Assembly (NCBI RefSeq): GCF_003334305.1
Contig: NZ_QOWS01000001.1
Reading direction: 5' to 3' (one strand)
Length of the DNA stretch: 64,000 nt
Origin: Escherichia coli
GTDB lineage: Bacteria > Pseudomonadota > Gammaproteobacteria > Enterobacterales > Enterobacteriaceae
In this document: one piece after another, positions 1 through 64,000 of the stretch
Numbering within the stretch: the first letter of the stretch is position 1
Layout of the letters: each line of letters opens with the position of its first letter
Notes under the pieces: model-generated
What the model saw: the letters and a program-made list of their open reading frames with translations, nothing else
What the model was told of the DNA's origin: nothing
Database searches by the model: none
Position numbers and translations under genes: made by a program

Positions 1-720
1 GCCGGAATAAAAATTCCACACATCGACCAGTCGCAGGAGTCTGATGCGAAATTCCTGACCCGTCTTGCAGAACGCAACGGCGGTGAGGTGTCGGTAAAAA
101 TGGGAAAACTGTTGTTTCTCAAAGCGGGGCAGGGAGTGACGGCCAGCGGTAAAAAAATCCCGCAGGTCACCATAACCCGCAGCGACGGCGACCGCCATCA
201 TTTTGCGATTGCTGACCGTGGAGCCTACACCGGTGTAACGGCAAAATGGCTACACACTAAAGACCCGAAGCCGCAAAAGCAGAAGGTAAAACTGAAACGC
301 AAAAAGAAAGAGAAACACCTGCGCGCACTGGAGCACCCGAAAGCGAAACCGGTCAGGCAGAAGAAAGCGCCTAAAGTACCGGAAGCGCGTGAAGGTGAAT
401 ACATGGCCGGTGAGGCTGACAACGTTTTCGCCCTGACCACGGTATATGCCACGAAAGCGCAGGCCATGCGCGCCGCTCAGGCGAAGTGGGATAAACTGCA
501 ACGGGGCGTTGCGGAGTTCTCTATCAGCCTGGCTACCGGTCGGGCAGATATTTACACGGAAACACCGGTCAAAGTGTCTGGCTTTAAGCGCGTCATAGAC
601 GAGCAGGACTGGACAATCACTAAGGTGACACATTTTCTGAATAATAGCGGCTTCACGACGTCCTTAGAGCTTGAGGTCAGGCTTTCTGATGTGGAGTACG
701 AAACAGAAGATGATGAGTGA
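1..720 (+). CDS. yegZ: Phage P2-like tail protein D (gpD) C-terminal fragment; 5' end runs off the window (cryptic prophage remnant)
   Basis: Reading frame is open from base 1 through stop at 720; translation resembles the C-terminus of P2 gpD; immediately followed by ogr as in the P2 late region. Confidence 0.75.
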   Translation, partial: AGIKIPHIDQSQESDAKFLTRLAERNGGEVSVKMGKLLFLKAGQGVTASGKKIPQVTITRSDGDRHHFAIADRGAYTGVTAKWLHTKDPKPQKQKVKLKRKKKEKHLRALEHPKAKPVRQKKAPKVPEAREGEYMAGEADNVFALTTVYATKAQAMRAAQAKWDKLQRGVAEFSISLATGRADIYTETPVKVSGFKRVIDEQDWTITKVTHFLNNSGFTTSLELEVRLSDVEYETEDDE

Positions 721-801
721 TGTTTTTGTTTTATCTGTTTGTTTTGTAAGGATAAATTAACTAAAATGGCACCATCAACAAAACCGGAAGAGGTGCTCGC
801 G

Positions 802-1020
802 ATGTTTCATTGTCCTTTATGCCAGCATGCCGCACATGCGCGTACAAGTCGCTATATCACTGACACGACAAAAGAGCGTTATCATCAGTGCCAGAACGTG
901 AATTGCAGCGCCACGTTCATCACTTATGAGTCGGTACAGCGATACATCGTGAAGCCGGGAGAAGTCCACGCCGTAAGGCCGCACCCGTTGCCATCAGGGC
1001 AGCAAATTATGTGGATGTAA
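802..1020 (+). CDS. ogrK: P2 Ogr-type zinc-finger late transcription activator (cryptic prophage)
   Basis: ATG at 802 gives 72 aa starting MFHCPLCQHAAHA with CxxC...CxxC zinc-finger spacing; the ORF-track upstream extension (739) is probably not translated. Confidence 0.85.
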   Translation: MFHCPLCQHAAHARTSRYITDTTKERYHQCQNVNCSATFITYESVQRYIVKPGEVHAVRPHPLPSGQQIMWM

Positions 1021-1030
1021 TTACAAACAG

Positions 1031-1058
1031 AAAGCCCCTCAGTCGAGGGGCTTTTTTG
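1031..1058 (+). terminator. Rho-independent terminator downstream of ogrK
   Basis: GC hairpin gcccctc-agtc-gaggggc followed by a T6 run. Confidence 0.6.
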
Positions 1059-1121
1059 TCGATGTGGTCAATGTGTGGACGTGACCAGAAATAAATCCTT
1101 TTATTTCAATTTATTGTACGT

Positions 1122-1208
1122 AAAAAATAAGCCCGTGTAAGGGAGATTACACAGGCTAAGGAGGTGGTTCCTGGTACAGCTAGCATTTTATGGGTTATGT
1201 TTTTCAGC
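1122..1208 (-). ncRNA. cyaR: CyaR (RyeE) Hfq-dependent sRNA
   Basis: Reverse complement reads GCTGAAAAACATAACCCATAAAATGCTAGCTGTACCAGGAACCACCTCCTTAGCC...CACGGGCTTATTTTTT, matching the CyaR sequence including its terminator hairpin and U-tail. Confidence 0.8.
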
Positions 1209-1292
1209 GAAACGGATGATAACCTTAATAAATGCAGCTGTATGTGATCGGTTTCTAAGAATTTTCCATCCGGGAAAAATAATCGAAATTAA

Positions 1293-2654
1293 TCACTTAC
1301 CGTGGGGATTACGCGTGGTTTCCCCGGAGAAATTACGCATCAGCAGCGCGTAATTGAGCTCAAGATCCTGCGGGACCGGGAGCCACACAGTATAACCATC
1401 GCCTGGTGCTATCGGCATAGCTTCGCCTTTGGCGTTTTCCATGTGCTCAAGGGTAAAATTAATGTTGCCTTGCGGCGTCATCAGCTCAAGGCTGTCGCCA
1501 ACGGAGAATTTATTTTTCACCGCTACCGCCGCGAGGTCCCCCTTGCGCTCACCGGTAAACTCACCAACAAACTGCTGGCGGTCAGAAACTGAATAACCGT
1601 ATTCGTAGTTCTGATAATCGTCGTGAGTATGACGACGCAGGAAACCTTCGGTATAGCCACGATGCGCTAGACCTTCCAGAGTTTCCAGCAGGCTGGTATC
1701 GAACGGTTTTCCCGCAGCGGCGTCATCGATAGCTTTGCGGTAAACCTGTGCGGTGCGTGCACAATAGTAGAAAGATTTGGTACGACCTTCGATTTTCAGC
1801 GAATGCACGCCCATTTTGGTCAGGCGTTCTACATGGGCGATGGCGCGCAGATCTTTCGAGTTCATGATGTAAGTGCCGTGCTCATCTTCAAACGCGGTCA
1901 TATACTCGCCCGGACGCTGGGCCTCTTCGATCATAAACACTTTGTCGGTTGGTGCGCCGATACCCAGCGTCGGCTCAACATTTTGCACCGGAATCGGCTC
2001 GTACTTGTGTACGATGTTGCCAACATCATCTTCTTTCCCTTCCTGGACGTTGTACTCCCAGCGGCAGGCGTTGGTGCAGGTGCCCTGGTTCGGGTCGCGC
2101 TTGTTGATATAGCCAGAGAGCAGGCAGCGACCGGAGTAGGCCATGCACAGCGCGCCGTGAACGAAGATCTCGATCTCCATATCCGGCACCTGATTGCGGA
2201 TCTCTTCAATCTCTTCCAGCGACAGCTCGCGAGAGAGGATCACGCGGGTCAGGCCCATTTGCTGCCAGAATTTCACCGTCGCCCAGTTCACGGCGTTAGC
2301 CTGCACCGAAAGGTGGATCGGCATTTCAGGGAAGTGCTCACGCACCAGCATAATCAGCCCTGGATCGGACATAATCAGCGCATCCGGCCCCATTTCCACC
2401 ACCGGTTTCAGGTCACGGATAAAGGTTTTCAGCTTGGCGTTGTGCGGTGCAATGTTGACCACGACATAAAACTTTTTCCCCAGCGCGTGGGCTTCATTGA
2501 TGCCGAGCTGAAGATTTTCGTGGTTGAATTCGTTGTTGCGCACACGCAGGGAATAACGCGGCTGGCCCGCATAAACAGCATCTGCGCCATAAGCGAAAGC
2601 GTAACGCATATTTTTCAGCGTTCCCGCCGGGGAAAGGAGTTCCGGTTTAAACAT
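1293..2654 (-). CDS. yegQ: U32 family peptidase-like protein (YegQ; reported as tRNA hydroxylation factor TrhP)
   Basis: 453 aa ORF; translation matches YegQ family; conserved cysteine-rich C-terminal region. Confidence 0.85.
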   Translation of the reverse strand: MFKPELLSPAGTLKNMRYAFAYGADAVYAGQPRYSLRVRNNEFNHENLQLGINEAHALGKKFYVVVNIAPHNAKLKTFIRDLKPVVEMGPDALIMSDPGLIMLVREHFPEMPIHLSVQANAVNWATVKFWQQMGLTRVILSRELSLEEIEEIRNQVPDMEIEIFVHGALCMAYSGRCLLSGYINKRDPNQGTCTNACRWEYNVQEGKEDDVGNIVHKYEPIPVQNVEPTLGIGAPTDKVFMIEEAQRPGEYMTAFEDEHGTYIMNSKDLRAIAHVERLTKMGVHSLKIEGRTKSFYYCARTAQVYRKAIDDAAAGKPFDTSLLETLEGLAHRGYTEGFLRRHTHDDYQNYEYGYSVSDRQQFVGEFTGERKGDLAAVAVKNKFSVGDSLELMTPQGNINFTLEHMENAKGEAMPIAPGDGYTVWLPVPQDLELNYALLMRNFSGETTRNPHGK

Positions 2655-2756
2655 AATTCTCTCGTTCTGATGACAGGTCAGATCCGCTTCACCTGATGAA
2701 GCGGTTAGGGGAGTGCCCCCACTTTAAGGGCGGGCATTGTAGCGCAATCGGCGGGT

Positions 2757-3053
2757 TTAGCTCCAGTGTAAATGTCTGGTGGCGTCCTGGTTTTGGTTAA
2801 GGATACGAATGACGATAATTTCCCCTGGTGATTGCAGGAAATAAATGACGTGGCGTTCAAAAGGAAGAACAAAAATACCTTCGCCTAATTCAGGTCTGGG
2901 CGTACCTATATTATTGTTACTCAGAATCTGGAGAACGTCTGAAAGATGTTCCACATATCTGTCGGCTTGTGGTTCGCCGAAATGGTGATAGCTGTAATAC
3001 CAGATGCCTTCTAAATCCTCATTGGCTTTTGGCATGAGTTTAATAATACGCAC
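2757..3053 (-). CDS. ParE-like toxin (RelE/ParE superfamily) of a type II toxin-antitoxin pair
   Basis: 98 aa from a GTG start preceded by AGGA 6 nt upstream; ParE-like sequence pattern (EDLEGIW...FGE.QA..Y...L...P..G...FERHVIYF...IIVIRILNQNQD); lies 1 nt after the antitoxin stop. Confidence 0.7.
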   Translation of the reverse strand: MRIIKLMPKANEDLEGIWYYSYHHFGEPQADRYVEHLSDVLQILSNNNIGTPRPELGEGIFVLPFERHVIYFLQSPGEIIVIRILNQNQDATRHLHWS

Positions 3054-3054
3054 A

Positions 3055-3306
3055 TTATTTCCTTATCCCTGCTTTCACCTTCCGTAAGAACGCGTCCTTT
3101 TCCCACGGCTGAGCTTCACCACTACTCAACCCTTCTGCGAGCATGTCACGTAACGCTTGCAGGCGAGACTCTGCTTGCTTTTCTCGAAGTAATCGCAGTG
3201 ACTCACGGATCACTTCGCTTTGGGTGCGATAGTCGCCGGATTCAATTAAGGACTCGATAAATTCACGCAACTCATCGCCGAGATCAACCGTCATCGTTCT
3301 GGCCAT
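3055..3306 (-). CDS. ParD-like ribbon-helix-helix antitoxin
   Basis: 83 aa from ATG at 3306 (MARTMTVDLGDELREF...), typical ParD/COG3609 N-terminus; an alternative in-frame ATG at 3351 would add 15 aa. Confidence 0.7.
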   Translation of the reverse strand: MARTMTVDLGDELREFIESLIESGDYRTQSEVIRESLRLLREKQAESRLQALRDMLAEGLSSGEAQPWEKDAFLRKVKAGIRK

Positions 3307-3395
3307 TTTACGCCCGCCTGTAAGTAAAAATCTTACATCAGTGTATGTCATAAACCGGATAGCGTCACGAAAGTATTAGAAGATATTTTGGCACA

Positions 3396-3407
3396 TGAAC
3401 ATGTTCA
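3396..3407. promoter_or_regulatory. Perfect 12-bp palindrome TGAACATGTTCA upstream of parD; candidate operator for autoregulation
   Basis: Palindrome seen directly in sequence, about 90 bp upstream of the preferred parD start. Confidence 0.35.
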
Positions 3408-3559
3408 GGAGGATAAGTATGGGATGGTAAACAAAGAAAGCACAACGAGTGCTCGTCAGTGCCCACTATTTTAATGGCGGCGGTTACTCTTAATTATTAA
3501 TAACTAAGCGTTATTTGGATATAAAGCCGGACGCCAACAACCCACGCCCGGCATCGTAA

Positions 3560-3892
3560 TTACGTATTGTCTTTCACCGTCTGGCTTGTGCCATTGGCTT
3601 TAACGGAGGCAATTCCGGTTTCACGAGATTGCGCGGTGGCGTACATCTGGCTGGAGCCGATAATTTGATGATTAGCGGCTTTCAGATTGAAATAGAATTT
3701 GCCGTTACTTGCCGTTTTTTTCTCATAGCGTTCTTCTTGCGGGCTGTTGCTACGCACCGACGCGATGCCCTTTTCCGCAGAGGCTTTTGAGGTATACAGC
3801 TCGCTGGTGAGGATAGTCTCACCATTGCCCGCTTTTAGCACAAACCGGAACTGATTATCACTGCTCTTACTGAGTTCAAACCAACCAGCCAT
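3560..3892 (-). CDS. yegP: YegP, tandem DUF1508 (UPF0339) protein
   Basis: 110 aa from ATG at 3892 (MAGWFELSK...); two repeated halves (xGxxxxxSExYxSKxSAxxGIASVxxN). Confidence 0.8.
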   Translation of the reverse strand: MAGWFELSKSSDNQFRFVLKAGNGETILTSELYTSKASAEKGIASVRSNSPQEERYEKKTASNGKFYFNLKAANHQIIGSSQMYATAQSRETGIASVKANGTSQTVKDNT

Positions 3893-4082
3893 AATGACTC
3901 CTTGATTGAAATTGTGTATCGAAAACAGCATCTAAAGGTGCTGTTTACCGATTAAAGTATGAGCGATTTTCTGATGCCTGCCAGGGCGGAGAGATAATGT
4001 CAGTTTGCTGACCATGCGTGGGATAATGTTGCCGGATCGGGTCTGAACGCCATCTCCGGCTAACAAAATAATGTCGCTAAAA

Positions 4083-4805
4083 CTAAACGATGCGGCAGGC
4101 GTCGGCTTCCCAGCGGTAACCGACGCCGTAAACGGCGCGGATAAATGACTGTTCGGCGTCGAGAGATTCCAGCTTGCGGCGCAGGTTTTTAATGTGGCTG
4201 TCAATGGTGCGGTCGGTTACTACGCGGTAGTCGTCATAAAGATGATTGAGCAATTGCTCTCGGGAGAACACTTTTCCTGGTTCATGAGAGAGCGTTTTCA
4301 GCAGACGAAATTCCGCAGGCGTCAGGTCAAGCATTTTACCGCGCCATGAAGCCTGAAAACGACCTTCGTCGATAATCAACGGGCTTTCAGCATCCTGTTG
4401 CTGCAACTCGCGCTGCGGTTTGCAACGGCGCAAAATGGTTTTGACGCGCGCTACCACTTCCCGTGGGCTGTACGGCTTACAGATATAATCATCTGCGCCA
4501 ATCTCCAGCCCCAGCAGGCGATCGATCTCTTCGATTTTTGCCGTCACCATCACGATCGGAATGTCAGAAAAACGACGAATTTCCCGGCACAGCGTCAAGC
4601 CATCGGTGCCAGGGAGCATCAGATCCAACAGGATCAGATCCGGTGGTGTCTGGCGCACATACGGCAGTACCTGATCGCCGTGGCTGATAAGCGTCGGCGC
4701 ATAGCTCGCAGCACGCAGATAATCAATGAGCAACTGCCCCAGCTTCGGTTCATCTTCCACGATCAAAATACGCGGTGTGTTTTCGTCGATTGGTAACTCG
4801 GTCAT
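4083..4805 (-). CDS. baeR: Response regulator BaeR (OmpR family)
   Basis: 240 aa; receiver domain with conserved Asp and winged-helix C-terminus; start overlaps baeS stop (ATGA). Confidence 0.95.
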
Positions 4806-6205
4806 ACTTCTCTCTGTAAATCCCGTTCCAGCGGTAACTCTACTGTAATGCTTACCCCGCCAAAAGGCGAATGGGCAGCAATAATGCGACCATTATGTGC
4901 TTCAACAATGTTCAGGCAAATCGCCAGCCCCAGCCCGGAACCGCCGCTGGCACGGTTGCGGGAACCTTCGGTGCGATAAAAACGTTCAAACAATTTTTGT
5001 AGCTGATCGTCACTGACACCTGGCGCACTGTCGGCAAAGGTCAGGCGCACCGTTTTGTCGCGCTGCCCGGCAGAGATTTGCAGGCTGCCGCCGCTGTCAG
5101 TGTAGCGCAGGCTGTTTTCCAGTAAGTTATTGAATAACTGCATTAAACGGTCGCGATCGCCAAATACGGTAATACTGTCTGGCAGGGAAAATTGCAGTTT
5201 CAGGCCACGACTGGCGAATCGTTCGCGAAATGCGCCGCCCGCCACTTCCAGCAGTGGGATCAAATCTACCGGTGCTTTTTGATAGGCGAGAGCGCCTTCA
5301 TCAGACATCGACAACTGATGGAGATCGTCAACCAGTTTGGTCAGTGTACCGACCTCCGCCTGTAAAGACGCCACCGTCTCCGGCGTGAATTTACGCACGC
5401 CATCCTGAATGGCTTCCAGTTCACCGCGCAGCACCGCTAATGGCGTACGCAGTTCGTGAGAAATATCGGCCATAAAATCGCGCCGCATTTGCTGGTTTTT
5501 CTCCAGTGTGTTGGCAAGCTGGTTGAAGTCTTGCGCCAGTTTGCCCAGTTCATCTTCACTGGTGGGCGTTACGCGGGTAGTGAAATCGCCCGCCGCCAGT
5601 TTGTGCGTGCCATCGACAAGTCGTTTTACCGGTGCCAGTAAACCGCGCGCCAGCAGAAAGGTGGCGAGCGCCGCGAGTAACGTTGCCAGAGCGACAATCA
5701 ACCAGCTGGTTTGCCGCTGTTGTTTATCGAAATTGATATCAGTATTGCGCGTTAACCGCTCAACGGGGGAGGCGATCACCGCGCCAACTTCCGCACCGTT
5801 GACCAGAATGGGTCGCCGTGTACCGTCAGGTGGAATCGGCGCTCGCGGACCAACCAGCACTTTGTTGTTTTGATCAACCACCCAGAACTGGGTACGCCAG
5901 CCGTGCGGTGGCATACCCGGGCCGGGTTTATCTTCCGAATTATCGTGTTCAAATGAACGCAGGATCTGAAAGACAAAGCGATCATTGTTGCGCAGGAAGC
6001 GCCAGTTGCCATGCTGCGCATACTGCTCGCCAAGCGCATCACTTAACAGTTGTAATCGCTGTTCATTACCATGCTTGATGTAATCAATAAAGCCACGCTC
6101 AAAACTGATACGCACCGCCCAGTGCATACTGATCAGCAAGACAATGCAGGTGGCGAAAATCGCCAGAAACAGTTTGCCGGTAATACCAGGTCGCCAGAAC
6201 TTCAT
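4802..6205 (-). CDS. baeS: Sensor histidine kinase BaeS
   Basis: 467 aa; two TM segments, HAMP, HisKA (H-box SHELRTPL) and HATPase domains. Confidence 0.95.
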
Positions 6206-7617
6206 TGCGCGCTCCTTTTTCGCCGCGAAATAGCTACATTTTGATGCGTATCGTTCGGCACTCTGGCAAAGATGAACGCCGGAAGGGCGATGATCAACGC
6301 CATGCTAAGCCAGGTGTACATAAAGACGGTTTGTGTGGTGCCGCTGTCGACGCTGACATGCTGTGAACCAAAAAGTCCCAGCAACAGCCCGGCGATAGTG
6401 ACGCCGATACTCATCGACAATTGCATAATCATCGACAGCAGGCTGTTGCCGCTGCTCGCCAGATTGTCCGGGAGATCTTTCAGCGTCAGGGTGTTCATGG
6501 AGGAGAAACGCGTCGAGTTGACCATCCCTTGTAAAAACAGGACGAACGGCAAAACGTAGTACCAGCCCAGCAGGGCGGTAGTCATAAACAACAGGGTGAC
6601 CAGCGACAGACCCAGCGTGGTCGCTACCAGTACCCGACGATAACCAAAGCGATTCACCACCTGTACCACAATTCGCTTCATTCCCATGCTGCCAAGCACC
6701 ATCGGGATCATCATTAGTCCGGCATGAAACGGCGAGAAACCGAGGCCAATTTGCAGGAAAACCGGTGTCATAAAGGGCAACATGCCACTGCCAATACGTC
6801 CGGCAAAGCTCCCCGCCAGGCCCAGCGAAAAGGTACGAGTACGGAACAGTTTCAGACTGAACAGGGCACGGTTGTTATTTCTGGCGTGCAGCAGATAAAG
6901 CACCAGTGCCACCACGCCAACTGCGACCAGGCCTGCAATCGTCAGCGGCGATAAACCTGTACCTTTACTGCCGTCCAGCGCCAGGGTTAATACCGCCATG
7001 CCAACCGCCAGCAATAAAAATCCGGAGAGATCAAAGCGCCGCGTCTGCATGGTGTAGTTCGGCATTAACAGCAATGTGGCGATCGCACCGATAATCCCCA
7101 CCGGAATGTTGATCAAAAAGATCCAGTGCCACGACGCGTACTCCACCAGCAGACCGCCGAGCGCCGGACCGAGCAGCGGACCGACCTGACCGGGTAACGT
7201 GACAAAGGTCATCGCCGCCATATATTGCTCGCGCGGTACGATTTTCATCACCGTCAATCTGCCGACCGGCACCATCATCGCGCCGCCAACGCCCTGTAAC
7301 GCGCGTGCCAGCAACAGTTCGTTCAGCGTCCCGGAAAGCGCGCAAAACAGTGAACCGAGAGTAAACAGCACGATGGCGGTAAAGAAAATATTGCGCACGC
7401 CGACTTTGTCCGCCAGCCAGCCGCTGGCGGGCAGCATCACCGCCACGGTCAGCACATAAGAGACAATGACCATGTGCATATGCAACGGACTTTCCCCGAG
7501 GCTTTGCGCCATTGAGGGAAGGGCGGTGTTTACGATGGTGGTGTCCAGCGACTGCATAAAGAAGCCGAAAGCCACAATCCACAATTGCCAACGGGTGCTG
7601 TCGGGAAGATCTGTCAT
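6202..7617 (-). CDS. mdtD: MFS transporter MdtD
   Basis: 471 aa polytopic membrane protein; MFS-like repeats; position between mdtC and baeS. Confidence 0.9.
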
Positions 7618-10600
7618 TTACTCGGTTACCGTTTGTTTAGGTTTACGCGAAAAACGCAGCCGCAGACGGTCGAAAAAGAGATACACCACCGGCGTGGTAT
7701 ACAGCGTAAGGAGCTGGCTCATTACCAGTCCGCCGACAATGGTGATCCCCAGGGGTTGCCGCAGCTCCGAGCCGTCGCCGCCCGACAATACCAGCGGCAG
7801 CGCACCAAACAGCGCCGCCAGGGTGGTCATCATAATCGGGCGAAAACGCAGCAGACAGGCCTGGAAAATAGCTTCCTGCGGCGTCAGGTTACCGTGCCGT
7901 TGGGCTTCAAGCGCAAAATCGACCATCATAATGGCGTTTTTCTTCACGATGCCGATTAATAGCATGATCCCTATCAGGGCGATTAGGCTGAACGGGGCAT
8001 TGAACAGCTCCAGCGCCAACAGCGCTCCAACGCCCGCCGAGGGCAGGGTGGAGAGAATCGTCAGCGGATGTACGTAACTCTCGTAAAGGATACCCAGCAC
8101 GATATACACCGTGGCGATGGCGGCGATAATCAGGATCACCTGCGAGTTCATCGTCTCCTGGAACACCTGCGCCGTGCCGGCAAAACTGCCGCGCACCGTC
8201 GAAGGCACACCAAGCTGGGTCATTGCGCGATCGATCGCCGCACTGGCGTCCGAGAGCGATTTTCCGGTCGGCAGGTTAAACGAAATGGTCGAGGCCGCCG
8301 ATAATCCCTGATGATTCACCGATAGTGGGGCATTCGCCGGTTGCCATTTAGCGAAATACGACAGCGGGATCGCTTTGCCTTCGTTATTGATAACGAACAT
8401 TTTTTCCAGCGCACTGATGTCCTGGGTATAGCGCGGATCCACTTCCATCACCACTTTATACTGGTTCATCGGCTGGTAAATGGTCGAGATTTGCCGCTGA
8501 CCGAAGGCGTTATTTAACAGACTGTTGGCGGCTTGTACGTCGATTCCCAGCCGTGCCATGGTGTCACGGTCGTAAACCAGATTCATCTCCGCGCCGTTAT
8601 CCTGCTGATCGGAGTTCACGTCCGCCAGTTCCGGCAACGTCGCCAGTTTTTTGCGGATTTTCGGCTCCCATTCGCGCAGTGCCGCCAGGTCGTCGGATAA
8701 CAACGTGTACTGGTAGCTGGCGTTCGACTGACGCCCACCAACGCGAATATCCTGTACCGCCATCAGGAACAGATTCGCCCCCGGTTCTTTCGCCAGTTTT
8801 ACGCGCAGACGGTCGATAATTTGCTGCGCCGTTTCGCTGCGTTCGTCGCGTGGCTTGAGGGTGATAAACATCATCCCGCTGTTCACTCGCGAACCGCCTG
8901 TAAAGCCGGTGACATTATCCACTGCCGGATCGTCACGGATAATTTTCATGAAATCCTGCAACTTACCGCGCATCGCCTGAAACGAAATACTCTGATCCGC
9001 CTGAATCCCGCCCATCAACACGCCAGTGTCCTGCTCCGGGAAGAAGGTTTTCGGGATCGAGATATACAGCCAGATATTCAGCGCAATGGTGCCAAGCAGC
9101 ACCACGCCCACCAGACGGGTATGATTGAGCACCCATTTCAGTGACTTGCCGTAGCCTTGTTGCAGGGCTACCAACATGCGACCAAAACCACGCAGTCGCT
9201 TTTGCTCGCGCGGCTTGCTGGCTTTCAGCATCCAGCCACACATCATTGGCGTTAATGTCAGAGAAACCAGCAACGAAATACCAATGGCGACAGAAAGCGT
9301 CACGGCAAACTCGCGTAACAGTCGGCCCGGCAATCCGCCCATCAACAGCAGCGGCAGGAACACCGCCACCAGTGACAGACTCATCGACAGCACCGTAAAA
9401 CCGACTTCGCGAGTACCTTGCAGTGCGGCTTGCAACGGTTTCATTCCCGCTTCCAGATGACGGGCAATGTTTTCCAGCACCACGATGGCGTCATCCACCA
9501 CGAAACCAGTAGCGATGGTGAGCGCCATTAACGAAAGGTTATTGAGACTGAATCCGCACAGGTACATCGCCGCAAACGTACCAATCAGCGAAACCGGCAC
9601 CGAAACGGCGGGAATAATAGTGGCGCGACCCGAGCGCAGGAATAAAAATACCACCAGAATCACCAGCGCCACCGAGATAATCAGCGTTTGCTCGACTTCT
9701 TCCAGCGAGGCGCGAATGGTGGGGGAGCGATCCTGGGCAATTTGCAGATCAATCGCCGCCGGAATGGTTTCCTGCAACTCCGGTAATTTTGCCCGGATGC
9801 TGTCAACCGTCTGGATAATATTGGCTTCCGGCAGCTTGCGGATCATCAGCAAAATAGCCGGTTTGGCATTGGTCATCCCGGCGTTACGTACATCCTGTAC
9901 AGAGTCGGTCACTGTCGCCACATCGCCCAGACGAACCGCGCCGCCGTTGTTGTAATGAATAATCAGCGGCTGATATTCGGCGGCGGTTTTTAGCTCATCA
10001 TTGGTCTGGATCTGCCAGCGGTGAGTGCCATCTTCCAGCGCCCCCTGCGGTTTACGCACGTTGGCATTGCTGATGGCAGTGCGTACGTCGTCCAGCGAGA
10101 CGCCCTGATTAAACAGCGCCTGCGGATTCAGCCCGACGCGTACGGCGGGCAGTGAGCTGCCGCCGACATCGACATCACCAACACCGTCGATTTGCGAAAT
10201 CGTCGGAGCCAGCTGCGTCGAGGCAAAATCGTACAGTTCACCCTGCGAATAAGTATCGGATGTCAGCGTGAGGATCATAATTGGCGCATCCGACGGGTTA
10301 GCTTTGCGATAGGTCGGACGGCTGGGCATCCCGCTGGGCAGCAAACTTTGTGCAGCGTTGATCGCCGCCTGCACATCGCGCGCCGCGCCGTTGATATCCC
10401 GGTCAAAATCAAACTGCAAAATAATACGCGTGCTGCCGAGCGAACTGCTGGAGGTCATTTCACTGACTCCGGCAATGCGCCCAAGTGAGCGCTCCAGCGG
10501 CGTGGCAACGGAAGACGCCATTGTTTCTGGTGACGCACCGGGCAGCGAGGCGCTGACCATAATCACCGGAAAATCGACCTGCGGCAGCGGGGCGACCGGC

Positions 10601-10695
10601 AGCATACGGAAGCCCAGTATGCCGCACAGGGTAATGGCAACCGACAGTAAAATCGTCGCCACCGGGCGGTAAATGAAGAGGGCAAAAAACTTCAC
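7618..10695 (-). CDS. mdtC: RND multidrug efflux pump subunit MdtC
   Basis: 1025 aa; AcrB/RND family; GTG start immediately after mdtB stop. Confidence 0.95.
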
Positions 10696-21132: not shown

Positions 21133-21990
21133 ATGTATACCCTGAACTGGCAGCCGCCGTATGACTGGTCGTGGATGTTGGGATTTCTCGCCGCCCGTGC
21201 AGTGAGTGGTGTGGAAACGGTCGCGGACAGTTATTATGCCCGTAGTCTGGCGGTGGGCGAATATCGCGGCGTGGTGACTGCTATTCCGGATATAGCCCGC
21301 CATACTCTGCACATAAATTTAAGTGCAGGTTTAGAACCCGTTGCCGCTGAGTGTCTGGCGAAAATGAGCCGCCTGTTTGATCTGCAATGTAACCCGCAGA
21401 TTGTTAACGGTGCGTTGGGCAAGTTAGGCGCGGCGCGGCCCGGATTGCGTTTACCCGGCTGTATTGATGCTTTTGAGCAGGGTGTGCGGGCGATTTTAGG
21501 CCAACTGGTGAGCGTGGCGATGGCGGCAAAATTGACTGCCAAAGTTGTACAGCTTTATGGCGAACGGCTGGATGATTTTCCGGAGTATATCTGCTTCCCC
21601 ACGCCTCAGCGGCTGGCAGCAGCCGACCCGCAGGCATTAAAAGCGTTAGGCATGCCGTTGAAACGGGCAGAGGCACTGATTCATCTGGCAAATGCGGCGC
21701 TGGAGGGCAGCTTACCAATGACAATTCCGGGCGATGTGGAGCAGGCGATGAAAACGCTGCAAACTTTTCCGGGTATCGGGCGCTGGACGGCGAATTATTT
21801 CGCTTTGCGTGGCTGGCAGGCGAAAGATGTTTTTCTGCCGGATGATTATCTGATTAAACAGCGATTTCCGGGGATGACACCGGCACAAATCCGCCGTTAT
21901 GCCGAGCGCTGGAAGCCCTGGCGTTCTTATGCGCTGTTGCATATCTGGTATACGGAAGGCTGGCAACCAGACGGAACGGACGAATTGTAG
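21133..21990 (+). CDS. alkA: 3-methyladenine DNA glycosylase II AlkA
   Basis: 285 aa; AAGGAG RBS; HhH-GPD glycosylase family (FPGIGRWTANYFALRG). Confidence 0.95.
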   Translation: MYTLNWQPPYDWSWMLGFLAARAVSGVETVADSYYARSLAVGEYRGVVTAIPDIARHTLHINLSAGLEPVAAECLAKMSRLFDLQCNPQIVNGALGKLGAARPGLRLPGCIDAFEQGVRAILGQLVSVAMAAKLTAKVVQLYGERLDDFPEYICFPTPQRLAAADPQALKALGMPLKRAEALIHLANAALEGSLPMTIPGDVEQAMKTLQTFPGIGRWTANYFALRGWQAKDVFLPDDYLIKQRFPGMTPAQIRRYAERWKPWRSYALLHIWYTEGWQPDGTDEL

Positions 21991-22011
21991 GCCTGATGCG
22001 TCGCATCAGGC
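21991..22011. repeat. REP-like palindromic element between convergent alkA and dgcE
   Basis: GCCTGATGCG/CGCATCAGGC inverted repeat. Confidence 0.5.
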
Positions 22012-22028
22012 AATGGGCAAACGCTCCC

Positions 22029-25000
22029 TCAGTTAATCGCGAAATAACTGCTATTCACCAGCAAATCCAGCGGTTGGGCATCGGCAATCACATCACCATA
22101 AATCAGATCGACGCCGATGCCAGAAAGCGTATCCATCACTAAGGGTAAAACGACTGGCCCGGCGATGGTTTTCATCCCGAGTCGCTGAGCGTGCCCCTGA
22201 ATAATCGTAATCAGCATCTCATCCATCAAATTACCCTGCACGTTGGCGCATAACTCACCATCAAGTAGCAGGTAATCTGCCATATTCGCTTTCAGCGAGT
22301 TGAAGATTTGCAGATCGCGGCCCACCTGGCTGAGCACTATCCGACATCCCGCCAGCCGCAGTTTTTGCACGCTTTCTGCGTGATCTAAAATCGCGTCTGC
22401 CGGAATAATCAGATGTAATAACCGTGGTGGTAGAGGGCTATTTTCCAGCTGCTCAAGCAGATCATTCACCAGCGTGGCGCTACTCAAACCGGCAACGGAA
22501 AGGGGGAGGGCGATGCTTATGCCTTTACTGGCAACCGCTTTTGCGGCCAGCTGGAAAAATTCGTGGAATACCCGTCGGTCAAGAGCATGGCTAAGTGCCG
22601 GATCGCTGAAGCTACGACGAAATTTTTGTTCATCAATAATCTCGCCTTCGCAACTCCAGAGTTTAAGCGAAATCAGCCACAAATTACGCGCTTCTGGGAT
22701 CCGCGGCGAAGCGACACCGTGGGCCATCATCATCAACTGATTCTCTTTAATCATCCGCCACTGTTCATCAAGCGACATCGCCGCCCGTTCGCTATGTGCG
22801 GCAGCTTGCTGTGGTTCGTAAACCGTCACCCGGCCCCGTCCACCATTTTTGGAGGCATAACAGGCGATATCAGCCTGCGACATCACTTCTGCCGCCTGAT
22901 GATTGTTGTCATCAATCAAGGTAATCCCGGCACTGGCACCTACCCGATGCACACGGCCTTCCCATATAAAGTGATAGTCATTCACGGCACTGATAATGCG
23001 TGTAGCGATAAAACGCGCGCTTTCAACATTACAGTCTGGTAGCAGCAGACCAAATTCATCCCCACCGAGTCGCGCCAGCACGTCGCTGGAACGCAGCATA
23101 CTCAGCATCAACGACGCCAGTTCGCGCAGCAAAGCGTCGCCCGCCGCATGCCCGGCGCTGTCATTCACCGCTTTAAAGCGATCAAGATCGATAAACACCA
23201 GGGCATGTCGCTGATGTGTACTGTTTACCGTTTGCAGCAGCATACGCAGTTGCTTCTCAAAACTGGCGCGATTGGCGAGATGCGTCAGTGCATCATGGGA
23301 GGCGCTGTAGCTCAGCTGGCGCAGCATTTTGCGTGATTCGGTAACGTCCTGAATCACCAGAACCGAACCAATATTGCTGCCGTCCAGAGTACTTAACGGC
23401 GTAATACTGTAATGCACGTCGTAGCTGCCGCCGCTCCGGCAGTGCAACACCACATCTTGTTCAATCGCGGAACGTGAGGTGTCGGCACTGTAAATGTTCT
23501 CCATCAGGGGACCATTGTCGCCAAAGGTAATATGCAACACCGTCAGGAGCGGAACACCTAATGCTTCTTCCTGCGTCCAGCCGCTCATCTTCTCCGCCAC
23601 TGGATTCATAAAGGTAATTTTCATTGCCATATCAATACAGACCACGGCTTCGCCGATGGAGTCCAGCGTTATGTGCAGGCGCTCTTTTTCCTGAAACAAT
23701 GCCTCGTTAAGCTGTTTAACCTCAGTCATATCCATATTAATGCCGAGCAGGCGTTCGACTTCGCCTTCTTTATTCAGTACCCGGTTGGCGAGGGCGCGGA
23801 TATGGCGAATACCGTCTTTTACGGTAATGCGAAATTCCAGTTTAAAGGGCGAGCGTGATTGCAACGAATCACGAATCACTTTTTCGGCATGCTGGCGATC
23901 TTCCGGCAGCACGCACTCGTACCACACCTGCCAGTTCGGTTTGATATGTGGAGGAATTTCATACAGCTCGAACATCCGCTTATCCCAGCTAAAAATATTC
24001 GGCTTCAGCTCCCACTCCCAGATGCCAATCCCGCCCGCTTCGTTAGCCAGCGTGATGCGCTCCATCAGTTGCTGATTCACCTGTTCGGTGCGTTTTAGCT
24101 CGTTAATGTCTTCAATCTGAGCGATAAAATAGAGCGGCGTGCCATCCGTGTGGCGCACCAGTGAGACGGCAAGCAACGCCCAGACAACATCGCCATTACG
24201 GTTGTAGTAGCGTTTTTCCATTGAATAGGTGTTTATTTCACCGCTTATCAGCTTTTCAACCTGTTGGAGATCTTTATTGAGATCCTCCGGCCAGGTCAGT
24301 TGCTGAAAGGTGAGTCCGCGCAGCTCTTCCTGACTGTACCCGAGAAACTGGCAGAGCGCTTTGTTGGTTTGCAGCCATTGTCCCTCGGTGCCCACTAACG
24401 CCATACCGATAGCGGAATATTCCATGGCGTTCCGAAAACGGGTTTCGCTTTCGGAAATGTGTTTGCGTTCCGCACGAAAGGCATACATCACCATCGTCAT
24501 GATGTTGGCGGGCAGCAGGATCAGCAAAAACGGTAGCCACGGCATATGGCTCATCAGGTATGTACGCGGCGTAGCAAGCAGGGAGGGATCCGCGGCCATC
24601 ATCAGCGACACCATCATCACCGTGGTAAGGAAGATCAAAAAGGCTTCCATTCGTGGCAGGCGCACGGCGCTCCACATCAACAGCACAATAATGAAAGTAA
24701 AAGGCCACGGCAGATACAGCATCGAAAGCCAGCTTAACGTCAGTGTGATGGCTAACGTGAGCAGCGACTCAAAAAGCAACCGTGGGTTGCGATGGCGCAG
24801 CAGATAGTGTGGTTTAAATAACAATCCCAGCGGCACCAGTGCCAGAGCGCCGATGGATTCTGACAGTACCCATATCAAAAATGCCCTGAGAGGATCGTCT
24901 CCGGGCGTCAGCAGGACAACCAGAACACCCCCTAGCAGAGGCGGAACAATGGCGCTGCCGAATGCCAGACGCAGCCAGTCAGCCAGATTTTGCAAGGGGT

Positions 25001-25346
25001 TATACCACGGCAGCAATTTACGTAGCAGCACTGCCCCGACCACGGCTTCAACAATATTGATGGTCGTCCAGGTCATGTTCAGCGAGCTGGTGGAAAAAAG
25101 CAGGATGGATGCGGCGATATTTCCCAGCGAGCAGCTCAGCGCAATTCCCGGCCACATGCGCCCGGCATGGCGATAAAACGCCACCATCATGATGGACGTC
25201 GGGAACCACAGTGGGGCGAGTTGGGTGCCAAACTGCGAAAGCTCAAGCGAGAAAAGGGTAAAGATAAACGAGACTAAACCTAAACTGACCAGGTGAAGCA
25301 GCGGGTGGGGCAGGGCAATTAATACATGCTGTGATTGTTTGCTCAT
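22029..25346 (-). CDS. dgcE: Diguanylate cyclase DgcE (membrane domain, PAS, GGDEF, degenerate EAL)
   Basis: 1105 aa; N-terminal polytopic membrane region, PAS repeats, GGDEF motif (RLGGDEFG), C-terminal EAL-like domain. Confidence 0.95.
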   Translation of the reverse strand: MSKQSQHVLIALPHPLLHLVSLGLVSFIFTLFSLELSQFGTQLAPLWFPTSIMMVAFYRHAGRMWPGIALSCSLGNIAASILLFSTSSLNMTWTTINIVEAVVGAVLLRKLLPWYNPLQNLADWLRLAFGSAIVPPLLGGVLVVLLTPGDDPLRAFLIWVLSESIGALALVPLGLLFKPHYLLRHRNPRLLFESLLTLAITLTLSWLSMLYLPWPFTFIIVLLMWSAVRLPRMEAFLIFLTTVMMVSLMMAADPSLLATPRTYLMSHMPWLPFLLILLPANIMTMVMYAFRAERKHISESETRFRNAMEYSAIGMALVGTEGQWLQTNKALCQFLGYSQEELRGLTFQQLTWPEDLNKDLQQVEKLISGEINTYSMEKRYYNRNGDVVWALLAVSLVRHTDGTPLYFIAQIEDINELKRTEQVNQQLMERITLANEAGGIGIWEWELKPNIFSWDKRMFELYEIPPHIKPNWQVWYECVLPEDRQHAEKVIRDSLQSRSPFKLEFRITVKDGIRHIRALANRVLNKEGEVERLLGINMDMTEVKQLNEALFQEKERLHITLDSIGEAVVCIDMAMKITFMNPVAEKMSGWTQEEALGVPLLTVLHITFGDNGPLMENIYSADTSRSAIEQDVVLHCRSGGSYDVHYSITPLSTLDGSNIGSVLVIQDVTESRKMLRQLSYSASHDALTHLANRASFEKQLRMLLQTVNSTHQRHALVFIDLDRFKAVNDSAGHAAGDALLRELASLMLSMLRSSDVLARLGGDEFGLLLPDCNVESARFIATRIISAVNDYHFIWEGRVHRVGASAGITLIDDNNHQAAEVMSQADIACYASKNGGRGRVTVYEPQQAAAHSERAAMSLDEQWRMIKENQLMMMAHGVASPRIPEARNLWLISLKLWSCEGEIIDEQKFRRSFSDPALSHALDRRVFHEFFQLAAKAVASKGISIALPLSVAGLSSATLVNDLLEQLENSPLPPRLLHLIIPADAILDHAESVQKLRLAGCRIVLSQVGRDLQIFNSLKANMADYLLLDGELCANVQGNLMDEMLITIIQGHAQRLGMKTIAGPVVLPLVMDTLSGIGVDLIYGDVIADAQPLDLLVNSSYFAIN

Positions 25347-25663
25347 TACCGCTTTATCCGCAAGACCAGGTCGCCAGTATTCGTTTCTGTGTTTATGCTA
25401 GTACAAAAGTTTTACATTTTATATGCGAATTGCTCATAAAGTGACGTAAAGGCGGATAATTTGCGCAACTGCGTATAACATTTTTTACCTTACATAAAAC
25501 TGATCAACGTAATTTGCCACCGGGAATTCTTTGTCAACAATTAACTCTGAGCGCGCGGCAACGCTATTCGACTGGTATCAGACGGATGAAATCCCTATAA
25601 TTGCCGCGTTTGGCGCTTCGTCGCCCCCTTCCTAACATCCAGGTTAATCAGGTCGCTAAATAT

Positions 25664-26305
25664 ATGACTGATCAGTCTCATCAGTGCGTCATTATCGGTA
25701 TCGCTGGCGCATCGGCTTCCGGCAAGAGTCTTATTGCCAGTACCCTTTATCGTGAATTACGTGAGCAAGTCGGTGATGAACACATCGGCGTAATTCCCGA
25801 AGACTGCTATTACAAAGATCAAAGCCATCTGTCGATGGAAGAACGCGTTAAGACCAACTACGACCATCCCAGCGCGATGGATCACAGCCTGTTGCTTGAG
25901 CATTTACAAGCGTTGAAACGCGGCTCGGCAATTGACCTGCCGGTTTACAGCTATGTTGAACATACGCGTATGAAAGAAACGGTGACGGTTGAGCCGAAGA
26001 AGGTCATCATTCTCGAAGGCATTTTGTTGCTGACGGATGCGCGTTTGCGTGACGAACTTAACTTCTCCATTTTCGTTGATACCCCGCTGGATATCTGCCT
26101 GATGCGCCGCATCAAGCGTGACGTTAACGAGCGTGGGCGTTCAATGGATTCCGTGATGGCGCAATATCAAAAAACCGTGCGCCCGATGTTCCTGCAATTC
26201 ATTGAGCCTTCTAAACAATATGCGGACATTATCGTGCCGCGCGGCGGGAAAAACCGCATCGCGATCGATATATTGAAAGCGAAAATAAGTCAGTTCTTTG
26301 AATAA
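25664..26305 (+). CDS. udk: Uridine/cytidine kinase
   Basis: 213 aa from ATG at 25664 ([23 protein letters not shown]-loop); ORF-track start 25601 is an upstream extension. Confidence 0.95.
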
Positions 26306-26396
26306 GCTTGATAAATTGTGTACCGTTCAGTGATAACCTGGTATGCCCTTGACGTAATTGGCGTTAAGGGAGTGATGCGCGAAAGGAGAAAGTGCC

Positions 26397-26978
26397 ATGC
26401 GTCTGTGTGACCGAGATATTGAAGCCTGGCTTGATGAAGGCCGTTTGTCGATCAACCCACGTCCGCCAGTGGAGCGTATTAACGGCGCGACGGTGGATGT
26501 ACGCCTGGGCAATAAATTTCGTACCTTCCGTGGTCACACGGCAGCGTTTATCGATCTGAGCGGTCCCAAAGATGAAGTGAGCGCTGCGCTTGACCGCGTG
26601 ATGAGCGATGAGATCGTTCTCGACGAGGGCGAGGCGTTCTATCTTCACCCAGGAGAGCTGGCGCTGGCGGTGACGCTGGAGTCGGTGACGCTGCCAGCCG
26701 ATCTGGTGGGCTGGCTGGACGGGCGTTCCTCTTTGGCGCGTCTGGGGCTGATGGTGCACGTCACCGCGCACCGTATCGATCCGGGCTGGTCTGGTTGCAT
26801 TGTGCTGGAGTTCTACAACTCCGGTAAGCTGCCGCTGGCGCTGCGTCCGGGCATGTTAATTGGTGCGCTGAGCTTTGAGCCGCTTTCCGGCCCGGCGGCG
26901 CGACCTTACAACCGCCGTGAAGATGCGAAATATCGCAACCAGCAGGGCGCGGTAGCCAGCCGAATCGATAAAGACTAA
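26397..26978 (+). CDS. dcd: dCTP deaminase
   Basis: 193 aa; starts [12 protein letters not shown], dUTPase-like fold family. Confidence 0.95.
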
Positions 26979-26999
26979 TTCAGGCCCATTGAGGATACC

Positions 27000-28853
27000 A
27001 TGAGACGATTTCTGACGACGCTGATGATACTCCTGGTCGTGCTGGTGGCCGGGTTATCTGCGTTAGTGTTGCTGGTGAATCCGAATGATTTCCGCGACTA
27101 TATGGTCAAGCAAGTTGCTGCACGTAGCGGTTATCAATTGCAGCTCGACGGGCCACTGCGTTGGCACGTCTGGCCGCAGCTTAGTATCCTCTCCGGGCGA
27201 ATGTCTCTCACCGCCCAGGGCGCGAGCCAGCCACTGGTTCGCGCCGACAACATGCGTCTGGACGTGGCGCTTTTACCACTACTGAGTCATCAACTGAGCG
27301 TTAAGCAGGTGATGCTAAAAGGGGCAGTGATCCAACTGACGCCGCAGACGGAAGCGGTGCGCAGTGAAGACGCTCCGGTTGCACCACGCGACAATACCTT
27401 GCCGGATCTGTCAGACGATCGCGGATGGTCGTTTGATATATCCAGTCTTAAGGTGGCGGACAGCGTTCTGGTGTTCCAGCATGAAGATGACGAGCAGATG
27501 ACAATCCGCAATATCCGCCTGCAAATGGAACAAGATCCCCAACATCGTGGCTCATTTGAGTTCTTCGGGCGGGTTAATCGCGATCAGCGCGATCTCACGA
27601 TATCCCTTAACGGTACGGTAGATGCTTCTGATTATCCGGATGATTTAACGGCGGCTATTGAACAAATTAACTGGCAGTTGCAGGGTGCCGATTTACCAAA
27701 ACAAGGTATTCAGGGGCAAGGGAGTTTCCAGGCCCAGTGGCAGGAGTCACATAAACGCCTTTCATTTAACCAAATTAGTTTGACCGCCAATGACAGTACG
27801 CTGAGCGGGCAAGCACAGGTCACGCTGACAGAGAAACCGGAATGGCAGCTGAGACTGCAATTCCCGCAACTGAATCTTGACAACCTCATCCCGCTTAATG
27901 AAACAGCGAATGGTGAAAACGGTGCCGCGCAGCAGGGGCAGAGCCAATCAACGTTGCCGCGCCCGGTCATTTCTTCGCGTATTGATGAACCGGCATATCA
28001 GGGGCTGCAAGGCTTTACGGCTGATATTTTGTTGCAGGCCAGTAACGTGCGCTGGCGCGGAATGAATTTTACAGATGTTGCCACGCAAATGACCAACAAG
28101 TCGGGTTTGCTGGAAATTACTCAACTGCAGGGCAAGCTTAACGGTGGACAGGTTTCACTGCCGGGCACGCTGGACGCGACATCAATAAATCCGCGGATAA
28201 ACTTCCAGCCACGGCTGGAAAACGTTGAGATTGGTACCATTCTGAAGGCGTTTAACTATCCGATTTCGTTGACCGGAAAAATGTCACTGGCTGGTGATTT
28301 CTCCGGTGCTGACATAGATGCCGACGCATTCCGCCACAACTGGCAAGGACAGGCACATGTCGAAATGACCGACACGCGCATGGAAGGGATGAACTTCCAG
28401 CAGATGATTCAGCAAGCGGTAGAACGTAATGGTGGTGATGTGAAGGCCGCTGAAAACTTCGATAACGTGACGCGGCTTGACCGCTTTACCACCGATTTGA
28501 CGTTGAAGGATGGCGTCGTGACGTTAAACGACATGCAAGGTCAATCGCCTGTGCTGGCGCTGACAGGGGAAGGCATGTTGAATCTGGCAGATCAAACCTG
28601 CGACACCCAGTTTGATATTCGGGTCGTGGGTGGCTGGAACGGGGAAAGTAAACTGATTGATTTCCTCAAAGAAACGCCAGTACCGCTGCGGGTTTATGGC
28701 AACTGGCAGCAACTCAATTACAGTCTGCAAGTGGATCAGTTACTGCGCAAACATCTACAGGACGAAGCGAAACGTCGTCTGAATGACTGGGCCGAGCGGA
28801 ATAAAGATTCCCGCAATGGCAAAGATGTGAAGAAGTTGCTGGAGAAGATGTAG
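27000..28853 (+). CDS. asmA: AsmA outer membrane assembly protein (AsmA-like family)
   Basis: 617 aa; N-terminal signal anchor; matches AsmA. Confidence 0.95.
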   Translation: MRRFLTTLMILLVVLVAGLSALVLLVNPNDFRDYMVKQVAARSGYQLQLDGPLRWHVWPQLSILSGRMSLTAQGASQPLVRADNMRLDVALLPLLSHQLSVKQVMLKGAVIQLTPQTEAVRSEDAPVAPRDNTLPDLSDDRGWSFDISSLKVADSVLVFQHEDDEQMTIRNIRLQMEQDPQHRGSFEFFGRVNRDQRDLTISLNGTVDASDYPDDLTAAIEQINWQLQGADLPKQGIQGQGSFQAQWQESHKRLSFNQISLTANDSTLSGQAQVTLTEKPEWQLRLQFPQLNLDNLIPLNETANGENGAAQQGQSQSTLPRPVISSRIDEPAYQGLQGFTADILLQASNVRWRGMNFTDVATQMTNKSGLLEITQLQGKLNGGQVSLPGTLDATSINPRINFQPRLENVEIGTILKAFNYPISLTGKMSLAGDFSGADIDADAFRHNWQGQAHVEMTDTRMEGMNFQQMIQQAVERNGGDVKAAENFDNVTRLDRFTTDLTLKDGVVTLNDMQGQSPVLALTGEGMLNLADQTCDTQFDIRVVGGWNGESKLIDFLKETPVPLRVYGNWQQLNYSLQVDQLLRKHLQDEAKRRLNDWAERNKDSRNGKDVKKLLEKM

Positions 28854-28877
28854 GTTACCAGGTGACCTGTCCTGTAG

Positions 28878-28910
28878 GCCTGATAAGACGCGTAAAGCGT
28901 CGCATCAGGC
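28878..28910. repeat. REP element between convergent asmA and yegH
   Basis: GCCTGATAAGACGCG...CGTCGCATCAGGC palindrome. Confidence 0.5.
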
Positions 28911-29128
28911 GTTCGCGGCGGCACTATTATATTCTGAATATGTAAGATCGAAGGCTGTTCCGTTCACACTTGATGTTCCTCGCTACTATGGAACGCTCAA
29001 GCCGGTGAACGTGCCAGGGTGGCTCAATCGCTATCACCCTGGCAACCCGGGCTCCCGGCGGTAAATCGCCGCTGGCGCGGTTCCCTCATCTTATTCCTTT
29101 CGGCTATCGGGTAAAATGACCGATACCA

Positions 29129-30712
29129 TCACACCTCGTACTCCATCTCGCCATCCTTACGCAGCGGTATAATCTGCACCTTCTGCACGCGATGGCTTTC
29201 TACCTGCAACGTTTTAAGCAAATAATCCCCCACCTGAACTTCTTCGCCAGGTTTTGGAATACGCTGCAAATACTCCATCAACAGCCCGGCAATGGTGTGA
29301 TATTCACGTTTTTCATCCAGCGGCAGCGGCACATATTGCACCAGATCTTCCAGCGGCATATGACCATTCGCCGTCCAGGAACCGTCCGCATTCTTCTGAA
29401 TATCATGGCGGGCGTCGATCTCTTCCACTTCGTTCGGTAAGTTACCGGCAATGGTTTCAGTGACGTCACTTAATGTCACAATCCCTTCCACCGAGCCAAA
29501 CTCATCCACCACAAAAGCAAAGTGTGTGCGGGCATTACGGAACTGCTCCAGGGCAGGTAACAACGGCAAGGTTTCCGGGAACACCAGTGGCTGGCGAATC
29601 AACACCCGCAGGTTGAGCGGTTCGCCACGCAGTGACTGTTGTAGCAGGTCGATAACGTGAACAACACCGAGCAAATCTTCTGCGTCATCACCGTCGGTAA
29701 CCACCAGCCGCGTATGCTGATTTCGCTCCAGCAACTGGCGGATTTCTTCTTCCGGCGCGTTGAGATCGATATGCTCAATATCGTGGCGCGACGTCATAAT
29801 GCTGCTGACGGTACGCTGGTTAAGATTAAGTACCCGCTCAATCATCCGCCGTTCCTGCGGATTAAAGATCTGCTGGTTACCATGATCCACCAGCATGGAC
29901 GCGGTTTCGGCGTCCAGTTCCGCATCTTCTTTTTGCCCGCTAAGCAGGCGCATTACCGCTTCGGTAGTCCGCTGGCGCAGCGTCTGGTTAGCGGAAAGAA
30001 AACGTCGCCGGTTAAAGATAGCCAACTGATTGAGCGCCTCGATCATCACCGAGAAGCCAATGGCGGCGTACAGGTAGCCTTTCGGAATGACGAAGCCGAA
30101 ACCTTCTGCCACCAGGCTAAAGCCAATCATCAACAGGAAGCTTAAGCAGAGAATAACGATGGTCGGGTGACTGTTAACAAATTGCGTTAACGGCTTGCTG
30201 GCCATCAGCATTAGGCTGATAGCGATAACGACGGCGGCCATCATGACCAGTAAATGGTCGACCATCCCGACGGCGGTAATCACCGAGTCGAGTGAGAAGA
30301 TGGCGTCCAGCACCACAATTTGCGTCACCACGCCCCAGAACTTCGCACCTTTGCGTTGTGTGGGATTATTGCTGTCTTTCCCTTCCAGCCGTTCGTTCAG
30401 CTCCATCGTGGCTTTGAACAACAGGAAGAAACCACCAAACAGCATGATTAAGTCGCGGGCGCTAAAGGTAAACGAGCGGAAGCTGAACAGCGGTTGAGTC
30501 AGGGTGACCAGCCAGGAGATTGACGCCAGCAGTAACAGGCGCATTAACATCGCCAGCAGCAGCCCGGTAACCCGTGCGCGGTCGCGCTGCTTCGGCGGTA
30601 GTTTTTCGGCGAGGATGGCAATAAAGACCAGGTTATCAATGCCGAGGACCAGTTCGATCACAATCAGCGTGATTAACCCGGCCCAGATAGACGGATCGGC
30701 AATCCATTCCAT
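29129..30712 (-). CDS. yegH: Inner membrane protein YegH (TerC-like membrane domain + CBS pair + CorC/HlyC transporter-associated domain)
   Basis: 527 aa from ATG at 30712 ([10 protein letters not shown]...); ORF-track start 30778 is an extension. Confidence 0.9.
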
Positions 30713-31153
30713 AGTAAGTACAAAACCTATTCGTTGTATGACAAATGTCACAATTCGATCATGGATAAATCGGGGCAAAAATGCAATGTTGCAGCACTAT
30801 TTATCTCATATTATTTGAGGGTAATAACCTCACATTATCCCTGAATTAAAAGGGGTAATAATAAAACATTATTTAAGAAATATCGCATGTGGAGACGCAA
30901 TATTAAATATTGTCAACCTAAAGAAACTCCTAAAAACCATATTGAATGACACTTAATATAATTCTTAAAAATAGCCAATTGCCGAATTGTTACCTTGCCT
31001 GCTATTCCGTTAGCTGTAACACTTCCTCCTGCATTATTGGAGAGCCAATATTCAATTACCATAATGTCACCTTATATTCGGAAGTTAATTTCCGTAATAA
31101 CCCTTTCTCATCAACGATTGTATGCAGAGAGGGTTTGAAAAATTAAGCTAAAT

Positions 31154-31192
31154 CAGTGTATTGGTAGCTAAAAAGCCAGGGGCGGTAGCGTG
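31154..31192 (+). promoter_or_regulatory. JUMPstart element with ops site (GGCGGTAGCGTG) in the wza 5' leader; RfaH-dependent antitermination signal
   Basis: CAGTGTATTGGTAGCTAAAAAGCCAGGGGCGGTAGCGTG seen at 31154-31192, about 180 bp upstream of wza. Confidence 0.75.
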
Positions 31193-31370
31193 TCTGGATG
31201 CCTGAAAGACCAGTCTGAATTATTCTGTCAATAGCCTGCGGATGAAATCAATTTTTTTAGGACTGATGCCAGTTAAATTTTTATTCAATTAACTGCAAGG
31301 TAAATGTGCATGGCGACATTGCTATTAATAGTGCACAGGATAATTACTCTGCCAAAGTGATAAATAAACA

Positions 31371-32510
31371 ATGATGAAATCCAAAATGAAATTGATGCCA
31401 TTATTGGTGTCAGTAACCTTGATAAGCGGTTGCACAGTACTTCCGGGCAGCAATATGTCGACGATGGGCAAAGACGTCATCAAACAGCAGGACGCTGATT
31501 TCGATCTCGACAAAATGGTGAATGTTTATCCGCTGACCCCGCGCCTGATTGACCAATTACGCCCACGCCCGAATGTAGCGCGCCCCAATATGACGCTGGA
31601 AAGCGAGATCGCGAATTACCAGTATCGCGTCGGGCCGGGGGACGTTCTTAATGTCACCGTCTGGGATCACCCGGAACTCACCACGCCAGCCGGTCAGTAC
31701 CGCAGCTCCAGCGACACCGGCAACTGGGTACAGCCTGACGGCACTATGTTTTACCCGTATATCGGCAAGGTTCACGTAGTTGGGAAAACGCTCGCTGAAA
31801 TCCGCAGTGATATTACCGGGCGCTTAGCGACGTACATCGCTGACCCGCAGGTGGACGTTAATATCGCCGCCTTCCGCTCACAAAAGGCCTATATCTCCGG
31901 ACAGGTGAATAAATCCGGCCAACAGGCGATCACCAACGTGCCACTGACCATTCTCGACGCCATCAACGCCGCAGGTGGCCTGACCGACACCGCTGACTGG
32001 CGCAACGTGGTGTTAACACACAATGGTCGTGAAGAACGCATTTCTTTGCAGGCGCTGATGCAAAATGGCGACCTCAATCAGAACCGACTGCTTTACCCCG
32101 GCGATATTCTCTATGTGCCGCGTAATGATGATCTGAAAGTATTTGTGATGGGTGAAGTGAAGAAACAGAGCACCCTGAAAATGGACTTTAGCGGCATGAC
32201 CCTGACTGAAGCTCTGGGCAATGCCGAAGGTATCGACATGACCACCTCCAACGCCAGCGGCATCTTTGTCATTCGTCCGCTGAAAGGCGAGGGTGGGCGT
32301 AACGGCAAGATTGCCAATATCTACCAGCTGGATATGTCCGATGCGACGTCGCTGGTGATGGCGACAGAATTCCGCCTGCAACCTTATGACGTGGTGTATG
32401 TCACCACCGCCCCGGTTTCCCGCTGGAACCGTCTGATCAATCAGTTGCTGCCAACTATTAGCGGTGTCCGTTACATGACGGATACAGCCAGCGACATTCA
32501 TAACTGGTAA
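31371..32510 (+). CDS. wza: Outer membrane polysaccharide export lipoprotein Wza
   Basis: 379 aa; lipobox LISGC; matches Wza. Confidence 0.95.
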
Positions 32511-32515
32511 TCGTC

Positions 32516-32959
32516 ATGTTTAACAACATCTTAGTTGTCTGTGTCGGCAATATTTGCCGTTCCCCGACGGCGGAACGCTTACTGCAACGTTATCACCCGG
32601 AACTGAAAGTGGAGTCCGCTGGACTCGGCGCGCTGGTCGGTAAGGGCGCAGATCCTACCGCTATCAGCGTCGCCGCAGAACATCAACTGTCTCTGGAAGG
32701 CCACTGTGCACGACAAATCAGCCGTCGCCTGTGTCGCAACTATGACCTGATTTTGACCATGGAAAAGCGCCATATCCAACGCTTATGCGAGATGGCACCG
32801 GAGATGCGCGGCAAAGTGATGCTGTTTGGTCACTGGGATAACGAATGTGAAATCCCCGATCCGTATCGCAAAAGCCGGGAAACGTTTGCAGCGGTGTACA
32901 CATTACTTGAACGGTCTGCCCGCCAGTGGGCGCAGGCATTGAACGCAGAGCAGGTATAA
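32516..32959 (+). CDS. wzb: Low-molecular-weight protein-tyrosine phosphatase Wzb
   Basis: 147 aa; CX5R active-site loop (CVGNICRS). Confidence 0.95.
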   Translation: MFNNILVVCVGNICRSPTAERLLQRYHPELKVESAGLGALVGKGADPTAISVAAEHQLSLEGHCARQISRRLCRNYDLILTMEKRHIQRLCEMAPEMRGKVMLFGHWDNECEIPDPYRKSRETFAAVYTLLERSARQWAQALNAEQV

Positions 32960-32961
32960 GA

Positions 32962-35124
32962 ATGACAGAAAAAGTAAAACAACATGCCGCTCCGGTAACG
33001 GGCAGTGATGAAATCGATATTGGTCGCCTGGTCGGCACCGTCATTGAAGCGCGCTGGTGGGTGATTGGCATCACCGCCGTATTTGCCCTCTGTGCCGTGG
33101 TTTACACTTTCTTCGCCACGCCGATTTATAGTGCCGACGCACTGGTACAAATCGAGCAAAACAGCGGCAATTCGTTAGTGCAGGACATTGGTTCGGCATT
33201 AGCCAACAAACCGCCAGCATCGGACGCCGAGATCCAGTTGATTCGTTCGCGCCTGGTGCTTGGTAAAACGGTGGACGATCTCGACCTCGATATTGCAGTG
33301 AGCAAAAACACGTTCCCGATTTTCGGGGCGGGCTGGGATCGCCTGATGGGGCGTCAGAACGAGACGGTGAAAGTGACTACCTTTAACCGCCCGAAAGAGA
33401 TGGCGGATCAGGTGTTTACACTTAATGTGCTGGACGATAAAAACTACACTCTGAGCAGCGATGGCGGCTTTAGCGCCCGTGGGCAAGCGGGCCAGATGCT
33501 GACAAAAGAAGGCGTCACGCTGATGGTTGAAGCCATTCACGCCCGCCCGGGCAGTGAGTTTACCGTCACCAAATACTCCACGCTGGGGATGATCAATCAA
33601 CTGCAAAACAGCCTGACGGTAACGGAGAACGGCAAAGACGCAGGCGTACTGAGCCTGACTTATACCGGTGAAGATCGCGAACAGATCCGCGACATTCTTA
33701 ACAGCATCGCCCGTAACTATCAGGAACAAAATATTGAGCGCAAATCGGCGGAAGCGTCGAAAAGCCTCGCTTTCCTTGCGCAACAGTTACCGGAAGTACG
33801 TAGCCGCCTCGATGTTGCCGAAAACAAACTGAATGCCTTCCGTCAGGATAAAGATTCTGTTGATCTGCCGCTGGAAGCGAAAGCGGTGCTCGATTCGATG
33901 GTGAACATCGACGCGCAGTTGAACGAACTGACCTTTAAAGAGGCGGAAATCTCCAAGCTGTACACCAAAGTTCACCCGGCGTACCGCACGCTGCTGGAGA
34001 AACGTCAGGCGCTGGAAGACGAAAAAGCCAAACTTAATGGTCGCGTAACGGCGATGCCGAAAACCCAGCAGGAAATTGTCCGTCTGACCCGCGATGTCGA
34101 GTCTGGTCAGCAGGTCTATATGCAACTGCTGAATAAAGAGCAGGAACTGAAAATCACCGAAGCCAGCACCGTCGGCGATGTGCGCATTGTTGACCCGGCA
34201 ATCACCCAGCCTGGCGTGTTAAAACCGAAGAAAGGGCTGATTATCCTCGGCGCGATTATCCTCGGCCTGATGCTCTCTATCGTGGGTGTGCTGCTGCGCT
34301 CGTTGTTTAATCGCGGCATCGAAAGCCCGCAGGTGCTGGAAGAACACGGTATCAGCGTCTATGCCAGCATCCCGCTGTCGGAATGGCAGAAAGCGCGCGA
34401 TAGCGTCAAAACCATCAAAGGGGTTAAACGCTATAAACAGAGTCAGCTACTGGCGGTAGGGAATCCAACCGATCTGGCGATTGAAGCCATCCGTAGTCTG
34501 CGTACCAGTCTGCACTTCGCGATGATACAGGCGCAGAACAATGTGTTGATGATGACCGGGGTTAGCCCGTCAATCGGTAAAACCTTTGTCTGCGCCAACC
34601 TGGCGGCGGTGATCAGCCAGACCAATAAACGGGTGTTGTTGATCGACTGCGATATGCGCAAAGGTTATACCCACGAGCTGTTGGGCACCAATAACGTTAA
34701 TGGCCTGTCGGAAATTCTGATTGGTCAGGGCGATATTACTACCGCTGCTAAACCGACCTCTATTGCCAAATTTGACCTGATCCCGCGCGGTCAGGTACCG
34801 CCAAATCCTTCTGAACTGTTGATGAGCGAACGCTTTGCCGAACTGGTGAACTGGGCGAGTAAAAACTACGACCTGGTGTTGATTGATACGCCGCCGATTC
34901 TGGCAGTGACCGATGCCGCAATTGTTGGTCGTCATGTCGGAACCACGTTAATGGTGGCGCGTTATGCGGTCAACACCTTGAAAGAAGTGGAAACCAGTCT
35001 GAGCCGCTTTGAGCAAAACGGTATTCCGGTGAAAGGGGTGATTCTGAACTCCATCTTCCGCCGCGCCAGCGCGTATCAGGATTATGGCTATTACGAATAC
35101 GAATATAAGTCGGATGCGAAATAA
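32962..35124 (+). CDS. wzc: Tyrosine autokinase / polysaccharide co-polymerase Wzc
   Basis: 720 aa from ATG at 32962 (MTEKVKQHAAP...); Walker A (SPSIGKT), C-terminal Tyr cluster (YQDYGYYEYEYK). Confidence 0.95.
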   Translation: MTEKVKQHAAPVTGSDEIDIGRLVGTVIEARWWVIGITAVFALCAVVYTFFATPIYSADALVQIEQNSGNSLVQDIGSALANKPPASDAEIQLIRSRLVLGKTVDDLDLDIAVSKNTFPIFGAGWDRLMGRQNETVKVTTFNRPKEMADQVFTLNVLDDKNYTLSSDGGFSARGQAGQMLTKEGVTLMVEAIHARPGSEFTVTKYSTLGMINQLQNSLTVTENGKDAGVLSLTYTGEDREQIRDILNSIARNYQEQNIERKSAEASKSLAFLAQQLPEVRSRLDVAENKLNAFRQDKDSVDLPLEAKAVLDSMVNIDAQLNELTFKEAEISKLYTKVHPAYRTLLEKRQALEDEKAKLNGRVTAMPKTQQEIVRLTRDVESGQQVYMQLLNKEQELKITEASTVGDVRIVDPAITQPGVLKPKKGLIILGAIILGLMLSIVGVLLRSLFNRGIESPQVLEEHGISVYASIPLSEWQKARDSVKTIKGVKRYKQSQLLAVGNPTDLAIEAIRSLRTSLHFAMIQAQNNVLMMTGVSPSIGKTFVCANLAAVISQTNKRVLLIDCDMRKGYTHELLGTNNVNGLSEILIGQGDITTAAKPTSIAKFDLIPRGQVPPNPSELLMSERFAELVNWASKNYDLVLIDTPPILAVTDAAIVGRHVGTTLMVARYAVNTLKEVETSLSRFEQNGIPVKGVILNSIFRRASAYQDYGYYEYEYKSDAK

Positions 35125-35125
35125 C

Positions 35126-35245
35126 GACATCCGCTGTCGGATGCGATGCTGACGCATCTTATCCGACCTACCTTCACGCCGCATCCGGCAAGCAAACCAG
35201 CTCCGTAGGCCGGATAAGGCGCTCACGCCGCATCCGGCAACAGAA
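35126..35245. repeat. REP/BIME cluster between wzc and wcaA
   Basis: Multiple GCCGGATGCGGCG / CCGCATCCGGC-type palindromic units. Confidence 0.6.
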
Positions 35246-35301
35246 CCCGTAAACAAGCTTATAAACCGGCAGAACATCTCGACACTCCGGGAGAACAACC
35301 T

Positions 35302-36141
35302 ATGAAAGACAATCCGCTGATTTCAATCTATATGCCGACCTGGAACCGCCAACAACTGGCGATTCGGGCGATAAAATCGGTCCTGCGCCAGGACTACAGC
35401 AACTGGGAGATGATCATCGTGGATGATTGCTCCACCTCCTGGGAACAACTGCAACAGTACGTCACTGCCCTCAACGATCCGCGTATTACCTACATTCACA
35501 ACGACATTAACAGCGGGGCGTGCGCGGTACGTAACCAGGCGATTATGCTGGCGCAAGGGGAATACATTACCGGGATCGATGACGATGATGAATGGACGCC
35601 CAACCGCCTGAGCGTCTTCCTCGCCCATAAACAGCAACTGGTCACTCACGCCTTTTTGTACGCTAACGACTACGTATGCCAGGGAGAAGTTTATTCCCAA
35701 CCAGCAAGCTTACCACTGTATCCCAAATCGCCGTACTCACGCCGCCTGTTCTATAAACGCAATATCATTGGCAATCAGGTTTTTACCTGGGCGTGGCGTT
35801 TCAAAGAGTGCTTGTTCGATACCGAACTGAAAGCAGCACAGGATTACGACATCTTCCTGCGGATGGTGGTGGAGTATGGCGAACCGTGGAAAGTGGAAGA
35901 GGCGACGCAGATCCTGCATATCAATCACGGTGAAATGCAGATCACCTCGTCACCGAAAAAATTCTCCGGGTACTTCCACTTTTACCGCAAGCACAAAGAT
36001 AAATTTGACCGTGCAAGCAAAAAATATCAGCTGTTTACCCTCTACCAGATCCGCAATAAACGTATGACCTGGCGCACTTTGCTGACGCTGCTGTCGGTGC
36101 GTAACGGCAAACGTCTGGCTGATGGTATTCGGGGGCGCTAA
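35302..36141 (+). CDS. wcaA: Colanic acid biosynthesis glycosyltransferase WcaA (GT2)
   Basis: 279 aa; GT2 motifs (SIYMPTWNR, DDDDEW). Confidence 0.9.
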   Translation: MKDNPLISIYMPTWNRQQLAIRAIKSVLRQDYSNWEMIIVDDCSTSWEQLQQYVTALNDPRITYIHNDINSGACAVRNQAIMLAQGEYITGIDDDDEWTPNRLSVFLAHKQQLVTHAFLYANDYVCQGEVYSQPASLPLYPKSPYSRRLFYKRNIIGNQVFTWAWRFKECLFDTELKAAQDYDIFLRMVVEYGEPWKVEEATQILHINHGEMQITSSPKKFSGYFHFYRKHKDKFDRASKKYQLFTLYQIRNKRMTWRTLLTLLSVRNGKRLADGIRGR

Positions 36142-36143
36142 AG

Positions 36144-36632
36144 ATGCTGGAAGATCTGCGTGCCAACAGCTGGAGTTTACGCCCGTGCTGCATGGTTCTT
36201 GCCTATCGTGTTGCTCATTTTTGTTCGGTGTGGCGCAAAAAGAACGTCCTCAACAATCTGTGGGCGGCCCCGCTGCTGGTGCTGTATCGCATTATCACCG
36301 AATGCTTTTTCGGTTATGAAATCCAGGCCGCCGCGACCATTGGCCGCCGCTTTACTATCCATCACGGTTACGCCGTAGTGATCAATAAAAACGTGGTAGC
36401 GGGGGATGATTTCACCATTCGCCACGGCGTCACTATCGGCAATCGTGGTGCCGATAACATGGCATGTCCACACATTGGCAACGGCGTCGAACTCGGTGCC
36501 AACGTCATTATTCTTGGTGATATCACGCTTGGTAACAACGTCACCGTGGGCGCGGGCAGCGTGGTGCTCGACTCTGTCCCGGACAACGCGCTGGTGGTGG
36601 GAGAAAAAGCGCGAGTGAAGGTAATTAAATGA
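36144..36632 (+). CDS. wcaB: Colanic acid acetyltransferase WcaB (hexapeptide repeat)
   Basis: 162 aa; left-handed beta-helix hexapeptide repeats. Confidence 0.9.
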   Translation: MLEDLRANSWSLRPCCMVLAYRVAHFCSVWRKKNVLNNLWAAPLLVLYRIITECFFGYEIQAAATIGRRFTIHHGYAVVINKNVVAGDDFTIRHGVTIGNRGADNMACPHIGNGVELGANVIILGDITLGNNVTVGAGSVVLDSVPDNALVVGEKARVKVIK

Positions 36633-37846
36633 ATATTCTGCAATTTAATGTGCGACTGGCGGAAGGCGGGGCGGCAGGTGTGGCGTTAGATCTCCATCAG
36701 CGTGCGCTGCAACAGGGGCTGGCGTCACATTTTGTCTACGGCTACGGCAAAGGCGGCAAAGAGAGCGTCAGCCATCAGAACTATCCGCAGGTCATCAAAC
36801 ATACGCCGCGGATGACCGCGATGGCGAACATTGCGTTGTTTCGTCTGTTTAATCGCGATCTGTTCGGCAATTTCAATGAGTTATATCGCACCATTACTCG
36901 CACCCCGGGGCCGGTGGTTCTGCATTTTCATGTGCTGCACAGCTACTGGCTAAATCTTAAGAGCGTGGTGCGCTTTTGCGAAAAGGTGAAAAACCATAAA
37001 CCGGATGTCACTCTGGTCTGGACGCTGCACGACCACTGGAGCGTTACCGGGCGCTGCGCCTTTACCGACGGTTGTGAAGGCTGGAAAACGGGCTGCCAGA
37101 AATGCCCGACCTTAAATAACTATCCGCCGGTGAAGATTGATCGCGCGCACCAGCTGGTGGCGGGCAAACGCCAGTTATTTCGTGAGATGCTGGCGCTGGG
37201 CTGTCAGTTTATTTCCCCCAGCCAGCATGTGGCTGACGCTTTCAATAGTCTGTACGGGCCAGGGCGTTGCCGGATTATCAATAATGGTATTGATATGGCA
37301 ACCGAAGCGATTCTGGCGGACTTGCCTCCGGTGCGCGAAACCCAGGGCAAGCCGAAAATCGCGGTGGTGGCGCATGACCTGCGTTACGACGGCAAGACTA
37401 ACCAGCAACTGGTGCGTGAGATGATGGCGCTGGGCGACAAAATTGAACTGCATACCTTCGGTAAGTTCTCGCCGTTCACCGCTGGCAACGTGGTTAATCA
37501 CGGCTTTGAAACCGACAAACGTAAGCTGATGAGCGCGCTCAATCAGATGGATGCGCTGGTGTTCAGTTCTCGCGTCGATAACTACCCGCTGATTTTGTGT
37601 GAGGCGCTATCGATTGGCGTGCCGGTGATTGCCACCCATAGCGATGCGGCGCGTGAAGTGCTGCAAAAATCCGGCGGTAAAACCGTCAGTGAAGAAGAGG
37701 TGCTGCAACTGGTGCAGTTAAGCAAACCGGAAATCGCGCAGGCGATATTTGGTACCACGCTGGCTGAGTTCAGCCAACGCAGCCGCGCCGCCTACAGTGG
37801 ACAACAGATGCTGGAGGAGTATGTCAACTTCTATCAGAATCTGTAG
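36629..37846 (+). CDS. wcaC: Colanic acid glycosyltransferase WcaC
   Basis: 405 aa; GT-B-like; operon position. Confidence 0.9.
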   Translation: MNILQFNVRLAEGGAAGVALDLHQRALQQGLASHFVYGYGKGGKESVSHQNYPQVIKHTPRMTAMANIALFRLFNRDLFGNFNELYRTITRTPGPVVLHFHVLHSYWLNLKSVVRFCEKVKNHKPDVTLVWTLHDHWSVTGRCAFTDGCEGWKTGCQKCPTLNNYPPVKIDRAHQLVAGKRQLFREMLALGCQFISPSQHVADAFNSLYGPGRCRIINNGIDMATEAILADLPPVRETQGKPKIAVVAHDLRYDGKTNQQLVREMMALGDKIELHTFGKFSPFTAGNVVNHGFETDKRKLMSALNQMDALVFSSRVDNYPLILCEALSIGVPVIATHSDAAREVLQKSGGKTVSEEEVLQLVQLSKPEIAQAIFGTTLAEFSQRSRAAYSGQQMLEEYVNFYQNL

Positions 37847-39038
37847 CTACCTGCTGCTGCCGCTGATCTACCTGCTGGTTAACGTCAAAATCGCCCAGCT
37901 TGGCGAAAGTTTCCCCATCACTATCGTCACTTTTTTACCTGTCTTGTTACTGCTGTTTTTAGAACGCATCAGCGTTAAAAAATTGATGATTGCCTTAGGG
38001 ATTGGTGCGGGACTCACGGCGTTTAACTACCTGTTTGGTCAGTCGCTGGATGCCGGTAAATACGTCACTTCAACCATGCTGTTTGTCTATATTGTGATCA
38101 TTATTGGCATGGTGTGGAGTATTCGTTTTAAAACAATTTCGCCACACAACCATCGCAAGATATTACGTTTCTTTTATCTGGTGGTCGGGCTGGTGGTGGC
38201 GCTGGCGGCGGTGGAGATGGCGCAAATTATCCTCACCGGCGGCAGCAGTATTATGGAGTCGATTTCGAAATATCTGATTTACAGCAACAGCTATGTACTG
38301 AATTTCATTAAATTCGGCGGTAAGCGTACGACAGCACTTTATTTCGAACCGGCATTTTTCGCTCTGGCATTAATCTCAATTTGGCTCAGCATCAAACAGT
38401 TTGGTATCAAAACGCCTAAAACCGATGCTATGATTCTCGCAGGAATAATATTATCCGGATCGTTTTCAGGGGTTATGACCTTTATCCTGTTTTATTTGCT
38501 GGAGTGGGCATTCCAATATCTGAATAAAGAGGCGATTAAGAAAAAGTTGCCGTTAGCATTGATTTCTCTGGCTGTATTCCTGGTTGGTGTGGTAATCGCG
38601 TTTCCTTATATTTCCACCCGTCTGGGCGATTTAGGTACGGAAGGATCGTCATCGTATTATCGTATTGTCGGTCCGCTGGTAATGGTCGGTTATTCTTTGA
38701 CCCATATTGACGGTGTAGTCAGATTTGGCTCACTTTATGAATATGTCGCATCATTCGGAATATTTAACGGTGCGGATGTCGGAAAAACCATAGACAATGG
38801 TTTGTATCTGCTGATTATTTATTTTTCCTGGTTCGCAGTGTTTTTATCGCTGTGGTACATGGGGAAAGTGATAAAAATGATGATCAACGCTTTTGGTGAT
38901 AACCGCAATTTTCGCGTGCAATTATATCTTTTCACTCCGGTATCGCTGTTTTTTACCGGTTCGATATTTAGCCCGGAATATGCATTTTTAATCGTCTGTC
39001 CGTTTATTTTGCGAAAAGCGTTAAATATTACGAGGTAA
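37821..39038 (+). CDS. wcaD: Colanic acid polymerase WcaD
   Basis: 405 aa from ATG at 37821 ([12 protein letters not shown]...); polytopic membrane protein. Confidence 0.9.
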
Positions 39039-39048
39039 GAATAAGAAC

Positions 39049-39795
39049 ATGTTGCTTAGCATAATCACTGTCGCGTTTCGTAACCTCGAAGGGATAGTCA
39101 AAACACATGCCTCGCTGGCGCATCTGGCGCAGGCGGAAGATATCAGCTTCGAATGGATTGTTGTCGATGGCGGTTCCAACGACGGCACCCGTGAGTATCT
39201 GGAAAATCTCAATGGTATCTTTAACCTACGCTTTGTCAGCGAGCCAGATAACGGTATCTACGACGCCATGAACAAAGGCATTGCGATGGCACAAGGCAAG
39301 TTCGCGTTGTTTCTCAACTCGGGCGATATTTTTCATCAGGATGCCGCAAATTTTGTCCGTAAGTTAAAAATGCAAAAAGATAACGTGATGATCACCGGCG
39401 ATGCGCTGCTGGATTTTGGCGACGGGCATAAAATTAAGCGTAGTGCTAAACCGGGTTGGTATATTTATCACAGCCTGCCCGCCAGCCATCAGGCGATATT
39501 TTTCCCGGTATCCGGCTTGAAAAAATGGCGTTATGACCTGGAATATAAAGTATCTTCCGATTACGCGCTGGCGGCTAAAATGTATAAAGCCGGTTATGCA
39601 TTTAAAAAACTCAATGGCCTGGTGTCTGAATTTTCCATGGGTGGGGTATCAACCACCAATAATATGGAATTGTGTGCTGACGCCAAAAAAGTCCAACGGC
39701 AAATATTACATGTGCCTGGCTTCTGGGCAGAATTATCCTGGCATTTACGCCAACGTACTACCTCAAAGACGAAAGCCTTATATAACAAAAGCTGA
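39049..39795 (+). CDS. wcaE: Colanic acid glycosyltransferase WcaE (GT2)
   Basis: 248 aa; GT2 N-terminal fold. Confidence 0.9.
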
Positions 39796-39810
39796 ATATA
39801 AGGGAAAACG

Positions 39811-40359
39811 ATGCAAGATTTAAGCGGTTTCTCGGTGCCGAAAGGGTTCCGGGGCGGCAACGCTATTAAAGTGCAATTATGGTGGGCAGTACAGGCAACA
39901 ATATTTGCCTGGTCGCCACAAGTATTGTATCGCTGGCGGGCTTTTTTATTACGTTTATTCGGCGCAAAAATAGGAAAAAACGTAGTTATTCGTCCGTCAG
40001 TAAAAATTACCTATCCGTGGAAATTAACCTTAGGTGATTACGCGTGGGTCGGCGATGACGTCAATTTATATACCCTCGGTGAAATAACCATTGGCGCACA
40101 TTCGGTGATATCGCAAAAAAGTTATTTATGCACCGGTAGCCACGACCATGCAAGTCAACATTTCACCATTAACGCCACGCCTATTGTGATTGGCGAGAAA
40201 TGCTGGCTGGCAACCGATGTCTTTGTTGCCCCAGGCGTCACAATCGGCGACGGCACCGTCGTGGGTGCACGAAGCAGTGTTTTTAAATCGCTTCCGGCAA
40301 ATGTGGTTTGCCGGGGGAATCCCGCAGTGGTGATACGCGAACGCGTTGAAACTGAATAA
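39811..40359 (+). CDS. wcaF: Colanic acid acetyltransferase WcaF (hexapeptide repeat)
   Basis: 182 aa; hexapeptide repeats. Confidence 0.9.
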   Translation: MQDLSGFSVPKGFRGGNAIKVQLWWAVQATIFAWSPQVLYRWRAFLLRLFGAKIGKNVVIRPSVKITYPWKLTLGDYAWVGDDVNLYTLGEITIGAHSVISQKSYLCTGSHDHASQHFTINATPIVIGEKCWLATDVFVAPGVTIGDGTVVGARSSVFKSLPANVVCRGNPAVVIRERVETE

Positions 40360-40384
40360 ATTCAAAAATACAGAGGAATAAGAC

Positions 40385-41506
40385 ATGTCAAAAGTCGCTC
40401 TCATCACCGGTGTAACCGGACAAGACGGTTCTTACCTGGCAGAGTTTCTGCTGGAAAAAGGTTACGAGGTGCATGGTATTAAGCGTCGCGCATCGTCATT
40501 CAACACCGAGCGCGTGGATCACATTTATCAGGATCCGCACACCTGCAACCCGAAATTCCATCTGCATTATGGCGACCTGAGTGATACCTCCAACCTGACG
40601 CGCATTTTGCGTGAAGTACAGCCGGATGAAGTGTACAACCTGGGCGCAATGAGCCACGTTGCGGTTTCTTTTGAGTCACCGGAATATACCGCAGACGTCG
40701 ATGCGATGGGTACGCTGCGCCTGCTCGAGGCGATCCGCTTCCTCGGTCTGGAAAAGAAAACCCGTTTCTATCAGGCTTCCACCTCTGAACTGTACGGTCT
40801 GGTGCAGGAAATTCCGCAGAAAGAAACCACGCCGTTCTACCCGCGATCTCCGTATGCGGTCGCCAAACTGTACGCCTACTGGATCACCGTTAACTACCGC
40901 GAATCCTACGGCATGTACGCTTGTAACGGAATTCTCTTCAACCATGAATCCCCGCGCCGCGGCGAAACCTTCGTTACCCGCAAAATCACCCGCGCAATCG
41001 CCAACATCGCCCAGGGGCTGGAGTCGTGCCTGTACCTCGGCAATATGGATTCCCTGCGTGACTGGGGCCACGCCAAAGACTACGTAAAAATGCAGTGGAT
41101 GATGCTGCAACAGGAACAGCCGGAAGATTTCGTTATCGCGACCGGCGTTCAGTACTCCGTGCGTCAGTTCGTGGAAATGGCAGCGGCACAGCTGGGCATC
41201 AAACTGCGCTTTGAAGGCACGGGTGTTGAAGAGAAGGGCATTGTGGTTTCCGTCACCGGGCATGACGCGCCGGGCGTTAAACCGGGTGATGTGATTATCG
41301 CCGTTGATCCGCGTTACTTCCGTCCGGCTGAAGTTGAAACGCTGCTCGGCGACCCGACCAAAGCGCACGAAAAACTGGGCTGGAAACCGGAAATCACCCT
41401 CAGAGAGATGGTGTCTGAAATGGTGGCTAATGACCTCGAAGCGGCGAAAAAACACTCTCTGCTGAAATCTCACGGCTACGACGTGGCGATCGCGCTGGAG
41501 TCATAA
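40385..41506 (+). CDS. gmd: GDP-mannose 4,6-dehydratase
   Basis: 373 aa; SDR Rossmann motif [10 protein letters not shown]. Confidence 0.95.
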
Positions 41507-41508
41507 GC

Positions 41509-42474
41509 ATGAGTAGACAACGCATTTTTATCGCTGGCCATCGCGGAATGGTCGGTTCTGCCATCAGGCGGCAGCTCGAACAGCGCGGTGATGTGGAACT
41601 GGTATTACGCACCCGCGACGAGCTGAACCTGCTGGACAGCCGCGCGGTGCATGATTTCTTTGCCAGCGAACGCATTGACCAGGTCTATCTGGCGGCGGCG
41701 AAAGTGGGCGGCATTGTTGCCAACAACACCTATCCGGCGGATTTCATCTACCAGAACATGATGATTGAGAGCAACATCATTCACGCCGCGCATCAGAACG
41801 ACGTGAACAAACTGCTGTTTCTCGGATCGTCCTGCATCTACCCGAAACTGGCAAAACAGCCGATGGCAGAAAGCGAGCTGTTGCAGGGCACGCTGGAGCC
41901 GACTAACGAGCCTTATGCCATTGCCAAAATCGCCGGGATCAAACTGTGCGAATCTTACAACCGCCAGTATGGACGCGATTACCGCTCGGTCATGCCAACC
42001 AACCTGTACGGGCCACACGACAACTTCCATCCGAGTAACTCGCATGTGATCCCAGCATTGCTGCGTCGCTTCCACGAGGCGACGGCACAGAATGCACCGG
42101 ACGTGGTGGTGTGGGGCAGCGGTACACCGATGCGTGAATTTCTGCACGTCGATGATATGGCGGCGGCAAGCATTCATGTGATGGAGCTGGCGCACGAAGT
42201 CTGGCTGGAAAACACCCAGCCGATGTTGTCGCACATTAACGTCGGTACGGGCGTTGACTGCACTATCCGCGAGCTGGCGCAAACCATCGCCAAAGTGGTG
42301 GGTTACAAAGGTCGGGTGGTTTTTGATGCCAGTAAACCGGATGGTACGCCGCGCAAACTGCTGGATGTGACGCGCCTGCATCAGCTTGGCTGGTATCACG
42401 AAATCTCACTGGAAGCGGGGCTTGCCAGCACTTACCAGTGGTTCCTTGAGAATCAAGACCGCTTTCGGGGGTAA
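41509..42474 (+). CDS. fcl: GDP-L-fucose synthase (GDP-4-keto-6-deoxymannose epimerase/reductase)
   Basis: 321 aa; matches Fcl/WcaG. Confidence 0.95.
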
Positions 42475-42476
42475 TG

Positions 42477-42956
42477 ATGTTTTTACGTCAGGAAGACTTT
42501 GCCACGGTAGTGCGCTCCACCCCGCTTGTCTCTCTCGACTTTATTGTCGAGAACAGTCGCGGCGAGTTTCTGCTTGGCAAAAGAACCAACCGCCCGGCGC
42601 AGGGTTACTGGTTTGTGCCGGGAGGGCGCGTGCAGAAAGACGAAACGCTGGAAGCCGCATTTGAGCGGCTGACGATGGCGGAACTGGGGCTGCGTCTGCC
42701 GATAACAGCAGGCCAGTTTTACGGTGTCTGGCAGCACTTTTATGACGATAACTTCTCCGGCATGGATTTCACCACTCACTATGTGGTGCTCGGTTTTCGC
42801 TTCAGAGTATCGGAAGAAGAGCTGTTACTGCCGGATGAGCAGCATGACGATTACCGCTGGCTGACGCCGGATGCACTGCTCGCCAGTGACAATGTTCACG
42901 CTAACAGCCGCGCCTATTTTCTCGCTGAGAAGCGTGCCGGAGTACCCGGATTATGA
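42477..42956 (+). CDS. gmm: GDP-mannose mannosyl hydrolase (Nudix)
   Basis: 159 aa from the second ATG; Nudix fold; alternative ATG at 42474. Confidence 0.9.
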
Positions 42957-44176
42957 AAATACTGGTCTACGGCATTAACTACTCGCCGGAGTTAACCGGC
43001 ATCGGCAAATACACCGGCGAGATGGTGGAATGGCTGGCGGCACAAGGTCATGAGGTGCGGGTCATTACCGCACCGCCTTACTACCCGCAGTGGCAGGTGG
43101 GTGAGAACTATTCCGCCTGGCGGTACAAACGAGAAGAGGGGGCCGCCACGGTGTGGCGCTGCCCGCTGTACGTGCCAAAACAGCCGAGCACCCTGAAACG
43201 CCTGTTGCATCTCAGCAGTTTTGCCGTCAGCAGTTTCTTTCCTCTGATGGCGCAACGTCGCTGGAAGCCGGATCGCATTATTGGCGTGGTGCCAACGCTG
43301 TTTTGCACGCCGGGAATGCGCCTGCTGGCGAAACTCTCTGGCGCGCGTACCGTGCTGCATATTCAGGATTACGAAGTGGACGCCATGCTGGGGCTGGGCC
43401 TTGCCGGAAAAGGCAAAGGCGGCAAAGTGGCACAGCTGGCGACGGCGTTCGAACGTAGCGGACTGCATAACGTCGATAACGTCTCCACGATTTCGCGTTC
43501 GATGATGAATAAAGCCATCGAAAAAGGCGTGGCGGCAGAAAACGTCATCTTCTTCCCCAACTGGTCAGAAATTGCCCGTTTTCAGCATGTTGCAGATGCC
43601 GATGTTGATGCCCTTCGTAACCAGCTTGGCCTGCCGGATAACAAAAAAATCATTCTTTACTCCGGCAATATTGGTGAAAAGCAGGGGCTGGAAAACGTTA
43701 TTGAAGCTGCCGATCGCCTGCGCGATGAACCGCTGATTTTTGCCATTGTCGGGCAGGGCGGCGGCAAAGCGCGGCTGGAAAAAATGGCGCAGCAGCGTGG
43801 ACTGCGCAACATGCAATTTTTTCCGCTGCAATCGTATGACGCTTTACCCGCACTGCTGAAGATGGGCGATTGCCATCTGGTGGTGCAAAAACGCGGCGCG
43901 GCAGATGCCGTATTGCCGTCGAAACTGACCAATATTCTGGCGGTAGGCGGTAACGCGGTGATTACTGCAGAAGCCCACACAGAACTGGGACAGCTTTGCG
44001 AAACCTTTCCGGGCATTGCGGTTTGCGTAGAGCCGGAATCGGTCGAGGCGCTGGTGGCGGGGATCCGTCAGGCGCTCCTGCTGCCCAAACACAACACGGT
44101 GGCACGTGAATATGCCGAACGCACTCTCGATAAAGAGAACGTGTTACGTCAATTTATAAATGATATTCGGGGATAA
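42953..44176 (+). CDS. wcaI: Colanic acid glycosyltransferase WcaI (GT4-like)
   Basis: 407 aa; ATG overlaps gmm stop. Confidence 0.9.
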
Positions 44177-44178
44177 TT

Positions 44179-45615
44179 ATGGCGCAGTCGAAACTCTATC
44201 CAGTTGTGATGGCAGGTGGCTCCGGTAGCCGCTTATGGCCGCTTTCCCGCGTACTTTACCCCAAGCAGTTTTTATGCCTGAAAGGCGATCTCACCATGCT
44301 GCAAACCACCATCTGCCGCCTGAACGGCGTGGAGTGCGAAAGCCCGGTGGTGATTTGCAATGAGCAGCACCGCTTTATTGTCGCGGAACAGCTGCGCCAA
44401 CTGAACAAACTCACCGAGAACATTATTCTCGAACCGGCAGGGCGTAATACTGCACCTGCCATTGCGCTGGCGGCGCTGGCGGCAAAACGTCATAGCCCGG
44501 AGAGCGACCCGTTAATGCTGGTATTGGCGGCGGATCATGTGATTGCCGATGAAGACGCGTTCCGTGCCGCCGTGCGTAATGCCATGCCATATGCCGAAGC
44601 GGGCAAGCTGGTGACCTTCGGCATTGTGCCGGATCTACCAGAAACCGGTTATGGCTATATTCGTCGCGGTGAAGTGTCTGCGGGTGAGCAGGATACGGTG
44701 GCCTTTGAAGTGGCGCAGTTTGTCGAAAAACCAAATCTGGAAACCGCGCAGGCCTATGTGGCAAGCGGCGAATATTACTGGAACAGCGGCATGTTCCTGT
44801 TCCGCGCCGGACGCTATCTCGAAGAACTGAAAAAATATCGCCCGGATATTCTCGATGCCTGCGAAAAAGCGATGAGCGCCGTCGATCCGGATCTCGATTT
44901 TATTCGCGTGGATGAAGAAGCGTTTCTCGCCTGCCCGGAAGAGTCGGTGGATTACGCGGTCATGGAACGTACGGCAGATGCCGTTGTGGTACCGATGGAT
45001 GCGGGCTGGAGCGATGTCGGTTCCTGGTCTTCATTATGGGAGATCAGCGCCCACACCGCCGAGGGCAACGTTTGCCACGGCGATGTAATTAATCACAAAA
45101 CTGAAAACAGCTATGTGTACGCCGAATCTGGCCTGGTCACCACCGTCGGGGTGAAAGATCTGGTGGTGGTGCAGACCAAAGATGCGGTGCTGATTGCCGA
45201 CCGTAACGCGGTGCAGGATGTGAAAAAAGTGGTCGAGCAGATCAAAGCCGATGGTCGCCATGAGCATCGGGTGCATCGCGAAGTCTATCGCCCGTGGGGC
45301 AAATATGACTCTATCGACGCAGGCGACCGCTACCAGGTGAAACGCATCACCGTGAAACCGGGCGAGGGCTTGTCGGTACAGATGCACCATCACCGCGCGG
45401 AACACTGGGTGGTTGTCGCGGGAACGGCAAAAGTCACTATTGACGGTGATATCAAACTGCTTGGTGAAAACGAGTCCATTTATATTCCGCTGGGGGCGAC
45501 GCACTGCCTGGAAAACCCGGGGAAAATTCCGCTCGATTTAATTGAAGTGCGCTCCGGCTCTTATCTCGAAGAGGATGATGTGGTGCGCTTCGCGGATCGC
45601 TACGGACGGGTGTAA
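44179..45615 (+). CDS. cpsB: Mannose-1-phosphate guanylyltransferase
   Basis: 478 aa; nucleotidyltransferase N-domain ([13 protein letters not shown]) plus cupin C-domain. Confidence 0.95.
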
Positions 45616-45616
45616 A

Positions 45617-45718
<102 letters not shown>

Positions 45719-45807
45719 ATGAATGCCGAACCGCGATGTAAATAACGACAAAAACAAAATTGGCCGCTTCGGTCAGGGCCAACTATTGCCTGAAAAAGGG
45801 TAACGAC

Positions 45808-47178
45808 ATGAAAAAATTAACCTGCTTTAAAGCCTATGATATTCGTGGAAAATTAGGCGAAGAACTGAATGAAGATATTGCCTGGCGCATTGGTCGTGCC
45901 TATGGCGAATTTCTCAAACCGAAAACCATTGTGTTAGGCGGTGATGTCCGTCTCACCAGCGAAACCTTAAAACTGGCGCTGGCAAAAGGTTTACAGGATG
46001 CGGGCGTTGATGTGCTGGATATCGGCATGTCCGGCACCGAAGAGATCTATTTCGCCACGTTCCATCTCGGCGTGGATGGCGGTATTGAAGTTACTGCCAG
46101 CCATAATCCGATGGATTACAACGGCATGAAACTGGTGCGCGAAGGGGCTCGCCCGATCAGCGGCGATACCGGACTGCGCGATGTCCAGCGTCTGGCAGAA
46201 GCCAACGACTTTCCTCCCGTTGATGCAACCAAACGCGGTCGCTATCAGCAAATCAATCTGCGTGACGCTTACGTTGATCACCTGTTCGGTTATATCAACG
46301 TCAAAAACCTCACGCCGCTCAAGCTGGTGATCAACTCCGGGAACGGCGCAGCGGGTCCAGTAGTGGACGCCATTGAAGCCCGCTTTAAAGCCCTCGGCGC
46401 GCCCGTGGAATTGATCAAAGAGCACAACACGCCGGACGGTAATTTCCCCAACGGTATTCCTAACCCGCTACTGCCAGAATGCCGCGACGACACCCGCAAT
46501 GCGGTCATCAAACACGGCGCGGATATGGGCATTGCCTTTGACGGTGATTTTGATCGCTGCTTCCTGTTTGACGAAAAAGGGCAGTTTATTGAGGGCTACT
46601 ACATTGTCGGCCTGCTGGCAGAAGCATTCCTCGAAAAAAATCCCGGCGCGAAGATCATCCACGATCCACGTCTCTCCTGGAACACTGTTGATGTGGTGAC
46701 CGCCGCGGGCGGCACGCCGGTAATGTCGAAAACCGGACACGCCTTTATTAAAGAACGTATGCGCAAGGAAGACGCCATCTACGGTGGCGAAATGAGTGCC
46801 CACCATTACTTCCGTGATTTCGCTTACTGCGACAGCGGCATGATCCCGTGGCTGCTGGTAGCCGAACTGGTGTGCCTGAAAGGAAAAACGCTGGGCGAAC
46901 TGGTGCGCGACCGGATGGCGGCATTCCCGGCAAGCGGTGAGATCAACAGCAAACTGGCGCAACCCGTTGAGGCGATTAACCGCGTGGAACAGCATTTTAG
47001 CCGTGAGGCTCTGGCGGTGGATCGCACCGATGGCATCAGCATGACCTTTGCCGACTGGCGCTTTAATCTGCGCACCTCCAATACCGAACCGGTGGTGCGC
47101 CTGAATGTGGAATCGCGCGGTGATGTGCCACTGATGGAAGCGCGAACGCGAACTCTGCTGGCGTTGCTGAACGAGTAA
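45808..47178 (+). CDS. cpsG: Phosphomannomutase
   Basis: 456 aa from ATG at 45808 ([14 protein letters not shown]...); active-site TASHNP; ORF-track start 45760 is a TTG extension. Confidence 0.95.
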
Positions 47179-47232
47179 TGTCGGATCTTCCCTTACCCCA
47201 TTGCGGGTAAGGGGCTAATAACAGGAACAACG

Positions 47233-48627
47233 ATGACAAATCTAAAAAAGCGCGAGCGAGCGAAAACCAATGCATCGTTAATCTCTATGGTGCAACGCTT
47301 TTCAGATATCACCATCATGTTTGCCGGACTATGGCTGGTTTGCGAAGTGAGCGGACTGTCATTCCTCTACATGCACCTGTTGGTGGCGCTGATTACGCTG
47401 GTGGTGTTCCAGATGCTGGGCGGCATCACCGATTTTTATCGCTCATGGCGCGGTGTTCGGGCAGCGACAGAATTTGCCCTGTTGCTACAAAACTGGACCT
47501 TAAGCGTGATTTTCAGCGCCGGACTGGTGGCGTTCAACAATGATTTCGACACGCAACTGAAAATCTGGCTGGCGTGGTATGGGCTGACCAGCATCGGACT
47601 GGTGGTTTGCCGTTCATGTATTCGCATTGGGGCGGGCTGGCTGCGTAATCATGGCTATAACAAGCGCATGGTCGCGGTGGCGGGGGATTTAGCCGCCGGA
47701 CAAATGCTGATGGAGAGCTTCCGTAATCAGCCGTGGTTAGGGTTTGAAGTGGTGGGCGTTTACCACGACCCGAAACCGGGCGGCGTTTCTAACGACTGGG
47801 CGGGCAATCTGCAACAGCTGGTCGAGGATGCTAAAGCGGGTAAGATTCATAACGTCTATATCGCGATGCAAATGTGCGACGGCGCGCGAGTGAAAAAACT
47901 GGTCCATCAACTGGCGGACACCACCTGTTCGGTGCTGCTGATCCCCGATGTCTTTACCTTCAACATTCTCCATTCACGTCTCGAAGAGATGAACGGCGTT
48001 CCGGTGGTGCCGCTGTATGACACGCCGCTTTCCGGGGTTAACCGCCTGCTAAAACGTGCGGAAGACATTGTGCTGGCGACGCTGATCTTGCTGCTGATCT
48101 CCCCGGTGCTGTGCTGTATTGCGCTGGCGGTGAAACTCAGTTCACCAGGGCCGGTTATTTTCCGCCAGACTCGCTACGGCATGGATGGCAAGCCGATCAA
48201 AGTGTGGAAGTTCCGTTCCATGAAAGTGATGGAGAACGACAAAGTGGTGACCCAGGCGACGCAGAACGATCCGCGCGTCACTAAAGTGGGGAACTTTCTG
48301 CGCCGCACCTCGCTGGATGAACTGCCGCAGTTTATCAATGTGCTGACCGGCGGGATGTCGATTGTCGGTCCGCGTCCGCACGCGGTAGCGCATAACGAAC
48401 AGTATCGCCAGCTCATTGAAGGCTACATGCTGCGCCACAAAGTGAAACCGGGCATTACCGGCTGGGCGCAGATTAATGGCTGGCGCGGCGAAACCGACAC
48501 GCTGGAGAAAATGGAAAAACGCGTCGAGTTCGACCTTGAGTACATCCGCGAATGGAGCGTCTGGTTCGATATCAAAATCGTTTTCCTGACGGTATTCAAA
48601 GGTTTCGTTAACAAAGCGGCATATTGA
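47233..48627 (+). CDS. wcaJ: UDP-glucose:undecaprenyl-phosphate glucose-1-phosphate transferase WcaJ
   Basis: 464 aa; polytopic N-terminus and C-terminal sugar transferase domain. Confidence 0.95.
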   Translation: MTNLKKRERAKTNASLISMVQRFSDITIMFAGLWLVCEVSGLSFLYMHLLVALITLVVFQMLGGITDFYRSWRGVRAATEFALLLQNWTLSVIFSAGLVAFNNDFDTQLKIWLAWYGLTSIGLVVCRSCIRIGAGWLRNHGYNKRMVAVAGDLAAGQMLMESFRNQPWLGFEVVGVYHDPKPGGVSNDWAGNLQQLVEDAKAGKIHNVYIAMQMCDGARVKKLVHQLADTTCSVLLIPDVFTFNILHSRLEEMNGVPVVPLYDTPLSGVNRLLKRAEDIVLATLILLLISPVLCCIALAVKLSSPGPVIFRQTRYGMDGKPIKVWKFRSMKVMENDKVVTQATQNDPRVTKVGNFLRRTSLDELPQFINVLTGGMSIVGPRPHAVAHNEQYRQLIEGYMLRHKVKPGITGWAQINGWRGETDTLEKMEKRVEFDLEYIREWSVWFDIKIVFLTVFKGFVNKAAY

Positions 48628-48628
48628 T

Positions 48629-50107
48629 ATGAGCTTACGTGAAAAAACCATCAGCGGCGCGAAGTGGTCGGCGATTGCCACGGTGATCATCATCGGCCTC
48701 GGGCTGGTGCAGATGACCGTGCTGGCGCGGATTATCGACAACCACCAGTTCGGCCTGCTGACTGTGTCGCTGGTGATTATCGCGCTGGCAGATACGCTTT
48801 CTGACTTCGGTATCGCTAACTCGATTATTCAGCGAAAAGAAATCAGCCACCTTGAACTCACCACGCTGTACTGGCTGAACGTCGGGCTGGGGCTTGTGGT
48901 GTGCGTGGCGGTGTTTTTGTTGAGTGATGCCATTGGCGACGTGCTGAATAACCCGGACCTGGCCCCGTTGATTAAAACATTGTCGCTGGCGTTTGTGGTG
49001 ATCCCCCACGGGCAACAGTTCCGCGCGTTGATGCAGAAGGAGCTGGAGTTCAACAAAATCGGCATGATCGAAACCAGCGCGGTACTGGCGGGCTTCACTT
49101 TTACGGTGGTTAGCGCCCATTTCTGGCCGCTGGCGATGACCGCGATCCTCGGTTATCTGGTCAATAGCGCGGTAAGAACGCTGCTGTTTGGCTACTTTGG
49201 CCGCAAAATTTATCGCCCCGGTCTGCACTTCTCGCTGGCGTCGGTGGCACCGAACTTACGCTTTGGTGCCTGGCTGACGGCGGACAGCATCATCAACTAT
49301 CTCAACACCAACCTTTCAACGCTGGTGCTGGCGCGTATTCTCGGCGCGGGCGTGGCAGGGGGATACAACCTGGCGTACAACGTGGCCGTTGTGCCGCCGA
49401 TGAAGCTGAACCCAATCATCACCCGCGTGTTGTTTCCGGCGTTTGCCAAAATTCAGGACGACACCGAAAAGCTGCGCGTCAACTTCTACAAGCTGCTGTC
49501 GGTGGTGGGGATTATCAACTTTCCGGCGCTGCTCGGGCTGATGGTGGTGTCAAATAACTTTGTACCGCTGGTATTTGGTGAGAAGTGGAGCAGCATTATT
49601 CCGGTGCTGCAATTGCTGTGTATTGTGGGTCTGCTGCGCTCCGTGGGTAACCCGATTGGTTCGCTGCTGATGGCGAAAGCGCGGGTCGATATCAGCTTTA
49701 AATTCAACGTATTCAAAACATTTCTGTTTATTCCGGCGATTGTTATTGGTGGGCAGATGGCCGGCGCAATCGGCGTCACGCTTGGCTTCCTGCTGGTGCA
49801 GATTATCAACACCATTCTGAGTTACTTCGTGATGATTAAACCGGTTCTTGGTTCCAGTTATCGCCAGTACATCCTGAGTTTGTGGCTGCCGTTTTATCTC
49901 TCGCTGCCGACGCTGGTGGTCAGTTATGCGCTGGGTATTGTGCTGAAAGGGCAACTGGCGCTGGGGATGCTGCTGGCGGTGCAAATAGCCGCGGGCGTGC
50001 TGGCGTTTGTGGTGATGATTGTGCTGTCGCGCCATCCGCTGGTGGTGGAAGTGAAGCGTCAGTTTTGTCGCAGCGAAAAAATGAAAATGCTTTTACGGGC
50101 GGGGTGA
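48629..50107 (+). CDS. wzxC: Colanic acid repeat-unit flippase WzxC
   Basis: 492 aa; polytopic MOP-family membrane protein. Confidence 0.9.
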   Translation: MSLREKTISGAKWSAIATVIIIGLGLVQMTVLARIIDNHQFGLLTVSLVIIALADTLSDFGIANSIIQRKEISHLELTTLYWLNVGLGLVVCVAVFLLSDAIGDVLNNPDLAPLIKTLSLAFVVIPHGQQFRALMQKELEFNKIGMIETSAVLAGFTFTVVSAHFWPLAMTAILGYLVNSAVRTLLFGYFGRKIYRPGLHFSLASVAPNLRFGAWLTADSIINYLNTNLSTLVLARILGAGVAGGYNLAYNVAVVPPMKLNPIITRVLFPAFAKIQDDTEKLRVNFYKLLSVVGIINFPALLGLMVVSNNFVPLVFGEKWSSIIPVLQLLCIVGLLRSVGNPIGSLLMAKARVDISFKFNVFKTFLFIPAIVIGGQMAGAIGVTLGFLLVQIINTILSYFVMIKPVLGSSYRQYILSLWLPFYLSLPTLVVSYALGIVLKGQLALGMLLAVQIAAGVLAFVVMIVLSRHPLVVEVKRQFCRSEKMKMLLRAG

Positions 50108-50139
50108 GTTGCTGTTTTCGGTTCCGACAACGGTTGCCG

Positions 50140-50225
50140 GGTGCAGCGTAAAACGCCTTATCCATCCTACGGTTCTGTGCTCGGGACCTGTAGGCCTGAT
50201 AAGACGCGCCAGCGTCGCATCAGGC
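50140..50225. repeat. REP/BIME cluster between wzxC and wcaK
   Basis: GCCTGATAAGACGCGCCAGCGTCGCATCAGGC and flanking units. Confidence 0.6.
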
Positions 50226-50286
50226 AAAAAGCGGCAACGAACACAACAAACACAGCCTCACCTGGCATCAAATTTATGAGGAAAAA

Positions 50287-51567
50287 ATGAAATTACTTAT
50301 TCTGGGCAACCACACTTGCGGCAATCGTGGCGACAGTGCCATCTTGCGCGGCTTACTTGATGCCATCAACATCCTCAATCCACAAGCCGAAGTGGACGTG
50401 ATGAGCCGCTATCCGGTCAGTTCTTCCTGGCTGCTCAACCGCCCGGTAATGGGCGATCCGCTGTTCCTGCAAATGAAACAACACAACAGCGCGGCGGGCG
50501 TTGTCGGGCGCGTTAAAAAAGTCCTCCGTCGCCGCTATCAACACCAGGTATTGCTCTCACGCGTCACCGACACTGGCAAGCTGCGTAATATCGCCATCGC
50601 CCAGGGATTCACCGACTTCGTGCGCATGCTCTCAGGTTACGACGCCATTATTCAGGTCGGCGGATCGTTTTTTGTCGATCTCTACGGCGTGCCACAGTTT
50701 GAACATGCACTTTGCACGTTTATGGCGAAAAAGCCGCTGTTTATGATTGGTCACAGTGTTGGCCCGTTCCAGGATGAGCAATTTAACCAACTGGCGAACT
50801 ATGTTTTTGGTCACTGTGACGCGCTGATCCTGCGCGAATCGGTCAGCCTTGATTTGATGAAACGCAGCAATATCACCACTGCAAAAGTGGAACATGGCGT
50901 CGATACTGCGTGGCTGGTCGATCACCACACCGAAGATTTCACCGCCAGCTATGCCGTCCAACACTGGCTGGACGTTGCCGCACAACAGAAAACGGTGGCA
51001 ATTACCCTGCGCGAACTGGCACCGTTCGACAAACGTCTCGGCACCACTCAACAAGCGTATGAAAAAGCCTTTGCCGGGGTGGTCAATCGCATTCTCGATG
51101 AAGGGTATCAGGTGATTGCGCTCTCCACCTGTACGGGCATCGACAGCTATAACAAAGACGACCGCATGGTGGCGCTTAATCTGCGCCAGCACATCAGCGA
51201 TCCTGCCCGTTACCACGTAGTGATGGATGAACTCAACGATCTGGAAATGGGCAAAATTCTGGAGGCCTGTGAACTCACCGTCGGTACGCGCCTGCACTCT
51301 GCCATTATCTCGATGAATTTCTCCACTCCGGCAATTGCCATCAACTACGAACATAAATCCGCCGGGATTATGCAGCAGCTGGGACTGCCAGAGATGGCGA
51401 TTGATATCCGTCATTTACTGGACGGCAGCCTGCAAGCGATGGTTGCGGATACCTTAGGCCAGCTTCCGGCGCTGAACGCACGACTTAACGAAGCTGTCAG
51501 TCGTGAGCGTCAGACGGGAATGCAGATGGTGCAATCTGTGCTTGAGCGCATCGGGGAGGTGAAATGA
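50287..51567 (+). CDS. wcaK: Colanic acid pyruvyl transferase WcaK
   Basis: 426 aa; matches WcaK. Confidence 0.9.
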   Translation: MKLLILGNHTCGNRGDSAILRGLLDAINILNPQAEVDVMSRYPVSSSWLLNRPVMGDPLFLQMKQHNSAAGVVGRVKKVLRRRYQHQVLLSRVTDTGKLRNIAIAQGFTDFVRMLSGYDAIIQVGGSFFVDLYGVPQFEHALCTFMAKKPLFMIGHSVGPFQDEQFNQLANYVFGHCDALILRESVSLDLMKRSNITTAKVEHGVDTAWLVDHHTEDFTASYAVQHWLDVAAQQKTVAITLRELAPFDKRLGTTQQAYEKAFAGVVNRILDEGYQVIALSTCTGIDSYNKDDRMVALNLRQHISDPARYHVVMDELNDLEMGKILEACELTVGTRLHSAIISMNFSTPAIAINYEHKSAGIMQQLGLPEMAIDIRHLLDGSLQAMVADTLGQLPALNARLNEAVSRERQTGMQMVQSVLERIGEVK

Positions 51568-52784
51568 AGGTCGGCTTCTTTTTACTGAAATTTCCGTTGT
51601 CGTCAGAAACCTTCGTCCTCAATCAAATTACCGCGTTTATTGATATGGGATTTGAGGTGGAGATTGTCGCGCTGCAAAAAGGCGACACACAAAACACCCA
51701 CGCGGCATGGACGAAATACAACCTTGCCGCCAGAACCCGTTGGTTACAGGACGAACCTACGGGCAAAGTGGCGAAGCTGCGCCACCGCGCCAGCCAGACT
51801 TTACGCGGCATTCATCGTAAAAATACCTGGCAGGCGCTCAACCTCAAACGCTATGGTGCCGAGTCGCGGAATCTGATTTTGTCTGCCATTTGCGGTCAGG
51901 TCGCAACACCATTTCATGCCGATGTCTTTATCGCTCATTTTGGCCCTGCGGGGGTAACCGCAGCAAAACTACGCGAACTGGGTGTCATTCGCGGCAAAAT
52001 TGCCACTATTTTTCACGGCATTGATATTTCCAGTCGGGAAGTGCTCAACCATTACACTCCCGAATATCAACAACTGTTTCGACGTGGCGACCTGATGCTA
52101 CCGATAAGCGATCTGTGGGCCGGAAGGCTGCAAAAAATGGGCTGCCCGAGGGAAAAAATCGCCGTATCGCGTATGGGTGTGGACATGACGCGCTTTAGCC
52201 CGCGTCCCGTGAAAGCGCCCGCAACACCGCTGGAGATTATTTCCGTCGCACGCTTAACCGAGAAAAAAGGCCTGCATGTGGCGATTGAAGCCTGCCGTCA
52301 GTTGAAAGAGCAGGGCGTGGCATTTCGCTATCGCATCCTCGGCATTGGCCCGTGGGAAAGACGCCTGCGCACCCTCATCGAACAATATCAACTGGAAGAT
52401 GTGGTGGAGATGCCGGGCTTTAAACCGAGCCATGAAGTGAAAGCGATGCTCGACAACGCGGATGTTTTCTTGTTGCCATCGGTAACGGGTGCGGATGGCG
52501 ATATGGAAGGTATTCCGGTGGCGCTAATGGAAGCGATGGCGGTCGGTATTCCGGTGGTTTCTACTCTGCATAGCGGAATACCGGAACTGGTGGAGGCCGA
52601 TAAATCCGGCTGGCTGGTGCCTGAGAATGATGCTCGCGCACTGGCGCAACGACTGGCGGCGTTTAGCCAACTGGACACCGACGAACTGGCTCCGGTTATC
52701 AAACGTGCTCGCGAAAAAGTCGAACACGATTTTAACCAGCAGGTGATTAACCGAGAACTCGCCAGCTTGTTGCAGGCTTTATAG
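51564..52784 (+). CDS. wcaL: Colanic acid glycosyltransferase WcaL (GT4)
   Basis: 406 aa; ATG overlaps wcaK stop. Confidence 0.9.
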
Positions 52785-52794
52785 AGGAGAACGT

Positions 52795-54189
52795 ATGCCA
52801 TTTAAAAAACTCTCCCGACGCACCTTCCTGACGGCAAGCTCCGCGCTTGCCTTCCTCCATACCCCTTTCGCTCGCGCACTTCCCGCCCGACAAAGCGTTA
52901 ACATTAACGACTACAACCCACACGACTGGATCGCCTCATTTAAACAAGCCTTCGGTGAAGGGCAAACGGTCGTCGTGCCTGCCGGATTGGTTTGCGACAA
53001 TATCAACACCGGCATCTTCATTCCTCCTGGCAAAACGTTACACATCCTTGGAAGCCTGCGCGGCAACGGCAGAGGGCGATTTGTCTTACAGGACGGTAGC
53101 CAGGTGACAGGGGAGGAGGGCGGCAGTATGCATAACATCACCCTGGATGTGCGTGGCTCTGACTGCACCATCAAAGGGCTGGCGATGAGCGGCTTTGGCC
53201 CGGTAACGCAGATTTATATCGGCGGCAAAAACAAACGGGTCATGCGCAACCTGACCATCGATAACCTCACTGTCAGCCACGCTAATTACGCCATCTTACG
53301 CCAGGGATTTCATAACCAGATAATCGGTGCCAACATCACCAATTGTAAGTTCAGCGACTTACAGGGCGATGCCATTGAATGGAACGTGGCGATTAACGAC
53401 CGTGATATTTTGATCTCCGACCATGTCATCGAGCGCATCAACTGTACTAACGGAAAAATCAATTGGGGCATTGGCATAGGCCTTGCGGGGAGTACTTATG
53501 ATAATAATTACCCGGAAGATCAGGCAGTGAAAAACTTTGTCGTGGCGAATATCACGGGATCGGATTGTCGGCAGTTGATCCATGTTGAAAATGGTAAACA
53601 TTTTGTTATTCGTAATATCAAAGCCCGCAATATCACGCCGGATTTCAGTAAGAAAGCAGGTATTGATAACGCCACAGTCGCTATTTACGGTTGTGACAAT
53701 TTCGTGATTGATAATATTGAAATGATTAATAGCGCCGGGATGTTAATCGGCTATGGGGTAATTAAAGGCAAATATCTCTCGATACCGCAAAATTTCCGAG
53801 TGAATAATATTCAACTGGATAATACCCACCTTGCTTACAAATTGCGCGGTATCCAAATCTCCGCCGGGAATGCTGTCTCCTTTGTGGCGCTGACTAACAT
53901 TGAGATGAAGCGTGCGTCGCTTGAGCTACACAATAAACCGCAACACCTTTTTATGCGAAATATCAAGGTGATGCAGGAATCCTCTGTTGGACCAGCATTG
54001 AGCATGAACTTCGACATGCGCAAAGACGTTCGCGGCGTTTTTATGGCAAAGCGTGAAACGCTGCTTTCACTCACGAATATTCATGCCGTGAATGAAAAAG
54101 GGCAAAGCTCCGTCGATATCGACAGGATTAATCACCATATTGTTAATGTGGAAAAGATTAACTTTAGATTGCCGGAACGGAGGGAGTAG
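52795..54189 (+). CDS. wcaM: Colanic acid biosynthesis protein WcaM (secreted, beta-helix-like)
   Basis: 464 aa; Tat/Sec-like N-terminus ([13 protein letters not shown]). Confidence 0.9.
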
Positions 54190-54346
54190 ATTTGCGACCA
54201 TTCATAAACTTACTGGATATAATGTTCTAAAAGATTATAATCCTTACGCTAACTGTTAAAGCTGGGGCTGGGCAGCATTGACTACTCAGGGAAGGTACTC
54301 ATCTTTATCTTGTGTTTCTTACGTAACAACCAGACTAAAGTGATTT

Positions 54347-55342
54347 ATGAACGATAACGTTTTGCTCATAGGAGCTTCCGGATTCGTAGGAACCCGACTA
54401 CTTGAAACGGCAATTGCTGACTTTAATATCAAGAACCTGGACAAACAGCAGAGCCATTTTTATCCAGAAATTACACAGATTGGCGATGTTCGCGATCAAC
54501 AGGCACTCGACCAGGCGTTAGCTGGTTTTGACACTGTTGTACTGCTGGCAGCGGAACATCGCGATGATGTCAGCCCTACTTCTCTCTATTATGATGTCAA
54601 TGTTCAGGGTACCCGCAACGTGCTGGCAGCCATGGAAAAAAATGGCGTTAAAAATATCATCTTTACCAGTTCCGTTGCTGTTTATGGTTTGAACAAACAC
54701 AATCCTGACGAAAACCATCCACACGATCCTTTCAACCACTACGGCAAAAGTAAGTGGCAGGCAGAGGAAGTGCTGCGTGAATGGTATAACAAAGCACCAA
54801 CAGAACGTTCATTAACTATCATCCGTCCTACCGTTATCTTCGGTGAACGCAACCGCGGTAACGTCTATAACTTGCTGAAACAGATCGCTGGCGGCAAGTT
54901 TATGATGGTGGGTGCAGGAACTAACTATAAGTCCATGGCTTATGTTGGAAACATTGTTGAGTTTATCAAGTACAAACTGAAGAATGTTGCCGCAGGTTAT
55001 GAGGTTTATAACTACGTTGATAAGCCAGATCTGAACATGAACCAGTTGGTTGCGGAAGTTGAACAAAGCCTGAACAAAAAGATCCCTTCTATGCACTTGC
55101 CTTACCCACTAGGAATGCTGGGTGGATATTGCTTTGATATCCTGAGCAAAATTACGGGCAAAAAATACGCAGTCAGCTCTGTGCGCGTGAAAAAATTCTG
55201 CGCAACAACACAGTTTGACGCAACGAAAGTGCATTCTTCAGGTTTTGTGGCACCGTATACGCTGTCGCAAGGTCTGGATCGAACTCTGCAGTATGAATTC
55301 GTCCATGCCAAAAAAGACGACATAACGTTTGTTTCTGAGTAA
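54347..55342 (+). CDS. gne: NAD-dependent sugar 4-epimerase (Gne-like UDP-GlcNAc/UDP-GalNAc 4-epimerase), SDR family
   Basis: 331 aa; Rossmann motif GASGFVGTRL, catalytic YxxxK (YGKSK); located between wcaM and galF. Confidence 0.8.
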   Translation: MNDNVLLIGASGFVGTRLLETAIADFNIKNLDKQQSHFYPEITQIGDVRDQQALDQALAGFDTVVLLAAEHRDDVSPTSLYYDVNVQGTRNVLAAMEKNGVKNIIFTSSVAVYGLNKHNPDENHPHDPFNHYGKSKWQAEEVLREWYNKAPTERSLTIIRPTVIFGERNRGNVYNLLKQIAGGKFMMVGAGTNYKSMAYVGNIVEFIKYKLKNVAAGYEVYNYVDKPDLNMNQLVAEVEQSLNKKIPSMHLPYPLGMLGGYCFDILSKITGKKYAVSSVRVKKFCATTQFDATKVHSSGFVAPYTLSQGLDRTLQYEFVHAKKDDITFVSE

Positions 55343-55584
55343 TGCAGGCGAGTCAGAGAAAAAAGGACCAGGTTGGACTACGATTATTCGGAAAGAGGTA
55401 CTGATTAAATTATCAGTATGCGGAATTCCGAGTAATCCGAGTAACCCAGATGCTGATGGTGTGTAGTGTTATCGTAAGGTTTAATCAAAGTTATGCGGAA
55501 CTAAGCTTTGGTATATAGCCATAACGTTTGGCTAACCAATGGCAATAATTTACGCACTATCAGCCACTTAGAGGTAGGAAAAGA

Positions 55585-56478
55585 ATGACGAATTTAAAAG
55601 CAGTTATACCGGTAGCAGGTCTTGGGATGCATATGTTGCCTGCCACTAAGGCGATTCCCAAAGAGATGCTACCGATCGTCGACAAGCCAATGATTCAGTA
55701 CATTGTTGACGAGATTGTGGCTGCAGGGATCAAAGAAATCCTCCTGGTAACTCACGCGTCCAAGAACGCGGTCGAAAACCACTTCGACACCTCTTATGAA
55801 TTAGAATCTCTCCTTGAACAGCGCGTGAAGCGTCAACTGCTGGCGGAAGTGCAGTCGATCTGTCCACCGGGAGTGACCATTATGAACGTGCGTCAGGGCG
55901 AACCTTTAGGTTTGGGCCACTCCATTTTGTGTGCGCGACCTGCCATTGGTGACAACCCATTTGTCGTGGTACTGCCAGACGTAGTGATCGACGACGCCAG
56001 CGCCGACCCGCTGCGCTACAACCTAGCTGCCATGATTGCGCGCTTCAATGAAACGGGACGCAGCCAGGTGCTGGCAAAACGTATGCCGGGTGATCTCTCT
56101 GAATACTCCGTCATTCAGACCAAAGAACCGCTGGATCGCGAAGGTAAAGTCAGCCGCATTGTTGAATTCATCGAAAAACCGGATCAGCCACAAACGCTGG
56201 ACTCAGACATCATGGCCGTTGGTCGCTATGTGCTTTCTGCCGATATTTGGCCGGAACTTGAACGCACTCAACCTGGTGCATGGGGGCGTATTCAACTGAC
56301 TGATGCCATTGCTGAACTGGCGAAAAAACAGTCCGTTGATGCAATGCTGATGACTGGTGAAAGCTACGACTGCGGTAAAAAAATGGGCTATATGCAGGCG
56401 TTTGTGAAGTATGGCTTACGCAACCTGAAAGAAGGGGCGAAGTTCCGTAAAGGGATTGAGAAGCTGTTAAGCGAATAA
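55585..56478 (+). CDS. galF: UTP-glucose-1-phosphate uridylyltransferase regulatory paralog GalF
   Basis: 297 aa; matches GalF. Confidence 0.95.
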
Positions 56479-56736
56479 TGAAAATCTGACCGGATGTAAC
56501 GGTTGATAAGAAAATTATAACGGCAGTGAGGGTTCGTGGCGAAAGTAATTTGTTGCGAATATTCCTGCCGTTGTTTTATATAAACAATCAGAGTAACAAC
56601 GAGTTAGCAATAGGATTTTAATCAAAGTTTTCCAGGATTTTCCTTGTTTCCAGAGCTGATTGGTAAGACAATTAGCGTTTGAATTTTTCGGGTTTAGCGC
56701 GAGTGGGTAATGCTCGTCACATCGTAGGCATGCATG

Positions 56737-56775
56737 CAGTGCTCTGGTAGCTGTAAAGCCAGGGGCGGTAGCTTG
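56737..56775 (+). promoter_or_regulatory. JUMPstart element with ops-like site (GGCGGTAGCTTG) ahead of the O-antigen cluster
   Basis: CAGTGCTCTGGTAGCTGTAAAGCCAGGGGCGGTAGCTTG; near-identical to the wza JUMPstart at 31154. Confidence 0.7.
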
Positions 56776-56785
56776 GTAAAAAATC

Positions 56786-57631
56786 ATGATAAATGTAAGA
56801 AAAATAGCAAAATTAATTATTGGCGATAATTTGTATTGGAAGTTGAAGTTTTTTTATGCCACTAAAAAATGGCCTAATATTTATGATCCAACTTTTTTTA
56901 ATGAAAAAGTTCGCTGGCGAATGCTGCACGACCAAAATTATCTTTATGTTAAATGCGCTGATAAGTATGAGGTCAGGAACTATATTGAGAAAAAAATTGG
57001 CAGTGAATATTTAGTTCCGCTTCGTTATATGTTTACTAATAATGATGATATTACTGATAAATGTATTCTGAGTAATAGTGTAGCAAAGTCTAACCATGGT
57101 GCAGGTATGATAGAGTTCATTCCTGAGACGTATTCATTAAGCGAGTTGAAGAATACTTTTGGAAAATGGCTAAATCTTGACTATACCTCCGAGTCCAATG
57201 AAAAACATTATAGTAGGATTCCGAGAAAAATTCTTATTGAAGAGTCTTTGTGTAAGGAGGGAAAACCTCCTGTCGATTATAAATTTCATACATTTAAACA
57301 AGCAGATGGTTCATTTCGTTTTGTTCTTCAGTTGGTAAATGGTCGGTTTCATAATGAATCAAGAGGTTATTATCTGGAGGATCTTAATAAATGCATATGG
57401 TCTCATGGTGAAGGTTTTCATTCTATTCCACAAGAGCATATAAAACCTTTAAAAAAGGCTATGGAATTGTCATCAATTCTATGTGAAGATTTTAATTACG
57501 TACGAGTTGATTGGTATATCTATGATAATAAGCTTTATTTTGGTGAATTAACCTTTACACCTGGTGCTGGAAGTTCATATGAATTTGGTAATGAGCTTGA
57601 AAAATTAATGGCCAAATATTGGCAGTTGTAA
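56786..57631 (+). CDS. TupA-like ATP-grasp family protein (first gene of the O-antigen cluster; function unclear)
   Basis: 281 aa; N-terminal FFNEKVRW...DKYEVRNYI and C-terminal VDWYIYDNKLYFGELTFTPGAGSS patterns typical of the TupA-like ATP-grasp family; low GC. Confidence 0.6.
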   Translation: MINVRKIAKLIIGDNLYWKLKFFYATKKWPNIYDPTFFNEKVRWRMLHDQNYLYVKCADKYEVRNYIEKKIGSEYLVPLRYMFTNNDDITDKCILSNSVAKSNHGAGMIEFIPETYSLSELKNTFGKWLNLDYTSESNEKHYSRIPRKILIEESLCKEGKPPVDYKFHTFKQADGSFRFVLQLVNGRFHNESRGYYLEDLNKCIWSHGEGFHSIPQEHIKPLKKAMELSSILCEDFNYVRVDWYIYDNKLYFGELTFTPGAGSSYEFGNELEKLMAKYWQL

Positions 57632-57632
57632 A

Positions 57633-64000: not shown

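Follow-up and report, generated by a model that had tools for sequence, protein, structure and literature searches.

The window, i.e., the whole 64,000-nucleotide stretch of Escherichia coli DNA that was analysed, opens with sequence of phage P2 that passes, through a 27-bp attachment (att) core, into the host genes cyaR and yegQ. Alignment with the P2 genome (AF063097), which the original prediction had proposed for genes D and ogr and for attP, matched window positions 1-1148 to P2 23235-24382 with 99.9% identity; the sole difference was a C/T mismatch at position 429, and the similarity ended at 1148, which is the end of the core. The features of this region, with their window coordinates and strands, are as follows.

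1..720, plus strand: 3' part of P2 gene D (last 239 codons and stop), 99.9% identical to P2 23235-23954
739..768, plus strand: ogr promoter, with the -35 element at 739-741 and the -10 element at 762-768, transferred from the P2 annotation (23973-23975 and 23996-24002); sequence identical
802..1020, plus strand: ogr (annotated ogrK in E. coli genomes), zinc-finger activator of the P2 late genes; P2 ogr 24036-24254
1031..1054, plus strand: rho-independent terminator of ogr and the F operon; P2 annotation 24265-24288, identical sequence
1059..1086, plus strand: annotated Int arm-type binding site (P arm), sequence TCGATGTGGTCAATGTGTGGACGTGACC; P2 annotation 24293-24320
1090..1123, plus strand: annotated IHF binding site of attP; P2 annotation 24324-24357
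1122..1148, no strand assigned: 27-bp att core, attR copy, the same as the last 27 nt of cyaR; P2 attP core AF063097 24356-24382
1122..1210, minus strand: cyaR (ryeE) sRNA gene; Rfam match 1125-1210, with the U-tail continuing to 1122
1130..1157, minus strand: CyaR terminator hairpin by RNAfold, with the 5' arm at 1157-1147, the loop at 1146-1141 and the 3' arm at 1140-1130
1293..2654, minus strand: yegQ (trhP), host gene on the B' side; 453-aa ORF, annotated yegQ/trhP in matching genomes

The region had been described as carrying a C-terminal fragment of gpD followed by ogrK, and both are indeed present (1-720 and 802-1020), but D is a fragment only by virtue of where the window starts. Its translation in the window contains no stops, the start of the gene lies 444 nt before the window, and the full D of the closely matching strain A7 (387 aa), introduced below, is 100% identical to P2 gpD; gene D runs past the edge of the window and is not shortened by a deletion. 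The Ogr product (72 aa) is likewise 100% identical to that of P2.

The core itself, AAAAAATAAGCCCGTGTAAGGGAGATT, lies at 1122-1148 on the plus strand and is identical to the annotated P2 attP core in 27 of 27 positions, in agreement with its original assignment. It occurs only once in the window, even when up to 3 mismatches are allowed, and was found in none of 100 shuffles. Many other P2-like phages are similar to the window through D and ogr only up to position 1108 and diverge thereafter; position 1108 marks the start of the integration-specificity module.

Overlap of the attachment core with the CyaR terminator

The sRNA gene was recognised by the Rfam model RF00112 (CyaR_RyeE) with a score of 100.7 bits (gathering score, 47), covering model positions 1-85 of 85. 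Folding by RNAfold placed at its 3' end a terminator with an 11-bp stem and a 6-nt loop, followed by UUAUUUUUU, which agrees with the Rfam consensus structure; the 3'-terminal 60 nt of CyaR folded at -18.9 kcal/mol, i.e., about 4.7 standard deviations lower than the shuffles (mean -7.6, sd 2.4). Within this structure, the core contains the U-tail (1122-1129), the whole 3' arm (1130-1140), the loop (1141-1146) and two nucleotides of the 5' arm (1147-1148). The proposal that the core is the reverse complement of the CyaR terminator hairpin and U-tail therefore holds for these parts and needs trimming for the remainder, since host DNA of the B' side supplies the 9 nt (1149-1157) that complete the 5' arm.

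The junctions were then compared, with 90 nt taken to the left and to the right of the core, among P2 attP, the empty site of strain SC475, both ends of the prophage of strain A7, K-12 and the window. The attP, attB, attL and attR sites of P2 were reportedly defined by the Bertani and Haggard-Ljungquist laboratories. In our comparison the flanks sorted as P-core-P' for attP, B-core-B' for attB, B-core-P' for attL, and P-core-B' for attR, the last of these in both A7 and the window; at the level of sequence, this sorting is exactly what site-specific recombination predicts. Searches of genomes with an unoccupied cyaR locus, a comparison that the original prediction had also suggested, returned matches that begin at 1121/1122 and extend rightward, with 1122-1300 identical. 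Considering that the match to P2 ends at 1148 and the match to the empty site starts at 1121/1122, the two similarities overlap by exactly the core. This four-way comparison of att junctions bears out the view that the 3' end of cyaR is an integration target of the phage, namely the P2 site locI.

A coincidental similarity between the core and the CyaR terminator, with no role in integration, must also be weighed. Nothing was found in its favour, and its probability is practically nil, considering that all 27 of 27 nucleotides match and that no shuffle produced such a match, that the similarity breakpoints of the phage, the lysogen and the empty site fall exactly on the ends of the core, and that the same core forms the CyaR 3' end in Escherichia as well as Kluyvera species, as detailed further below. 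Our reading, which we hold with high confidence, is that window 1-1210 represents the attR of a full-length P2-type prophage (Peduovirus P2) at locI, between yegR and cyaR/yegQ.

With respect to the sRNA gene, positions 1122-1300, which comprise the core, cyaR and the region upstream of it, are identical among the window, the empty site and K-12; this includes the upstream region at 1211-1300. CyaR itself is the same at every base whether the site holds a prophage, a remnant or nothing. Judged by these sequences, integration leaves CyaR unchanged, and cyaR is intact here. Since the phage and host cores are identical, the gene is restored whichever points of strand exchange are used; for the same reason the crossover leaves no trace, and the CyaR bases that came from the phage cannot be read from the sequence.

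On the basis of established P2 biology, P2 Int, a tyrosine recombinase, would bind the core as well as the arm-type sites in the P and P' arms, IHF would bend the P arm, and strand exchange would take place inside the 27 bp common to attP and attB; excision would additionally need Cox. Integration would thereby regenerate an unchanged cyaR at attR and leave a promoter-less duplicate of the 27-bp core at attL, next to int. Binding of Int to a core and two arms, and the identity of attB with the attP core, have been described (PMC3448106).

A separate possibility, that the core serves as a terminator of the phage int transcript, which runs on the same strand as CyaR, was considered and rejected because no proper hairpin precedes the U-run in that context. 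When the last 60 nt were folded in the attP/attL context, i.e., with P' in place of B', the energy was -9.7 kcal/mol against -7.7 (sd 2.5) for the shuffles, and no terminator-like hairpin was formed.

Extent and gene content of the prophage

The window holds only the attR end of the element, and the remaining ~30 kb of the prophage lie outside it; their presence is inferred from the record of a nearly identical strain. In a population sample of 5,426 complete E. coli genomes, for which all counts given here are approximate, window 1-25000 was 100.0% identical to a single genome, that of strain A7 (NZ_CP028767.1, from orangutan faeces), the next best match being 99.8%. Over the whole 64,000-base window, the comparison with A7 gave no mismatch and a single 1-bp gap, located in a run of G. 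The A7 genome has two perfect cores that together span 31,000 bp and delimit a 31.0-kb P2-type prophage, which has int, C and cox beside yegR, where attL is perfect, and D and ogr beside cyaR. This prophage is collinear with P2 in segments of 6.0 kb (99.3% identity), 12.6 kb (97.4%) and 6.9 kb (97.4%), the collinearity being broken only at two known variable cargo regions, and its Int is identical to that of P2 in 337 of 337 residues.

These results run counter to the original prediction on one major point, namely that the phage sequence is a cryptic remnant. Such remnants are by no means rare: about 360 of the 5,426 complete genomes, K-12 strains included, have one at the same site, in which nothing is left but the tail of D, ogr and attR, joined to a partial attL core; moreover, within the window nothing of the phage is visible beyond the end of D and ogr, as would also be the case for such a remnant. 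However, similarity between the window and the K-12 remnant starts only at 508-514. The remnant has kept ~213 bp of D, which are joined at about window position 510 to part of an attL core beside yegR, so that its left junction reads B arm, partial core (...TAAGCCCGTGTA; also given as ...AAAAAAATAAGCCCGTGTA) and then D. In the window, by contrast, the P2 D sequence carries on without a break leftward of ~510 as far as base 1, which amounts to ~510 bp more of D than K-12 has, and this unbroken stretch at 1-510 shows that the window is not a remnant of the K-12 type. The P arm beside the core also differs, reading TTTCAATTTATTGTACGT in the window and TTTCATTGTATTACGCGT in K-12. Lastly, the only clone-level match, A7, which is a 1-bp indel away from the window, has a complete prophage of 31,000 bp continuing leftward from this point, and such a continuation is precisely what had been named as evidence against a remnant. 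We therefore regard a K-12-type remnant as very improbable here; the prophage is, with A7 as proxy for the left flank, almost certainly full-length.

The gene content of the A7 prophage was compared with that of P2 in its entirety, and 38 of the 42 P2 CDS were matched. Int, C, Cox, B, Orf78-83, D and Ogr showed 100% protein identity, and most of the other genes aligned over their full length at 93-100%, with I lower at 81.7%. No match was found among the A7 prophage genes for the non-essential fun(Z), tin and old, or for G; orf91, also non-essential, matched over just 23 aa. In A7, another tail-fibre assembly gene takes the place of G, and the C-terminus of H has been swapped as well. All late genes except H and G align with P2 at full length, although Q is split by a 1-nt deletion. 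One copy of the cos 19-mer is present in the prophage. In the old/tin cargo hotspot of P2, the A7 prophage (L003 22939-25398) carries the anti-phage pair PD-Lambda-5 A and B, which replaces old, tin and orf91; the two genes were identified by PADLOC with E values of 5e-168 and 3e-121, respectively.

The split in Q deserves attention, as the prophage may be non-viable on account of it. In the A7 record, this portal gene has a single-base deletion relative to P2 (ATGGGTGGC -> ATGGG-GGC) at Q nt 867, which splits the frame, and the gene is annotated as frameshifted. If the deletion is real, the prophage would be full-length but defective ('grounded'), with particle formation blocked by the Q frameshift, and it would be cryptic in function. 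Several observations speak against this. The single difference between the window and A7 is located at window 59949 in wzy, where a G run reads GGGGG in one and GGGG in the other; the wzy ORF of the window (59838-60977, O46/O134-type) is intact, whereas RefSeq marks wzy of A7 as frameshifted. The A7 record thus probably holds at least one indel error, and this homopolymer discrepancy makes it plausible that the Q frameshift is an assembly error too. Furthermore, the other essential genes of P2 are full-length and without frame breaks, with the exception of H and G in the swapped tail-fibre module, and cos and both att cores are perfect. Taken together, we consider a grounded prophage possible but less likely than not.

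Occupancy of the site and its relation to known systems

The locus represents P2 at locI, the preferred site of the phage in E. coli C, and was compared with the reference phage and with the K-12 remnant. The 27-bp core, the P-arm Int site, the IHF site, ogr and D are the same as in P2 at locI (1 mismatch in 1,148 nt), as is the host flank of cyaR and yegQ, and Int, C and Cox of A7 are identical in protein sequence. The differences from reference P2 all fall outside the window: A7 has PD-Lambda-5 A and B in place of old, tin and orf91, lacks fun(Z), and has a swapped H C-terminus and G. The cryptic P2 remnant of K-12 (ogrK and the D' pseudogene) shares with the present locus the site, the attR core, the intact cyaR and ogr; unlike A7, which has all 31 kb, it is without int and all other phage genes apart from these and ~213 bp of D.

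Frequencies at locI were estimated in the same 5,426 genomes. A query made of window 1-1300 was dropped, because P2-like prophages integrated elsewhere also have D-ogr in common with the window as far as 1108 and so pass a cut of 80% coverage; it was replaced by queries of window 1-2000 and 1-2600 and by junction-spanning queries for attL and attB. The long attR arrangement of D, ogr, core, cyaR and yegQ (at least 80% coverage of window 1-2000) was found in ~750 of the 5,426 genomes, and the opposite end, i.e., the attL arrangement of yegR, core and int, was found with its junction-spanning query in 811. At least 80% coverage of window 1-2600, a condition that admits K-12-type remnants, was reached in 1,112 genomes, so that subtraction of the 750 leaves ~360 with a remnant of this kind. 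The attB query matched 4,562 genomes, a figure that overstates the number of empty sites because K-12-type remnants and a variant with an insertion of ~170 bp are joined into one place in it; after approximate correction, ~4,200 genomes are unoccupied. Overall, locI holds a two-ended prophage in ~14% of the genomes, a short remnant in ~7% and nothing in ~77%. By these population figures, the site is in active use and is a common attachment site of P2. The ~170-bp insertion lies in the interval between yegR and the core in some E. coli (e.g., H158-H162 and H183-H186), where the match falls into two pieces and extends over 797 bp as opposed to 627.

Integration at the 3' ends of genes for tRNA, tmRNA and sRNA is shared with a number of other integrases, such as those of phage 186 (tRNA-Ile), of Fels-2 and SopE-phi (ssrA), and of Salmonella phages at ryeB/sdsR. 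There too, the att core and the 3' end of a structured RNA gene overlap, and the copy that the phage brings with it keeps the gene intact upon integration (PMC3448106, PMC3603311, PMC3333887). Unlike the tRNA-like targets, the target at the present locus is the terminator of an Hfq-dependent sRNA, in which the core corresponds to one arm of the hairpin together with the loop and the U-tail. It thus offers a clean and fully resolved case of a phage that attaches where an Hfq-dependent sRNA gene has its 3' end and that restores this gene, a principle already established with tRNA, tmRNA and some sRNA genes.

The targeting of this sRNA gene is already published. In the passage that concerns it, Bobay et al. 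2013, citing Wassarman et al. 2001 and Balbontin et al. 2008, describe E. coli ryeE as 'previously known to be targeted by phages' (PMC3603311), and a similar point on phage targeting has been made for sdsR (PMC3333887). A 2011 survey of P2-like integrases places the P2-type sites 'between other genes' and leaves cyaR unmentioned (PMC3448106). Among the papers searched, none explicitly joins cyaR with P2, and a search for locI/locH returned nothing relevant. The phage and sRNA literatures are poorly cross-referenced on this point, but the fact itself is not new; i.e., the overlap of the att core with CyaR was correctly noted, and it is already known. The finding is an ordinary one and of little consequence outside annotation, in which this stretch should appear as attR of a full-length P2-type prophage at locI rather than as a remnant in the style of K-12, and cyaR as intact.

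The same target in other lineages and possible traces of an older integration

An exact search with 22 nt of the core, in which each species was represented by one genome, retrieved 11 loci. In 10 of these the core forms the 3' end of CyaR, with Rfam scores of 90.7-100.7 bits; they comprise Escherichia lineages, seven Kluyvera loci and one mis-binned contig of a metagenome-assembled genome (MAG) labelled Collinsella. In Kluyvera intermedia (L014 ~900-1061), a diverged P arm of the P2 type, identical to that of P2 in 62 of 73 positions, adjoins the CyaR core; no ogr or gpD was detected by tblastn in the 977 nt of this locus. Given the position of this P arm at the core, a P2-family element, or a remnant of one, occupies the same sRNA target there, and the target is thus used by phages of the P2 family in Kluyvera too. 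The Collinsella-labelled MAG contig (L012) carries a K-12-like P arm, cyaR, and gpD/ogr at 99-100%, and another MAG contig, labelled Citrobacter (L010), carries the E. coli B arm, yegR and the P' arm of attL. Both have P2 junctions of the E. coli type and look like E. coli contigs that were mis-binned into the MAGs.

The empty site was itself found to contain P2-like sequence. In the unoccupied attB of SC475 (L004 2942-2985), and also in K-12 (L005 ~2930-2978) and to the left of position 666 in L015, the B arm contains a decayed copy of the P-arm Int site of P2. This relic, TCGATGTGGTCAATG-GAAGACGGTGACCAG, is located 17 nt to the left of the core and reached a local score of 38, whereas 2,000 shuffles averaged 14.6 and did not exceed 28. 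A further 3 nt to its left lies AAGGGAGATT, which is the same as the last 10 nt of the core, such that the relic and the partial core are both contained within the 47 bp left of the core in empty-site strains. In the cryptic-clade strain Escherichia sp. MOD1-EC7003, the similarity takes in the entire P arm together with the IHF region (56/70). In the divergent 'E. coli' lineage of E69, in which yegS is ~89% identical, yegS directly adjoins the core and cyaR (L009 2448-2540), and typical E. coli have at exactly this integration point an extra AT-rich block of 789 bp (L004 2213-3001) that includes yegR, the partial core and the P-arm relic. These observations would be explained if the unoccupied locI were the scar of an older integration of the P2 family, with yegR left over from ancient mobile DNA lodged at the 3' end of cyaR and the present attB as a former attR. 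We rate this reading as an even bet, the alternative being a flush deletion in E69.

The window also contains two toxin-antitoxin features further along in the host sequence. Between yegQ and yegP, at 2757-3351 on the minus strand, two ORFs of 98 aa encode a toxin of the ParE/RelE family and a ParD antitoxin, a pair that is present in A7 and SC475 and absent from the K-12 locus. At 15329-16134, also on the minus strand, there are three tandem Sib antitoxin RNAs (RF00113, 138-150 bits) opposite three annotated Ibs genes for type I toxins; this repeat appears as a self-match of ~600 bp at 87% identity.

Follow-up and report, generated by a model that had tools for sequence, protein, structure and literature searches.

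The closest relatives of solved structure to the gene pair considered here are PrpT and PrpA of the Pseudoalteromonas rubra plasmid pMBL6842 (PDB 7YCS-7YCW; PMC9731233). PrpT is toxic in Escherichia coli, with filamentation of the cells, and PrpA both neutralises PrpT and represses its own promoter, where it protects 30 bp from DNase I, covering the -35 and part of the -10 (PMC7848731). In another ParE toxin, VcParE2 of Vibrio cholerae, a mutational study found toxicity to be lowered by the W25F change (bioRxiv 10.1101/2025.07.24.666505).

The E. coli pair lies in a 64-kb stretch of DNA (hereafter the window, that is, all 64,000 nucleotides analysed), and its features are collected in Table 1. 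Taken as a whole, and with considerable confidence, the locus is best explained as a two-gene type II toxin-antitoxin (TA) operon, parD-parE, autorepressed via the inverted repeat at 3319-3337, whose ParE is probably a gyrase poison.

Table 1. Features of the parDE locus in window coordinates
Feature	Position	Strand	Basis
yegQ/trhP	1293-2654	-	identity to annotated RefSeq records
variable segment, 780 bp (parDE and upstream region)	2746-3525		alignment to K-12
parE-like toxin gene, 98 aa, GTG start	2757-3053	-	ORF list; PF05016
parD antitoxin gene, 83 aa (MARTMTVD...)	3055-3306	-	RHH N-terminus, toxin-binding C-terminus; PF03693
Shine-Dalgarno AAGGA of parE	3060-3064	-	within parD 3' end, 6 nt before GTG; read from sequence
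inverted repeat TGTAAG-N7-CTTACA, candidate ParD operator	3319-3337		conserved upstream of parD
candidate sigma-70 promoter of parDE	3340-3368	-	by eye: -35 GTGACG (3368-3363), 17-nt spacer, -10 TACACT (3345-3340)
perfect 12-bp palindrome TGAACATGTTCA	3396-3407		read from sequence
yegP	3560-3931	-	identity to annotated RefSeq records

The gene pair and its residence between yegQ and yegP

The spacer between yegQ/trhP and yegP is 905 bp long and holds two minus-strand ORFs. A first-pass annotation of the window had described them as two small genes 1 nt apart, a ParD (ribbon-helix-helix, RHH) and ParE pair of type II flanked by yegQ and yegP, and in these respects it was right: the parD stop TAA (3057-3055) is followed by a single base (3054) and then by the parE GTG (3053-3051), the flanking genes are recognised by identity to annotated RefSeq records, and the assignment to the ParD/ParE class agrees with Pfam, NCBIfam and PDB relatives. 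The HMM search that it had proposed returned full-length matches for both proteins, ParE_toxin PF05016 for the toxin (2e-13; query 4-90, model 1-88 of 89) and ParD_antitoxin PF03693 for the antitoxin (4.7e-19, from residue 1). ParD also matches RHH_1 (0.003) and NCBIfam TIGR02606 (88.4 bits, with a curated cutoff of 46.2), and NCBIfam returned no family for ParE. The order is antitoxin-first and bicistronic, parD abutting parE, and in 58 of 69 related loci parD is followed immediately by a parE homologue. Selection on both genes is purifying, with pN/pS of 0.03-0.07 for parD and 0.12-0.15 for parE when compared with the E. whittamii and MSHS133 alleles.

Judged from its sequence, this is an intact, ordinary, chromosomal ParD/ParE pair of the PrpT/PrpA-like (ParE/PF03693) kind. 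It is also a pair already known: RefSeq annotates the two genes as a TA system of type II, and both proteins occur on at least 1000 public contigs (RefSeq, UniRef), with labels such as 'type II toxin-antitoxin system RelE/ParE family toxin' and 'antitoxin ParD1/3/4'. As a discovery the pair therefore carries little weight, being already named and belonging to a family whose structure and function have been characterised. No study of the pair was retrieved from the literature, whether by protein accession, by the names yegP/yegQ combined with ParD/ParE or through general work on TA systems, and the PADLOC defence-system models matched neither ParD nor ParE (E<=0.01).

One point of annotation does need correction. 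The upstream ORF read from ATG 3306 begins MARTMTVDLGDELREF..., and the RefSeq model of ParD, with 98 aa, starts at 3351. The real ParD is, on comparative grounds, the 83-aa protein, and the 98-aa form is over-extended, because a 1-nt insertion between 3351 and 3306 in the MSHS133 allele breaks the extension and leaves the 83-aa frame intact (there with a better Shine-Dalgarno), because ATG 3351 sits within the spacer of the likely parDE promoter, and because orthologues at more than 60 loci start MARTMTVD, an agreement partly built in, given that the related loci were gathered with six ParD peptide patterns, MARTMTVD among them, so that a shared N-terminus was partly enriched. The start at MARTMTV chosen in the first-pass annotation is thus upheld by the MSHS133 frame and by the orthologue starts. 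In the record of MSHS133 (L005, 2901-3198), and in similar RefSeq records, parD is marked 'frameshifted' though the 83-aa ORF is intact, since RefSeq places the start of the gene 45 nt too far upstream; the over-long model produces spurious pseudogene calls in some strains. The parD Shine-Dalgarno of the window, GGCGGG, is weak.

The pair had been described as absent from K-12 at this position and, accordingly, as a likely accessory insertion. The absence is real: the K-12 spacer measures 146 bp against 905 bp, and alignment places about 22 unrelated bases there where the window has 2746-3525. The comparison across E. coli genomes suggested at the time shows that the pair is not universal, the 780-bp segment being carried by 1846 of 5426 complete genomes (34%), full-length in 1844, always as one chromosomal copy, at an identity of at least 99% in 1518 genomes and of 95-99% in 327. 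Accessory it is, then, but insertion in the sense of a recent gain does not hold, for in E. whittamii, too, the pair sits between yegP and yegQ, in a region that is collinear from baeS through yegQ, and in CFT073 a 19-nt remnant of the parE 3' end survives beside a different island. Identity to the E. whittamii DNA amounts to 95-96% for parD/parE, 82.5% for the upstream spacer of the segment, 85.5% for yegP and 92.8% for yegQ, the divergence of the pair being similar to that of the flanking genes. No convincing direct or inverted terminal repeats marking a mobile element were found at the segment ends, where the best candidate is a 17-nt pair, 82% complementary, at 2777-2793 and 3523-3539. Since E. 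whittamii shares the locus, the pair appears to be old and variably lost, and its history looks like one of long residence followed by repeated loss or replacement, not of recent gain. Read in this way, it would offer a clear case of a TA module held at one chromosomal site since before the split of E. coli and E. whittamii and repeatedly lost or replaced.

The island of CFT073 (L003, 2501-5121) is larger, lies downstream of yegQ and carries genes for PcfJ-domain, DUF1266 and DUF4034 proteins; given that it starts right after the 19-nt parE remnant, the yegQ-yegP spacer looks like a recurrent replacement site. Two PLSDB entries, CP061244.1 (1.41 Mb) and NZ_OL790696.1 (4.80 Mb), contain the segment at 100% identity, and both look like chromosomal sequence filed as plasmids.

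The junctions of the segment touch the neighbouring genes. Upstream of yegQ/trhP, K-12 (L001, 2582-2610) has a promoter-like site, TTTACC-17-TACAAT (9/12); the window keeps TACAAT (2742-2737), and the left junction of the segment (2745/2746) swaps the -35 for the last parE codons. A scan of the window gave no terminator-like site between parE and yegQ. With the -35 replaced and no such site in between, carriers may express trhP differently, possibly through parDE read-through, yet a rewiring of yegQ/trhP expression by the segment is distinctly unlikely. At the right junction (3525/3526), the yegP terminator hairpin (GCCGGGCG...CGTCCGGC; 3526-3552) is common to the window and K-12, and the T-tract after it reads TTTATAT, contributed by the segment, in the former and GCTTTACC in the latter. 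Farther off, the CyaR (RyeE) sRNA (1125-1210, minus strand; 100.7 bits) lies between ogrK and yegQ as in K-12, and is the only Rfam match over window positions 1-8000, outside the parDE locus. A P2-like prophage remnant occupies 88-1020 on the plus strand, with a gpD-like ORF (88-720, 210 aa), far longer than the 213-bp K-12 fragment, and then an ogr/ogrK-like zinc-finger ORF (739-1020).

Candidate operator and promoter

The inverted repeat TGTAAG-N7-CTTACA stands 12 nt upstream of the parD ATG (3306) and is the sole match in the 64-kb window at up to one mismatch, where 0.09 would be expected. The 69 related loci were drawn from one-genome-per-species contigs, and 64 of them are usable upstream of parD; in 63 of the 64, from many genera, the repeat is present at up to two mismatches within 150 nt upstream of parD, a recurrence to be read with the sampling by MARTMTVD in mind, which partly enriched for shared operator specificity. 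The extended consensus is ATGTAAGA-N5-TCTTACAT. Within Enterobacterales the repeat is found 10-20 nt upstream of the parD ATG; Legionella has a further copy, which overlaps the -35/-10 region. When the loci are aligned on the repeat, information content approaches its maximum over the arms and drops almost to zero in the flanks.

The same repeat is met in the relative whose operator has been footprinted. The prpA promoter of P. rubra reads TT-TGTAAT-GATATGT-CTTATA-AT, one change per arm with respect to the E. coli repeat, and its repeat overlaps the published PrpA motif TTTG(T/A)AAT (PMC7848731, PMC9731233) and falls in the footprinted stretch, as this is located by the paper's wording and not by the footprint sequence. 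Among PDB chains, PrpA is the best match of ParD (7YCS_D, 2e-27), the rest at E<0.01 being other ParD-type antitoxin chains, and the DNA-reading strand RTMTVD is identical in the two proteins. As the prpA promoter has the same repeat, and PrpA and ParD share RTMTVD, 3319-3337 most likely serves as operator for the E. coli pair. What follows is a testable candidate, TGTAAGA-N5-TCTTACA, that would be common to the ParD/PrpA subfamily in Enterobacterales, Legionella and Alteromonadales.

A consensus promoter scan with a threshold of 9/12 yielded no minus-strand promoter for parDE. The candidate of Table 1 agrees with the consensus at 8/12 positions and thus falls below that threshold, so that the proposal rests on comparison with relatives, in which a -10-like box (TATACT, TATAAT, TACACT) occupies the corresponding position and precedes the repeat by 2-4 nt. 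By this comparison GTGACG-17-TACACT is the putative parDE promoter.

A different operator had been put forward in the first-pass annotation, namely the perfect palindrome TGAACATGTTCA. It is present exactly as described, and it falls in the upstream spacer, where chance predicts about 0.05 perfect 12-bp palindromes over the 219 nt preceding parD, a position therefore only mildly unusual; it is also invariant in two E. coli alleles and in E. whittamii, inside a block of about 60 nt that is better conserved between the two species than the remaining upstream spacer. Perfect 12-bp palindromes nevertheless occur in the 64-kb window at chance rate: 18 are present, where composition predicts 15.6 and shuffled sequence gives 15.9 +/- 3.8. 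Conservation of this one is confined to E. coli alleles and E. whittamii; it is found at 0 of 62 non-Escherichia loci, although the ParD of these loci keeps the same DNA-reading residues. Moreover, some 27 nt separate it from the best -35 candidate, which lies downstream, and 89 nt separate it from the ATG; the homology of plasmid cassettes stops at 3346, short of it, and the PrpA motif fits the repeat at 3319-3337, which is the element conserved instead, and not the palindrome. That the palindrome is the ParD operator is thus very unlikely, and the proposal is probably mistaken; given the conserved block around it, it may have a function other than ParD binding.

Adjoining the palindrome on the plus strand is AGGAGG (3408-3413), a strong Shine-Dalgarno, and the two together form the best-conserved stretch of the spacer; the ATG found 6 nt on (3421) encodes Met-Gly-Trp-stop only. 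A 16-codon ORF (3426-3476, plus strand), MVNKESTTSARQCPLF, overlaps the ATG 3421 ORF, and its frame and stop are kept in MSHS133 (MLNKESTMSIHQCPLF) and E. whittamii (MSNKESTMSACLCLLF). A divergent small gene near the palindrome was considered and not called: the phase with respect to the first ATG differs between alleles, for which reason the 16-codon ORF is probably not a gene.

The toxin and the proposed mechanism

The GTG start with a good ribosome-binding site assigned earlier to the toxin stands, AAGGA lying 6 nt upstream and the GTG aligning with the start codon of 40 orthologues, which is ATG in 37 of them. When all PDB chains were searched (phmmer, E<=1), the nearest solved chains were PrpT (7YCS, 2e-12), M. 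tuberculosis ParE1, Caulobacter ParE1, V. cholerae ParE2 and one more of the ParE class; RelE, YoeB, HigB and YafQ chains were absent from the matches, and the sole non-ParE match was unrelated and weak (E=0.34). It is against this outcome that a toxin of another kind, one that cleaves mRNA in a ribosome-dependent manner like RelE and does not poison gyrase, has to be weighed. ParE and RelE do have a common fold and superfamily, and the RefSeq name 'RelE/ParE family' spans both; the nearest PDB relatives, however, are ParE toxins, the partner is a ParD of the PF03693 class, whose members are the antitoxins of ParE toxins (PMC7848731), and the N-terminal alpha-hairpin region of the toxin aligns throughout with ParE toxins, so that an endonuclease of the RelE type is extremely improbable.

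Relatives with a shown gyrase effect align with this ParE over the full length. In the alignment, Trp25 of VcParE2 is Phe25 here, as it is Phe in PrpT, and His88 of VcParE2, well conserved in ParE toxins, is Asn86. Tyr20, Tyr33, His68 and Arg83 are invariant in the clade (full-length orthologues), the first three corresponding to Phe20, Tyr33 and His69 of VcParE2. With Phe25 in place of the key Trp and Asn86 in place of the His, the toxin may be weaker or may contact gyrase differently. Of 41 full-length orthologues, 24 have His at position 86, 11 have Ser and 6 have Asn, and the 17 with Ser or Asn belong to the Enterobacterales clade of intact genes. Decay as the cause of the change from His to Asn86 was rejected, since a change that is clade-wide in intact genes points to a subfamily trait.

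The same residues bear on whether the locus is a domesticated or attenuated remnant, in which ParD would still repress, ParE would be mostly non-toxic and the locus would persist without addiction. For such a remnant speak Asn86 in place of the conserved His, Phe25 in place of a Trp whose W25F change weakened VcParE2, the weakness of both the promoter and the parD Shine-Dalgarno, the loss of the segment in many lineages without apparent harm, and the truncated or frameshifted parE or parD genes at several related loci. Yet the pN/pS of parE is 0.12-0.15 and virtually all carriers have the gene intact, the change from His to Ser/Asn is common to the whole Enterobacterales clade of intact genes, and PrpT, also with Phe at the Trp25 position, is strongly toxic; attenuation, on balance, is unlikely.

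The autorepressed parD-parE operon remains the favoured reading, and would work as follows. The weak sigma-70 promoter GTGACG-17-TACACT (3368-3340) would produce a bicistronic parD-parE mRNA, in which translation of parE from GTG 3053 is probably coupled to the termination of parD one base upstream. ParD (83 aa) is expected to dimerise through its N-terminal ribbon-helix-helix, and the dimer to read TGTAAG-N7-CTTACA, just downstream of the -10 or at the transcription start, which would result in autorepression, and the C-terminal half of ParD would wrap and neutralise ParE. Should ParD be degraded and not replaced, free ParE would, by analogy with characterised relatives, most likely poison DNA gyrase and cause filamentation and growth arrest. 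For growth arrest by ParE and its relief by ParD, the support is indirect and comes from the purifying selection on both genes and from the toxicity that its homologue PrpT displays in E. coli (PMC7848731).

Comparison with characterised systems

The PaaR-PaaA-ParE systems of E. coli O157:H7 prophages likewise have a toxin of the ParE superfamily. They include a third regulator gene, whereas here there is none, no ORF of at least 40 aa being present on the operon strand between parD and yegP (3352-3559); the antitoxin is a DNA-binding RHH ParD and not PaaA, and the pair does not lie in a prophage.

Plasmid-borne ParDE copies (IncF and related; Escherichia, Klebsiella, Enterobacter) are closer, with 69-71% DNA identity across the stretch from parE through parD to the operator region (window ~2763-3346), and represent an allele family different from that of the chromosomal pair. 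As this homology reaches 3346, it covers the repeat and not the 12-bp palindrome. ParDE homologues are carried by 881 plasmid records, most of them conjugative. In the one IncF copy inspected, that of the E. coli IncFIA/FIB/FIC plasmid pRIVM_C019217_2 (L076, ~2301-2950), parD is frameshifted and the repeat is degraded to TGTAAA...CTTACA. This homologue lies near genes for a RepB-family replication initiator and a tyrosine recombinase, and is absent from the plasmid gene table. [quoted passage not shown]

At a greater distance, ParD1/ParE1 of Caulobacter crescentus (3KXE) and of M. tuberculosis (8C24) and ParD2/ParE2 of V. cholerae (7R5A/7B22) align over the full length and have the same architecture of RHH antitoxin and ParE toxin, with E-values of 6e-8 to 7e-7 for ParE and of 3e-12 to 9e-11 for ParD. 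All three toxins have the loop Trp (Trp25 in VcParE2) where this ParE has Phe, and the conserved His88 of VcParE2 is again replaced by Asn.

Closest of all are PrpT/PrpA (7YCS/7YCU; PMC7848731, PMC9731233), with the same gene order, an antitoxin of ~83-86 aa, a toxin of 98 aa, and PF03693 and PF05016 for antitoxin and toxin in both systems. The two differ in location, PrpT/PrpA being on a conjugative plasmid and the E. coli pair chromosomal, so that the ori-iteron binding by which PrpA limits plasmid copy number is without obvious counterpart here. They differ also in the conserved His of PrpT (RVLHQ), which is Asn in this ParE (RILNQ), and in the place of the repeat, which is found between -35 and -10 in P. 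rubra and downstream of the -10, near the likely transcription start, in E. coli. Along the same line of comparison, PrpA and this ParD share 61% identity and the RTMTVD strand, PrpT and ParE match at E=2e-12, and the two promoters display the same inverted-repeat half-site, TGTAAT in P. rubra and TGTAAG in E. coli.

Follow-up and report, generated by a model that had tools for sequence, protein, structure and literature searches.

The yegP gene of Escherichia coli is very probably a monocistronic member of the RpoS general stress response rather than an added part of the BaeSR/Mdt module beside which it lies. The window analysed here is a 64,000-nucleotide stretch of E. coli chromosome that runs in the reverse direction relative to K-12, and the features that concern yegP are collected in Table 1. 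A first-pass annotation had described yegP as a small tandem-DUF1508 gene that follows baeR on the same strand, and the open reading frame, two Pfam domains and the RefSeq label of the 110-aa product ("YegP family protein") bear this out. The 190-bp gap that it gave between the two genes is exact (3893-4082). It had left two alternatives for expression of the gene, namely co-regulation with BaeSR/MdtABCD or a promoter of its own in the gap; the evidence presented below upholds the promoter and speaks against co-regulation.

Table 1. Features of the window at and around yegP, in window coordinates.
Feature	Position	Strand	Basis or remark
yegQ/trhP	1293-2654	minus	
ParE/ParD toxin-antitoxin pair	2757-3351	minus	between yegP and yegQ/trhP
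Stem-loop (3552-3526) and T-rich tail TTTATAT (3525-3519)	3519-3552	minus	fold, conservation
yegP coding sequence, 110 aa plus stop, 2 tandem DUF1508 repeats	3560-3892	minus	ORF, Pfam, RefSeq
Ribosome-binding region ATCAAGGAGT	3897-3906	minus	invariant in 8 enterobacterial sequences (alignment)
Hairpin in the inferred yegP 5′ UTR	3913-3952	minus	-14.8 kcal/mol, z=-3.5; Escherichia-specific
yegP promoter: -35-like CTGGCA (3984-3979), 17-nt spacer, -10 CATACT (3961-3956)	3956-3984	minus	SELEX match, conservation
Structured region past the baeR stop: REP-like imperfect palindrome (about 4057-4028) and small hairpin (4012-3999)	3999-4059	minus	z=-2.5
baeR, upstream neighbour of yegP, last gene of the mdtABCD-baeSR operon	4083-4805	minus	ORF, RefSeq
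baeS	4802-6205	minus	
mdtD	6202-7617	minus	
mdtC, mdtB, mdtA	beyond mdtD, to about 15065	minus	

The yegP region is nearly universal in the species: of 5426 complete E. coli genomes, 5424 matched a 1.6-kb query around the gene. Over the gap and the coding sequence, the DNA shares 99.3% identity with a K-12-derived strain. A mechanical search placed the yegP reading frame at 3560-3931 on the minus strand. We regard the ATG at 3892 as the real start because it is preceded, 6 nt ahead, by an invariant AAGGAG ribosome-binding site and because the additional 13 codons are not conserved. The 123-aa reading frame from 3931 was rejected on the same grounds, its extension being unconserved outside Escherichia, and a 90-aa reading frame at 3932-4204 that runs out of frame over baeR was taken as noise.

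Rfam had no match in or around yegP. A single hit passed the gathering score of its family, the CyaR/RyeE sRNA (1125-1210, minus strand, 100.7 bits), which has yegQ on one side and a P2-like ogr gene (739-1020) on the other. Together with a P2 gpD-like reading frame at 88-720, the ogr gene belongs to a set of P2-like features spanning 88-1020 on the plus strand, and a P2-type prophage appears to occupy this site of the window. In strain L001, which has an identical yegP region, yegR and yegS come next in place of the P2-like genes.

A promoter within the gap is supported by a SELEX motif, a phylogenetic footprint and strong RpoS dependence. Genomic SELEX with RpoD holoenzyme (Shimada et al., PMC3946193) found a peak in the baeR>yegP spacer of K-12 W3110, to which CTGGCA-17-CATACT was assigned. 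This motif has one exact match in the window, compared with none in 100 shuffles. The gap was aligned across 8 sequences from 5 genera (Escherichia, Citrobacter, Enterobacter, Kluyvera and a MAG), for which mean column identity is only 48%. The -10 hexamer CATACT is invariant in all 8, and the -35-like hexamer is conserved in position, occurring as CTGGCA, TTGGCA, CTAGCA, CTGGAA, CTGGAC, CTCGCA or TTAGCA. The conserved blocks of the gap are the promoter and the ribosome-binding site only, and the remainder diverges across the 5 enterobacterial genera.

Consensus work from the Hengge laboratory is said to define sigma-S promoters by a -10 near TATACT, a C at -13 and a degenerate -35. Five of the 6 bases of the yegP -10 agree with TATACT, the hexamer preferred by sigma-S; at -13, 5 of the 8 enterobacterial sequences have C and this window has T. 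The -35 is degenerate, and the spacer is also bound in vitro by RpoD holoenzyme (PMC3946193). Against the sigma-70 consensus the promoter scores 8/12, which lies under the threshold of the scanning tool and explains why a sigma-70 consensus scan of 3300-4300 found no promoter. Transcription is inferred to start near 3949, which would give a leader of about 57 nt. The hairpin predicted within this leader has lost its 5′ arm in one aligned sequence (L007), and the gap alignment holds no compensatory changes for it.

Published expression data place yegP among the most RpoS-dependent genes of O157:H7 EDL933, with a wild-type/rpoS ratio of 185 in stationary phase (PMC2907692). In O157 Sakai the gene rises 4.5-fold at the growth-phase transition, and both multi-stress meta-analyses and zinc-stress data group it with dps, osmY, elaB and yeaG. 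In these respects yegP resembles elaB, yiaG, ygaM, ybgS, yciGFE and genes of that type, which are likewise strongly RpoS-dependent, small and monocistronic and are listed alongside it in the RpoS regulon table and among multi-stress hubs; YegP differs from their products in having its own DUF1508 pseudo-dimer fold and a far wider conservation. When 82 orthologues were searched for a sigma-S-like -10, C[CT]ATA[CA]T, upstream of the gene, the motif was present in 8 (2.8 expected), and because almost all of these carriers are Enterobacteriaceae, a conserved RpoS promoter is not shown beyond that family. One distant case concerns Pseudomonas sp. BBP2017, whose YegP shares 83% identity with its E. 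coli counterpart and is encoded without bae or yegQ neighbours. Its gene carries a CCATACT motif 65 nt upstream, an Enterobacter-like distance; this could reflect horizontal transfer of gene and promoter together, or a mislabelled assembly.

With the BaeR regulon and the mdtABCD-baeSR operon, yegP shares adjacency, strand and synteny within the Enterobacteriaceae. Unlike members of that regulon, it has no BaeR box, no ChIP-exo peak and no response to deletion or overexpression of baeR. A scan of the 64-kb window with the 18-nt BaeR box of Nishino (TTTTTCTCCATDATTGGC) returned a single match, with 1 mismatch, at 15119-15136, which is 54-71 bp upstream of the mdtA start and served as the positive control. 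The baeR-yegP gap contains no such box, as its best match has 7 mismatches in 18 positions, compared with a shuffle mean of 6.9. A BaeR half-site consensus (TCTNCANAA) was discarded because it missed the mdtA promoter, its positive control, and produced 6 hits where chance would give 7.2.

yegP is missing from the set of only 8 genes, belonging to 5 transcription units, that rise when BaeR is transiently overexpressed (PMC2731931). BaeR ChIP-exo peaks in this region are found at mdtA only (PMC7657598), and the BaeR iModulon consists of spy, mdtA and baeR alone. The first-pass annotation had proposed measuring yegP in a baeR mutant under envelope stress, and a published RNA-seq comparison of a baeR knockout with wild type in 5% ethanol bears on this directly (PMC7657598). 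Loci b2074-b2079 all fall in the mutant, with log2 changes of -4.0 for mdtA, -3.8 for mdtB, -3.6 for mdtC, -3.4 for mdtD, -4.6 for baeS and -9.4 for baeR, corresponding to 10-25-fold for mdtA through baeS and about 690-fold for baeR. yegP (b2080) is absent from the changed-gene lists for both ethanol and LB, the next ethanol locus being b2146, an absence that refers to a thresholded list and is not a measured zero. Among the supplementary tables examined, yegP occurs only in an unrelated zraR comparison. There (Dataset S3), a zraR knockout grown in plain LB shows a log2 decrease of 6.65 for yegP, and the neighbouring ogrK, yegR and yegE fall as well, a drop that may reflect the rpoS status or growth phase of the strain rather than control by ZraR.

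Comparison of orthologous loci shows how limited the association with baeR is. We examined the neighbours within 4 kb of yegP at 80 orthologue loci, one genome per species, with protein identities of 63-94%. Relatives of baeR, baeS, mdtD or yegQ were present near the gene in 7 of these loci from other species, all Enterobacteriaceae, the carriers of bae/yegQ flanks being Escherichia, Citrobacter, Kluyvera and one enterobacterial MAG; Enterobacter has the same baeR-yegP arrangement in contigs that were fetched separately. Within the same 4 kb, no bae, mdtD or yegQ relatives were found in Erwinia, Rosenbergiella, Pseudomonas, Acinetobacter, Stenotrophomonas, Shewanella, Thiobacillus, Comamonas and others. 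The baeR-yegP-yegQ order is thus a local synteny confined to the Enterobacteriaceae. No neighbour conserved across genera emerged from these loci as a hint to function, as the synteny blocks are genus-specific, and many orthologues have a textbook intrinsic terminator of their own directly 3′.

In the window, the palindrome and the small hairpin that follow baeR both lack a U-tract and would at best form a weak barrier to read-through. Terminators at the aligned position are clearer in other genera: Enterobacter, for instance, has CCCGCC-CTCT-GGCGGG followed by TTTTTT, and the related enterobacterial MAG also has a clear terminator after baeR. The palindrome (GCCGGAGATGGCGTTCAGACCCGATCCGGC, about 4028-4057, minus strand) resembles a degenerate REP element, agreeing with the REP consensus at about 21 of 30 positions, and in the gap alignment it occurs only in Escherichia. 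Its presence explains why the gap measures 190 bp here vs. 123-140 bp in Kluyvera, Enterobacter and Citrobacter.

These observations allow the possible sources of yegP transcription to be weighed. If yegP were the seventh gene of the mdtABCD-baeSR operon, reached by read-through and induced by BaeR in envelope stress, its strand, the short 190-bp gap, the lack of a strong intrinsic terminator after baeR in E. coli and the order kept in Enterobacteriaceae would all be accounted for. Such a gene should fall with the other six, yet these drop by log2 3.4-9.4 in the baeR knockout and yegP is not listed as differentially expressed. It is also not raised by BaeR overexpression, lies outside the BaeR iModulon and has no BaeR box in the gap before it; clear terminators stand after baeR in Enterobacter and the related MAG, and the adjacency is absent in 72 of the 80 other species. 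We therefore consider this arrangement scarcely credible. Co-regulation, as the first-pass annotation had suggested it, fails by the refuting observation which that annotation itself named, an independent, BaeR-unresponsive promoter for yegP.

A mixed arrangement, in which yegP is expressed mainly from its own RpoS promoter and receives a small share of mdt-bae read-through across the weak barrier after baeR, is very unlikely. The post-baeR hairpins are indeed weak and lack a U-tract, the mdt operon is sigma-S dependent according to EcoCyc as cited in PMC2731931, and stationary phase is reported to induce the BaeR regulon in Salmonella (PMC3160322). Against it, any change of yegP in the baeR knockout stayed under the threshold of the gene list, and induction decays along the operon, from 5.3x at mdtA to 1.5x at baeS (PMC2731931). 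Judged by sequence, some low-level read-through into yegP may occur, but by RNA-seq it is too small to register. Because mdt is itself listed as sigma-S dependent, mdt and yegP may rise together in stationary phase without any action of BaeR on yegP.

The preferred model is expression of yegP as an independent RpoS-controlled unit. Transcription would begin at its own weak promoter in the gap, the -10 of which has the C beside the last T that is typical of sigma-S, and would yield a leader of roughly 57 nt with a strong AAGGAG ribosome-binding site; the transcript would end at the conserved GC-rich stem-loop just past the stop codon. BaeR-activated transcription from the mdtA promoter does not measurably reach the gene. 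The product is a cytoplasmic pseudo-dimer that builds up in stationary phase and stress. E. coli would use the DUF1508 module as a free-standing stress protein; elsewhere it is fused to effectors or regulators.

At the 3′ end of yegP, the terminator-like hairpin that the first-pass annotation had placed at about 3520-3555 is present as the stem-loop GCCGGGCG...CGTCCGGC, which is followed by a T-rich tail. Its folding energy is unremarkable by itself (z=-1.0). All 8 enterobacterial sequences compared have the same GCCGGG/CCCGGC stem, the loops vary, and inner pairs of the stem are compensatory, with C-G in 3 sequences vs. U-A in 3. Its conserved pairing suggests that the stem-loop is probably a terminator or a stabiliser of the 3′ end. 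The sequence that comes next in K-12 and most genera, GCTTTACC, makes a poor U-tract. The window carries a 780-bp ParD/ParE cassette (2746-3525; ParE 2757-3053 and ParD 3055-3351) whose insertion point is exactly the 3′ base of the hairpin; the cassette replaces 21 bp of K-12 sequence and has changed the tail from GCTTTACC to TTTATAT. Of 5426 complete E. coli genomes, 1837 carry it, whereas K-12 does not. The insertion also removes sequence upstream of the presumed yegQ -10, with GCGCTACAAT kept, so the promoter context of yegQ may vary between strains. Speculatively, acquisition of ParDE may have both improved the terminator tail of yegP and changed the regulatory wiring ahead of yegQ (trhP).

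The protein itself is well defined structurally. Pfam PF07411 (DUF1508) matches it twice, at residues 11-57 (E=9e-22) and 61-108 (E=1.3e-21), and the two repeats are identical at 18 of 48 positions. YegP of the window is the K-12 protein of NMR structure 2K8E except for T37A; K-12 YegP (b2080, UniProt P76402) belongs to the UPF0339/DUF1508 family. An AF2 model (pLDDT 90.9) contains two beta-beta-beta-alpha units, and YegP has the (pseudo)dimer fold built from this repeat that is seen in the solved structures 2K8E, 2K49, 6Q2Z and 3BID. The protein is 12 kDa in size, with a pI of 9.4 and a net charge of +4, and its orthologues are 63-94% identical across Gamma- and Betaproteobacteria. The K-12 gene is the same gene at the same locus, with the same promoter motif as in W3110, and it differs from that of the window by T37A and the ParDE insertion found here. 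Thr37 of K-12 YegP is a phosphosite reported in a phosphoproteome study (PMC8055822). Codon 37 (3782-3784) encodes Ala in this strain and the position varies among aligned orthologues, which argues against a conserved regulatory phosphorylation at this residue. In a 2026 paper YegP is still termed uncharacterised.

Homologues in which the DUF1508 pair is joined to other domains offer some indication of molecular function. The fused homologues are 54-60% identical to YegP and are single metagenomic representatives. One (P0253, in the context L087 4001-4972) carries a C-terminal RiboL-PSP HEPN domain (Pfam E=1e-7), was found on two independent contigs and is encoded next to a gene for a Dus tRNA-dihydrouridine synthase. 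Another has an N-terminal XRE-type HTH (P0201), a third has a Lys/Ala/Pro-rich tail like those of histone H1/HC2 (P0261), and the TrpRS family NF008923 has a YegP-like module at its C-terminus. In the literature, tandem DUF1508 is the proposed N-terminal sensor of the Menshen protein NsnA, for which a PC4/Whirly-like topology was suggested (PMC12065111). DUF1508 is also fused to Bub ubiquitin-like proteins, and in 57 cases a yegP homologue follows capK-capS, a gene pair that responds to DNA damage. YegP drew no hit from PADLOC, and only 3 phage records contain a YegP homologue, despite a full-length PHROG match.

In the representative library, giant proteins of up to 1561 aa with long DUF1508 arrays (P0121-P0166) outscore true YegP orthologues. 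At least one multi-repeat homologue (P0186) has a lipoprotein-like signal sequence at its N-terminus, so not all DUF1508 members are cytoplasmic.

As a tentative suggestion drawn from the basic charge, the high conservation and the fusions and gene contexts above, and somewhat short of an even chance, the tandem DUF1508 unit may be a binding module for nucleic acid (ssDNA or RNA) or for another conserved ligand. Like the PC4/Whirly binders of ssDNA and RNA, YegP is a basic (pseudo-)dimer of small beta-sheet-plus-helix units; structural similarity of YegP to the PC4/Whirly folds was not found. That YegP might instead be a protein-protein adaptor, an oligomerisation unit or a chaperone-like module that does not bind nucleic acid is only slightly less likely; against it, the protein is basic (pI 9.4) and the partners in its fusions, namely HEPN, HTH, the H1-like tail and TrpRS, all handle nucleic acid. 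A broader proposal is speculative and rather unlikely in its entirety: the tandem DUF1508 of YegP would be a module that senses nucleic acid or a damage signal. The free, sigma-S-induced protein would bind single-stranded nucleic acid, in the nucleoid or as RNA, and when fused to HEPN RNases, NsnA, Bub or XRE repressors, or placed under CapK/CapS, the module would couple the signal to defence or stress effectors.

Much of this picture was already on record, including yegP and its locus, its RpoS dependence and its promoter motif, and its independence of BaeR could be read from published supplements. The present analysis adds a number of small points: a phylogenetic footprint for the promoter, conservation of the 3′ hairpin, the finding that baeR adjacency is confined to Enterobacteriaceae, the exact ParDE insertion junction and a short list of fusions of close homologues.

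Taken together, these data call for yegP to be annotated as an independent gene of the RpoS regulon and not as part of the Bae/Mdt module. DUF1508 is an extremely conserved, structurally solved and stress-induced domain that now turns up fused to or beside HEPN, NsnA, Bub and CapK/CapS, and a study of what, if anything, E. coli YegP binds could inform several newly described immune systems.

Follow-up and report, generated by a model that had tools for sequence, protein, structure and literature searches.

Transcription of the colanic-acid operon of E. coli is a textbook arrangement in which Rcs signalling, H-NS silencing and RfaH anti-termination meet. The product is the main stress-induced slime of E. 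coli and matters for phage resistance, biofilm behaviour, desiccation survival and production strains. Published statements place an RcsAB box in the cps promoter, report that RcsA-RcsB activates wza, describe, in secondary sources, RcsA-RcsB as binding there and as needed for induction, name a single RcsAB-dependent promoter upstream of wza, and attribute transcription of the wza operon to a JUMPstart-RfaH mechanism. The RcsAB consensus is TaAGaatatTCctA, with T1, A3, G4, T10 and C11 as its most conserved positions and its right half attributed to RcsB; boxes bound by the RcsB homodimer read TN(G/A)GAN4TC(T/C)NA. The E. coli K-12 cps (wza) promoter region itself was reportedly described by Stout in 1996 (J Bacteriol 178:4273) and by Wehland and Bernhard in 2000 (J Biol Chem 275:7013).

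ChIP data that bear on silencing and RfaH recruitment at this operon come from another strain. The wza-wcaM operon is a cryptic RfaH target in E. coli CFT073 (Hustmyer et al., mBio 2022, PMC9765446). H-NS covers the wza promoter in wild-type CFT073, and ChIP signal for sigma70 and RfaH appears at the wza ops only in a delta-hns delta-stpA strain. The same data set lists ops GGCGGTAGCGTG 190 nt upstream of wza, with an RfaH signal of "Y" and the start site given as NA.

The DNA analysed here, a 64,000-nt window of an E. coli genome, carries this region in its familiar form. Locus, length, JUMPstart, ops and flanking genes are those of the E. coli K-12 cps (wza) promoter region. We are highly confident that the spacer is the already-known bidirectional control region that serves the colanic-acid (cps/wca) operon on one side and yegH on the other, in overall identity and in mechanism. 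RcsAB-activated, H-NS-silenced, RfaH-dependent control of wza is known, and confirming it adds little; a conserved, uncharacterised leader is possibly the exception. The spacer and its flanking genes are:

29129 to 30712, minus strand: yegH, encoding a TerC-family inner-membrane protein, divergent from wza, with its start codon ending at 30712
30713 to 31370: the divergent yegH/wza spacer, 658 bp between the yegH start codon and the wza ATG
31371 to 32510, plus strand: wza, with its ATG at 31371, first gene of the colanic-acid operon wza-wzb-wzc-wcaA...wcaM

The spacer is long, AT-rich and nearly universal in the species. A first-pass annotation had called the divergent region unusually long and very AT-rich, and both descriptions hold with the bounds given above. 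At 658 bp it is the longest of about 24 intergenic gaps in the surrounding annotated 50 kb, followed by galF-rfbB at 372 bp. Its GC content is 0.348, compared with 0.503 for the whole window and 0.533 in both the yegH and the wza coding sequences, and drops to 0.23–0.28 over 30808–30972, the upstream activating part. The O-antigen cluster at about 56.3–63 kb, where GC goes down to 0.25, is the sole part of the window richer in AT. Among 5426 complete E. coli genomes, 4819 carry at least 80% of the spacer, in most cases with an identity of 95% or higher, and about 11% have no intact copy.

Close relatives differ little. In an E. coli genome whose spacer is 100% identical, the annotated gene order is asmA, yegH, wza, wzb, wzc. 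MG1655 has an equal 658-bp gap at 2137244–2137901 with no annotated feature inside, about 98% identical to the window's, with zero indels and about 11 point differences. One of these lies 3 nt upstream of the predicted -35 element (C in the window, T in MG1655); none falls in the RcsAB-like boxes B and C, the extended -10, JUMPstart or the conserved leader blocks described below. A disrupted locus occurs in the urinary isolate E. coli KE51 (NZ_CP141080.1), where an IS1 lies 71 bp from the yegH start and a deletion runs from the cps promoter through wcaL, removing wza to wcaL. Published evolved strains in which IS1 had inserted into the cps promoter showed a stronger colanic-acid-dependent phenotype.

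Comparison across genera divides the spacer into discrete blocks. We searched for orthologues with a pattern of ops, a gap of 20–50 nt and then CAATAGCCTGCGG, which recovered 18 loci from Escherichia, Salmonella, Citrobacter, Pseudocitrobacter, Superficieibacter, Kluyvera and another Enterobacteriaceae isolate. Because the loci were picked by an exact leader match, leader conservation near the anchor is inflated and the taxa are biased towards conserved leaders. Of these loci, 16 reach far enough to tell, and in every one yegH and wza lie side by side and are transcribed divergently. Spacer length (650–681 bp) and GC (0.34–0.38) are conserved in six genera or isolates, namely Escherichia, Salmonella, Pseudocitrobacter, Superficieibacter, Kluyvera and one further Enterobacteriaceae isolate, which we refer to as the six-genus set. 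Ten of the orthologous loci were aligned, identities were taken for the five non-Escherichia taxa against E. coli, and 4-fold degenerate wza sites served as the neutral benchmark. Conservation along the spacer alternates sharply:

30713 to 30807: yegH-proximal block, identity 0.61
30808 to 30908: variable segment 1, identity 0.38
30909 to 30972: upstream activating segment, identity 0.73
30991 to 31035: core promoter block, identity 0.77
31036 to 31153: variable segment 2, identity 0.40
31154 to 31192: JUMPstart with the forced ops positions left out, identity 0.81
31193 to 31370, plus strand: the 178-nt conserved leader 3' of ops, identity 0.70 with forced positions left out
31331 to 31370: final 40 nt before the wza ATG, identity 0.89
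wza coding sequence, all positions: identity 0.80
4-fold degenerate wza sites, the neutral benchmark: identity 0.50

Variable segments 1 and 2 drift at or below the neutral rate. Footprinting of this kind locates promoter elements where motif matching fails in AT-rich DNA.

The best-defined elements of the spacer lie in its wza-proximal half. The first-pass annotation had placed a 39-bp JUMPstart and a canonical ops there, and an Rfam match together with a perfect 12-nt ops bears this out:

31154 to 31192, plus strand: JUMPstart, 39 bp, a full-length match to Rfam RF01707 at 57.3 bits (E=5e-12), above the gathering score of 35
31181 to 31192, plus strand: ops GGCGGTAGCGTG, 12 nt, the site where polymerase pauses and RfaH loads, carried by the non-template strand of the leader

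Both the 8-nt core GGCGGTAG and the 12-nt form GGCGGTAGnnTG are present in this ops, and the untranslated leader that bears it on its non-template strand precedes a long operon, wza to wcaM. On the wza strand it begins 190 nt before the wza ATG (31371 minus 31181). Chance would give 0.05 occurrences of the pattern GGCGGTAGNNTG in the 64 kb; there are two, each within a JUMPstart element. Function of this ops is supported by the RfaH ChIP signal reported at an identical sequence and distance in CFT073.

The second of these elements lies at 56737–56775 on the plus strand (56.7 bits), in the galF-rfbB gap before the O-antigen cluster, and carries the ops variant GGCGGTAGCTTG. Several other RNA elements are found in the window. 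The Rfam algC RNA motif RF02929 scores 77 bits at 45754–45803 on the plus strand, inside the cps operon. Mapping to NZ_CP025892.1 places it about 31–80 nt inside the annotated 5' end of cpsG (manB), so that either the cpsG start codon is misannotated or motif and coding sequence overlap. Three tandem SIB antitoxin RNAs of the ibs/sib type I toxin-antitoxin system (15329–16134, minus strand) and the CyaR small RNA (1125–1210, minus strand) are ordinary and K-12-like.

Between ops and wza lies the one part of the spacer with potential novelty, a conserved leader with no described function. Its most constrained stretches are:

31222 to 31243, plus strand: invariant sub-block ATTCTGTCAATAGCCTGCGGAT, of which 13 nt were forced by the search pattern
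31252 to 31258, plus strand: an invariant run of seven T in the alignment
31336 to 31366, plus strand: invariant 31-nt sub-block CAGGATAATTACTCTGCCAAAGTGATAAATA, reaching toward the wza start codon

These blocks raise the possibility that the leader at 31193–31370 holds a distinct, undescribed cis-regulatory element on top of RcsAB and RfaH control. Such an element could be a structured RNA or could bind a protein or small RNA, and would control wza translation or mRNA survival. We regard this as a tentative idea, and a rather unlikely one. In its favour, identity in the final 40 nt (0.89) exceeds that of the wza coding sequence (0.80) and far exceeds the neutral value (0.50), and the leader as a whole stands at 0.70 outside forced positions, in a set of taxa whose choice favours conserved leaders. 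More than 90 nt separate the invariant 31-nt block from the forced anchor. The window's second JUMPstart resembles this one over the 39 bp of the element and no further, which makes the leader blocks specific to wza. A literature search found no described function for the wza leader, and nothing specific on CsrA, Hfq or small RNAs acting on it turned up in the literature searched.

On a folded RNA the evidence points neither way. One form that the element could take is a long-range helix between AUUAUUCUGU (31219–31228) and ACAGGAUAAU (31334–31343). RNAalifold returns such a helix of 10–12 bp, with one flanking pair changed on both sides. However, nearly all of the proposed pairs are invariant, which leaves no real covariation (covariation term +0.12), and the minimum free energy of the E. 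coli leader is no better than that of shuffles (z=+0.87). Rfam gives JUMPstart alone at E values up to 1, and a generic scan found no terminator-like site. Conservation could equally reflect DNA-level sites, the needs of RfaH-dependent pausing, or initiation at a start codon that lacks a Shine-Dalgarno sequence. The sequence before the wza ATG indeed contains no canonical Shine-Dalgarno, and RfaH is said (Burmann et al. 2012) to help recruit ribosomes to genes of this kind. A 16-codon open frame in the E. coli leader (31242–31292) was considered as a leader peptide and set aside: the alignments show it ending after two codons in Salmonella and disrupted by a frameshift in Kluyvera.

The leader, above all 31336–31366 and the surroundings of 31222–31243, is on this reading more constrained than the wza coding sequence and may act after initiation, gating wza translation or coupling wza to RfaH. 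We put this forward as speculative, and somewhat doubtful.

The AT-rich DNA upstream is most likely a silenced control region. The first-pass annotation had read the AT-rich tract as a target of nucleoid-associated silencing; in CFT073, H-NS does lie over the promoter, and signal at ops appears only when hns and stpA are both deleted. Composition fits such a locus (the window's GC is 0.50, that of the spacer 0.348 overall and 0.23–0.28 over 30808–30972). Scanning for the H-NS nucleation motif TCGATAAATT gave two 8/10 matches in the region and was uninformative. H-NS also affects colanic acid indirectly, via rcsA, so direct silencing may account for only part of the overall effect.

Much of this DNA might instead be non-functional filler or the remnant of a horizontal acquisition, in which case its length and composition would mean nothing for regulation once the promoter and JUMPstart are set aside. 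About a third of the spacer (30808–30908 and 31036–31153) does sit at or below the neutral level, with identities of 0.38–0.40, and the spacer is a target for IS1, both in KE51 and in the published cps-promoter insertion. Yet a length of 650–681 bp and a GC of 0.34–0.38 have been kept in six genera despite variable segments that are saturated with substitutions. Spacing and AT-richness thus seem to be maintained in their own right. In vivo the region is occupied by H-NS, and yegH-wza synteny is kept in all of the orthologues recovered. We consider the filler reading improbable.

Upstream of wza, conservation picks out two candidate RcsAB operators. Three RcsAB-like boxes and the invariant blocks that hold two of them can be listed, with positions relative to the predicted transcription start:

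30874 to 30887, plus strand: box A TAAGAAATATCGCA, 9/14 consensus matches and 5/5 key positions, at about -149.5
30911 to 30935, plus strand: invariant block TGTCAAy-aTaAAgAAAnTCCTAAAA of the six-genus alignment, which holds box B
30919 to 30932, plus strand: box B TAAAGAAACTCCTA, 10/14 matches and 4/5 key positions, at about -104.5
30952 to 30970, plus strand: invariant block TTAATaTtAtTCTTAAAA of the six-genus alignment, which holds box C
30954 to 30967, plus strand: box C TAATATAATTCTTA, 10/14 matches on either strand and 4/5 key positions, at about -69.5

Consensus matching by itself says little here. The first-pass annotation had proposed scanning for an RcsAB box, and the scan did turn up box-like sites, but the two matches of at least 10/14 compare with 1.24 in dinucleotide shuffles (P=0.34), and similar matches are scattered over the window. 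We therefore rejected a consensus match as stand-alone evidence, since it is not enriched over shuffles. Boxes B and C stand out because they are conserved and fit the literature: they are invariant or nearly so in six genera and form the only invariant islands in the upstream AT-rich DNA. Box C lies 35 bp downstream of box B in the same orientation, each ends in an invariant TCYTAAAA, and the right halves of box B (TCCTA) and box C fit the RcsB half-site TC(T/C)NA. In its Kluyvera form, TAATATTATTCTTA, box C agrees at 12 of 14 positions with the published RcsAB box of K. pneumoniae galF, TAAGATTATTCTCA. Box A is conserved in Escherichia and Salmonella only. With box C it forms an inverted repeat, the sole pair of note in an internal-repeat search.

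Box B is presumably the published wza RcsAB box; looking for the candidate boxes in the full texts searched gave no relevant match. If box C is used as well, colanic-acid induction would run through two tandem RcsAB operators 35 bp apart, not the single box usually cited. What has been observed are the sequence features, how far they are conserved, and the published ChIP signals; which box or boxes are used, the exact start site and a role of RfaH in translation are inferred.

Downstream of box C, a conserved block contains a weak candidate promoter. Two sites compete for the assignment:

30995 to 31023, plus strand: predicted cps core promoter, -35 TTGCCT (30995–31000), a 17-nt spacer and an extended -10 TG-t-AACACT (31015–31023)
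31038 to 31065, plus strand: alternative promoter-like site TGGAGA-16-CATAAT, the sole match of a generic promoter scan (1 against 3.6 in shuffles)

The columns CTTGCC...GCTG.AACA.TTC of the first are invariant in six genera, and mean identity is 0.77 against 0.50 for neutral sites. This conserved candidate, TTGCCT-17-(TGt)AACACT, scores below the threshold of the generic scan; weak -35 and -10 hexamers are expected of an activator-dependent promoter. The generic-scan match sits in variable segment 2 and has no conservation outside Escherichia, so it is probably not the conserved promoter. From the position of the conserved hexamers, wza transcription would start near 31030 +/- 3, which is about 2137584 in MG1655, where each coordinate equals 2168614 minus that of the window. 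The transcript would have a leader of about 341 nt, in which ops sits around +152. The start-site coordinate and those of the boxes are on balance probable. The expectation that an RcsAB-dependent cps promoter lies here is supported by statements in the literature and by two conserved boxes and a promoter-like block in six genera.

A direct repeat, TGGAGACGCAATATTAAAT at 30890–30908 and TGGAGAGCCAATATTCAAT at 31038–31056, flanks the activating and promoter blocks. The copies are 84% identical and 148 bp apart, and the second supplies the non-conserved promoter-like hexamer. The repeat is probably due to chance in AT-rich DNA. Other internal repeats in the spacer are just short two-copy matches, typical of such DNA.

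The same stretch carries an annotated open frame:

30913 to 31062, minus strand: 49-aa "hypothetical protein" WP_162829205.1 annotated by PGAP, spanning boxes B and C and the core promoter

That this is a real small protein gene, with coding the cause of the conservation there, is extremely improbable: although RefSeq annotates it in most genomes sampled and it is intact in several Escherichia lineages, the frame is open in Escherichia only, being interrupted or absent in the orthologous regions of Salmonella, Kluyvera, Superficieibacter and Pseudocitrobacter faecalis, is cut to 39 aa in one E. coli strain, contains indels that are not multiples of three, is missing from the MG1655 annotation, and has as its conserved columns short operator and promoter-motif blocks with no codon pattern. 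We rejected it as a gene. The PGAP entry inside the cps promoter is spurious and should be ignored.

At the other end of the spacer, the 95 bp adjoining yegH would hold that gene's own promoter. Two features lie there:

30758 to 30786, minus strand: putative yegH promoter, -35 TTGCAT (30786 to 30781), a 17-nt spacer and -10 CATGAT (30763 to 30758)
30737 to 30753, strand-neutral: perfect palindrome TGACA-AA-TGTCA, reading TGTGACATTTGTCATA on the reverse strand and resembling a CRP site

The putative promoter matches at 8/12 positions, under the threshold of the generic scan, and falls within TGATCATGGATAA and ATGCAA, two blocks that do not vary in the six-genus alignment. It would place the yegH start near 30751 with a leader of about 39 nt. 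The palindrome overlaps this putative start; it is kept in Escherichia, Salmonella, Pseudocitrobacter and Superficieibacter and has been lost through a 9-nt deletion in Kluyvera.

We combine these elements into one model. About 70 and 105 bp ahead of a weak sigma70 promoter, two RcsAB-type operators that share one orientation would let that promoter fire only when phosphorylated RcsB and RcsA are bound. H-NS and StpA would coat the surrounding DNA (GC 23–31%) and keep initiation off in ordinary growth. Transcription would begin at about 31030 and produce the leader of about 341 nt. The ops within JUMPstart would be exposed on the non-template strand at +152, where RNA polymerase would pause and load RfaH. 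RfaH would then exclude NusG and Rho and carry polymerase through the operon of about 24 kb, and probably also aid ribosome recruitment to wza, which lacks a Shine-Dalgarno.

Leaders of the same design precede other envelope and polysaccharide operons. The rfb/O-antigen cluster (56737–56775 in this window), waaQ, hlyCABD and kps likewise have a 39-bp element and a 12-nt ops on the non-template strand of an untranslated leader before a long operon. The wza leader differs from the O-antigen copy in its layout. The predicted wza leader, about 341 nt in all, would have about 150 nt ahead of ops, and the 178 nt behind ops are conserved. The O-antigen copy carries the variant ops and shares with wza only the 39-bp element. 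About 11 nt past its ops, three-frame translation finds an ATG-initiated open frame, at a point with no annotated gene start.

The upstream half of the spacer has its own counterparts. The rcsA promoter of E. coli likewise has two RcsAB boxes upstream of a weak promoter in AT-rich, H-NS-bound DNA. Its boxes lie about 170 bp upstream of the start, its AT-rich DNA is curved, and it has no ops or RfaH step; at wza the boxes are predicted at about -70 and -105, and control extends to elongation. The cps locus of Klebsiella pneumoniae uses the same two modules, and its galF box closely resembles box C. In Klebsiella, however, the RcsAB box (P1, galF) and JUMPstart (P2, wzi) occupy separate promoter regions, whereas the colanic-acid locus combines both.

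What the first reader, a model, noticed from the sequence alone, without database searches (positions are those of the whole stretch)
35126..50225. REP/BIME clusters punctuate the colanic acid operon at three junctions
Palindromic REP clusters lie after wzc (35126-35245), after cpsB (45617-45718) and after wzxC (50140-50225). Each is intragenic to one long co-directional operon, where they could act as mRNA stabilisers or partial terminators that set differential expression of the export, precursor and assembly segments.
Basis: partly seen in the sequence, partly recalled or inferred. Interest (0 to 1): 0.2.

Follow-up and report, generated by a model that had tools for sequence, protein, structure and literature searches.

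The report
Ordinary REP repeats between colanic-acid genes
The three palindrome clusters are real but are ordinary, already published E. coli REP repeats sitting in the few gaps of the colanic-acid operon, and their number varies so much between strains (0 to 12 copies) that any effect on expression is a strain-specific adjustment, not a fixed design.

Summary
The window holds the E. coli colanic-acid (wza to wcaM) operon. Canonical REP units lie after wzc (35136-35238), after cpsB (45617-45717) and after wzxC (50136-50225), far above chance.

The elements are not new. Iguchi et al. 2011 (PMC3158064) reported REPs, with insertion/deletion polymorphism, in exactly these three spacers.

Across 5,426 complete E. 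coli genomes all three sites are polymorphic:
- wzc|wcaA: 1, 1.5 or 2.5 REPs, never none in the sample.
- cpsB|cpsG: 0, 2 or 4 REPs.
- wzxC|wcaK: 0 to 12 REPs in 96-97-nt tandem units, or a different repeat family.

None is followed by a U tract, so none is an intrinsic terminator. Each folds into hairpins of -19 to -22 kcal/mol.

The stabiliser / partial-terminator idea is the standard REP model. It is plausible for wzc|wcaA, where a stem-loop attenuator is already cited in the literature and where 52 of 64 other Enterobacteriaceae species carry some strong palindrome. It is untested here. The REPs at the other two junctions are dispensable.

In passing I found a covarying non-REP hairpin at cpsG|wcaJ and an algC RNA motif upstream of cpsG.

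Verdict: already known, low interest.

The parts
35136..35171 (+). J1 REP unit a (Y-like, GTCGGATGCG...CTTATCCGACCTAC). It starts 11 nt after the wzc stop codon (35122-35124).
   Evidence: Hairpin dG -19.4 kcal/mol.
35174..35190 (-). J1 half-REP (TCACGCCGCATCCGGCA). It is a direct repeat of the head of unit b and marks the breakpoint of the 127-128-nt allele.
   Evidence: Allele comparison with L082.
35205..35238 (-). J1 REP unit b (Y type). This is the only J1 REP present in K-12 and O157.
   Evidence: (0 mismatches). Hairpin dG -20.9 kcal/mol.
45617..45629 (-). J2 half-REP (CGTCGCATCAGGC) 1 nt after the cpsB stop codon. It is a 13-nt direct repeat of 45705-45717. It is all that remains in K-12.
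   Evidence: It can pair with the head of the next REP (dG -18.9 kcal/mol).
45637..45670 (+). J2 REP (Y type).
   Evidence: 2 mismatches. Hairpin dG -19.2 kcal/mol.
45682..45717 (-). J2 REP (Z1-like), tail to tail with the Y unit across an 11-nt linker.
   Evidence: Hairpin dG -21.9 kcal/mol.
45630..45717 (.). 88-nt REP-doublet unit that is absent in K-12-type alleles and duplicated in 281-nt alleles.
   Evidence: Window against K-12. Span classes 313/401/489.
50136..50170 (+). J3 degenerate REP (Y-derived), 28 nt after the wzxC stop codon.
   Evidence: tail with 2 mismatches. Weak hairpin, dG -8.6 kcal/mol.
50190..50225 (-). J3 REP (Z1-like).
   Evidence: Hairpin dG -21.9 kcal/mol.
50127..50233 (.). 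The whole J3 insert relative to the natural empty site (strain 98203, 72-nt spacer). It is flanked by CAACG direct repeats (50128-50132 and 50235-50239). Other strains amplify it in 96-97-nt units, up to 12 REPs.
31154..31192 (+). Context: JUMPstart element with the ops site GGCGGTAGCGTG (31181-31192) upstream of wza. This is the RfaH loading site for the whole operon.
   Evidence: Rfam RF01707, 57.3 bits. Sequence.
45754..45803 (+). Context: algC RNA motif. This is the conserved, non-REP part of the cpsB|cpsG spacer, directly upstream of the cpsG ATG (45808).
   Evidence: Rfam RF02929, 77.3 bits against a gathering score of 33.8.
47189..47214 (+). Context: conserved non-REP hairpin in the cpsG|wcaJ spacer. 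This is the fourth structured junction.

Best explanation
These are ordinary members of the E. coli REP (palindromic unit) family, arranged as inverted doublets of BIME/REPIN type. They have colonised the only sizeable non-coding gaps of the wza-to-wcaM colanic-acid operon. They expand and contract there by recombination between repeat copies, and possibly by RAYT-mediated mobilisation.

They are transcribed as part of the single Rcs/RfaH-dependent polycistronic mRNA. Each unit folds into a hairpin of about -20 kcal/mol with no U tract.

The most likely consequence (inferred, not shown here) is the generic REP effect. The hairpins block 3'-to-5' exonucleases, so the upstream mRNA segment outlives the downstream one. 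They also cause modest, partly Rho-dependent attenuation. Together these give upstream-biased expression.

The effect is most likely to matter at wzc|wcaA, which separates the export genes wza-wzb-wzc from the rest. In this strain the first REP there also lies 11 nt from the wzc stop codon, within the published under-16-nt range for translational down-tuning.

At cpsB|cpsG and wzxC|wcaK the REPs are dispensable. At most they are a strain-variable dial.
For: Identity:
- Consensus matches and chance controls.
- Extragenic position.
- Many close copies per genome (median 11 places).
- Published as REPs at exactly these three spacers (PMC3158064).

Turnover:
- K-12 differs at all three junctions.
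- Systematic 60-genome samples give three J1 alleles (92, about 127 and 177 nt), J2 alleles of about 100-104, 192 and 281 nt, and J3 alleles from 71 to about 660 nt in 96-97-nt steps. REP counts of 2, 4, 8 and 12 were verified in sequence.
- Allele breakpoints lie in direct repeats.

RNA structure:
- z about -5 for each spacer.
- Unit hairpins of -19 to -22 kcal/mol.

Not intrinsic terminators.

One transcription unit:
- JUMPstart/ops upstream of wza.
- RcsB-dependence of wzb through wcaK (PMC3673037).

Generic REP mechanism:
- Preprint 10.64898/2026.03.23.713779, PMC6061677, PMC12306157.

J1 specifically:
- The cps operon is said to contain a stem-loop attenuator right after wzc (PMC2516531), and the same is described in Klebsiella cps (PMC3438125).
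- All 53 sampled E. coli genomes with the junction keep at least one REP there.
- 52 of 64 other species have a strongly structured J1, built from different repeat families.
- Rcs-induced fold changes fall from wza 47x and wzb 45x to wzc 17x and wcaA 11x (PMC5105897).
Against: - No direct transcript data for this locus. The Term-seq supplements of PMC7815308 that were held as text list no 3' ends in these genes, as expected for a silent operon.
- The published fold changes already drop within wzc and decline gradually. wcaE is an outlier at 72x. This does not show a step at the REPs.
- REP-free natural alleles exist at J2 and J3. Nine to twelve species have unstructured J1 spacers of 10-28 nt. 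The hairpins are therefore not required for colanic-acid production.
- RfaH-modified polymerase resists Rho and hairpin pausing (established knowledge). This should blunt the attenuator half of the model.
- J1 occupancy could reflect insertion opportunity rather than selection.
Confidence: 0.6

Rival explanations
1. Functionally neutral passengers. The REP doublets are selfish or recombination-amplified repeats that accumulate wherever insertion does no harm. In this tightly packed operon that means only the few junctions where genes are not translationally coupled. Any expression effect is negligible.
For: - Of the 19 gene junctions, 14 are overlaps or gaps of 15 nt or less in the window, so few sites are available.
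- Presence/absence and copy-number polymorphism occurs at all three sites, and alleles assort independently among strains.
- Natural empty sites exist.
- A different repeat family (boxC-like CCCTCTCC) occupies J3 in some E. coli.
- A partial ERIC-like element sits at wcaD|wcaE in another strain.
- In most other genera J3 is about 30 nt and bare.
- REP types and orientations at J1 differ even among Escherichia, Salmonella and Citrobacter.
Against: - J1 never lacks a REP in the 53 sampled E. coli genomes that have the junction.
- 81% of other species have a strong palindrome at J1 but only 22% at J3.
- The neighbouring cpsG|wcaJ hairpin keeps its pairing through compensatory changes. Stem-loops at junctions of this operon can therefore be under selection.
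- Genome-wide and single-locus data show that REPs usually do shift neighbouring expression.
Confidence: 0.3
2. Translational down-tuning of the upstream gene. A REP hairpin closer than 16 nt to a stop codon stalls the terminating ribosome. This leads to mRNA cleavage and tmRNA tagging and lowers the output of the upstream protein (Wzc, and possibly CpsB) in this strain (the Liang-Rudd-Deutscher mechanism).
For: - The rule is summarised in PMC12306157.
- In the window the J1 REP begins 11 nt after the wzc stop codon.
- At J2, a hairpin formed by the half-REP and the head of the next REP begins 1 nt after the cpsB stop codon (dG -18.9 kcal/mol).
Against: - It is allele-specific. In K-12 and O157 the J1 REP starts 24 nt after the stop codon, and K-12 has no hairpin at J2.
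- The J3 REP is 28 nt from the stop codon.
- At J2 the full REP is 21 nt away, and the proximal hairpin competes with the REP's own fold.
- No protein data exist.
Confidence: 0.2
3. DNA-level role. The clusters act as gyrase, IHF or Pol I binding sites that relieve supercoiling in a roughly 23-kb, strongly induced operon full of membrane proteins, or as recombination hot spots that help exchange of the adjacent O-antigen region.
For: - Iguchi et al. found REP indels coinciding with breaks in sequence similarity at wcaK-wzxC and suggested a role in O-antigen locus exchange.
- Allele breakpoints here lie in REP direct repeats.
- Protein binding to REP/BIME is described in the literature (references listed).
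Against: - The 2026 preprint found no chromosome-organising role for REPs.
- No IHF-type motif is evident in the linkers (reading; not formally scanned).
- Recombination at repeats is a consequence of repetition, not evidence of function.
Confidence: 0.1
4. Intrinsic (Rho-independent) terminators that divide the cluster into separate transcription units.
For: Strong GC-rich hairpins.
Against: - No T run follows any unit on the + strand, and the terminator scan finds none at the REPs (sequence).
- No promoter-like site lies in the spacers.
- wcaK remains RcsB-dependent.
Confidence: 0.02

Closest known systems
REP sequences in the wcaA-wzc, cpsG-cpsB and wcaK-wzxC spacers of E. coli O157 strains (Iguchi et al. 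2011, PLoS One 6:e23250, PMC3158064)
   Same: The same three junctions, the same repeat family and the same kind of polymorphism. In that paper wcaA-wzc was always occupied, and cpsG-cpsB and wcaK-wzxC gained or lost 2-4 REPs.
   Different: Nothing essential. This work adds allele frequencies across 5,426 genomes, alleles of up to 12 REPs, the empty sites, and the cross-genus comparison.
Intercistronic REPs of malE-malF and hisJ-hisQ (Newbury 1987, Stern 1988) and REP325 in yjdM-yjdN (Harris et al. 2026 preprint)
   Same: REPs lie between co-transcribed genes. The hairpins have no U tract. The expected effect is upstream stabilisation plus partial, partly Rho-dependent attenuation (references).
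   Different: Those effects were measured; here they are inferred. This operon is RfaH-controlled (ops at 31181-31192), which should weaken Rho-dependent attenuation.
Stem-loop attenuator immediately downstream of wzc in group 1 capsule and Klebsiella cps loci, and as cited for the colanic-acid operon
   Same: The same position, at the boundary between the wza-wzb-wzc export genes and the biosynthesis genes, in a JUMPstart/RfaH operon.
   Different: In E. coli colanic acid the stem-loop is a REP, with 1 to 2.5 copies depending on the strain. In other genera the site holds unrelated palindromic repeats. Attenuator activity was not tested here.
BIMEs as a source of intergenic polymorphism (Bachellier et al. 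1997) and REPIN doublets mobilised by RAYT
   Same: Inverted Y/Z doublets, tandem amplification in fixed-length units, and strain-to-strain variation.
   Different: The linker motifs that define BIME classes were not checked against a reference. A RAYT gene cannot be looked for within the window.
REP within 15 nt of a stop codon as a translational down-regulator (Liang, Rudd and Deutscher 2015, as summarised in PMC12306157)
   Same: The J1 REP starts 11 nt after the wzc stop codon in this strain.
   Different: This is not true of the commoner 92-nt allele (24 nt) or of J3 (28 nt). It is untested.

Membership tests
REP / palindromic unit (PU) family of E. coli | An imperfect palindrome of about 35 nt matching the Y or Z consensus, with the GTAG/CTAC tetranucleotide at the tail. 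| tested here: met
   Five of the six full units fold at -19 to -22 kcal/mol. The sixth (50136-50170) is degenerate, with a hairpin of -8.6 kcal/mol. The consensus strings were written from memory, but they are confirmed by exact recurrence elsewhere in E. coli genomes.
REP / palindromic unit (PU) family of E. coli | Extragenic location. | tested here: met
   All units lie between a stop codon and the next start codon.
REP / palindromic unit (PU) family of E. coli | Many copies per genome. | tested here: met
   The J2 and J3 queries hit a median of 11 places per genome (range 2-30) across 5,426 genomes, even though megablast needs 28-nt exact words.
BIME (mosaic of alternating Y and Z units with defined linker motifs) | Units in alternating orientation, a Y unit paired with a Z unit, and amplifiable in tandem. 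| tested here: met
   J2 and J3 are Y(+)/Z1-like(-) tail-to-tail doublets. Tandem arrays of 2, 4, 8 and 12 units occur at a 96-97-nt period in other strains.
BIME (mosaic of alternating Y and Z units with defined linker motifs) | Class-defining linker motifs (L with an IHF site, S, and others). | not tested
   No reference set of linker motifs was available. The BIME class is left unassigned.
REPIN / RAYT system | A cognate RAYT (TnpA-REP) gene in the same genome. | not testable with these tools
   Only a 64-kb window of this genome is given.
Intrinsic terminator | A GC-rich hairpin followed directly by a U tract. | tested here: not met
   No such site on the + strand at any of the three clusters (sequence).
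REP/BIME-associated Rho-dependent attenuator | Reduced downstream transcription that is relieved by bicyclomycin. | not testable with these tools
   The only supporting hint is the C>G, A-rich unstructured 60 nt after the J1 and J3 clusters (C19/G11 and C15/G10). Translation restarts about 60 nt downstream, and RfaH is expected to oppose Rho.
REP translational down-regulator (stop-codon-proximal REP) | The REP hairpin begins fewer than 16 nt after the stop codon. | tested here: inconclusive
   J1 is 11 nt (met). At J2 the full REP is 21 nt away, but an alternative hairpin starts 1 nt after the stop codon. J3 is 28 nt (not met). K-12 J1 is 24 nt (not met).
wzc-proximal stem-loop attenuator of Wzy-dependent capsule/EPS operons | A stable stem-loop in the spacer after wzc, in an operon headed by JUMPstart/ops. 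| tested here: met
   J1 cluster dG -54 kcal/mol. JUMPstart at 31154-31192. 52 of 64 other species also have a structured J1.
wzc-proximal stem-loop attenuator of Wzy-dependent capsule/EPS operons | A demonstrated drop in transcription across the stem-loop. | not testable with these tools
   Only indirect published fold changes are available: wza 47x, wzb 45x, wzc 17x, wcaA 11x.

The most novel reading that the evidence does not exclude
Stable stem-loops at the few uncoupled junctions of the colanic-acid operon may be a selected RNA 'punctuation' layer that different lineages build from whatever palindromic repeat they have.
- REPs in Escherichia, Salmonella and Citrobacter, and CCCTCTCC-type repeats in Enterobacter, Kluyvera, Kosakonia and Buttiauxella, occupy wzc|wcaA in 81% of species.
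- A separate hairpin at cpsG|wcaJ keeps its pairing through compensatory changes across genera.
- The 0-to-12-copy REP array at wzxC|wcaK would then be a natural copy-number dial on wcaK-wcaL-wcaM expression (pyruvylation and late steps) among E. coli lineages.
Probability: 0.25. Interest if true: 0.35.

Novelty: already known. Interest (0 to 1): 0.12.

Why it matters
As it stands this is routine annotation. REPs at these three junctions were published in 2011, and the proposed role is the standard REP model.

It would matter modestly if the allelic series proved functional. Natural E. coli strains would then carry ready-made promoter-independent expression variants of a stress-induced exopolysaccharide operon. 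These are 1 to 2.5 REPs after wzc, and 0 to 12 REPs before wcaK. That series would be a convenient natural test bed for the still-debated in vivo role of REPs.

Tried and rejected
- A fuzzy-regex scan for whole REP consensus sequences timed out. It was replaced by mismatch scans of the head and tail motifs.
- The local copy of the NC_000913 annotation lists only CDS features in this region, so curated REP names could not be taken from it.
- The supplements of the E. coli 3'-end map that were held as text (PMC7815308) contain no entry for wzc, wcaA, cpsB, cpsG, wzxC or wcaK. This is uninformative because the operon is silent in standard culture. No supplements are held for PMC6061677.
- The intrinsic-terminator reading was rejected: there is no U tract.
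- Internal promoters were rejected: no promoter-like site lies in the spacers on the + strand.
- RNAalifold on a MAFFT alignment of the cpsG|wcaJ spacers returned no structure, because indels misalign the stems. It was replaced by per-sequence folding with loop-anchored pair counts and shuffle controls.
- Orthology of the J1 REP across Escherichia, Salmonella and Citrobacter was considered and rejected. Type, number and orientation differ.
- A review on group 1 capsule export (PMC5290995) had nothing on attenuators.
Full report
**What is there**

The window carries the E. coli colanic-acid cluster on the + strand. The genes are wza 31371-32510, wzb, wzc (ending at 35124), wcaA-F, gmd, fcl, gmm, wcaI, cpsB 44179-45615, cpsG 45808-47178, wcaJ, wzxC 48629-50107, then wcaK, wcaL and wcaM (ending at 54189).

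Of the 19 gene junctions, 14 are overlaps or gaps of 15 nt or less. Only four exceed 50 nt:
- wzc|wcaA: 177 nt, called J1 here.
- cpsB|cpsG: 192 nt, J2.
- cpsG|wcaJ: 54 nt.
- wzxC|wcaK: 179 nt, J3.

- J1: 35136-35171 (+), a half unit at 35174-35190 (-), and 35205-35238 (-). The last is a perfect match to the degenerate REP pattern I searched with.
- J2: a half unit at 45617-45629 (-), 45637-45670 (+), and 45682-45717 (-).
- J3: a degenerate unit at 50136-50170 (+) and 50190-50225 (-).

The REP tail motif occurs 8 times in the window against 0.46 expected, and six of those are in these spacers. The spacer RNAs fold with z of about -5. Five of the six full units form hairpins of -19 to -22 kcal/mol.

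**It is already published**

Iguchi et al. [quoted passage not shown] They note that wcaA-wzc always keeps one, and that the other two gain or lose two or four. They also note that some indels coincide with recombination junctions.

**Variation within E. coli**

K-12 MG1655 differs from the window at all three junctions:
- J1 has one REP (92 nt).
- J2 keeps only the 13-nt half unit (104 nt).
- J3 has four REPs (275 nt).

I took evenly spaced 60-genome samples from the ranked hits among 5,426 complete genomes. Allele lengths below are inferred from how far each 401-nt query spans in the genome record; only the alleles cited to searches were read in sequence.
- J1 (53 genomes with the junction): 13 have 177 nt, 10 have about 127 nt, and 30 have 92 nt. 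Every J1 allele read in sequence keeps at least one full REP.
- J2 (51 genomes): 5 have 281 nt (inferred four REPs), 29 have 192 nt (two REPs), one is intermediate, one matches only partially, and about 15 have about 100-104 nt with no full REP.
- J3 (51 genomes): 6 have the empty site (about 71-72 nt), 8 have 179 nt, 14 have 275 nt, and smaller numbers have 371, 468, 564 and about 660 nt. Three carry a 161-nt allele, and the one read in sequence holds a boxC-like CCCTCTCC repeat in place of REPs. Two have about 145 nt, one about 284 nt, and eight match only partially.

REP counts of 2, 4, 8 and 12 in 96-97-nt tandem units were verified in sequence.

Alleles at the three sites assort independently among strains. 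Breakpoints lie in direct repeats:
- The 13-nt CGTCGCATCAGGC at J2.
- TCACGCCGCATCCGGCA at J1.
- CAACG at J3.

This is the behaviour expected of BIME-type repeats.

**Variation across genera**

A scan with WcaI recovered 80 loci from other Enterobacteriaceae species.
- J3 has a median length of 30-31 nt. Only 16 of 72 species have a strongly structured J3.
- J2 has a baseline of about 105-110 nt, which is the algC motif region.
- J1 has a median length of 103-109 nt and is strongly structured (MFE of -20 kcal/mol or lower) in 52 of 64 species.
- The J1 structures are built from different elements: CCCTCTCC-type palindromic repeats in 31 species, E. coli-type REPs in 6, and other hairpins in 15. 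Twelve species have weak or no structure, and nine of these have spacers of only 10-28 nt.
- Even among Escherichia, Salmonella and Citrobacter, the type, number and orientation of the J1 REPs differ. The site is re-occupied repeatedly rather than inherited as one element.

**How it most likely works**

*Shown.* The units are REPs. They lie inside a unit headed by a JUMPstart/ops element (31154-31192, with ops at 31181-31192). They form strong hairpins. None is followed by a U tract, and no promoter-like site lies in the spacers.

*From the literature.*
- REP hairpins define the 3' ends of Rho-terminated transcripts and protect them from PNPase and RNase II (PMC6061677).
- REP325 both attenuates downstream transcription about 8-10-fold, partly through Rho, and stabilises the upstream mRNA. 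REP-separated tandem pairs are upstream-biased genome-wide, with large scatter (preprint).
- REPs closer than 16 nt to a stop codon can lower translation of the upstream gene (PMC12306157).
- The colanic-acid operon is described as having a stem-loop attenuator right after wzc (PMC2516531). Klebsiella cps loci have one at the same place (PMC3438125).

*Inferred.* In this strain the REPs probably give some upstream-biased mRNA abundance, most plausibly at J1. RfaH is expected to blunt the Rho-dependent part (established knowledge of ops/RfaH). The J1 REP is 11 nt from the wzc stop codon, and a hairpin starts 1 nt after the cpsB stop codon. The translational mechanism is therefore possible here, but not in K-12, where the J1 distance is 24 nt and J2 has no hairpin.

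*Indirect transcript data.*
- All tested genes from wzb to wcaK are RcsB-dependent. This implies read-through of all three junctions.
- Induction falls from wza 47x and wzb 45x to wzc 17x, wcaA 11x and wcaC 5.7x, with wcaE an outlier at 72x. This is a gradient, not clean steps.

**Judgement on the interpretation**

The generic mechanism is reasonable. The idea that the three clusters 'set' module-level expression is not supported. J2 separates two enzymes of one pathway. J2 and J3 are dispensable in nature. Copy number is highly variable. Only J1 has a case for selection, and insertion opportunity remains a live alternative.

**Other things seen**

The cpsG|wcaJ spacer holds a hairpin at 47189-47214 that is not a REP. 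In 31 of 33 species with short spacers, an 8-15-bp stem (median dG -18.5 kcal/mol) ends 17-21 nt (24 nt in one species) before the wcaJ ATG. The stems have 28 different 5' arms, and pair types swap at stem positions 4-6. The median z is -2.8. No Rfam family covers it. This is the best evidence that junction stem-loops in this operon can be under selection.

The conserved part of J2 is the Rfam algC motif (45754-45803, 77 bits).

**Verdict**

Real, ordinary and already known. Interest is low. The allelic series and the cross-genus pattern at wzc|wcaA are a modest lead for anyone testing REP function.

Noticed in passing
window 47189-47214 (cpsG|wcaJ spacer 47179-47232): A conserved non-REP hairpin (UCCCUUACCC-CAUUGC-GGGUAAGGGG) with no U tract, not in Rfam. 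In 31 of 33 short-spacer Enterobacteriaceae species an 8-15-bp stem ends 17-21 nt (24 in one) before the wcaJ ATG. There are 28 different 5' arms, pair types differ between species at the same stem positions (consistent with compensatory change), and the median z is -2.8. In other genera it is replaced or extended by CCCTCTCC-type repeats.
   Followed up: partly
window 45754-45803: An algC RNA motif (Rfam RF02929, 77.3 bits) lies immediately upstream of the cpsG (phosphomannomutase) start codon. It is the conserved, non-REP part of the cpsB|cpsG spacer and accounts for the roughly 105-110-nt baseline spacer in other genera. As far as I know, its function is unknown.
   Followed up: partly
L087 159-319 (E. 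coli AF14, wzxC|wcaK spacer): Some E. coli strains carry a 161-nt J3 allele with a boxC-like CCCTCTCACCCTAACCCTCTCCCC...GGGG palindromic repeat in place of REPs. This is the same repeat type that fills wzc|wcaA in Enterobacter, Kluyvera and Buttiauxella.
   Followed up: partly
L082 20494-20573 (E. coli WP4-S17-ESBL-03, wcaD|wcaE spacer): An 80-nt spacer (10 nt in the window) contains what looks like a partial ERIC/IRU element (...GGGTGAGCGAGGAAAACCAACGCACATGCAGCTTGAAGTATGACGGG). This is identified from memory of the ERIC consensus. The same motif sits in the wzc|wcaA spacer of Citrobacter sp. Res13 (L044).
   Followed up: no
window 50128-50132 and 50235-50239: The 107-nt J3 insert (50127-50233) is flanked by the 5-bp direct repeat CAACG, which is present once in the natural empty site (L086). 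This fits either a target-site duplication or a microhomology deletion.
   Followed up: no
window 54347-55342: A 331-aa ORF lies between wcaM and galF that K-12 lacks (174-nt spacer there). It belongs to the NAD-dependent sugar epimerase/dehydratase (SDR) family. All NCBIfam matches are below their curated cut-offs, so its exact activity is unassigned.
   Followed up: partly
window 56737-56775: A second JUMPstart element (56.7 bits) lies downstream of galF, presumably heading the O-antigen cluster.
   Followed up: no
window 15329-16134 (-) and 1125-1210 (-): Three tandem SIB antitoxin RNA genes (138-150 bits each) and the CyaR sRNA gene, by Rfam.
   Followed up: no
window 28874-28910, 21987-22011, 26097-26117: Further REP or REP-like palindromes lie outside the operon. 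One full Z-type unit is near 28874-28910, probably the asmA/yegH convergent junction by comparison with L082. There are two short head-to-head GCCTGATGCG palindromes.
   Followed up: no
L083 27229-28596 (E. coli O157:H7 Z852): cpsG is annotated as a pseudogene ('missing N-terminus') in this O157:H7 genome, directly downstream of the J2 REP doublet. I did not check whether this is a real lesion or a start-codon call.
   Followed up: no

Follow-up and report, generated by a model that had tools for sequence, protein, structure and literature searches.

Gene between wcaM and galF

What is the function of a short-chain dehydrogenase/reductase (SDR) gene located between the colanic acid genes and galF, and does its product act on a nucleotide sugar or on a sugar that is already attached to a lipid carrier? 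We addressed this question in a stretch of 64,000 nucleotides from Escherichia coli (contig NZ_QOWS01000001.1, hereafter the window). The final gene of the colanic acid cluster, wcaM (52795–54189), ends at position 54189, and galF (55585–56478) starts at position 55585; both flanks were assigned from the ORFs and RefSeq. The interval between them (54190–55584, 1395 bp) is made up of a 157-bp spacer (54190–54346), a coding sequence of 331 residues plus stop (54347–55342) and a 242-bp spacer (55343–55584). All of these, as well as the codons, RNA element and cluster genes given below, are on the + strand. The coding sequence begins with ATG, and a longer start is impossible because of an in-frame TGA two codons 5' of this ATG. 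RefSeq places the CDS boundaries at the same positions on identical DNA. The ORF list thus agrees with the initial annotation, which had described a 331-residue SDR 4-epimerase gene at this site.

The initial annotation had also described this slot as empty in K-12, and this was borne out. In MG1655 the gap between wcaM and galF is 174 bp and contains no annotated feature. When the gap was compared with the window, alignment was limited to approximately 14 nt after the wcaM stop codon and approximately 8 nt before the galF ATG. The K-12 spacer displays no further homology, so that a simple insertion flanked by recognisable junction repeats does not describe the relation between the two alleles. 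The wcaM–galF interval with the SDR gene is a common polymorphism in this species, being present in 1324 of the 5426 complete E. coli genomes examined (24%), essentially always on the chromosome. In strain G6/7 the SDR gene has been lost through an IS1 insertion, with the last 236 bp before galF retained.

Concerning expression, a promoter scan identified a sigma-70-like site at 54214–54241, within the spacer following wcaM, with 10 of 12 matches, and we regard it as a candidate promoter for the gene. In the scan of 54000–56900, the counts of promoters and terminators were not above those in shuffled sequence, and no terminator was found 3' of the gene.

Identity with the Gnu protein of O157:H7

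The window protein was identical to the E. coli O157:H7 protein Z3206 in all 331 residues. The accession WP_000999466.1 and a single RefSeq product name are common to O157:H7 and strains H15, STEC005, A7 and NCTC11121, and the exact protein is present under that RefSeq name on at least 1000 contigs. At the DNA level, the 1395-bp interval was 98.1% identical to that of O157:H7 and matched that of strain H15 at 100%. The diagnostic PCR primer pairs of Cunneen et al. (2013) for this gene were also examined in silico. The gnu-internal pair matched at 54475–55138 (664 bp) with a single mismatch, located in the forward primer, and the gnu-galF pair matched at 55278–55703 (426 bp) with 0 mismatches. 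The location directly 5' of galF, outside the O-unit cluster, is the canonical location of gnu in E. coli and its relatives.

The O157 enzyme was first called gne and was later renamed Gnu, the type of clade D (Cunneen et al. 2013, PMC3682973). In the tree of 295 proteins in that study, Gnu constitutes clade D, GalE and true Gne proteins constitute clade A, and the UDP-GlcNAcA epimerases GnaB/WbpP constitute clade B (PMC3682973). According to the account of Rush et al. (2010) given there, the O157 enzyme is without activity on UDP-GlcNAc and converts the UndPP-GlcNAc made by WecA to UndPP-GalNAc (PMC3682973). In E. coli O86, a Gnu-type gene and a clade-A gne are both needed (PMC3682973), which implies that the functions of the two genes differ. 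The presence of gnu across serogroups tracks GalNAc as the first sugar (PMC3682973), and a review of E. coli O antigens associates gnu just upstream of galF with an O-unit that starts with GalNAc, whereas gne within the cluster is associated there with internal GalNAc (PMC7685785). Older work presents the same enzyme in its titles as a UDP-GlcNAc C4-epimerase or UDP-hexose epimerase (Wang et al. 2002; Guo et al.), and in view of these titles some minor in vitro activity on UDP-sugars may be possible.

Taking these points together, the gene is very probably gnu (historically gne or Z3206), encoding a GlcNAc-PP-undecaprenol 4-epimerase that serves the adjacent O46/O134-type O-unit. The lipid-linked substrate is attributed to the window enzyme from the literature on the identical protein, in which it derives from one biochemical study. 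The gene at this locus is already known, its product being identical to the type enzyme of Gnu, and the current understanding of Gnu is unchanged. That gnu is a real gene and not a chance ORF follows from the occurrence of the exact protein on at least 1000 contigs and from the detection of the identical O157:H7 protein by proteomics. In that study, Z3206 was enriched together with other O-antigen enzymes in insoluble and high-density fractions (PMC3210124), which hints at a membrane-proximal location of Gnu.

Family assignment, conserved residues and predicted fold

The window protein was then compared with family models. With TIGR01179, the NCBIfam equivalog model for GalE/Gne, it reached 71.4 bits, well short of the 262.3-bit cut-off, and the match was limited to residues 5–170. 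The positive control, K-12 GalE, scored 499.8 bits with the same model. All 20 NCBIfam matches of the window protein were below their respective cut-offs, and as NCBIfam holds no model for Gnu, the profile results exclude GalE and give no positive identification of Gnu. The Pfam family Epimerase (PF01370) was matched with an E value of 1e-30. Identity to K-12 GalE was 30% over 299 residues with 17% gaps, mainly in the Rossmann and catalytic half. The homology comparison with the Gne and GalE families, which the initial annotation had itself proposed as a check, thus places the protein in a different SDR subfamily and overturns the gne assignment.

The motifs quoted in the initial annotation are present. 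GASGFVGTRL occupies residues 9–18, and within it residues 9–15 (GASGFVG; codons at 54371–54391) form the GxxGxxG signature of an NAD-binding Rossmann fold. The YxxxK motif, YGKSK, occupies residues 132–136 (54740–54754), and its Tyr132 and Lys136 align with Tyr149 and Lys153 of GalE. Ser109 aligns with the catalytic Ser124 of GalE, next to Ser108 (codons of the pair at 54668–54673). Among 104 diverse homologs, Ser108 and Tyr132 were invariant, and Lys136, Gly9, Gly12 and Gly15 were conserved in at least 90%.

An AlphaFold2 model of the protein (pLDDT 96.7, pTM 0.93) displayed an extended-SDR fold. The nearest solved folds were those of UDP-hexose 4-epimerases and related extended SDRs (TM 0.72–0.77, approximately 20% identity), and with these as neighbours the model predicts the chemistry of a 4-epimerase for Gnu. 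The best sequence match in the PDB reached only 66.8 bits; sequence and fold searches of the PDB gave distant relatives at approximately 20% identity and no close solved structure for the Gnu clade. There was no entry named WbpP among the 60 best PDB sequence matches listed.

The Gnu-like subfamily, collected at E values up to 1e-30, comprised 365 clusters at 50% identity. The automated names of the homologs were inconsistent and included UDP-N-acetylglucosamine 4-epimerase, UDP-glucose 4-epimerase, 3-beta-HSD, dTDP-glucose dehydratase and cholesterol dehydrogenase. In some proteins, a Gnu-like domain is fused to a polyprenyl-phosphate glycosylphosphotransferase domain or to a GT4 glycosyltransferase. 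We considered such fusions as evidence for a lipid-linked substrate and rejected them as ambiguous, since the same kind of fusion is conceivable for an epimerase that acts on UDP-sugars.

Comparison with related epimerases

The O157:H7 locus harbours the same protein at the same wcaM–galF position, with the same 157-bp and 242-bp spacers and the same gene length, and differs only in the downstream O-unit cluster, which is of the O157 type there and of the O46/O134 type in the window. The Gnu proteins of Yersinia pseudotuberculosis (O3, O6, O7, O10 and others) also belong to clade D and are inferred to play the same part, in O-units that begin with GalNAc (PMC3682973). However, approximately 50% of their residues differ from those of the E. 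coli enzyme, and the gene is situated inside the O-antigen cluster and not upstream of it (PMC3682973).

The clade A Gne proteins (Gne of Y. enterocolitica O:8 and Gne2 of E. coli O86) and GalE are likewise NAD-dependent 4-epimerases of the extended-SDR type with GxxGxxG and the Ser/Tyr/Lys residues, and like Gnu they lead to the presence of GalNAc in a surface polysaccharide. Their substrate, however, is a nucleotide sugar, whereas that of Gnu is a lipid-linked sugar, and they form a clade separate from that of Gnu (PMC3682973). Their gene context also differs. The gne genes are found within O-antigen clusters, downstream of galF, whereas gnu in the window is flanked by wcaM and galF; a galE gene would be expected next to galT and galK, and in K-12 it belongs to the gal operon, but the window gene has no such neighbours. 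The GnaB/WbpP proteins of clade B, UDP-GlcNAcA 4-epimerases, are also SDR 4-epimerases and were once named Gne, but their genes invariably occur alongside a gene for the WbpO/GnaA dehydrogenase, and the polymer contains GalNAcA (PMC3682973). In the RefSeq annotation of related genomes, no gnaA/wbpO gene for a UDP-GlcNAc 6-dehydrogenase flanks gnu, and the sole dehydrogenase gene nearby is ugd, located beyond gnd.

Adjacent O46/O134-type cluster

Downstream of galF, a JUMPstart RNA element that heads the O-unit operon was detected at 56737–56775 (Rfam RF01707, 56.7 bits with a gathering score of 35), in the gap separating galF from the first O-unit gene. As the element is 3' of galF, gnu and galF are outside the operon that it leads, and transcription of gnu would be independent of that operon.

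The operon corresponds to a Wzx/Wzy cluster of the O46/O134 type (56786–62498), which presumably uses the product of Gnu and which was assigned from its ORFs, DNA identity and the RefSeq annotation of STEC005. It consists of an ATP-grasp amidoligase gene (56786–57631), an O46/O134-family wzx (57633–58934, named as in STEC005), a first GT2 glycosyltransferase gene (58936–59841), an O46/O134-family wzy (59838–60977), a gene annotated as a beta-1,6-N-acetylglucosaminyltransferase (60934–61767) and a second GT2 glycosyltransferase gene (61770–62498). The wzy gene is an intact ORF of 379 residues, identical in DNA to the gene of STEC005, which is intact according to RefSeq. In the RefSeq annotation of the identical STEC005 cluster, there is neither an initiating transferase gene nor a gne or other epimerase gene within the region corresponding to 56786–62498. 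The DNA of the cluster was 100.0% identical to those of STEC005, TUM1887 and DETEC-E601, and 99.7% identical to that of H15. H15 was considered as the source of the window on the basis of its 100% match in the wcaM–galF interval, but was rejected because its cluster falls short of the identity displayed by the other three strains.

The O46 and O134 clusters are nearly identical (PMC4732683), and judging from the title of Perepelov et al. (2015), both antigens contain D-glucuronoyl-D-allothreonine. In Table S2 of Cunneen et al. (PMC3682973), O46 is listed with one GalNAc in the main chain and no GlcNAc, with the entries 'need gnu = Y' and 'gnu present and correct'. We found gnu 5' of galF in 17 of 17 complete genomes with an O46/O134-type cluster, against the 24% background; as these genomes are interrelated, the ratio is supportive and is not to be taken as a probability. 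With the O46 composition taken from this supplementary table, GalNAc is predicted to be the first sugar of the adjacent O-unit, made by WecA and Gnu. The GalNAc-containing O-unit anticipated by the initial annotation is thus supported by the type of the adjacent cluster. Its proposal that the enzyme supplies UDP-GalNAc, or UDP-Gal, does not fit the reported properties of the identical O157 enzyme, which according to the account in PMC3682973 acts on GlcNAc-PP-undecaprenol.

Proposed pathway

We propose the following pathway for the O-unit. On the cytoplasmic side of the inner membrane, WecA, which is encoded elsewhere in the ECA cluster, would form GlcNAc-PP-undecaprenol. Gnu would then invert C4 of the lipid-linked sugar, giving GalNAc-PP-undecaprenol. 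In the active site, Tyr132, Lys136 and Ser108/Ser109 together with bound NAD+ may bring about oxidation of the C4 hydroxyl group to a 4-keto intermediate, which would be re-reduced from the opposite face; the catalytic residues and the 4-keto mechanism are proposed after the GalE paradigm. The three glycosyltransferases encoded in the cluster would assemble the O-unit on GalNAc-PP-undecaprenol as acceptor, and the amidoligase presumably forms the amide between GlcA and allothreonine. Wzx would flip the unit and Wzy would polymerise it.

The main importance of this assignment lies in correct annotation. The name gne implies a pool of UDP-GalNAc and a WecA able to use it, whereas in the accepted model epimerisation takes place after transfer to the lipid carrier. 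The distinction between gnu and gne also matters for glyco-engineering, when E. coli is used to make glycans that start with GalNAc.

Alternative roles of the gene

We considered the possibility that the gene is of the gne type and produces UDP-GalNAc to be used by WecA or a glycosyltransferase. This was the original annotation of the same gene (Wang et al. 2002), some homolog entries are still named UDP-N-acetylglucosamine 4-epimerase or UDP-glucose 4-epimerase, and the nearest solved folds are UDP-hexose 4-epimerases. The database names, however, are automated and mutually inconsistent. The reported inactivity of the identical enzyme on UDP-GlcNAc, its placement in clade D and not A, the failure to reach the TIGR01179 cut-off and the need for both types of gene in O86 all argue against this role, and we consider it very unlikely. 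A GalE-like enzyme interconverting UDP-glucose and UDP-galactose, which would provide UDP-Gal for the O-unit, would agree with the SDR epimerase fold and the catalytic residues. The resemblance to GalE is nevertheless low and mainly confined to the Rossmann and catalytic half, with a score far under the model cut-off, E. coli normally harbours galE in the gal operon, as in K-12, and gnu tracks first-sugar GalNAc across serogroups. Taking these into account, we find a GalE-like role extremely improbable.

A different question is whether an intact gnu has a current role in this strain. It could be a passenger if the adjacent cluster were silent, or if the O antigen were an O8 mannan encoded downstream. 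In favour of this, an O8-type ABC-transporter locus follows wzzB in each of eight genomes with 99.9–100% identity to the window over 54190–57631, and two of the eight have a wzy that is annotated as frameshifted. Cunneen et al. also describe gnu 'in excess of need', and in 10 serogroup cases gnu or gne was present though not predicted as needed (PMC3682973). In the window, however, wzy is intact, as is the rest of the cluster together with the JUMPstart leader, the sequence of Gnu is perfectly conserved, and gnu accompanies the cluster in all 17 genomes. We therefore regard a passenger gene as hardly credible, and retain Gnu as the enzyme that serves the adjacent O-unit.

O8-type locus in the nearest genomes

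The eight genomes are those of A7, STEC005, A28, TUM1887, DETEC-E601, strain 41, FCI51 and H15, and the region compared (54190–57631) covers gnu, galF and the first O-unit gene. In all eight, an ABC-transporter O-polysaccharide locus is situated just after gnd-ugd-wzzB and contains manC, manB, O8-family wzm and wzt, and a methyltransferase gene. The window ends inside gnd, before the wzzB region. As all eight nearest genomes carry this O8-family wzm/wzt mannan locus, we tentatively raise the possibility that the window derives from an O8-type strain. The O46/O134-type polymer might then represent a second polysaccharide resembling a K antigen (a group 4 capsule or K_LPS), and Gnu a branch-point enzyme that divides the pool of GlcNAc-PP-Und made by WecA. 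If so, synthesis of the O8 mannan and of ECA would start from GlcNAc-PP-Und, and GalNAc-PP-Und would be committed to the O46/O134-type unit, so that the level or activity of Gnu would set the balance of two co-expressed surface polysaccharides.

Two further observations were made on these and related genomes. The strains in which wzy is annotated as frameshifted are H15 and A7. In NCTC11121, which harbours the same O46/O134 cluster, wzzB is followed directly by hisIE.

Organization of the wcaM–galF interval

The wcaM–galF interval carrying gnu, the gene for a GlcNAc-PP-undecaprenol 4-epimerase, was compared with the gnu-minus interval of K-12 MG1655 (L003:4329-4502). Sequence common to both forms was confined to approximately 14 nt following the wcaM stop codon (window 54190-54203) and approximately 8 nt preceding the galF ATG (window 55577-55584). 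Apart from these shared ends, the K-12 spacer of 174 bp is unrelated to the gnu-plus form. The gnu-plus and K-12 gnu-minus forms are thus alternative cassettes, which a simple insertion or deletion does not explain. A different arrangement was found in a single genome, that of strain G6/7 (NZ_CP060061.1; L006:847-2735), where an IS1A element has replaced the whole of gnu together with the 3' end portion of wcaM. The last ~236 bp before galF are kept beside IS1A. The absence of gnu in this strain is an IS-mediated loss.

Gnu-like domains in putative fusion proteins

Among distant homologues of the Gnu protein, we found apparent fusions of a Gnu-like SDR domain with a small polyprenyl-phosphate glycosylphosphotransferase (PGT) domain or with GT4 glycosyltransferases. 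These putative fusion proteins (P0248, P0140, P0147, P0188 and P0189) are 39-48% identical, and may include gene-calling artefacts. In P0248, the PGT domain spans residues 6-202 and the SDR domain residues 291-615. The fusions suggest a functional tie of the Gnu-like SDR to lipid-linked glycan assembly. As to its substrate, they are ambiguous.

O-unit genes and a second O-polysaccharide locus

The O-unit operon of the O46/O134-type cluster opens with a gene for an ATP-grasp amidoligase (window 56786-57631). D-Glucuronoyl-D-allothreonine is named in the title of the paper on the O46/O134 structure, and this amidoligase would be the obvious candidate for forming the amide. The wzy gene of the O46/O134 family (window 59838-60977) is an intact ORF of 379 residues with a GTG start, both here and in STEC005. 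The annotation of wzy in H15 and A7, two near-identical strains, reads 'frameshifted', which could be a real inactivation or else an assembly error in their records.

All eight near-identical complete genomes (99.9-100% identity to window 54190-57631) harbour, just past gnd-ugd-wzzB, a second locus for O-polysaccharide, this one of the ABC-transporter type. Its genes include manC, rfbK/manB, wzm and wzt of the O8 family, and one for a SAM methyltransferase. The corresponding position lies beyond the 3' end of the window (L004:19926-23715 in STEC005, L005:29512-35442 in A7 and L001:27497-29395 in H15). Because this O8-type locus is present in all eight, the O46/O134-type cluster may, in the window's lineage, direct a second, K-antigen-like polymer against an O8 background. 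NCTC11121 carries the same O46/O134 cluster without an ABC-transporter-type second locus.

RNA elements elsewhere in the window

Three tandem copies of Sib RNA (Rfam RF00113, 138-150 bits) are present on the minus strand (15329-15471, 15657-15799 and 15986-16134). K-12 carries a pair here, sibA and sibB, so the window seems to contain one additional Sib/Ibs type I toxin-antitoxin repeat. Further Rfam matches were CyaR sRNA (1125-1210, minus strand), an algC RNA motif (45754-45803, plus strand) ~190 bp upstream of cpsG, and a second JUMPstart element (31154-31192, plus strand), which from its position is presumably the leader of the colanic acid operon.

Follow-up and report, generated by a model that had tools for sequence, protein, structure and literature searches.

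An ordinary JUMPstart/ops leader with a T at position 10, ten nucleotides before the first gene of an Escherichia coli O46/O134 O-antigen cluster

The window, by which we mean the whole 64,000-nucleotide stretch of DNA that was analysed, is part of an E. coli chromosome and contains the colanic-acid cluster (wza leader at about 31.2 kb), the galF gene (55585-56478) and the beginning of an O-antigen cluster. Our main finding is that the leader in front of the O-antigen genes, which belong to a known cluster, appears to be ordinary and functional-looking: a JUMPstart/ops element of a known kind. In our account, the leader is a standard site of RfaH recruitment that marks the 5' boundary of the O46/O134 operon, the T at position 10 of ops lies at a free position, and ATG 56786 is a true start codon that lacks a Shine-Dalgarno (SD) sequence. 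We put the probability of this account as a whole at about 0.8. Its main value is that of a clean-up: it describes a normal RfaH-loading element, a real variant at a free position and a correct start codon, and it calls for no re-annotation.

The O46/O134 cluster and its leader

Over the 1.2 kb that run from the galF stop codon into the second gene of the cluster, the window matches seven complete RefSeq genomes at 100% identity and a further ten at 96% or more. All 17 genomes carry genes annotated as an ATP-grasp fold amidoligase and then an O46/O134-family flippase. The serogroup-specific genes wzx and wzy lie between galF and gnd and are named as members of the O46/O134 family, a name that does not tell O46 and O134 apart; the two are a known pair of near-identical clusters (PMC4732683). 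The six genes of the cluster, which are followed by gnd, ugd and wzzB, are:

56786..57631 (+), ATP-grasp (TupA-like, PF14305) amidoligase of 281 aa, the first gene (RefSeq name, PF14305)
57633..58934 (+), wzx, O46/O134-family O-antigen flippase
58936..59841 (+), family 2 glycosyltransferase (GT2)
59838..60977 (+), wzy, O46/O134-family O-antigen polymerase
60934..61767 (+), beta-1,6-N-acetylglucosaminyltransferase-type glycosyltransferase
61770..62498 (+), family 2 glycosyltransferase, the last gene before gnd (RefSeq start, mapped; the mechanical ORF runs from 61764)

The RefSeq name of the first product is ATP-grasp fold amidoligase family protein, and PF14305 is precomputed on its cluster of identical proteins (P0001) and on every homologue listed. 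The O46/O134 O-antigens contain D-glucuronoyl-D-allothreonine, according to the citation of Perepelov 2015 in PMC7685785. This component fits the presence of an amidoligase gene, and the putative amidoligase probably makes the glucuronoyl-allothreonine amide. In E. coli SCU-485 (O46/O134; NZ_CP053245.1, 67308-69130), the amidoligase is annotated in two fragments and wzx is frameshifted. The alignment places an extra T in a T-run at codons 22-24 of this amidoligase; SCU-485 may be a rough strain, or its assembly may contain indel errors.

The elements of the leader, together with the JUMPstart used for comparison, are:

56697 (+), approximate transcription start of the O-antigen operon, transferred from CFT073
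56737..56775 (+), 39-nt JUMPstart
56764..56775 (+), ops element GGCGGTAGCTTG, read from the sequence, with T of position 10 at 56773
56774 (+), expected RNA polymerase (RNAP) pause at U11 of ops, placed by register, 12 nt before the A of the start codon
56776..56785 (+), 10-nt A-rich spacer GTAAAAAATC, with an in-frame stop codon (TAA, 56777-56779) and no SD
31154..31192 (+), JUMPstart of the colanic-acid (wza) leader (Rfam RF01707, 57.3 bits)

The JUMPstart in front of the O-antigen genes is a full match to Rfam RF01707 (model positions 1-38, 56.7 bits, E=1e-12, against a gathering score of 35), and the ops 12-mer forms its 3' end. All 39 nt are identical in 17 of 17 O46/O134 genomes, and within ops the only departure from the RF01707 consensus is G to U at position 10. 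The ops of the wza leader, GGCGGTAGCGTG, occupies 31181-31192, and 178 nt separate it from the wza ATG at 31371. The sequence-only reading had described the O-antigen site as ops-like and one base off the wza copy. This description was confirmed and is exact, as the two sites differ solely at position 10 (G vs T). The pattern GGCGGTAGYNTG has two exact occurrences in the window, compared with 0.04 expected from shuffles, and both copies sit in full-length JUMPstart matches (57.3 and 56.7 bits).

The bases that ops requires are known: RfaH reads the loop G4-A7, the C3:G8 pair closes the hairpin, and T11 and G12 drive the pause, which RNAP makes at U11 (PMC5995543). In the crystal structure of the RfaH:ops complex, RfaH touches only G4-A7, and TG at positions 11-12 is said to be common to all validated E. 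coli targets (PMC5995543). In the O-antigen leader the core G1-G8 is intact, as 56764-56771 is exactly GGCGGTAG and includes both the loop and the closing pair. The pause dinucleotide is also intact (TG at 56774-56775), and positions 9-10 are C and T, which is inside the published consensus (Y N, or N N). A different case is E. coli ZH48 (NZ_CM137833.1), where ops reads GGCGGTAGCGTT and position 12, normally the pause G, is a T. Downstream, the annotation begins with an IS1 transposase encoded on the other strand, which points to disruption of the O-antigen cluster.

The ops element lies on the same strand as the operon and within an untranslated 5' leader, with an in-frame stop codon between ops and the ATG and no same-strand ORF over ops. 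A location in an untranslated leader appears to be required; ops-like sites within coding regions of CFT073 did not bind RfaH.

Up to ops, the galF-wzx intergenic region of CFT073 aligns with the window collinearly and has no indels. In CFT073, the transcription unit predicted from RNA-seq starts 67 nt upstream of the start of ops (PMC9765446 Data set S2A). Based on this distance and on the collinearity, we place the transcription start of the O46/O134 operon near 56697, which would give a leader of about 89 nt. A simple sigma-70 consensus scan found no convincing hexamers near this CFT073-derived start. We also considered and rejected a new promoter created by the T variant or by the A-rich spacer (TTGGTA / TAAAAA): no promoter-like site was found at 56700-56900 (+), and the hexamers were poor when inspected by hand. 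Just upstream of the presumed operon start, in the intergenic region between galF and the O-antigen genes, there is a terminator-like hairpin (56655-56676, +) of eight pairs followed by GTTTGAATTT. This hairpin could terminate galF transcription.

Other RNA elements were found elsewhere in the window. Three tandem matches to SIB RNA on the minus strand (15329-15471, 15657-15799 and 15986-16134; Rfam RF00113, 138-150 bits) form the repeated arrangement of sib/ibs type I toxin-antitoxin loci. The small RNA CyaR/RyeE is found at 1125-1210 (-) (Rfam RF00112, 100.7 bits). An algC RNA motif (45754-45803, +; Rfam RF02929, 77.3 bits) lies between wza and galF, probably inside the region of the colanic-acid cluster.

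The T at position 10 of ops

A 51-nt query that ends at ops (56725-56775) was matched at 51 of 51 positions by exactly 17 of 5426 complete E. coli genomes, and these are the same 17 that carry the O46/O134 cluster. Among the matches listed, every other genome had at least one mismatch to the query, and T10 was absent from other E. coli genomes with the same 39 upstream bases. Within the 17 genomes the T is kept in haplotypes with 99.3%, 97.4% and 96.4% identity across the region. The only change nearby, C to T at -2 of the spacer, was seen in two of three aligned sequences. The metagenomic contig L144 has T10 too, again followed by a 10-nt spacer. The GalF of this contig has 88.5% amino acid identity to that of E. 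coli and its cluster DNA is 68.7% identical to the window, so L144 comes from another genus of the Enterobacteriaceae.

Because the 17 genomes and L144 share the T, we regard it as an inherited feature of the cassette and not as an error. The possibility of a sequencing or assembly error in the window, which had been raised from the sequence alone, has nothing in its favour beyond the rarity of the T among E. coli genomes. We give it next to no credence: 17 independent complete genomes, haplotypes that are 96-99% identical and a contig from another genus all carry the same base, and this excludes an error.

In E. coli of other serogroups, the upstream intergenic sequence is the same base for base as far as ops position 9, and the sequences diverge within or just after ops. 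This divergence places T10 on the cassette side of the recombination boundary. The comparison also makes the 3' edge of ops the upstream boundary of serogroup-specific sequence. T10 evidently travelled with the gene cassette, in keeping with the idea that O-antigen clusters recombine at JUMPstart on their upstream side.

Two published ops consensus sequences, RGGCGGTAGYNT (PMC3911127) and GGCGGTAGNNT (PMC6748792), have N at position 10. At the eight ops sites validated by ChIP-seq in CFT073, position 10 is G in six and A in two, namely hlyC (GGCGGTAGCATG) and kpsM (GGCGGTAGCATA), and position 12 is A in two of the eight (PMC9765446 Data set S2A). When ops was mutated in a lux reporter, the strongest defects came from G5A, T6A, G8C and T11G; the RfaH effect fell with every substitution but G2C, and so also with G10C, to a degree that is not stated (PMC5995543). 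No published functional test of a T at this position turned up in a literature search, and searching for the variant sequence itself, GGCGGTAGCT, gave only unrelated primers. The T variant does recur in leader positions elsewhere, before a contractile-injection-system operon of Enterobacter sp. BIGb0383 and before a glycosyltransferase operon of a Pantoea genome, which places T10 within the known range. The Enterobacter locus (NZ_RJKQ01000001.1, 800376-802771) contains two neighbouring, near-identical leaders (L047 and L048), each with a copy of the same 12-mer. These copies precede the tail-tube-like and tail-sheath-like genes of a PVC/Afp-like contractile-injection-system locus, and ops before consecutive genes is unusual.

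In the consensus pause, G is mildly favoured two bases before the end, and this is one reason to consider that T10 weakens the ops pause or the loading of RfaH, leaving a decaying site and an operon that is partly RfaH-dependent or RfaH-independent. Additionally, the validated CFT073 sites all have a purine at position 10 (PMC9765446), and the T10 site may be a weaker one because G10C, like all reporter substitutions other than G2C, lowered the RfaH effect (PMC5995543). However, position 10 is not contacted by RfaH, and the Rfam score is nearly the same as that of the wza element (56.7 vs 57.3 bits). The rest of the 39-nt element is perfectly kept in 17 genomes of differing backgrounds, and ops plus the following GGT is identical in another genus, although decay should bring further changes. 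T10 also recurs before other long operons. We consider decay of the site unlikely. Our preferred reading is that T10 is a fixed, inherited and harmless-looking variant at a consensus-free position that RfaH does not contact, and that it may, at most, modestly tune the strength of the pause. That T10 is kept in one diverged relative is weak evidence of selection, because at about 69% identity a single base is often kept by chance.

Start codon, spacer and the missing Shine-Dalgarno sequence

The sequence-only reading had placed the first ATG about 10 nt after the ops-like site, and the distance is exact: ATG 56786, which opens the 281-aa ORF, directly follows the spacer. An upstream start is excluded because of the in-frame TAA at 56777-56779, which stands at -9. 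RefSeq annotates ATG 56786 as the start in three strains. Additionally, 21 homologues of 33-77% identity align co-linearly from residue 1, and in this alignment the invariant residues P30, F38, K41 and R45 precede the next ATG, codon 46. In distant homologues the gene has an internal position, with a start codon that adjoins or overlaps the gene before it, which fixes the same N-terminal extent independently. ATG 56786 is also the only start codon in common with the diverged relative L144: the in-frame TTG at codon 16 (56831) is CTA in L144 and the TTG at codon 20 (56843) is GTT. Among the first 20 codons, 11 differ between the two sequences, 3 of them synonymously (codons 2, 13 and 16).

It had been suggested that the true start might lie far downstream, behind a normal leader. 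The candidates would be TTG 56831, TTG 56843 and the ATG at codon 46 (56921), and the suggestion draws on the missing SD at ATG 56786 and on the existence of the two in-frame TTG codons. Both TTGs are, however, equally without an SD (anti-SD duplexes of -1.9 and 0 kcal/mol), and both are lost in L144, where the first ATG is kept. Codon 46 falls after the four invariant residues, and the N-termini of the homologues are co-linear from M1, including those of the internal, translationally coupled copies. A downstream start is therefore very improbable. Judged by annotation and alignment, ATG 56786 is the genuine start of the amidoligase.

The earlier remark that this ATG has no obvious SD was borne out. 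No anti-SD duplex at a usable spacing is stronger than -3.0 kcal/mol, compared with a median of -1.9 kcal/mol at random positions of the window. For other starts in the window, the anti-SD scores were -7.9 (galF), -6.8 (wzy), -2.1 (wzx), -1.6 (wza) and 0 kcal/mol (GT2). A hidden SD was considered and rejected; a first duplex of -6.2 kcal/mol drew on ops bases too far upstream (16-22 nt), and the scan restricted by spacing gave a duplex no better than those at random positions. In the predicted fold of the leader, the spacer has a mean unpaired probability of 0.77, and the spacer and first codons are A/U-rich and mostly unpaired.

Starts without an SD are typical of the O46/O134 operon, of wza and of RfaH targets generally, and a missing SD combined with RfaH-aided ribosome loading is the published general model for RfaH operons (PMC7819879). 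The refolded KOW domain of RfaH binds S10, and reporters without an SD are wholly RfaH-dependent; it has been hypothesized that RfaH may recruit a ribosome at the ops pause, after which the ribosome scans to the downstream start (PMC7819879; PMC5995543).

In L144, GGCGGTAGCTTGGT is followed by a 10-nt A-rich spacer, GTTGAAAAAA, and then by ATG. Five of the ten spacer bases differ from those of the window, and an in-frame stop codon (TGA) stands at the same -9 place. The L144 amidoligase is 77% identical to that of the window. The galF-proximal intergenic region of L144 does not align with the window.

The amidoligase is the first gene behind JUMPstart in its nearest relatives (at least 61% identity); in distant relatives it comes after wzx or some other gene, and the stop codon of that gene overlaps its start. 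A plausible history is that an internal, coupled gene that never had a leader or an SD of its own came to be first, against the JUMPstart boundary. In one metagenomic relative (L153, metagenome 3300004634, positions 248-277), a sequence identical to the opening nine bases of the E. coli amidoligase gene, ATGATAAAT, lies 21 nt after ops. This sequence ends at a TAG and is not in frame with the TTG called as the start (267); it may be left over from an older start, be a small upstream ORF or reflect an indel in the contig.

We compared the distance between the end of ops and the first start codon among samples of leaders, for which ORFs were partly called mechanically. In E. coli the gap is 73-75 nt in rfbB-first clusters (12 loci), 37 nt in one flippase-first cluster, 26 nt before O113 wzx and 192-273 nt in clusters of the O8-wzx family. 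These values come from a spread sampling of E. coli genomes that was mostly rfbB-first and covered about six distinct O-antigen leader types of roughly 185 serogroups. In CFT073 the gaps, converted from distances to the start of ops, are 28 (kpsM), 48, 49, 59, 145, 178, 301 and 622 nt (PMC9765446). A collection of species genomes was also scanned for CCAGGGGCGGTAGNNT. It yielded at least 120 stretches, mostly chance matches inside genes of unrelated phyla, and about 40 leaders from Enterobacterales and Aeromonas, with the first ORF called mechanically, were usable. About 35 of the Enterobacterales/Aeromonas leaders among the matches listed have gaps of 20, 20, 21, 23, 26, 32, 33, 38 and 40 nt and onwards to about 500 nt; the gaps of 20-26 nt belong to tssH (clpV) genes of type VI secretion loci, and three apparent spacers of "-3" are artefacts of a GTG inside ops.

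Thus, 10 nt is the shortest gap seen among roughly 60 sampled leaders, and it is the tail of a continuous distribution, not a separate class. The expectation that ops normally lies well upstream is right in part, given the short gaps before kpsM, tssH, O113 wzx and the gene of the flippase-first cluster.

A model for the leader and its comparison with known systems

We propose a model in which transcription would begin in the galF-proximal intergenic region, near 56697. RNAP would pause at U11 of ops (56774) and expose the non-template core as a small hairpin, where RfaH would load and then stay with the polymerase through the six-gene, low-GC, SD-poor operon. Bound RfaH would exclude NusG and Rho and help ribosomes to engage. 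The AUG would be transcribed 12 nt after the pause, and initiation at ATG 56786 would occur through the unstructured A/U-rich region, through delivery of a ribosome tethered by RfaH, or both, but not through an SD. Whatever the spacer, the ribosome gains access to the AUG only after the polymerase has moved on by about 25-30 nt (the footprints of RNAP and the 30S subunit). Because the AUG is inaccessible until then, RfaH loading would necessarily come before initiation, and the short spacer is thus compatible with the standard order of events. Loading of RfaH closely followed by initiation would fit both the geometry of the leader and the missing SD; this belongs to the general model of RfaH operons and is not specific to this locus.

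A stronger proposal is that the 10-nt gap is itself functional and selected, so that the paused polymerase with bound RfaH hands a 30S subunit directly to the AUG and ops replaces the SD. The delay in ribosome access described above applies to any spacer and argues against this proposal. The proposal agrees with the missing SD, with the predicted unpaired state of the spacer and the AUG region, and with a spacer length kept at exactly 10 nt in a relative whose nucleotide sequence has diverged by about 31% and whose spacer has five changed bases. Two further amidoligase-first relatives also have short gaps, and ribosome recruitment by RfaH at the ops pause is a published hypothesis (PMC7819879). 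However, only two independent lineages have a gap of 10 nt. Other relatives manage with 21-40 nt, and in most O-antigen operons the gap is 26-75 nt or more, so RfaH operons do not need a gap of 10 nt. Additionally, the gene is internal and coupled in distant homologues, and a short leader without an SD may be what was left over once the gene was first in the cluster. We therefore find a selected gap unlikely and prefer an ordinary RfaH-recruitment leader that happens to be short. If a selected minimal leader were nevertheless real, it would be a natural system for dissecting protein-mediated recruitment of ribosomes. As the shortest gap sampled, without an SD and kept in a second genus, the leader is a convenient template for studying the proposed recruitment of ribosomes by RfaH at the ops pause.

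Among the closest known systems, L144 resembles the window in having the amidoligase first, the same gene order downstream, T10 in ops, GGT directly after it and a spacer of 10 nt, but differs in the sequence of the spacer and in a diverged upstream half of JUMPstart. Siccibacter colletis (L106) and the metagenomic contig L153 also have a homologous amidoligase first, directly behind JUMPstart; unlike the window, they have ops GGCGGTAGCATA and gaps of 21-40 nt. The rfbB-first clusters of E. coli (K-12 O16, O26, O19 and others) share with the window the site after galF, the 39-nt JUMPstart, the identical upstream intergenic sequence and the same ops core and TG pause, whereas they have G at position 10 and 73-75 nt followed by GTG, where the window has T, 10 nt and ATG.

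Outside these clusters, two systems are similar in having ops close to the start codon. CFT073 kpsM (group 2 capsule region 3), which is bound by RfaH in ChIP-seq, is like the window in having a variant at position 10 and a short gap: its ops starts 40 nt before the gene, leaving 28 nt after ops (PMC9765446 Data set S2A). It is unlike the window in having A at position 10, a changed position 12, a spacer about three times longer and a promoter about 0.8 kb upstream. The tssH (clpV) leaders have gaps of 20-26 nt in four loci from Acerihabitans, Pantoea and a soil MAG (L034, L062, L070 and L115), which share the leader CTTATGGGCATCGGTTAACGGCCAGGGGCGGTAGCGTG, and 48 nt in CFT073, where the tssH site is bound by RfaH in a delta-hns delta-stpA background. 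In contrast to the window, the tssH leaders have a recognisable GGAG/GAGG Shine-Dalgarno sequence and a different upstream half of JUMPstart.
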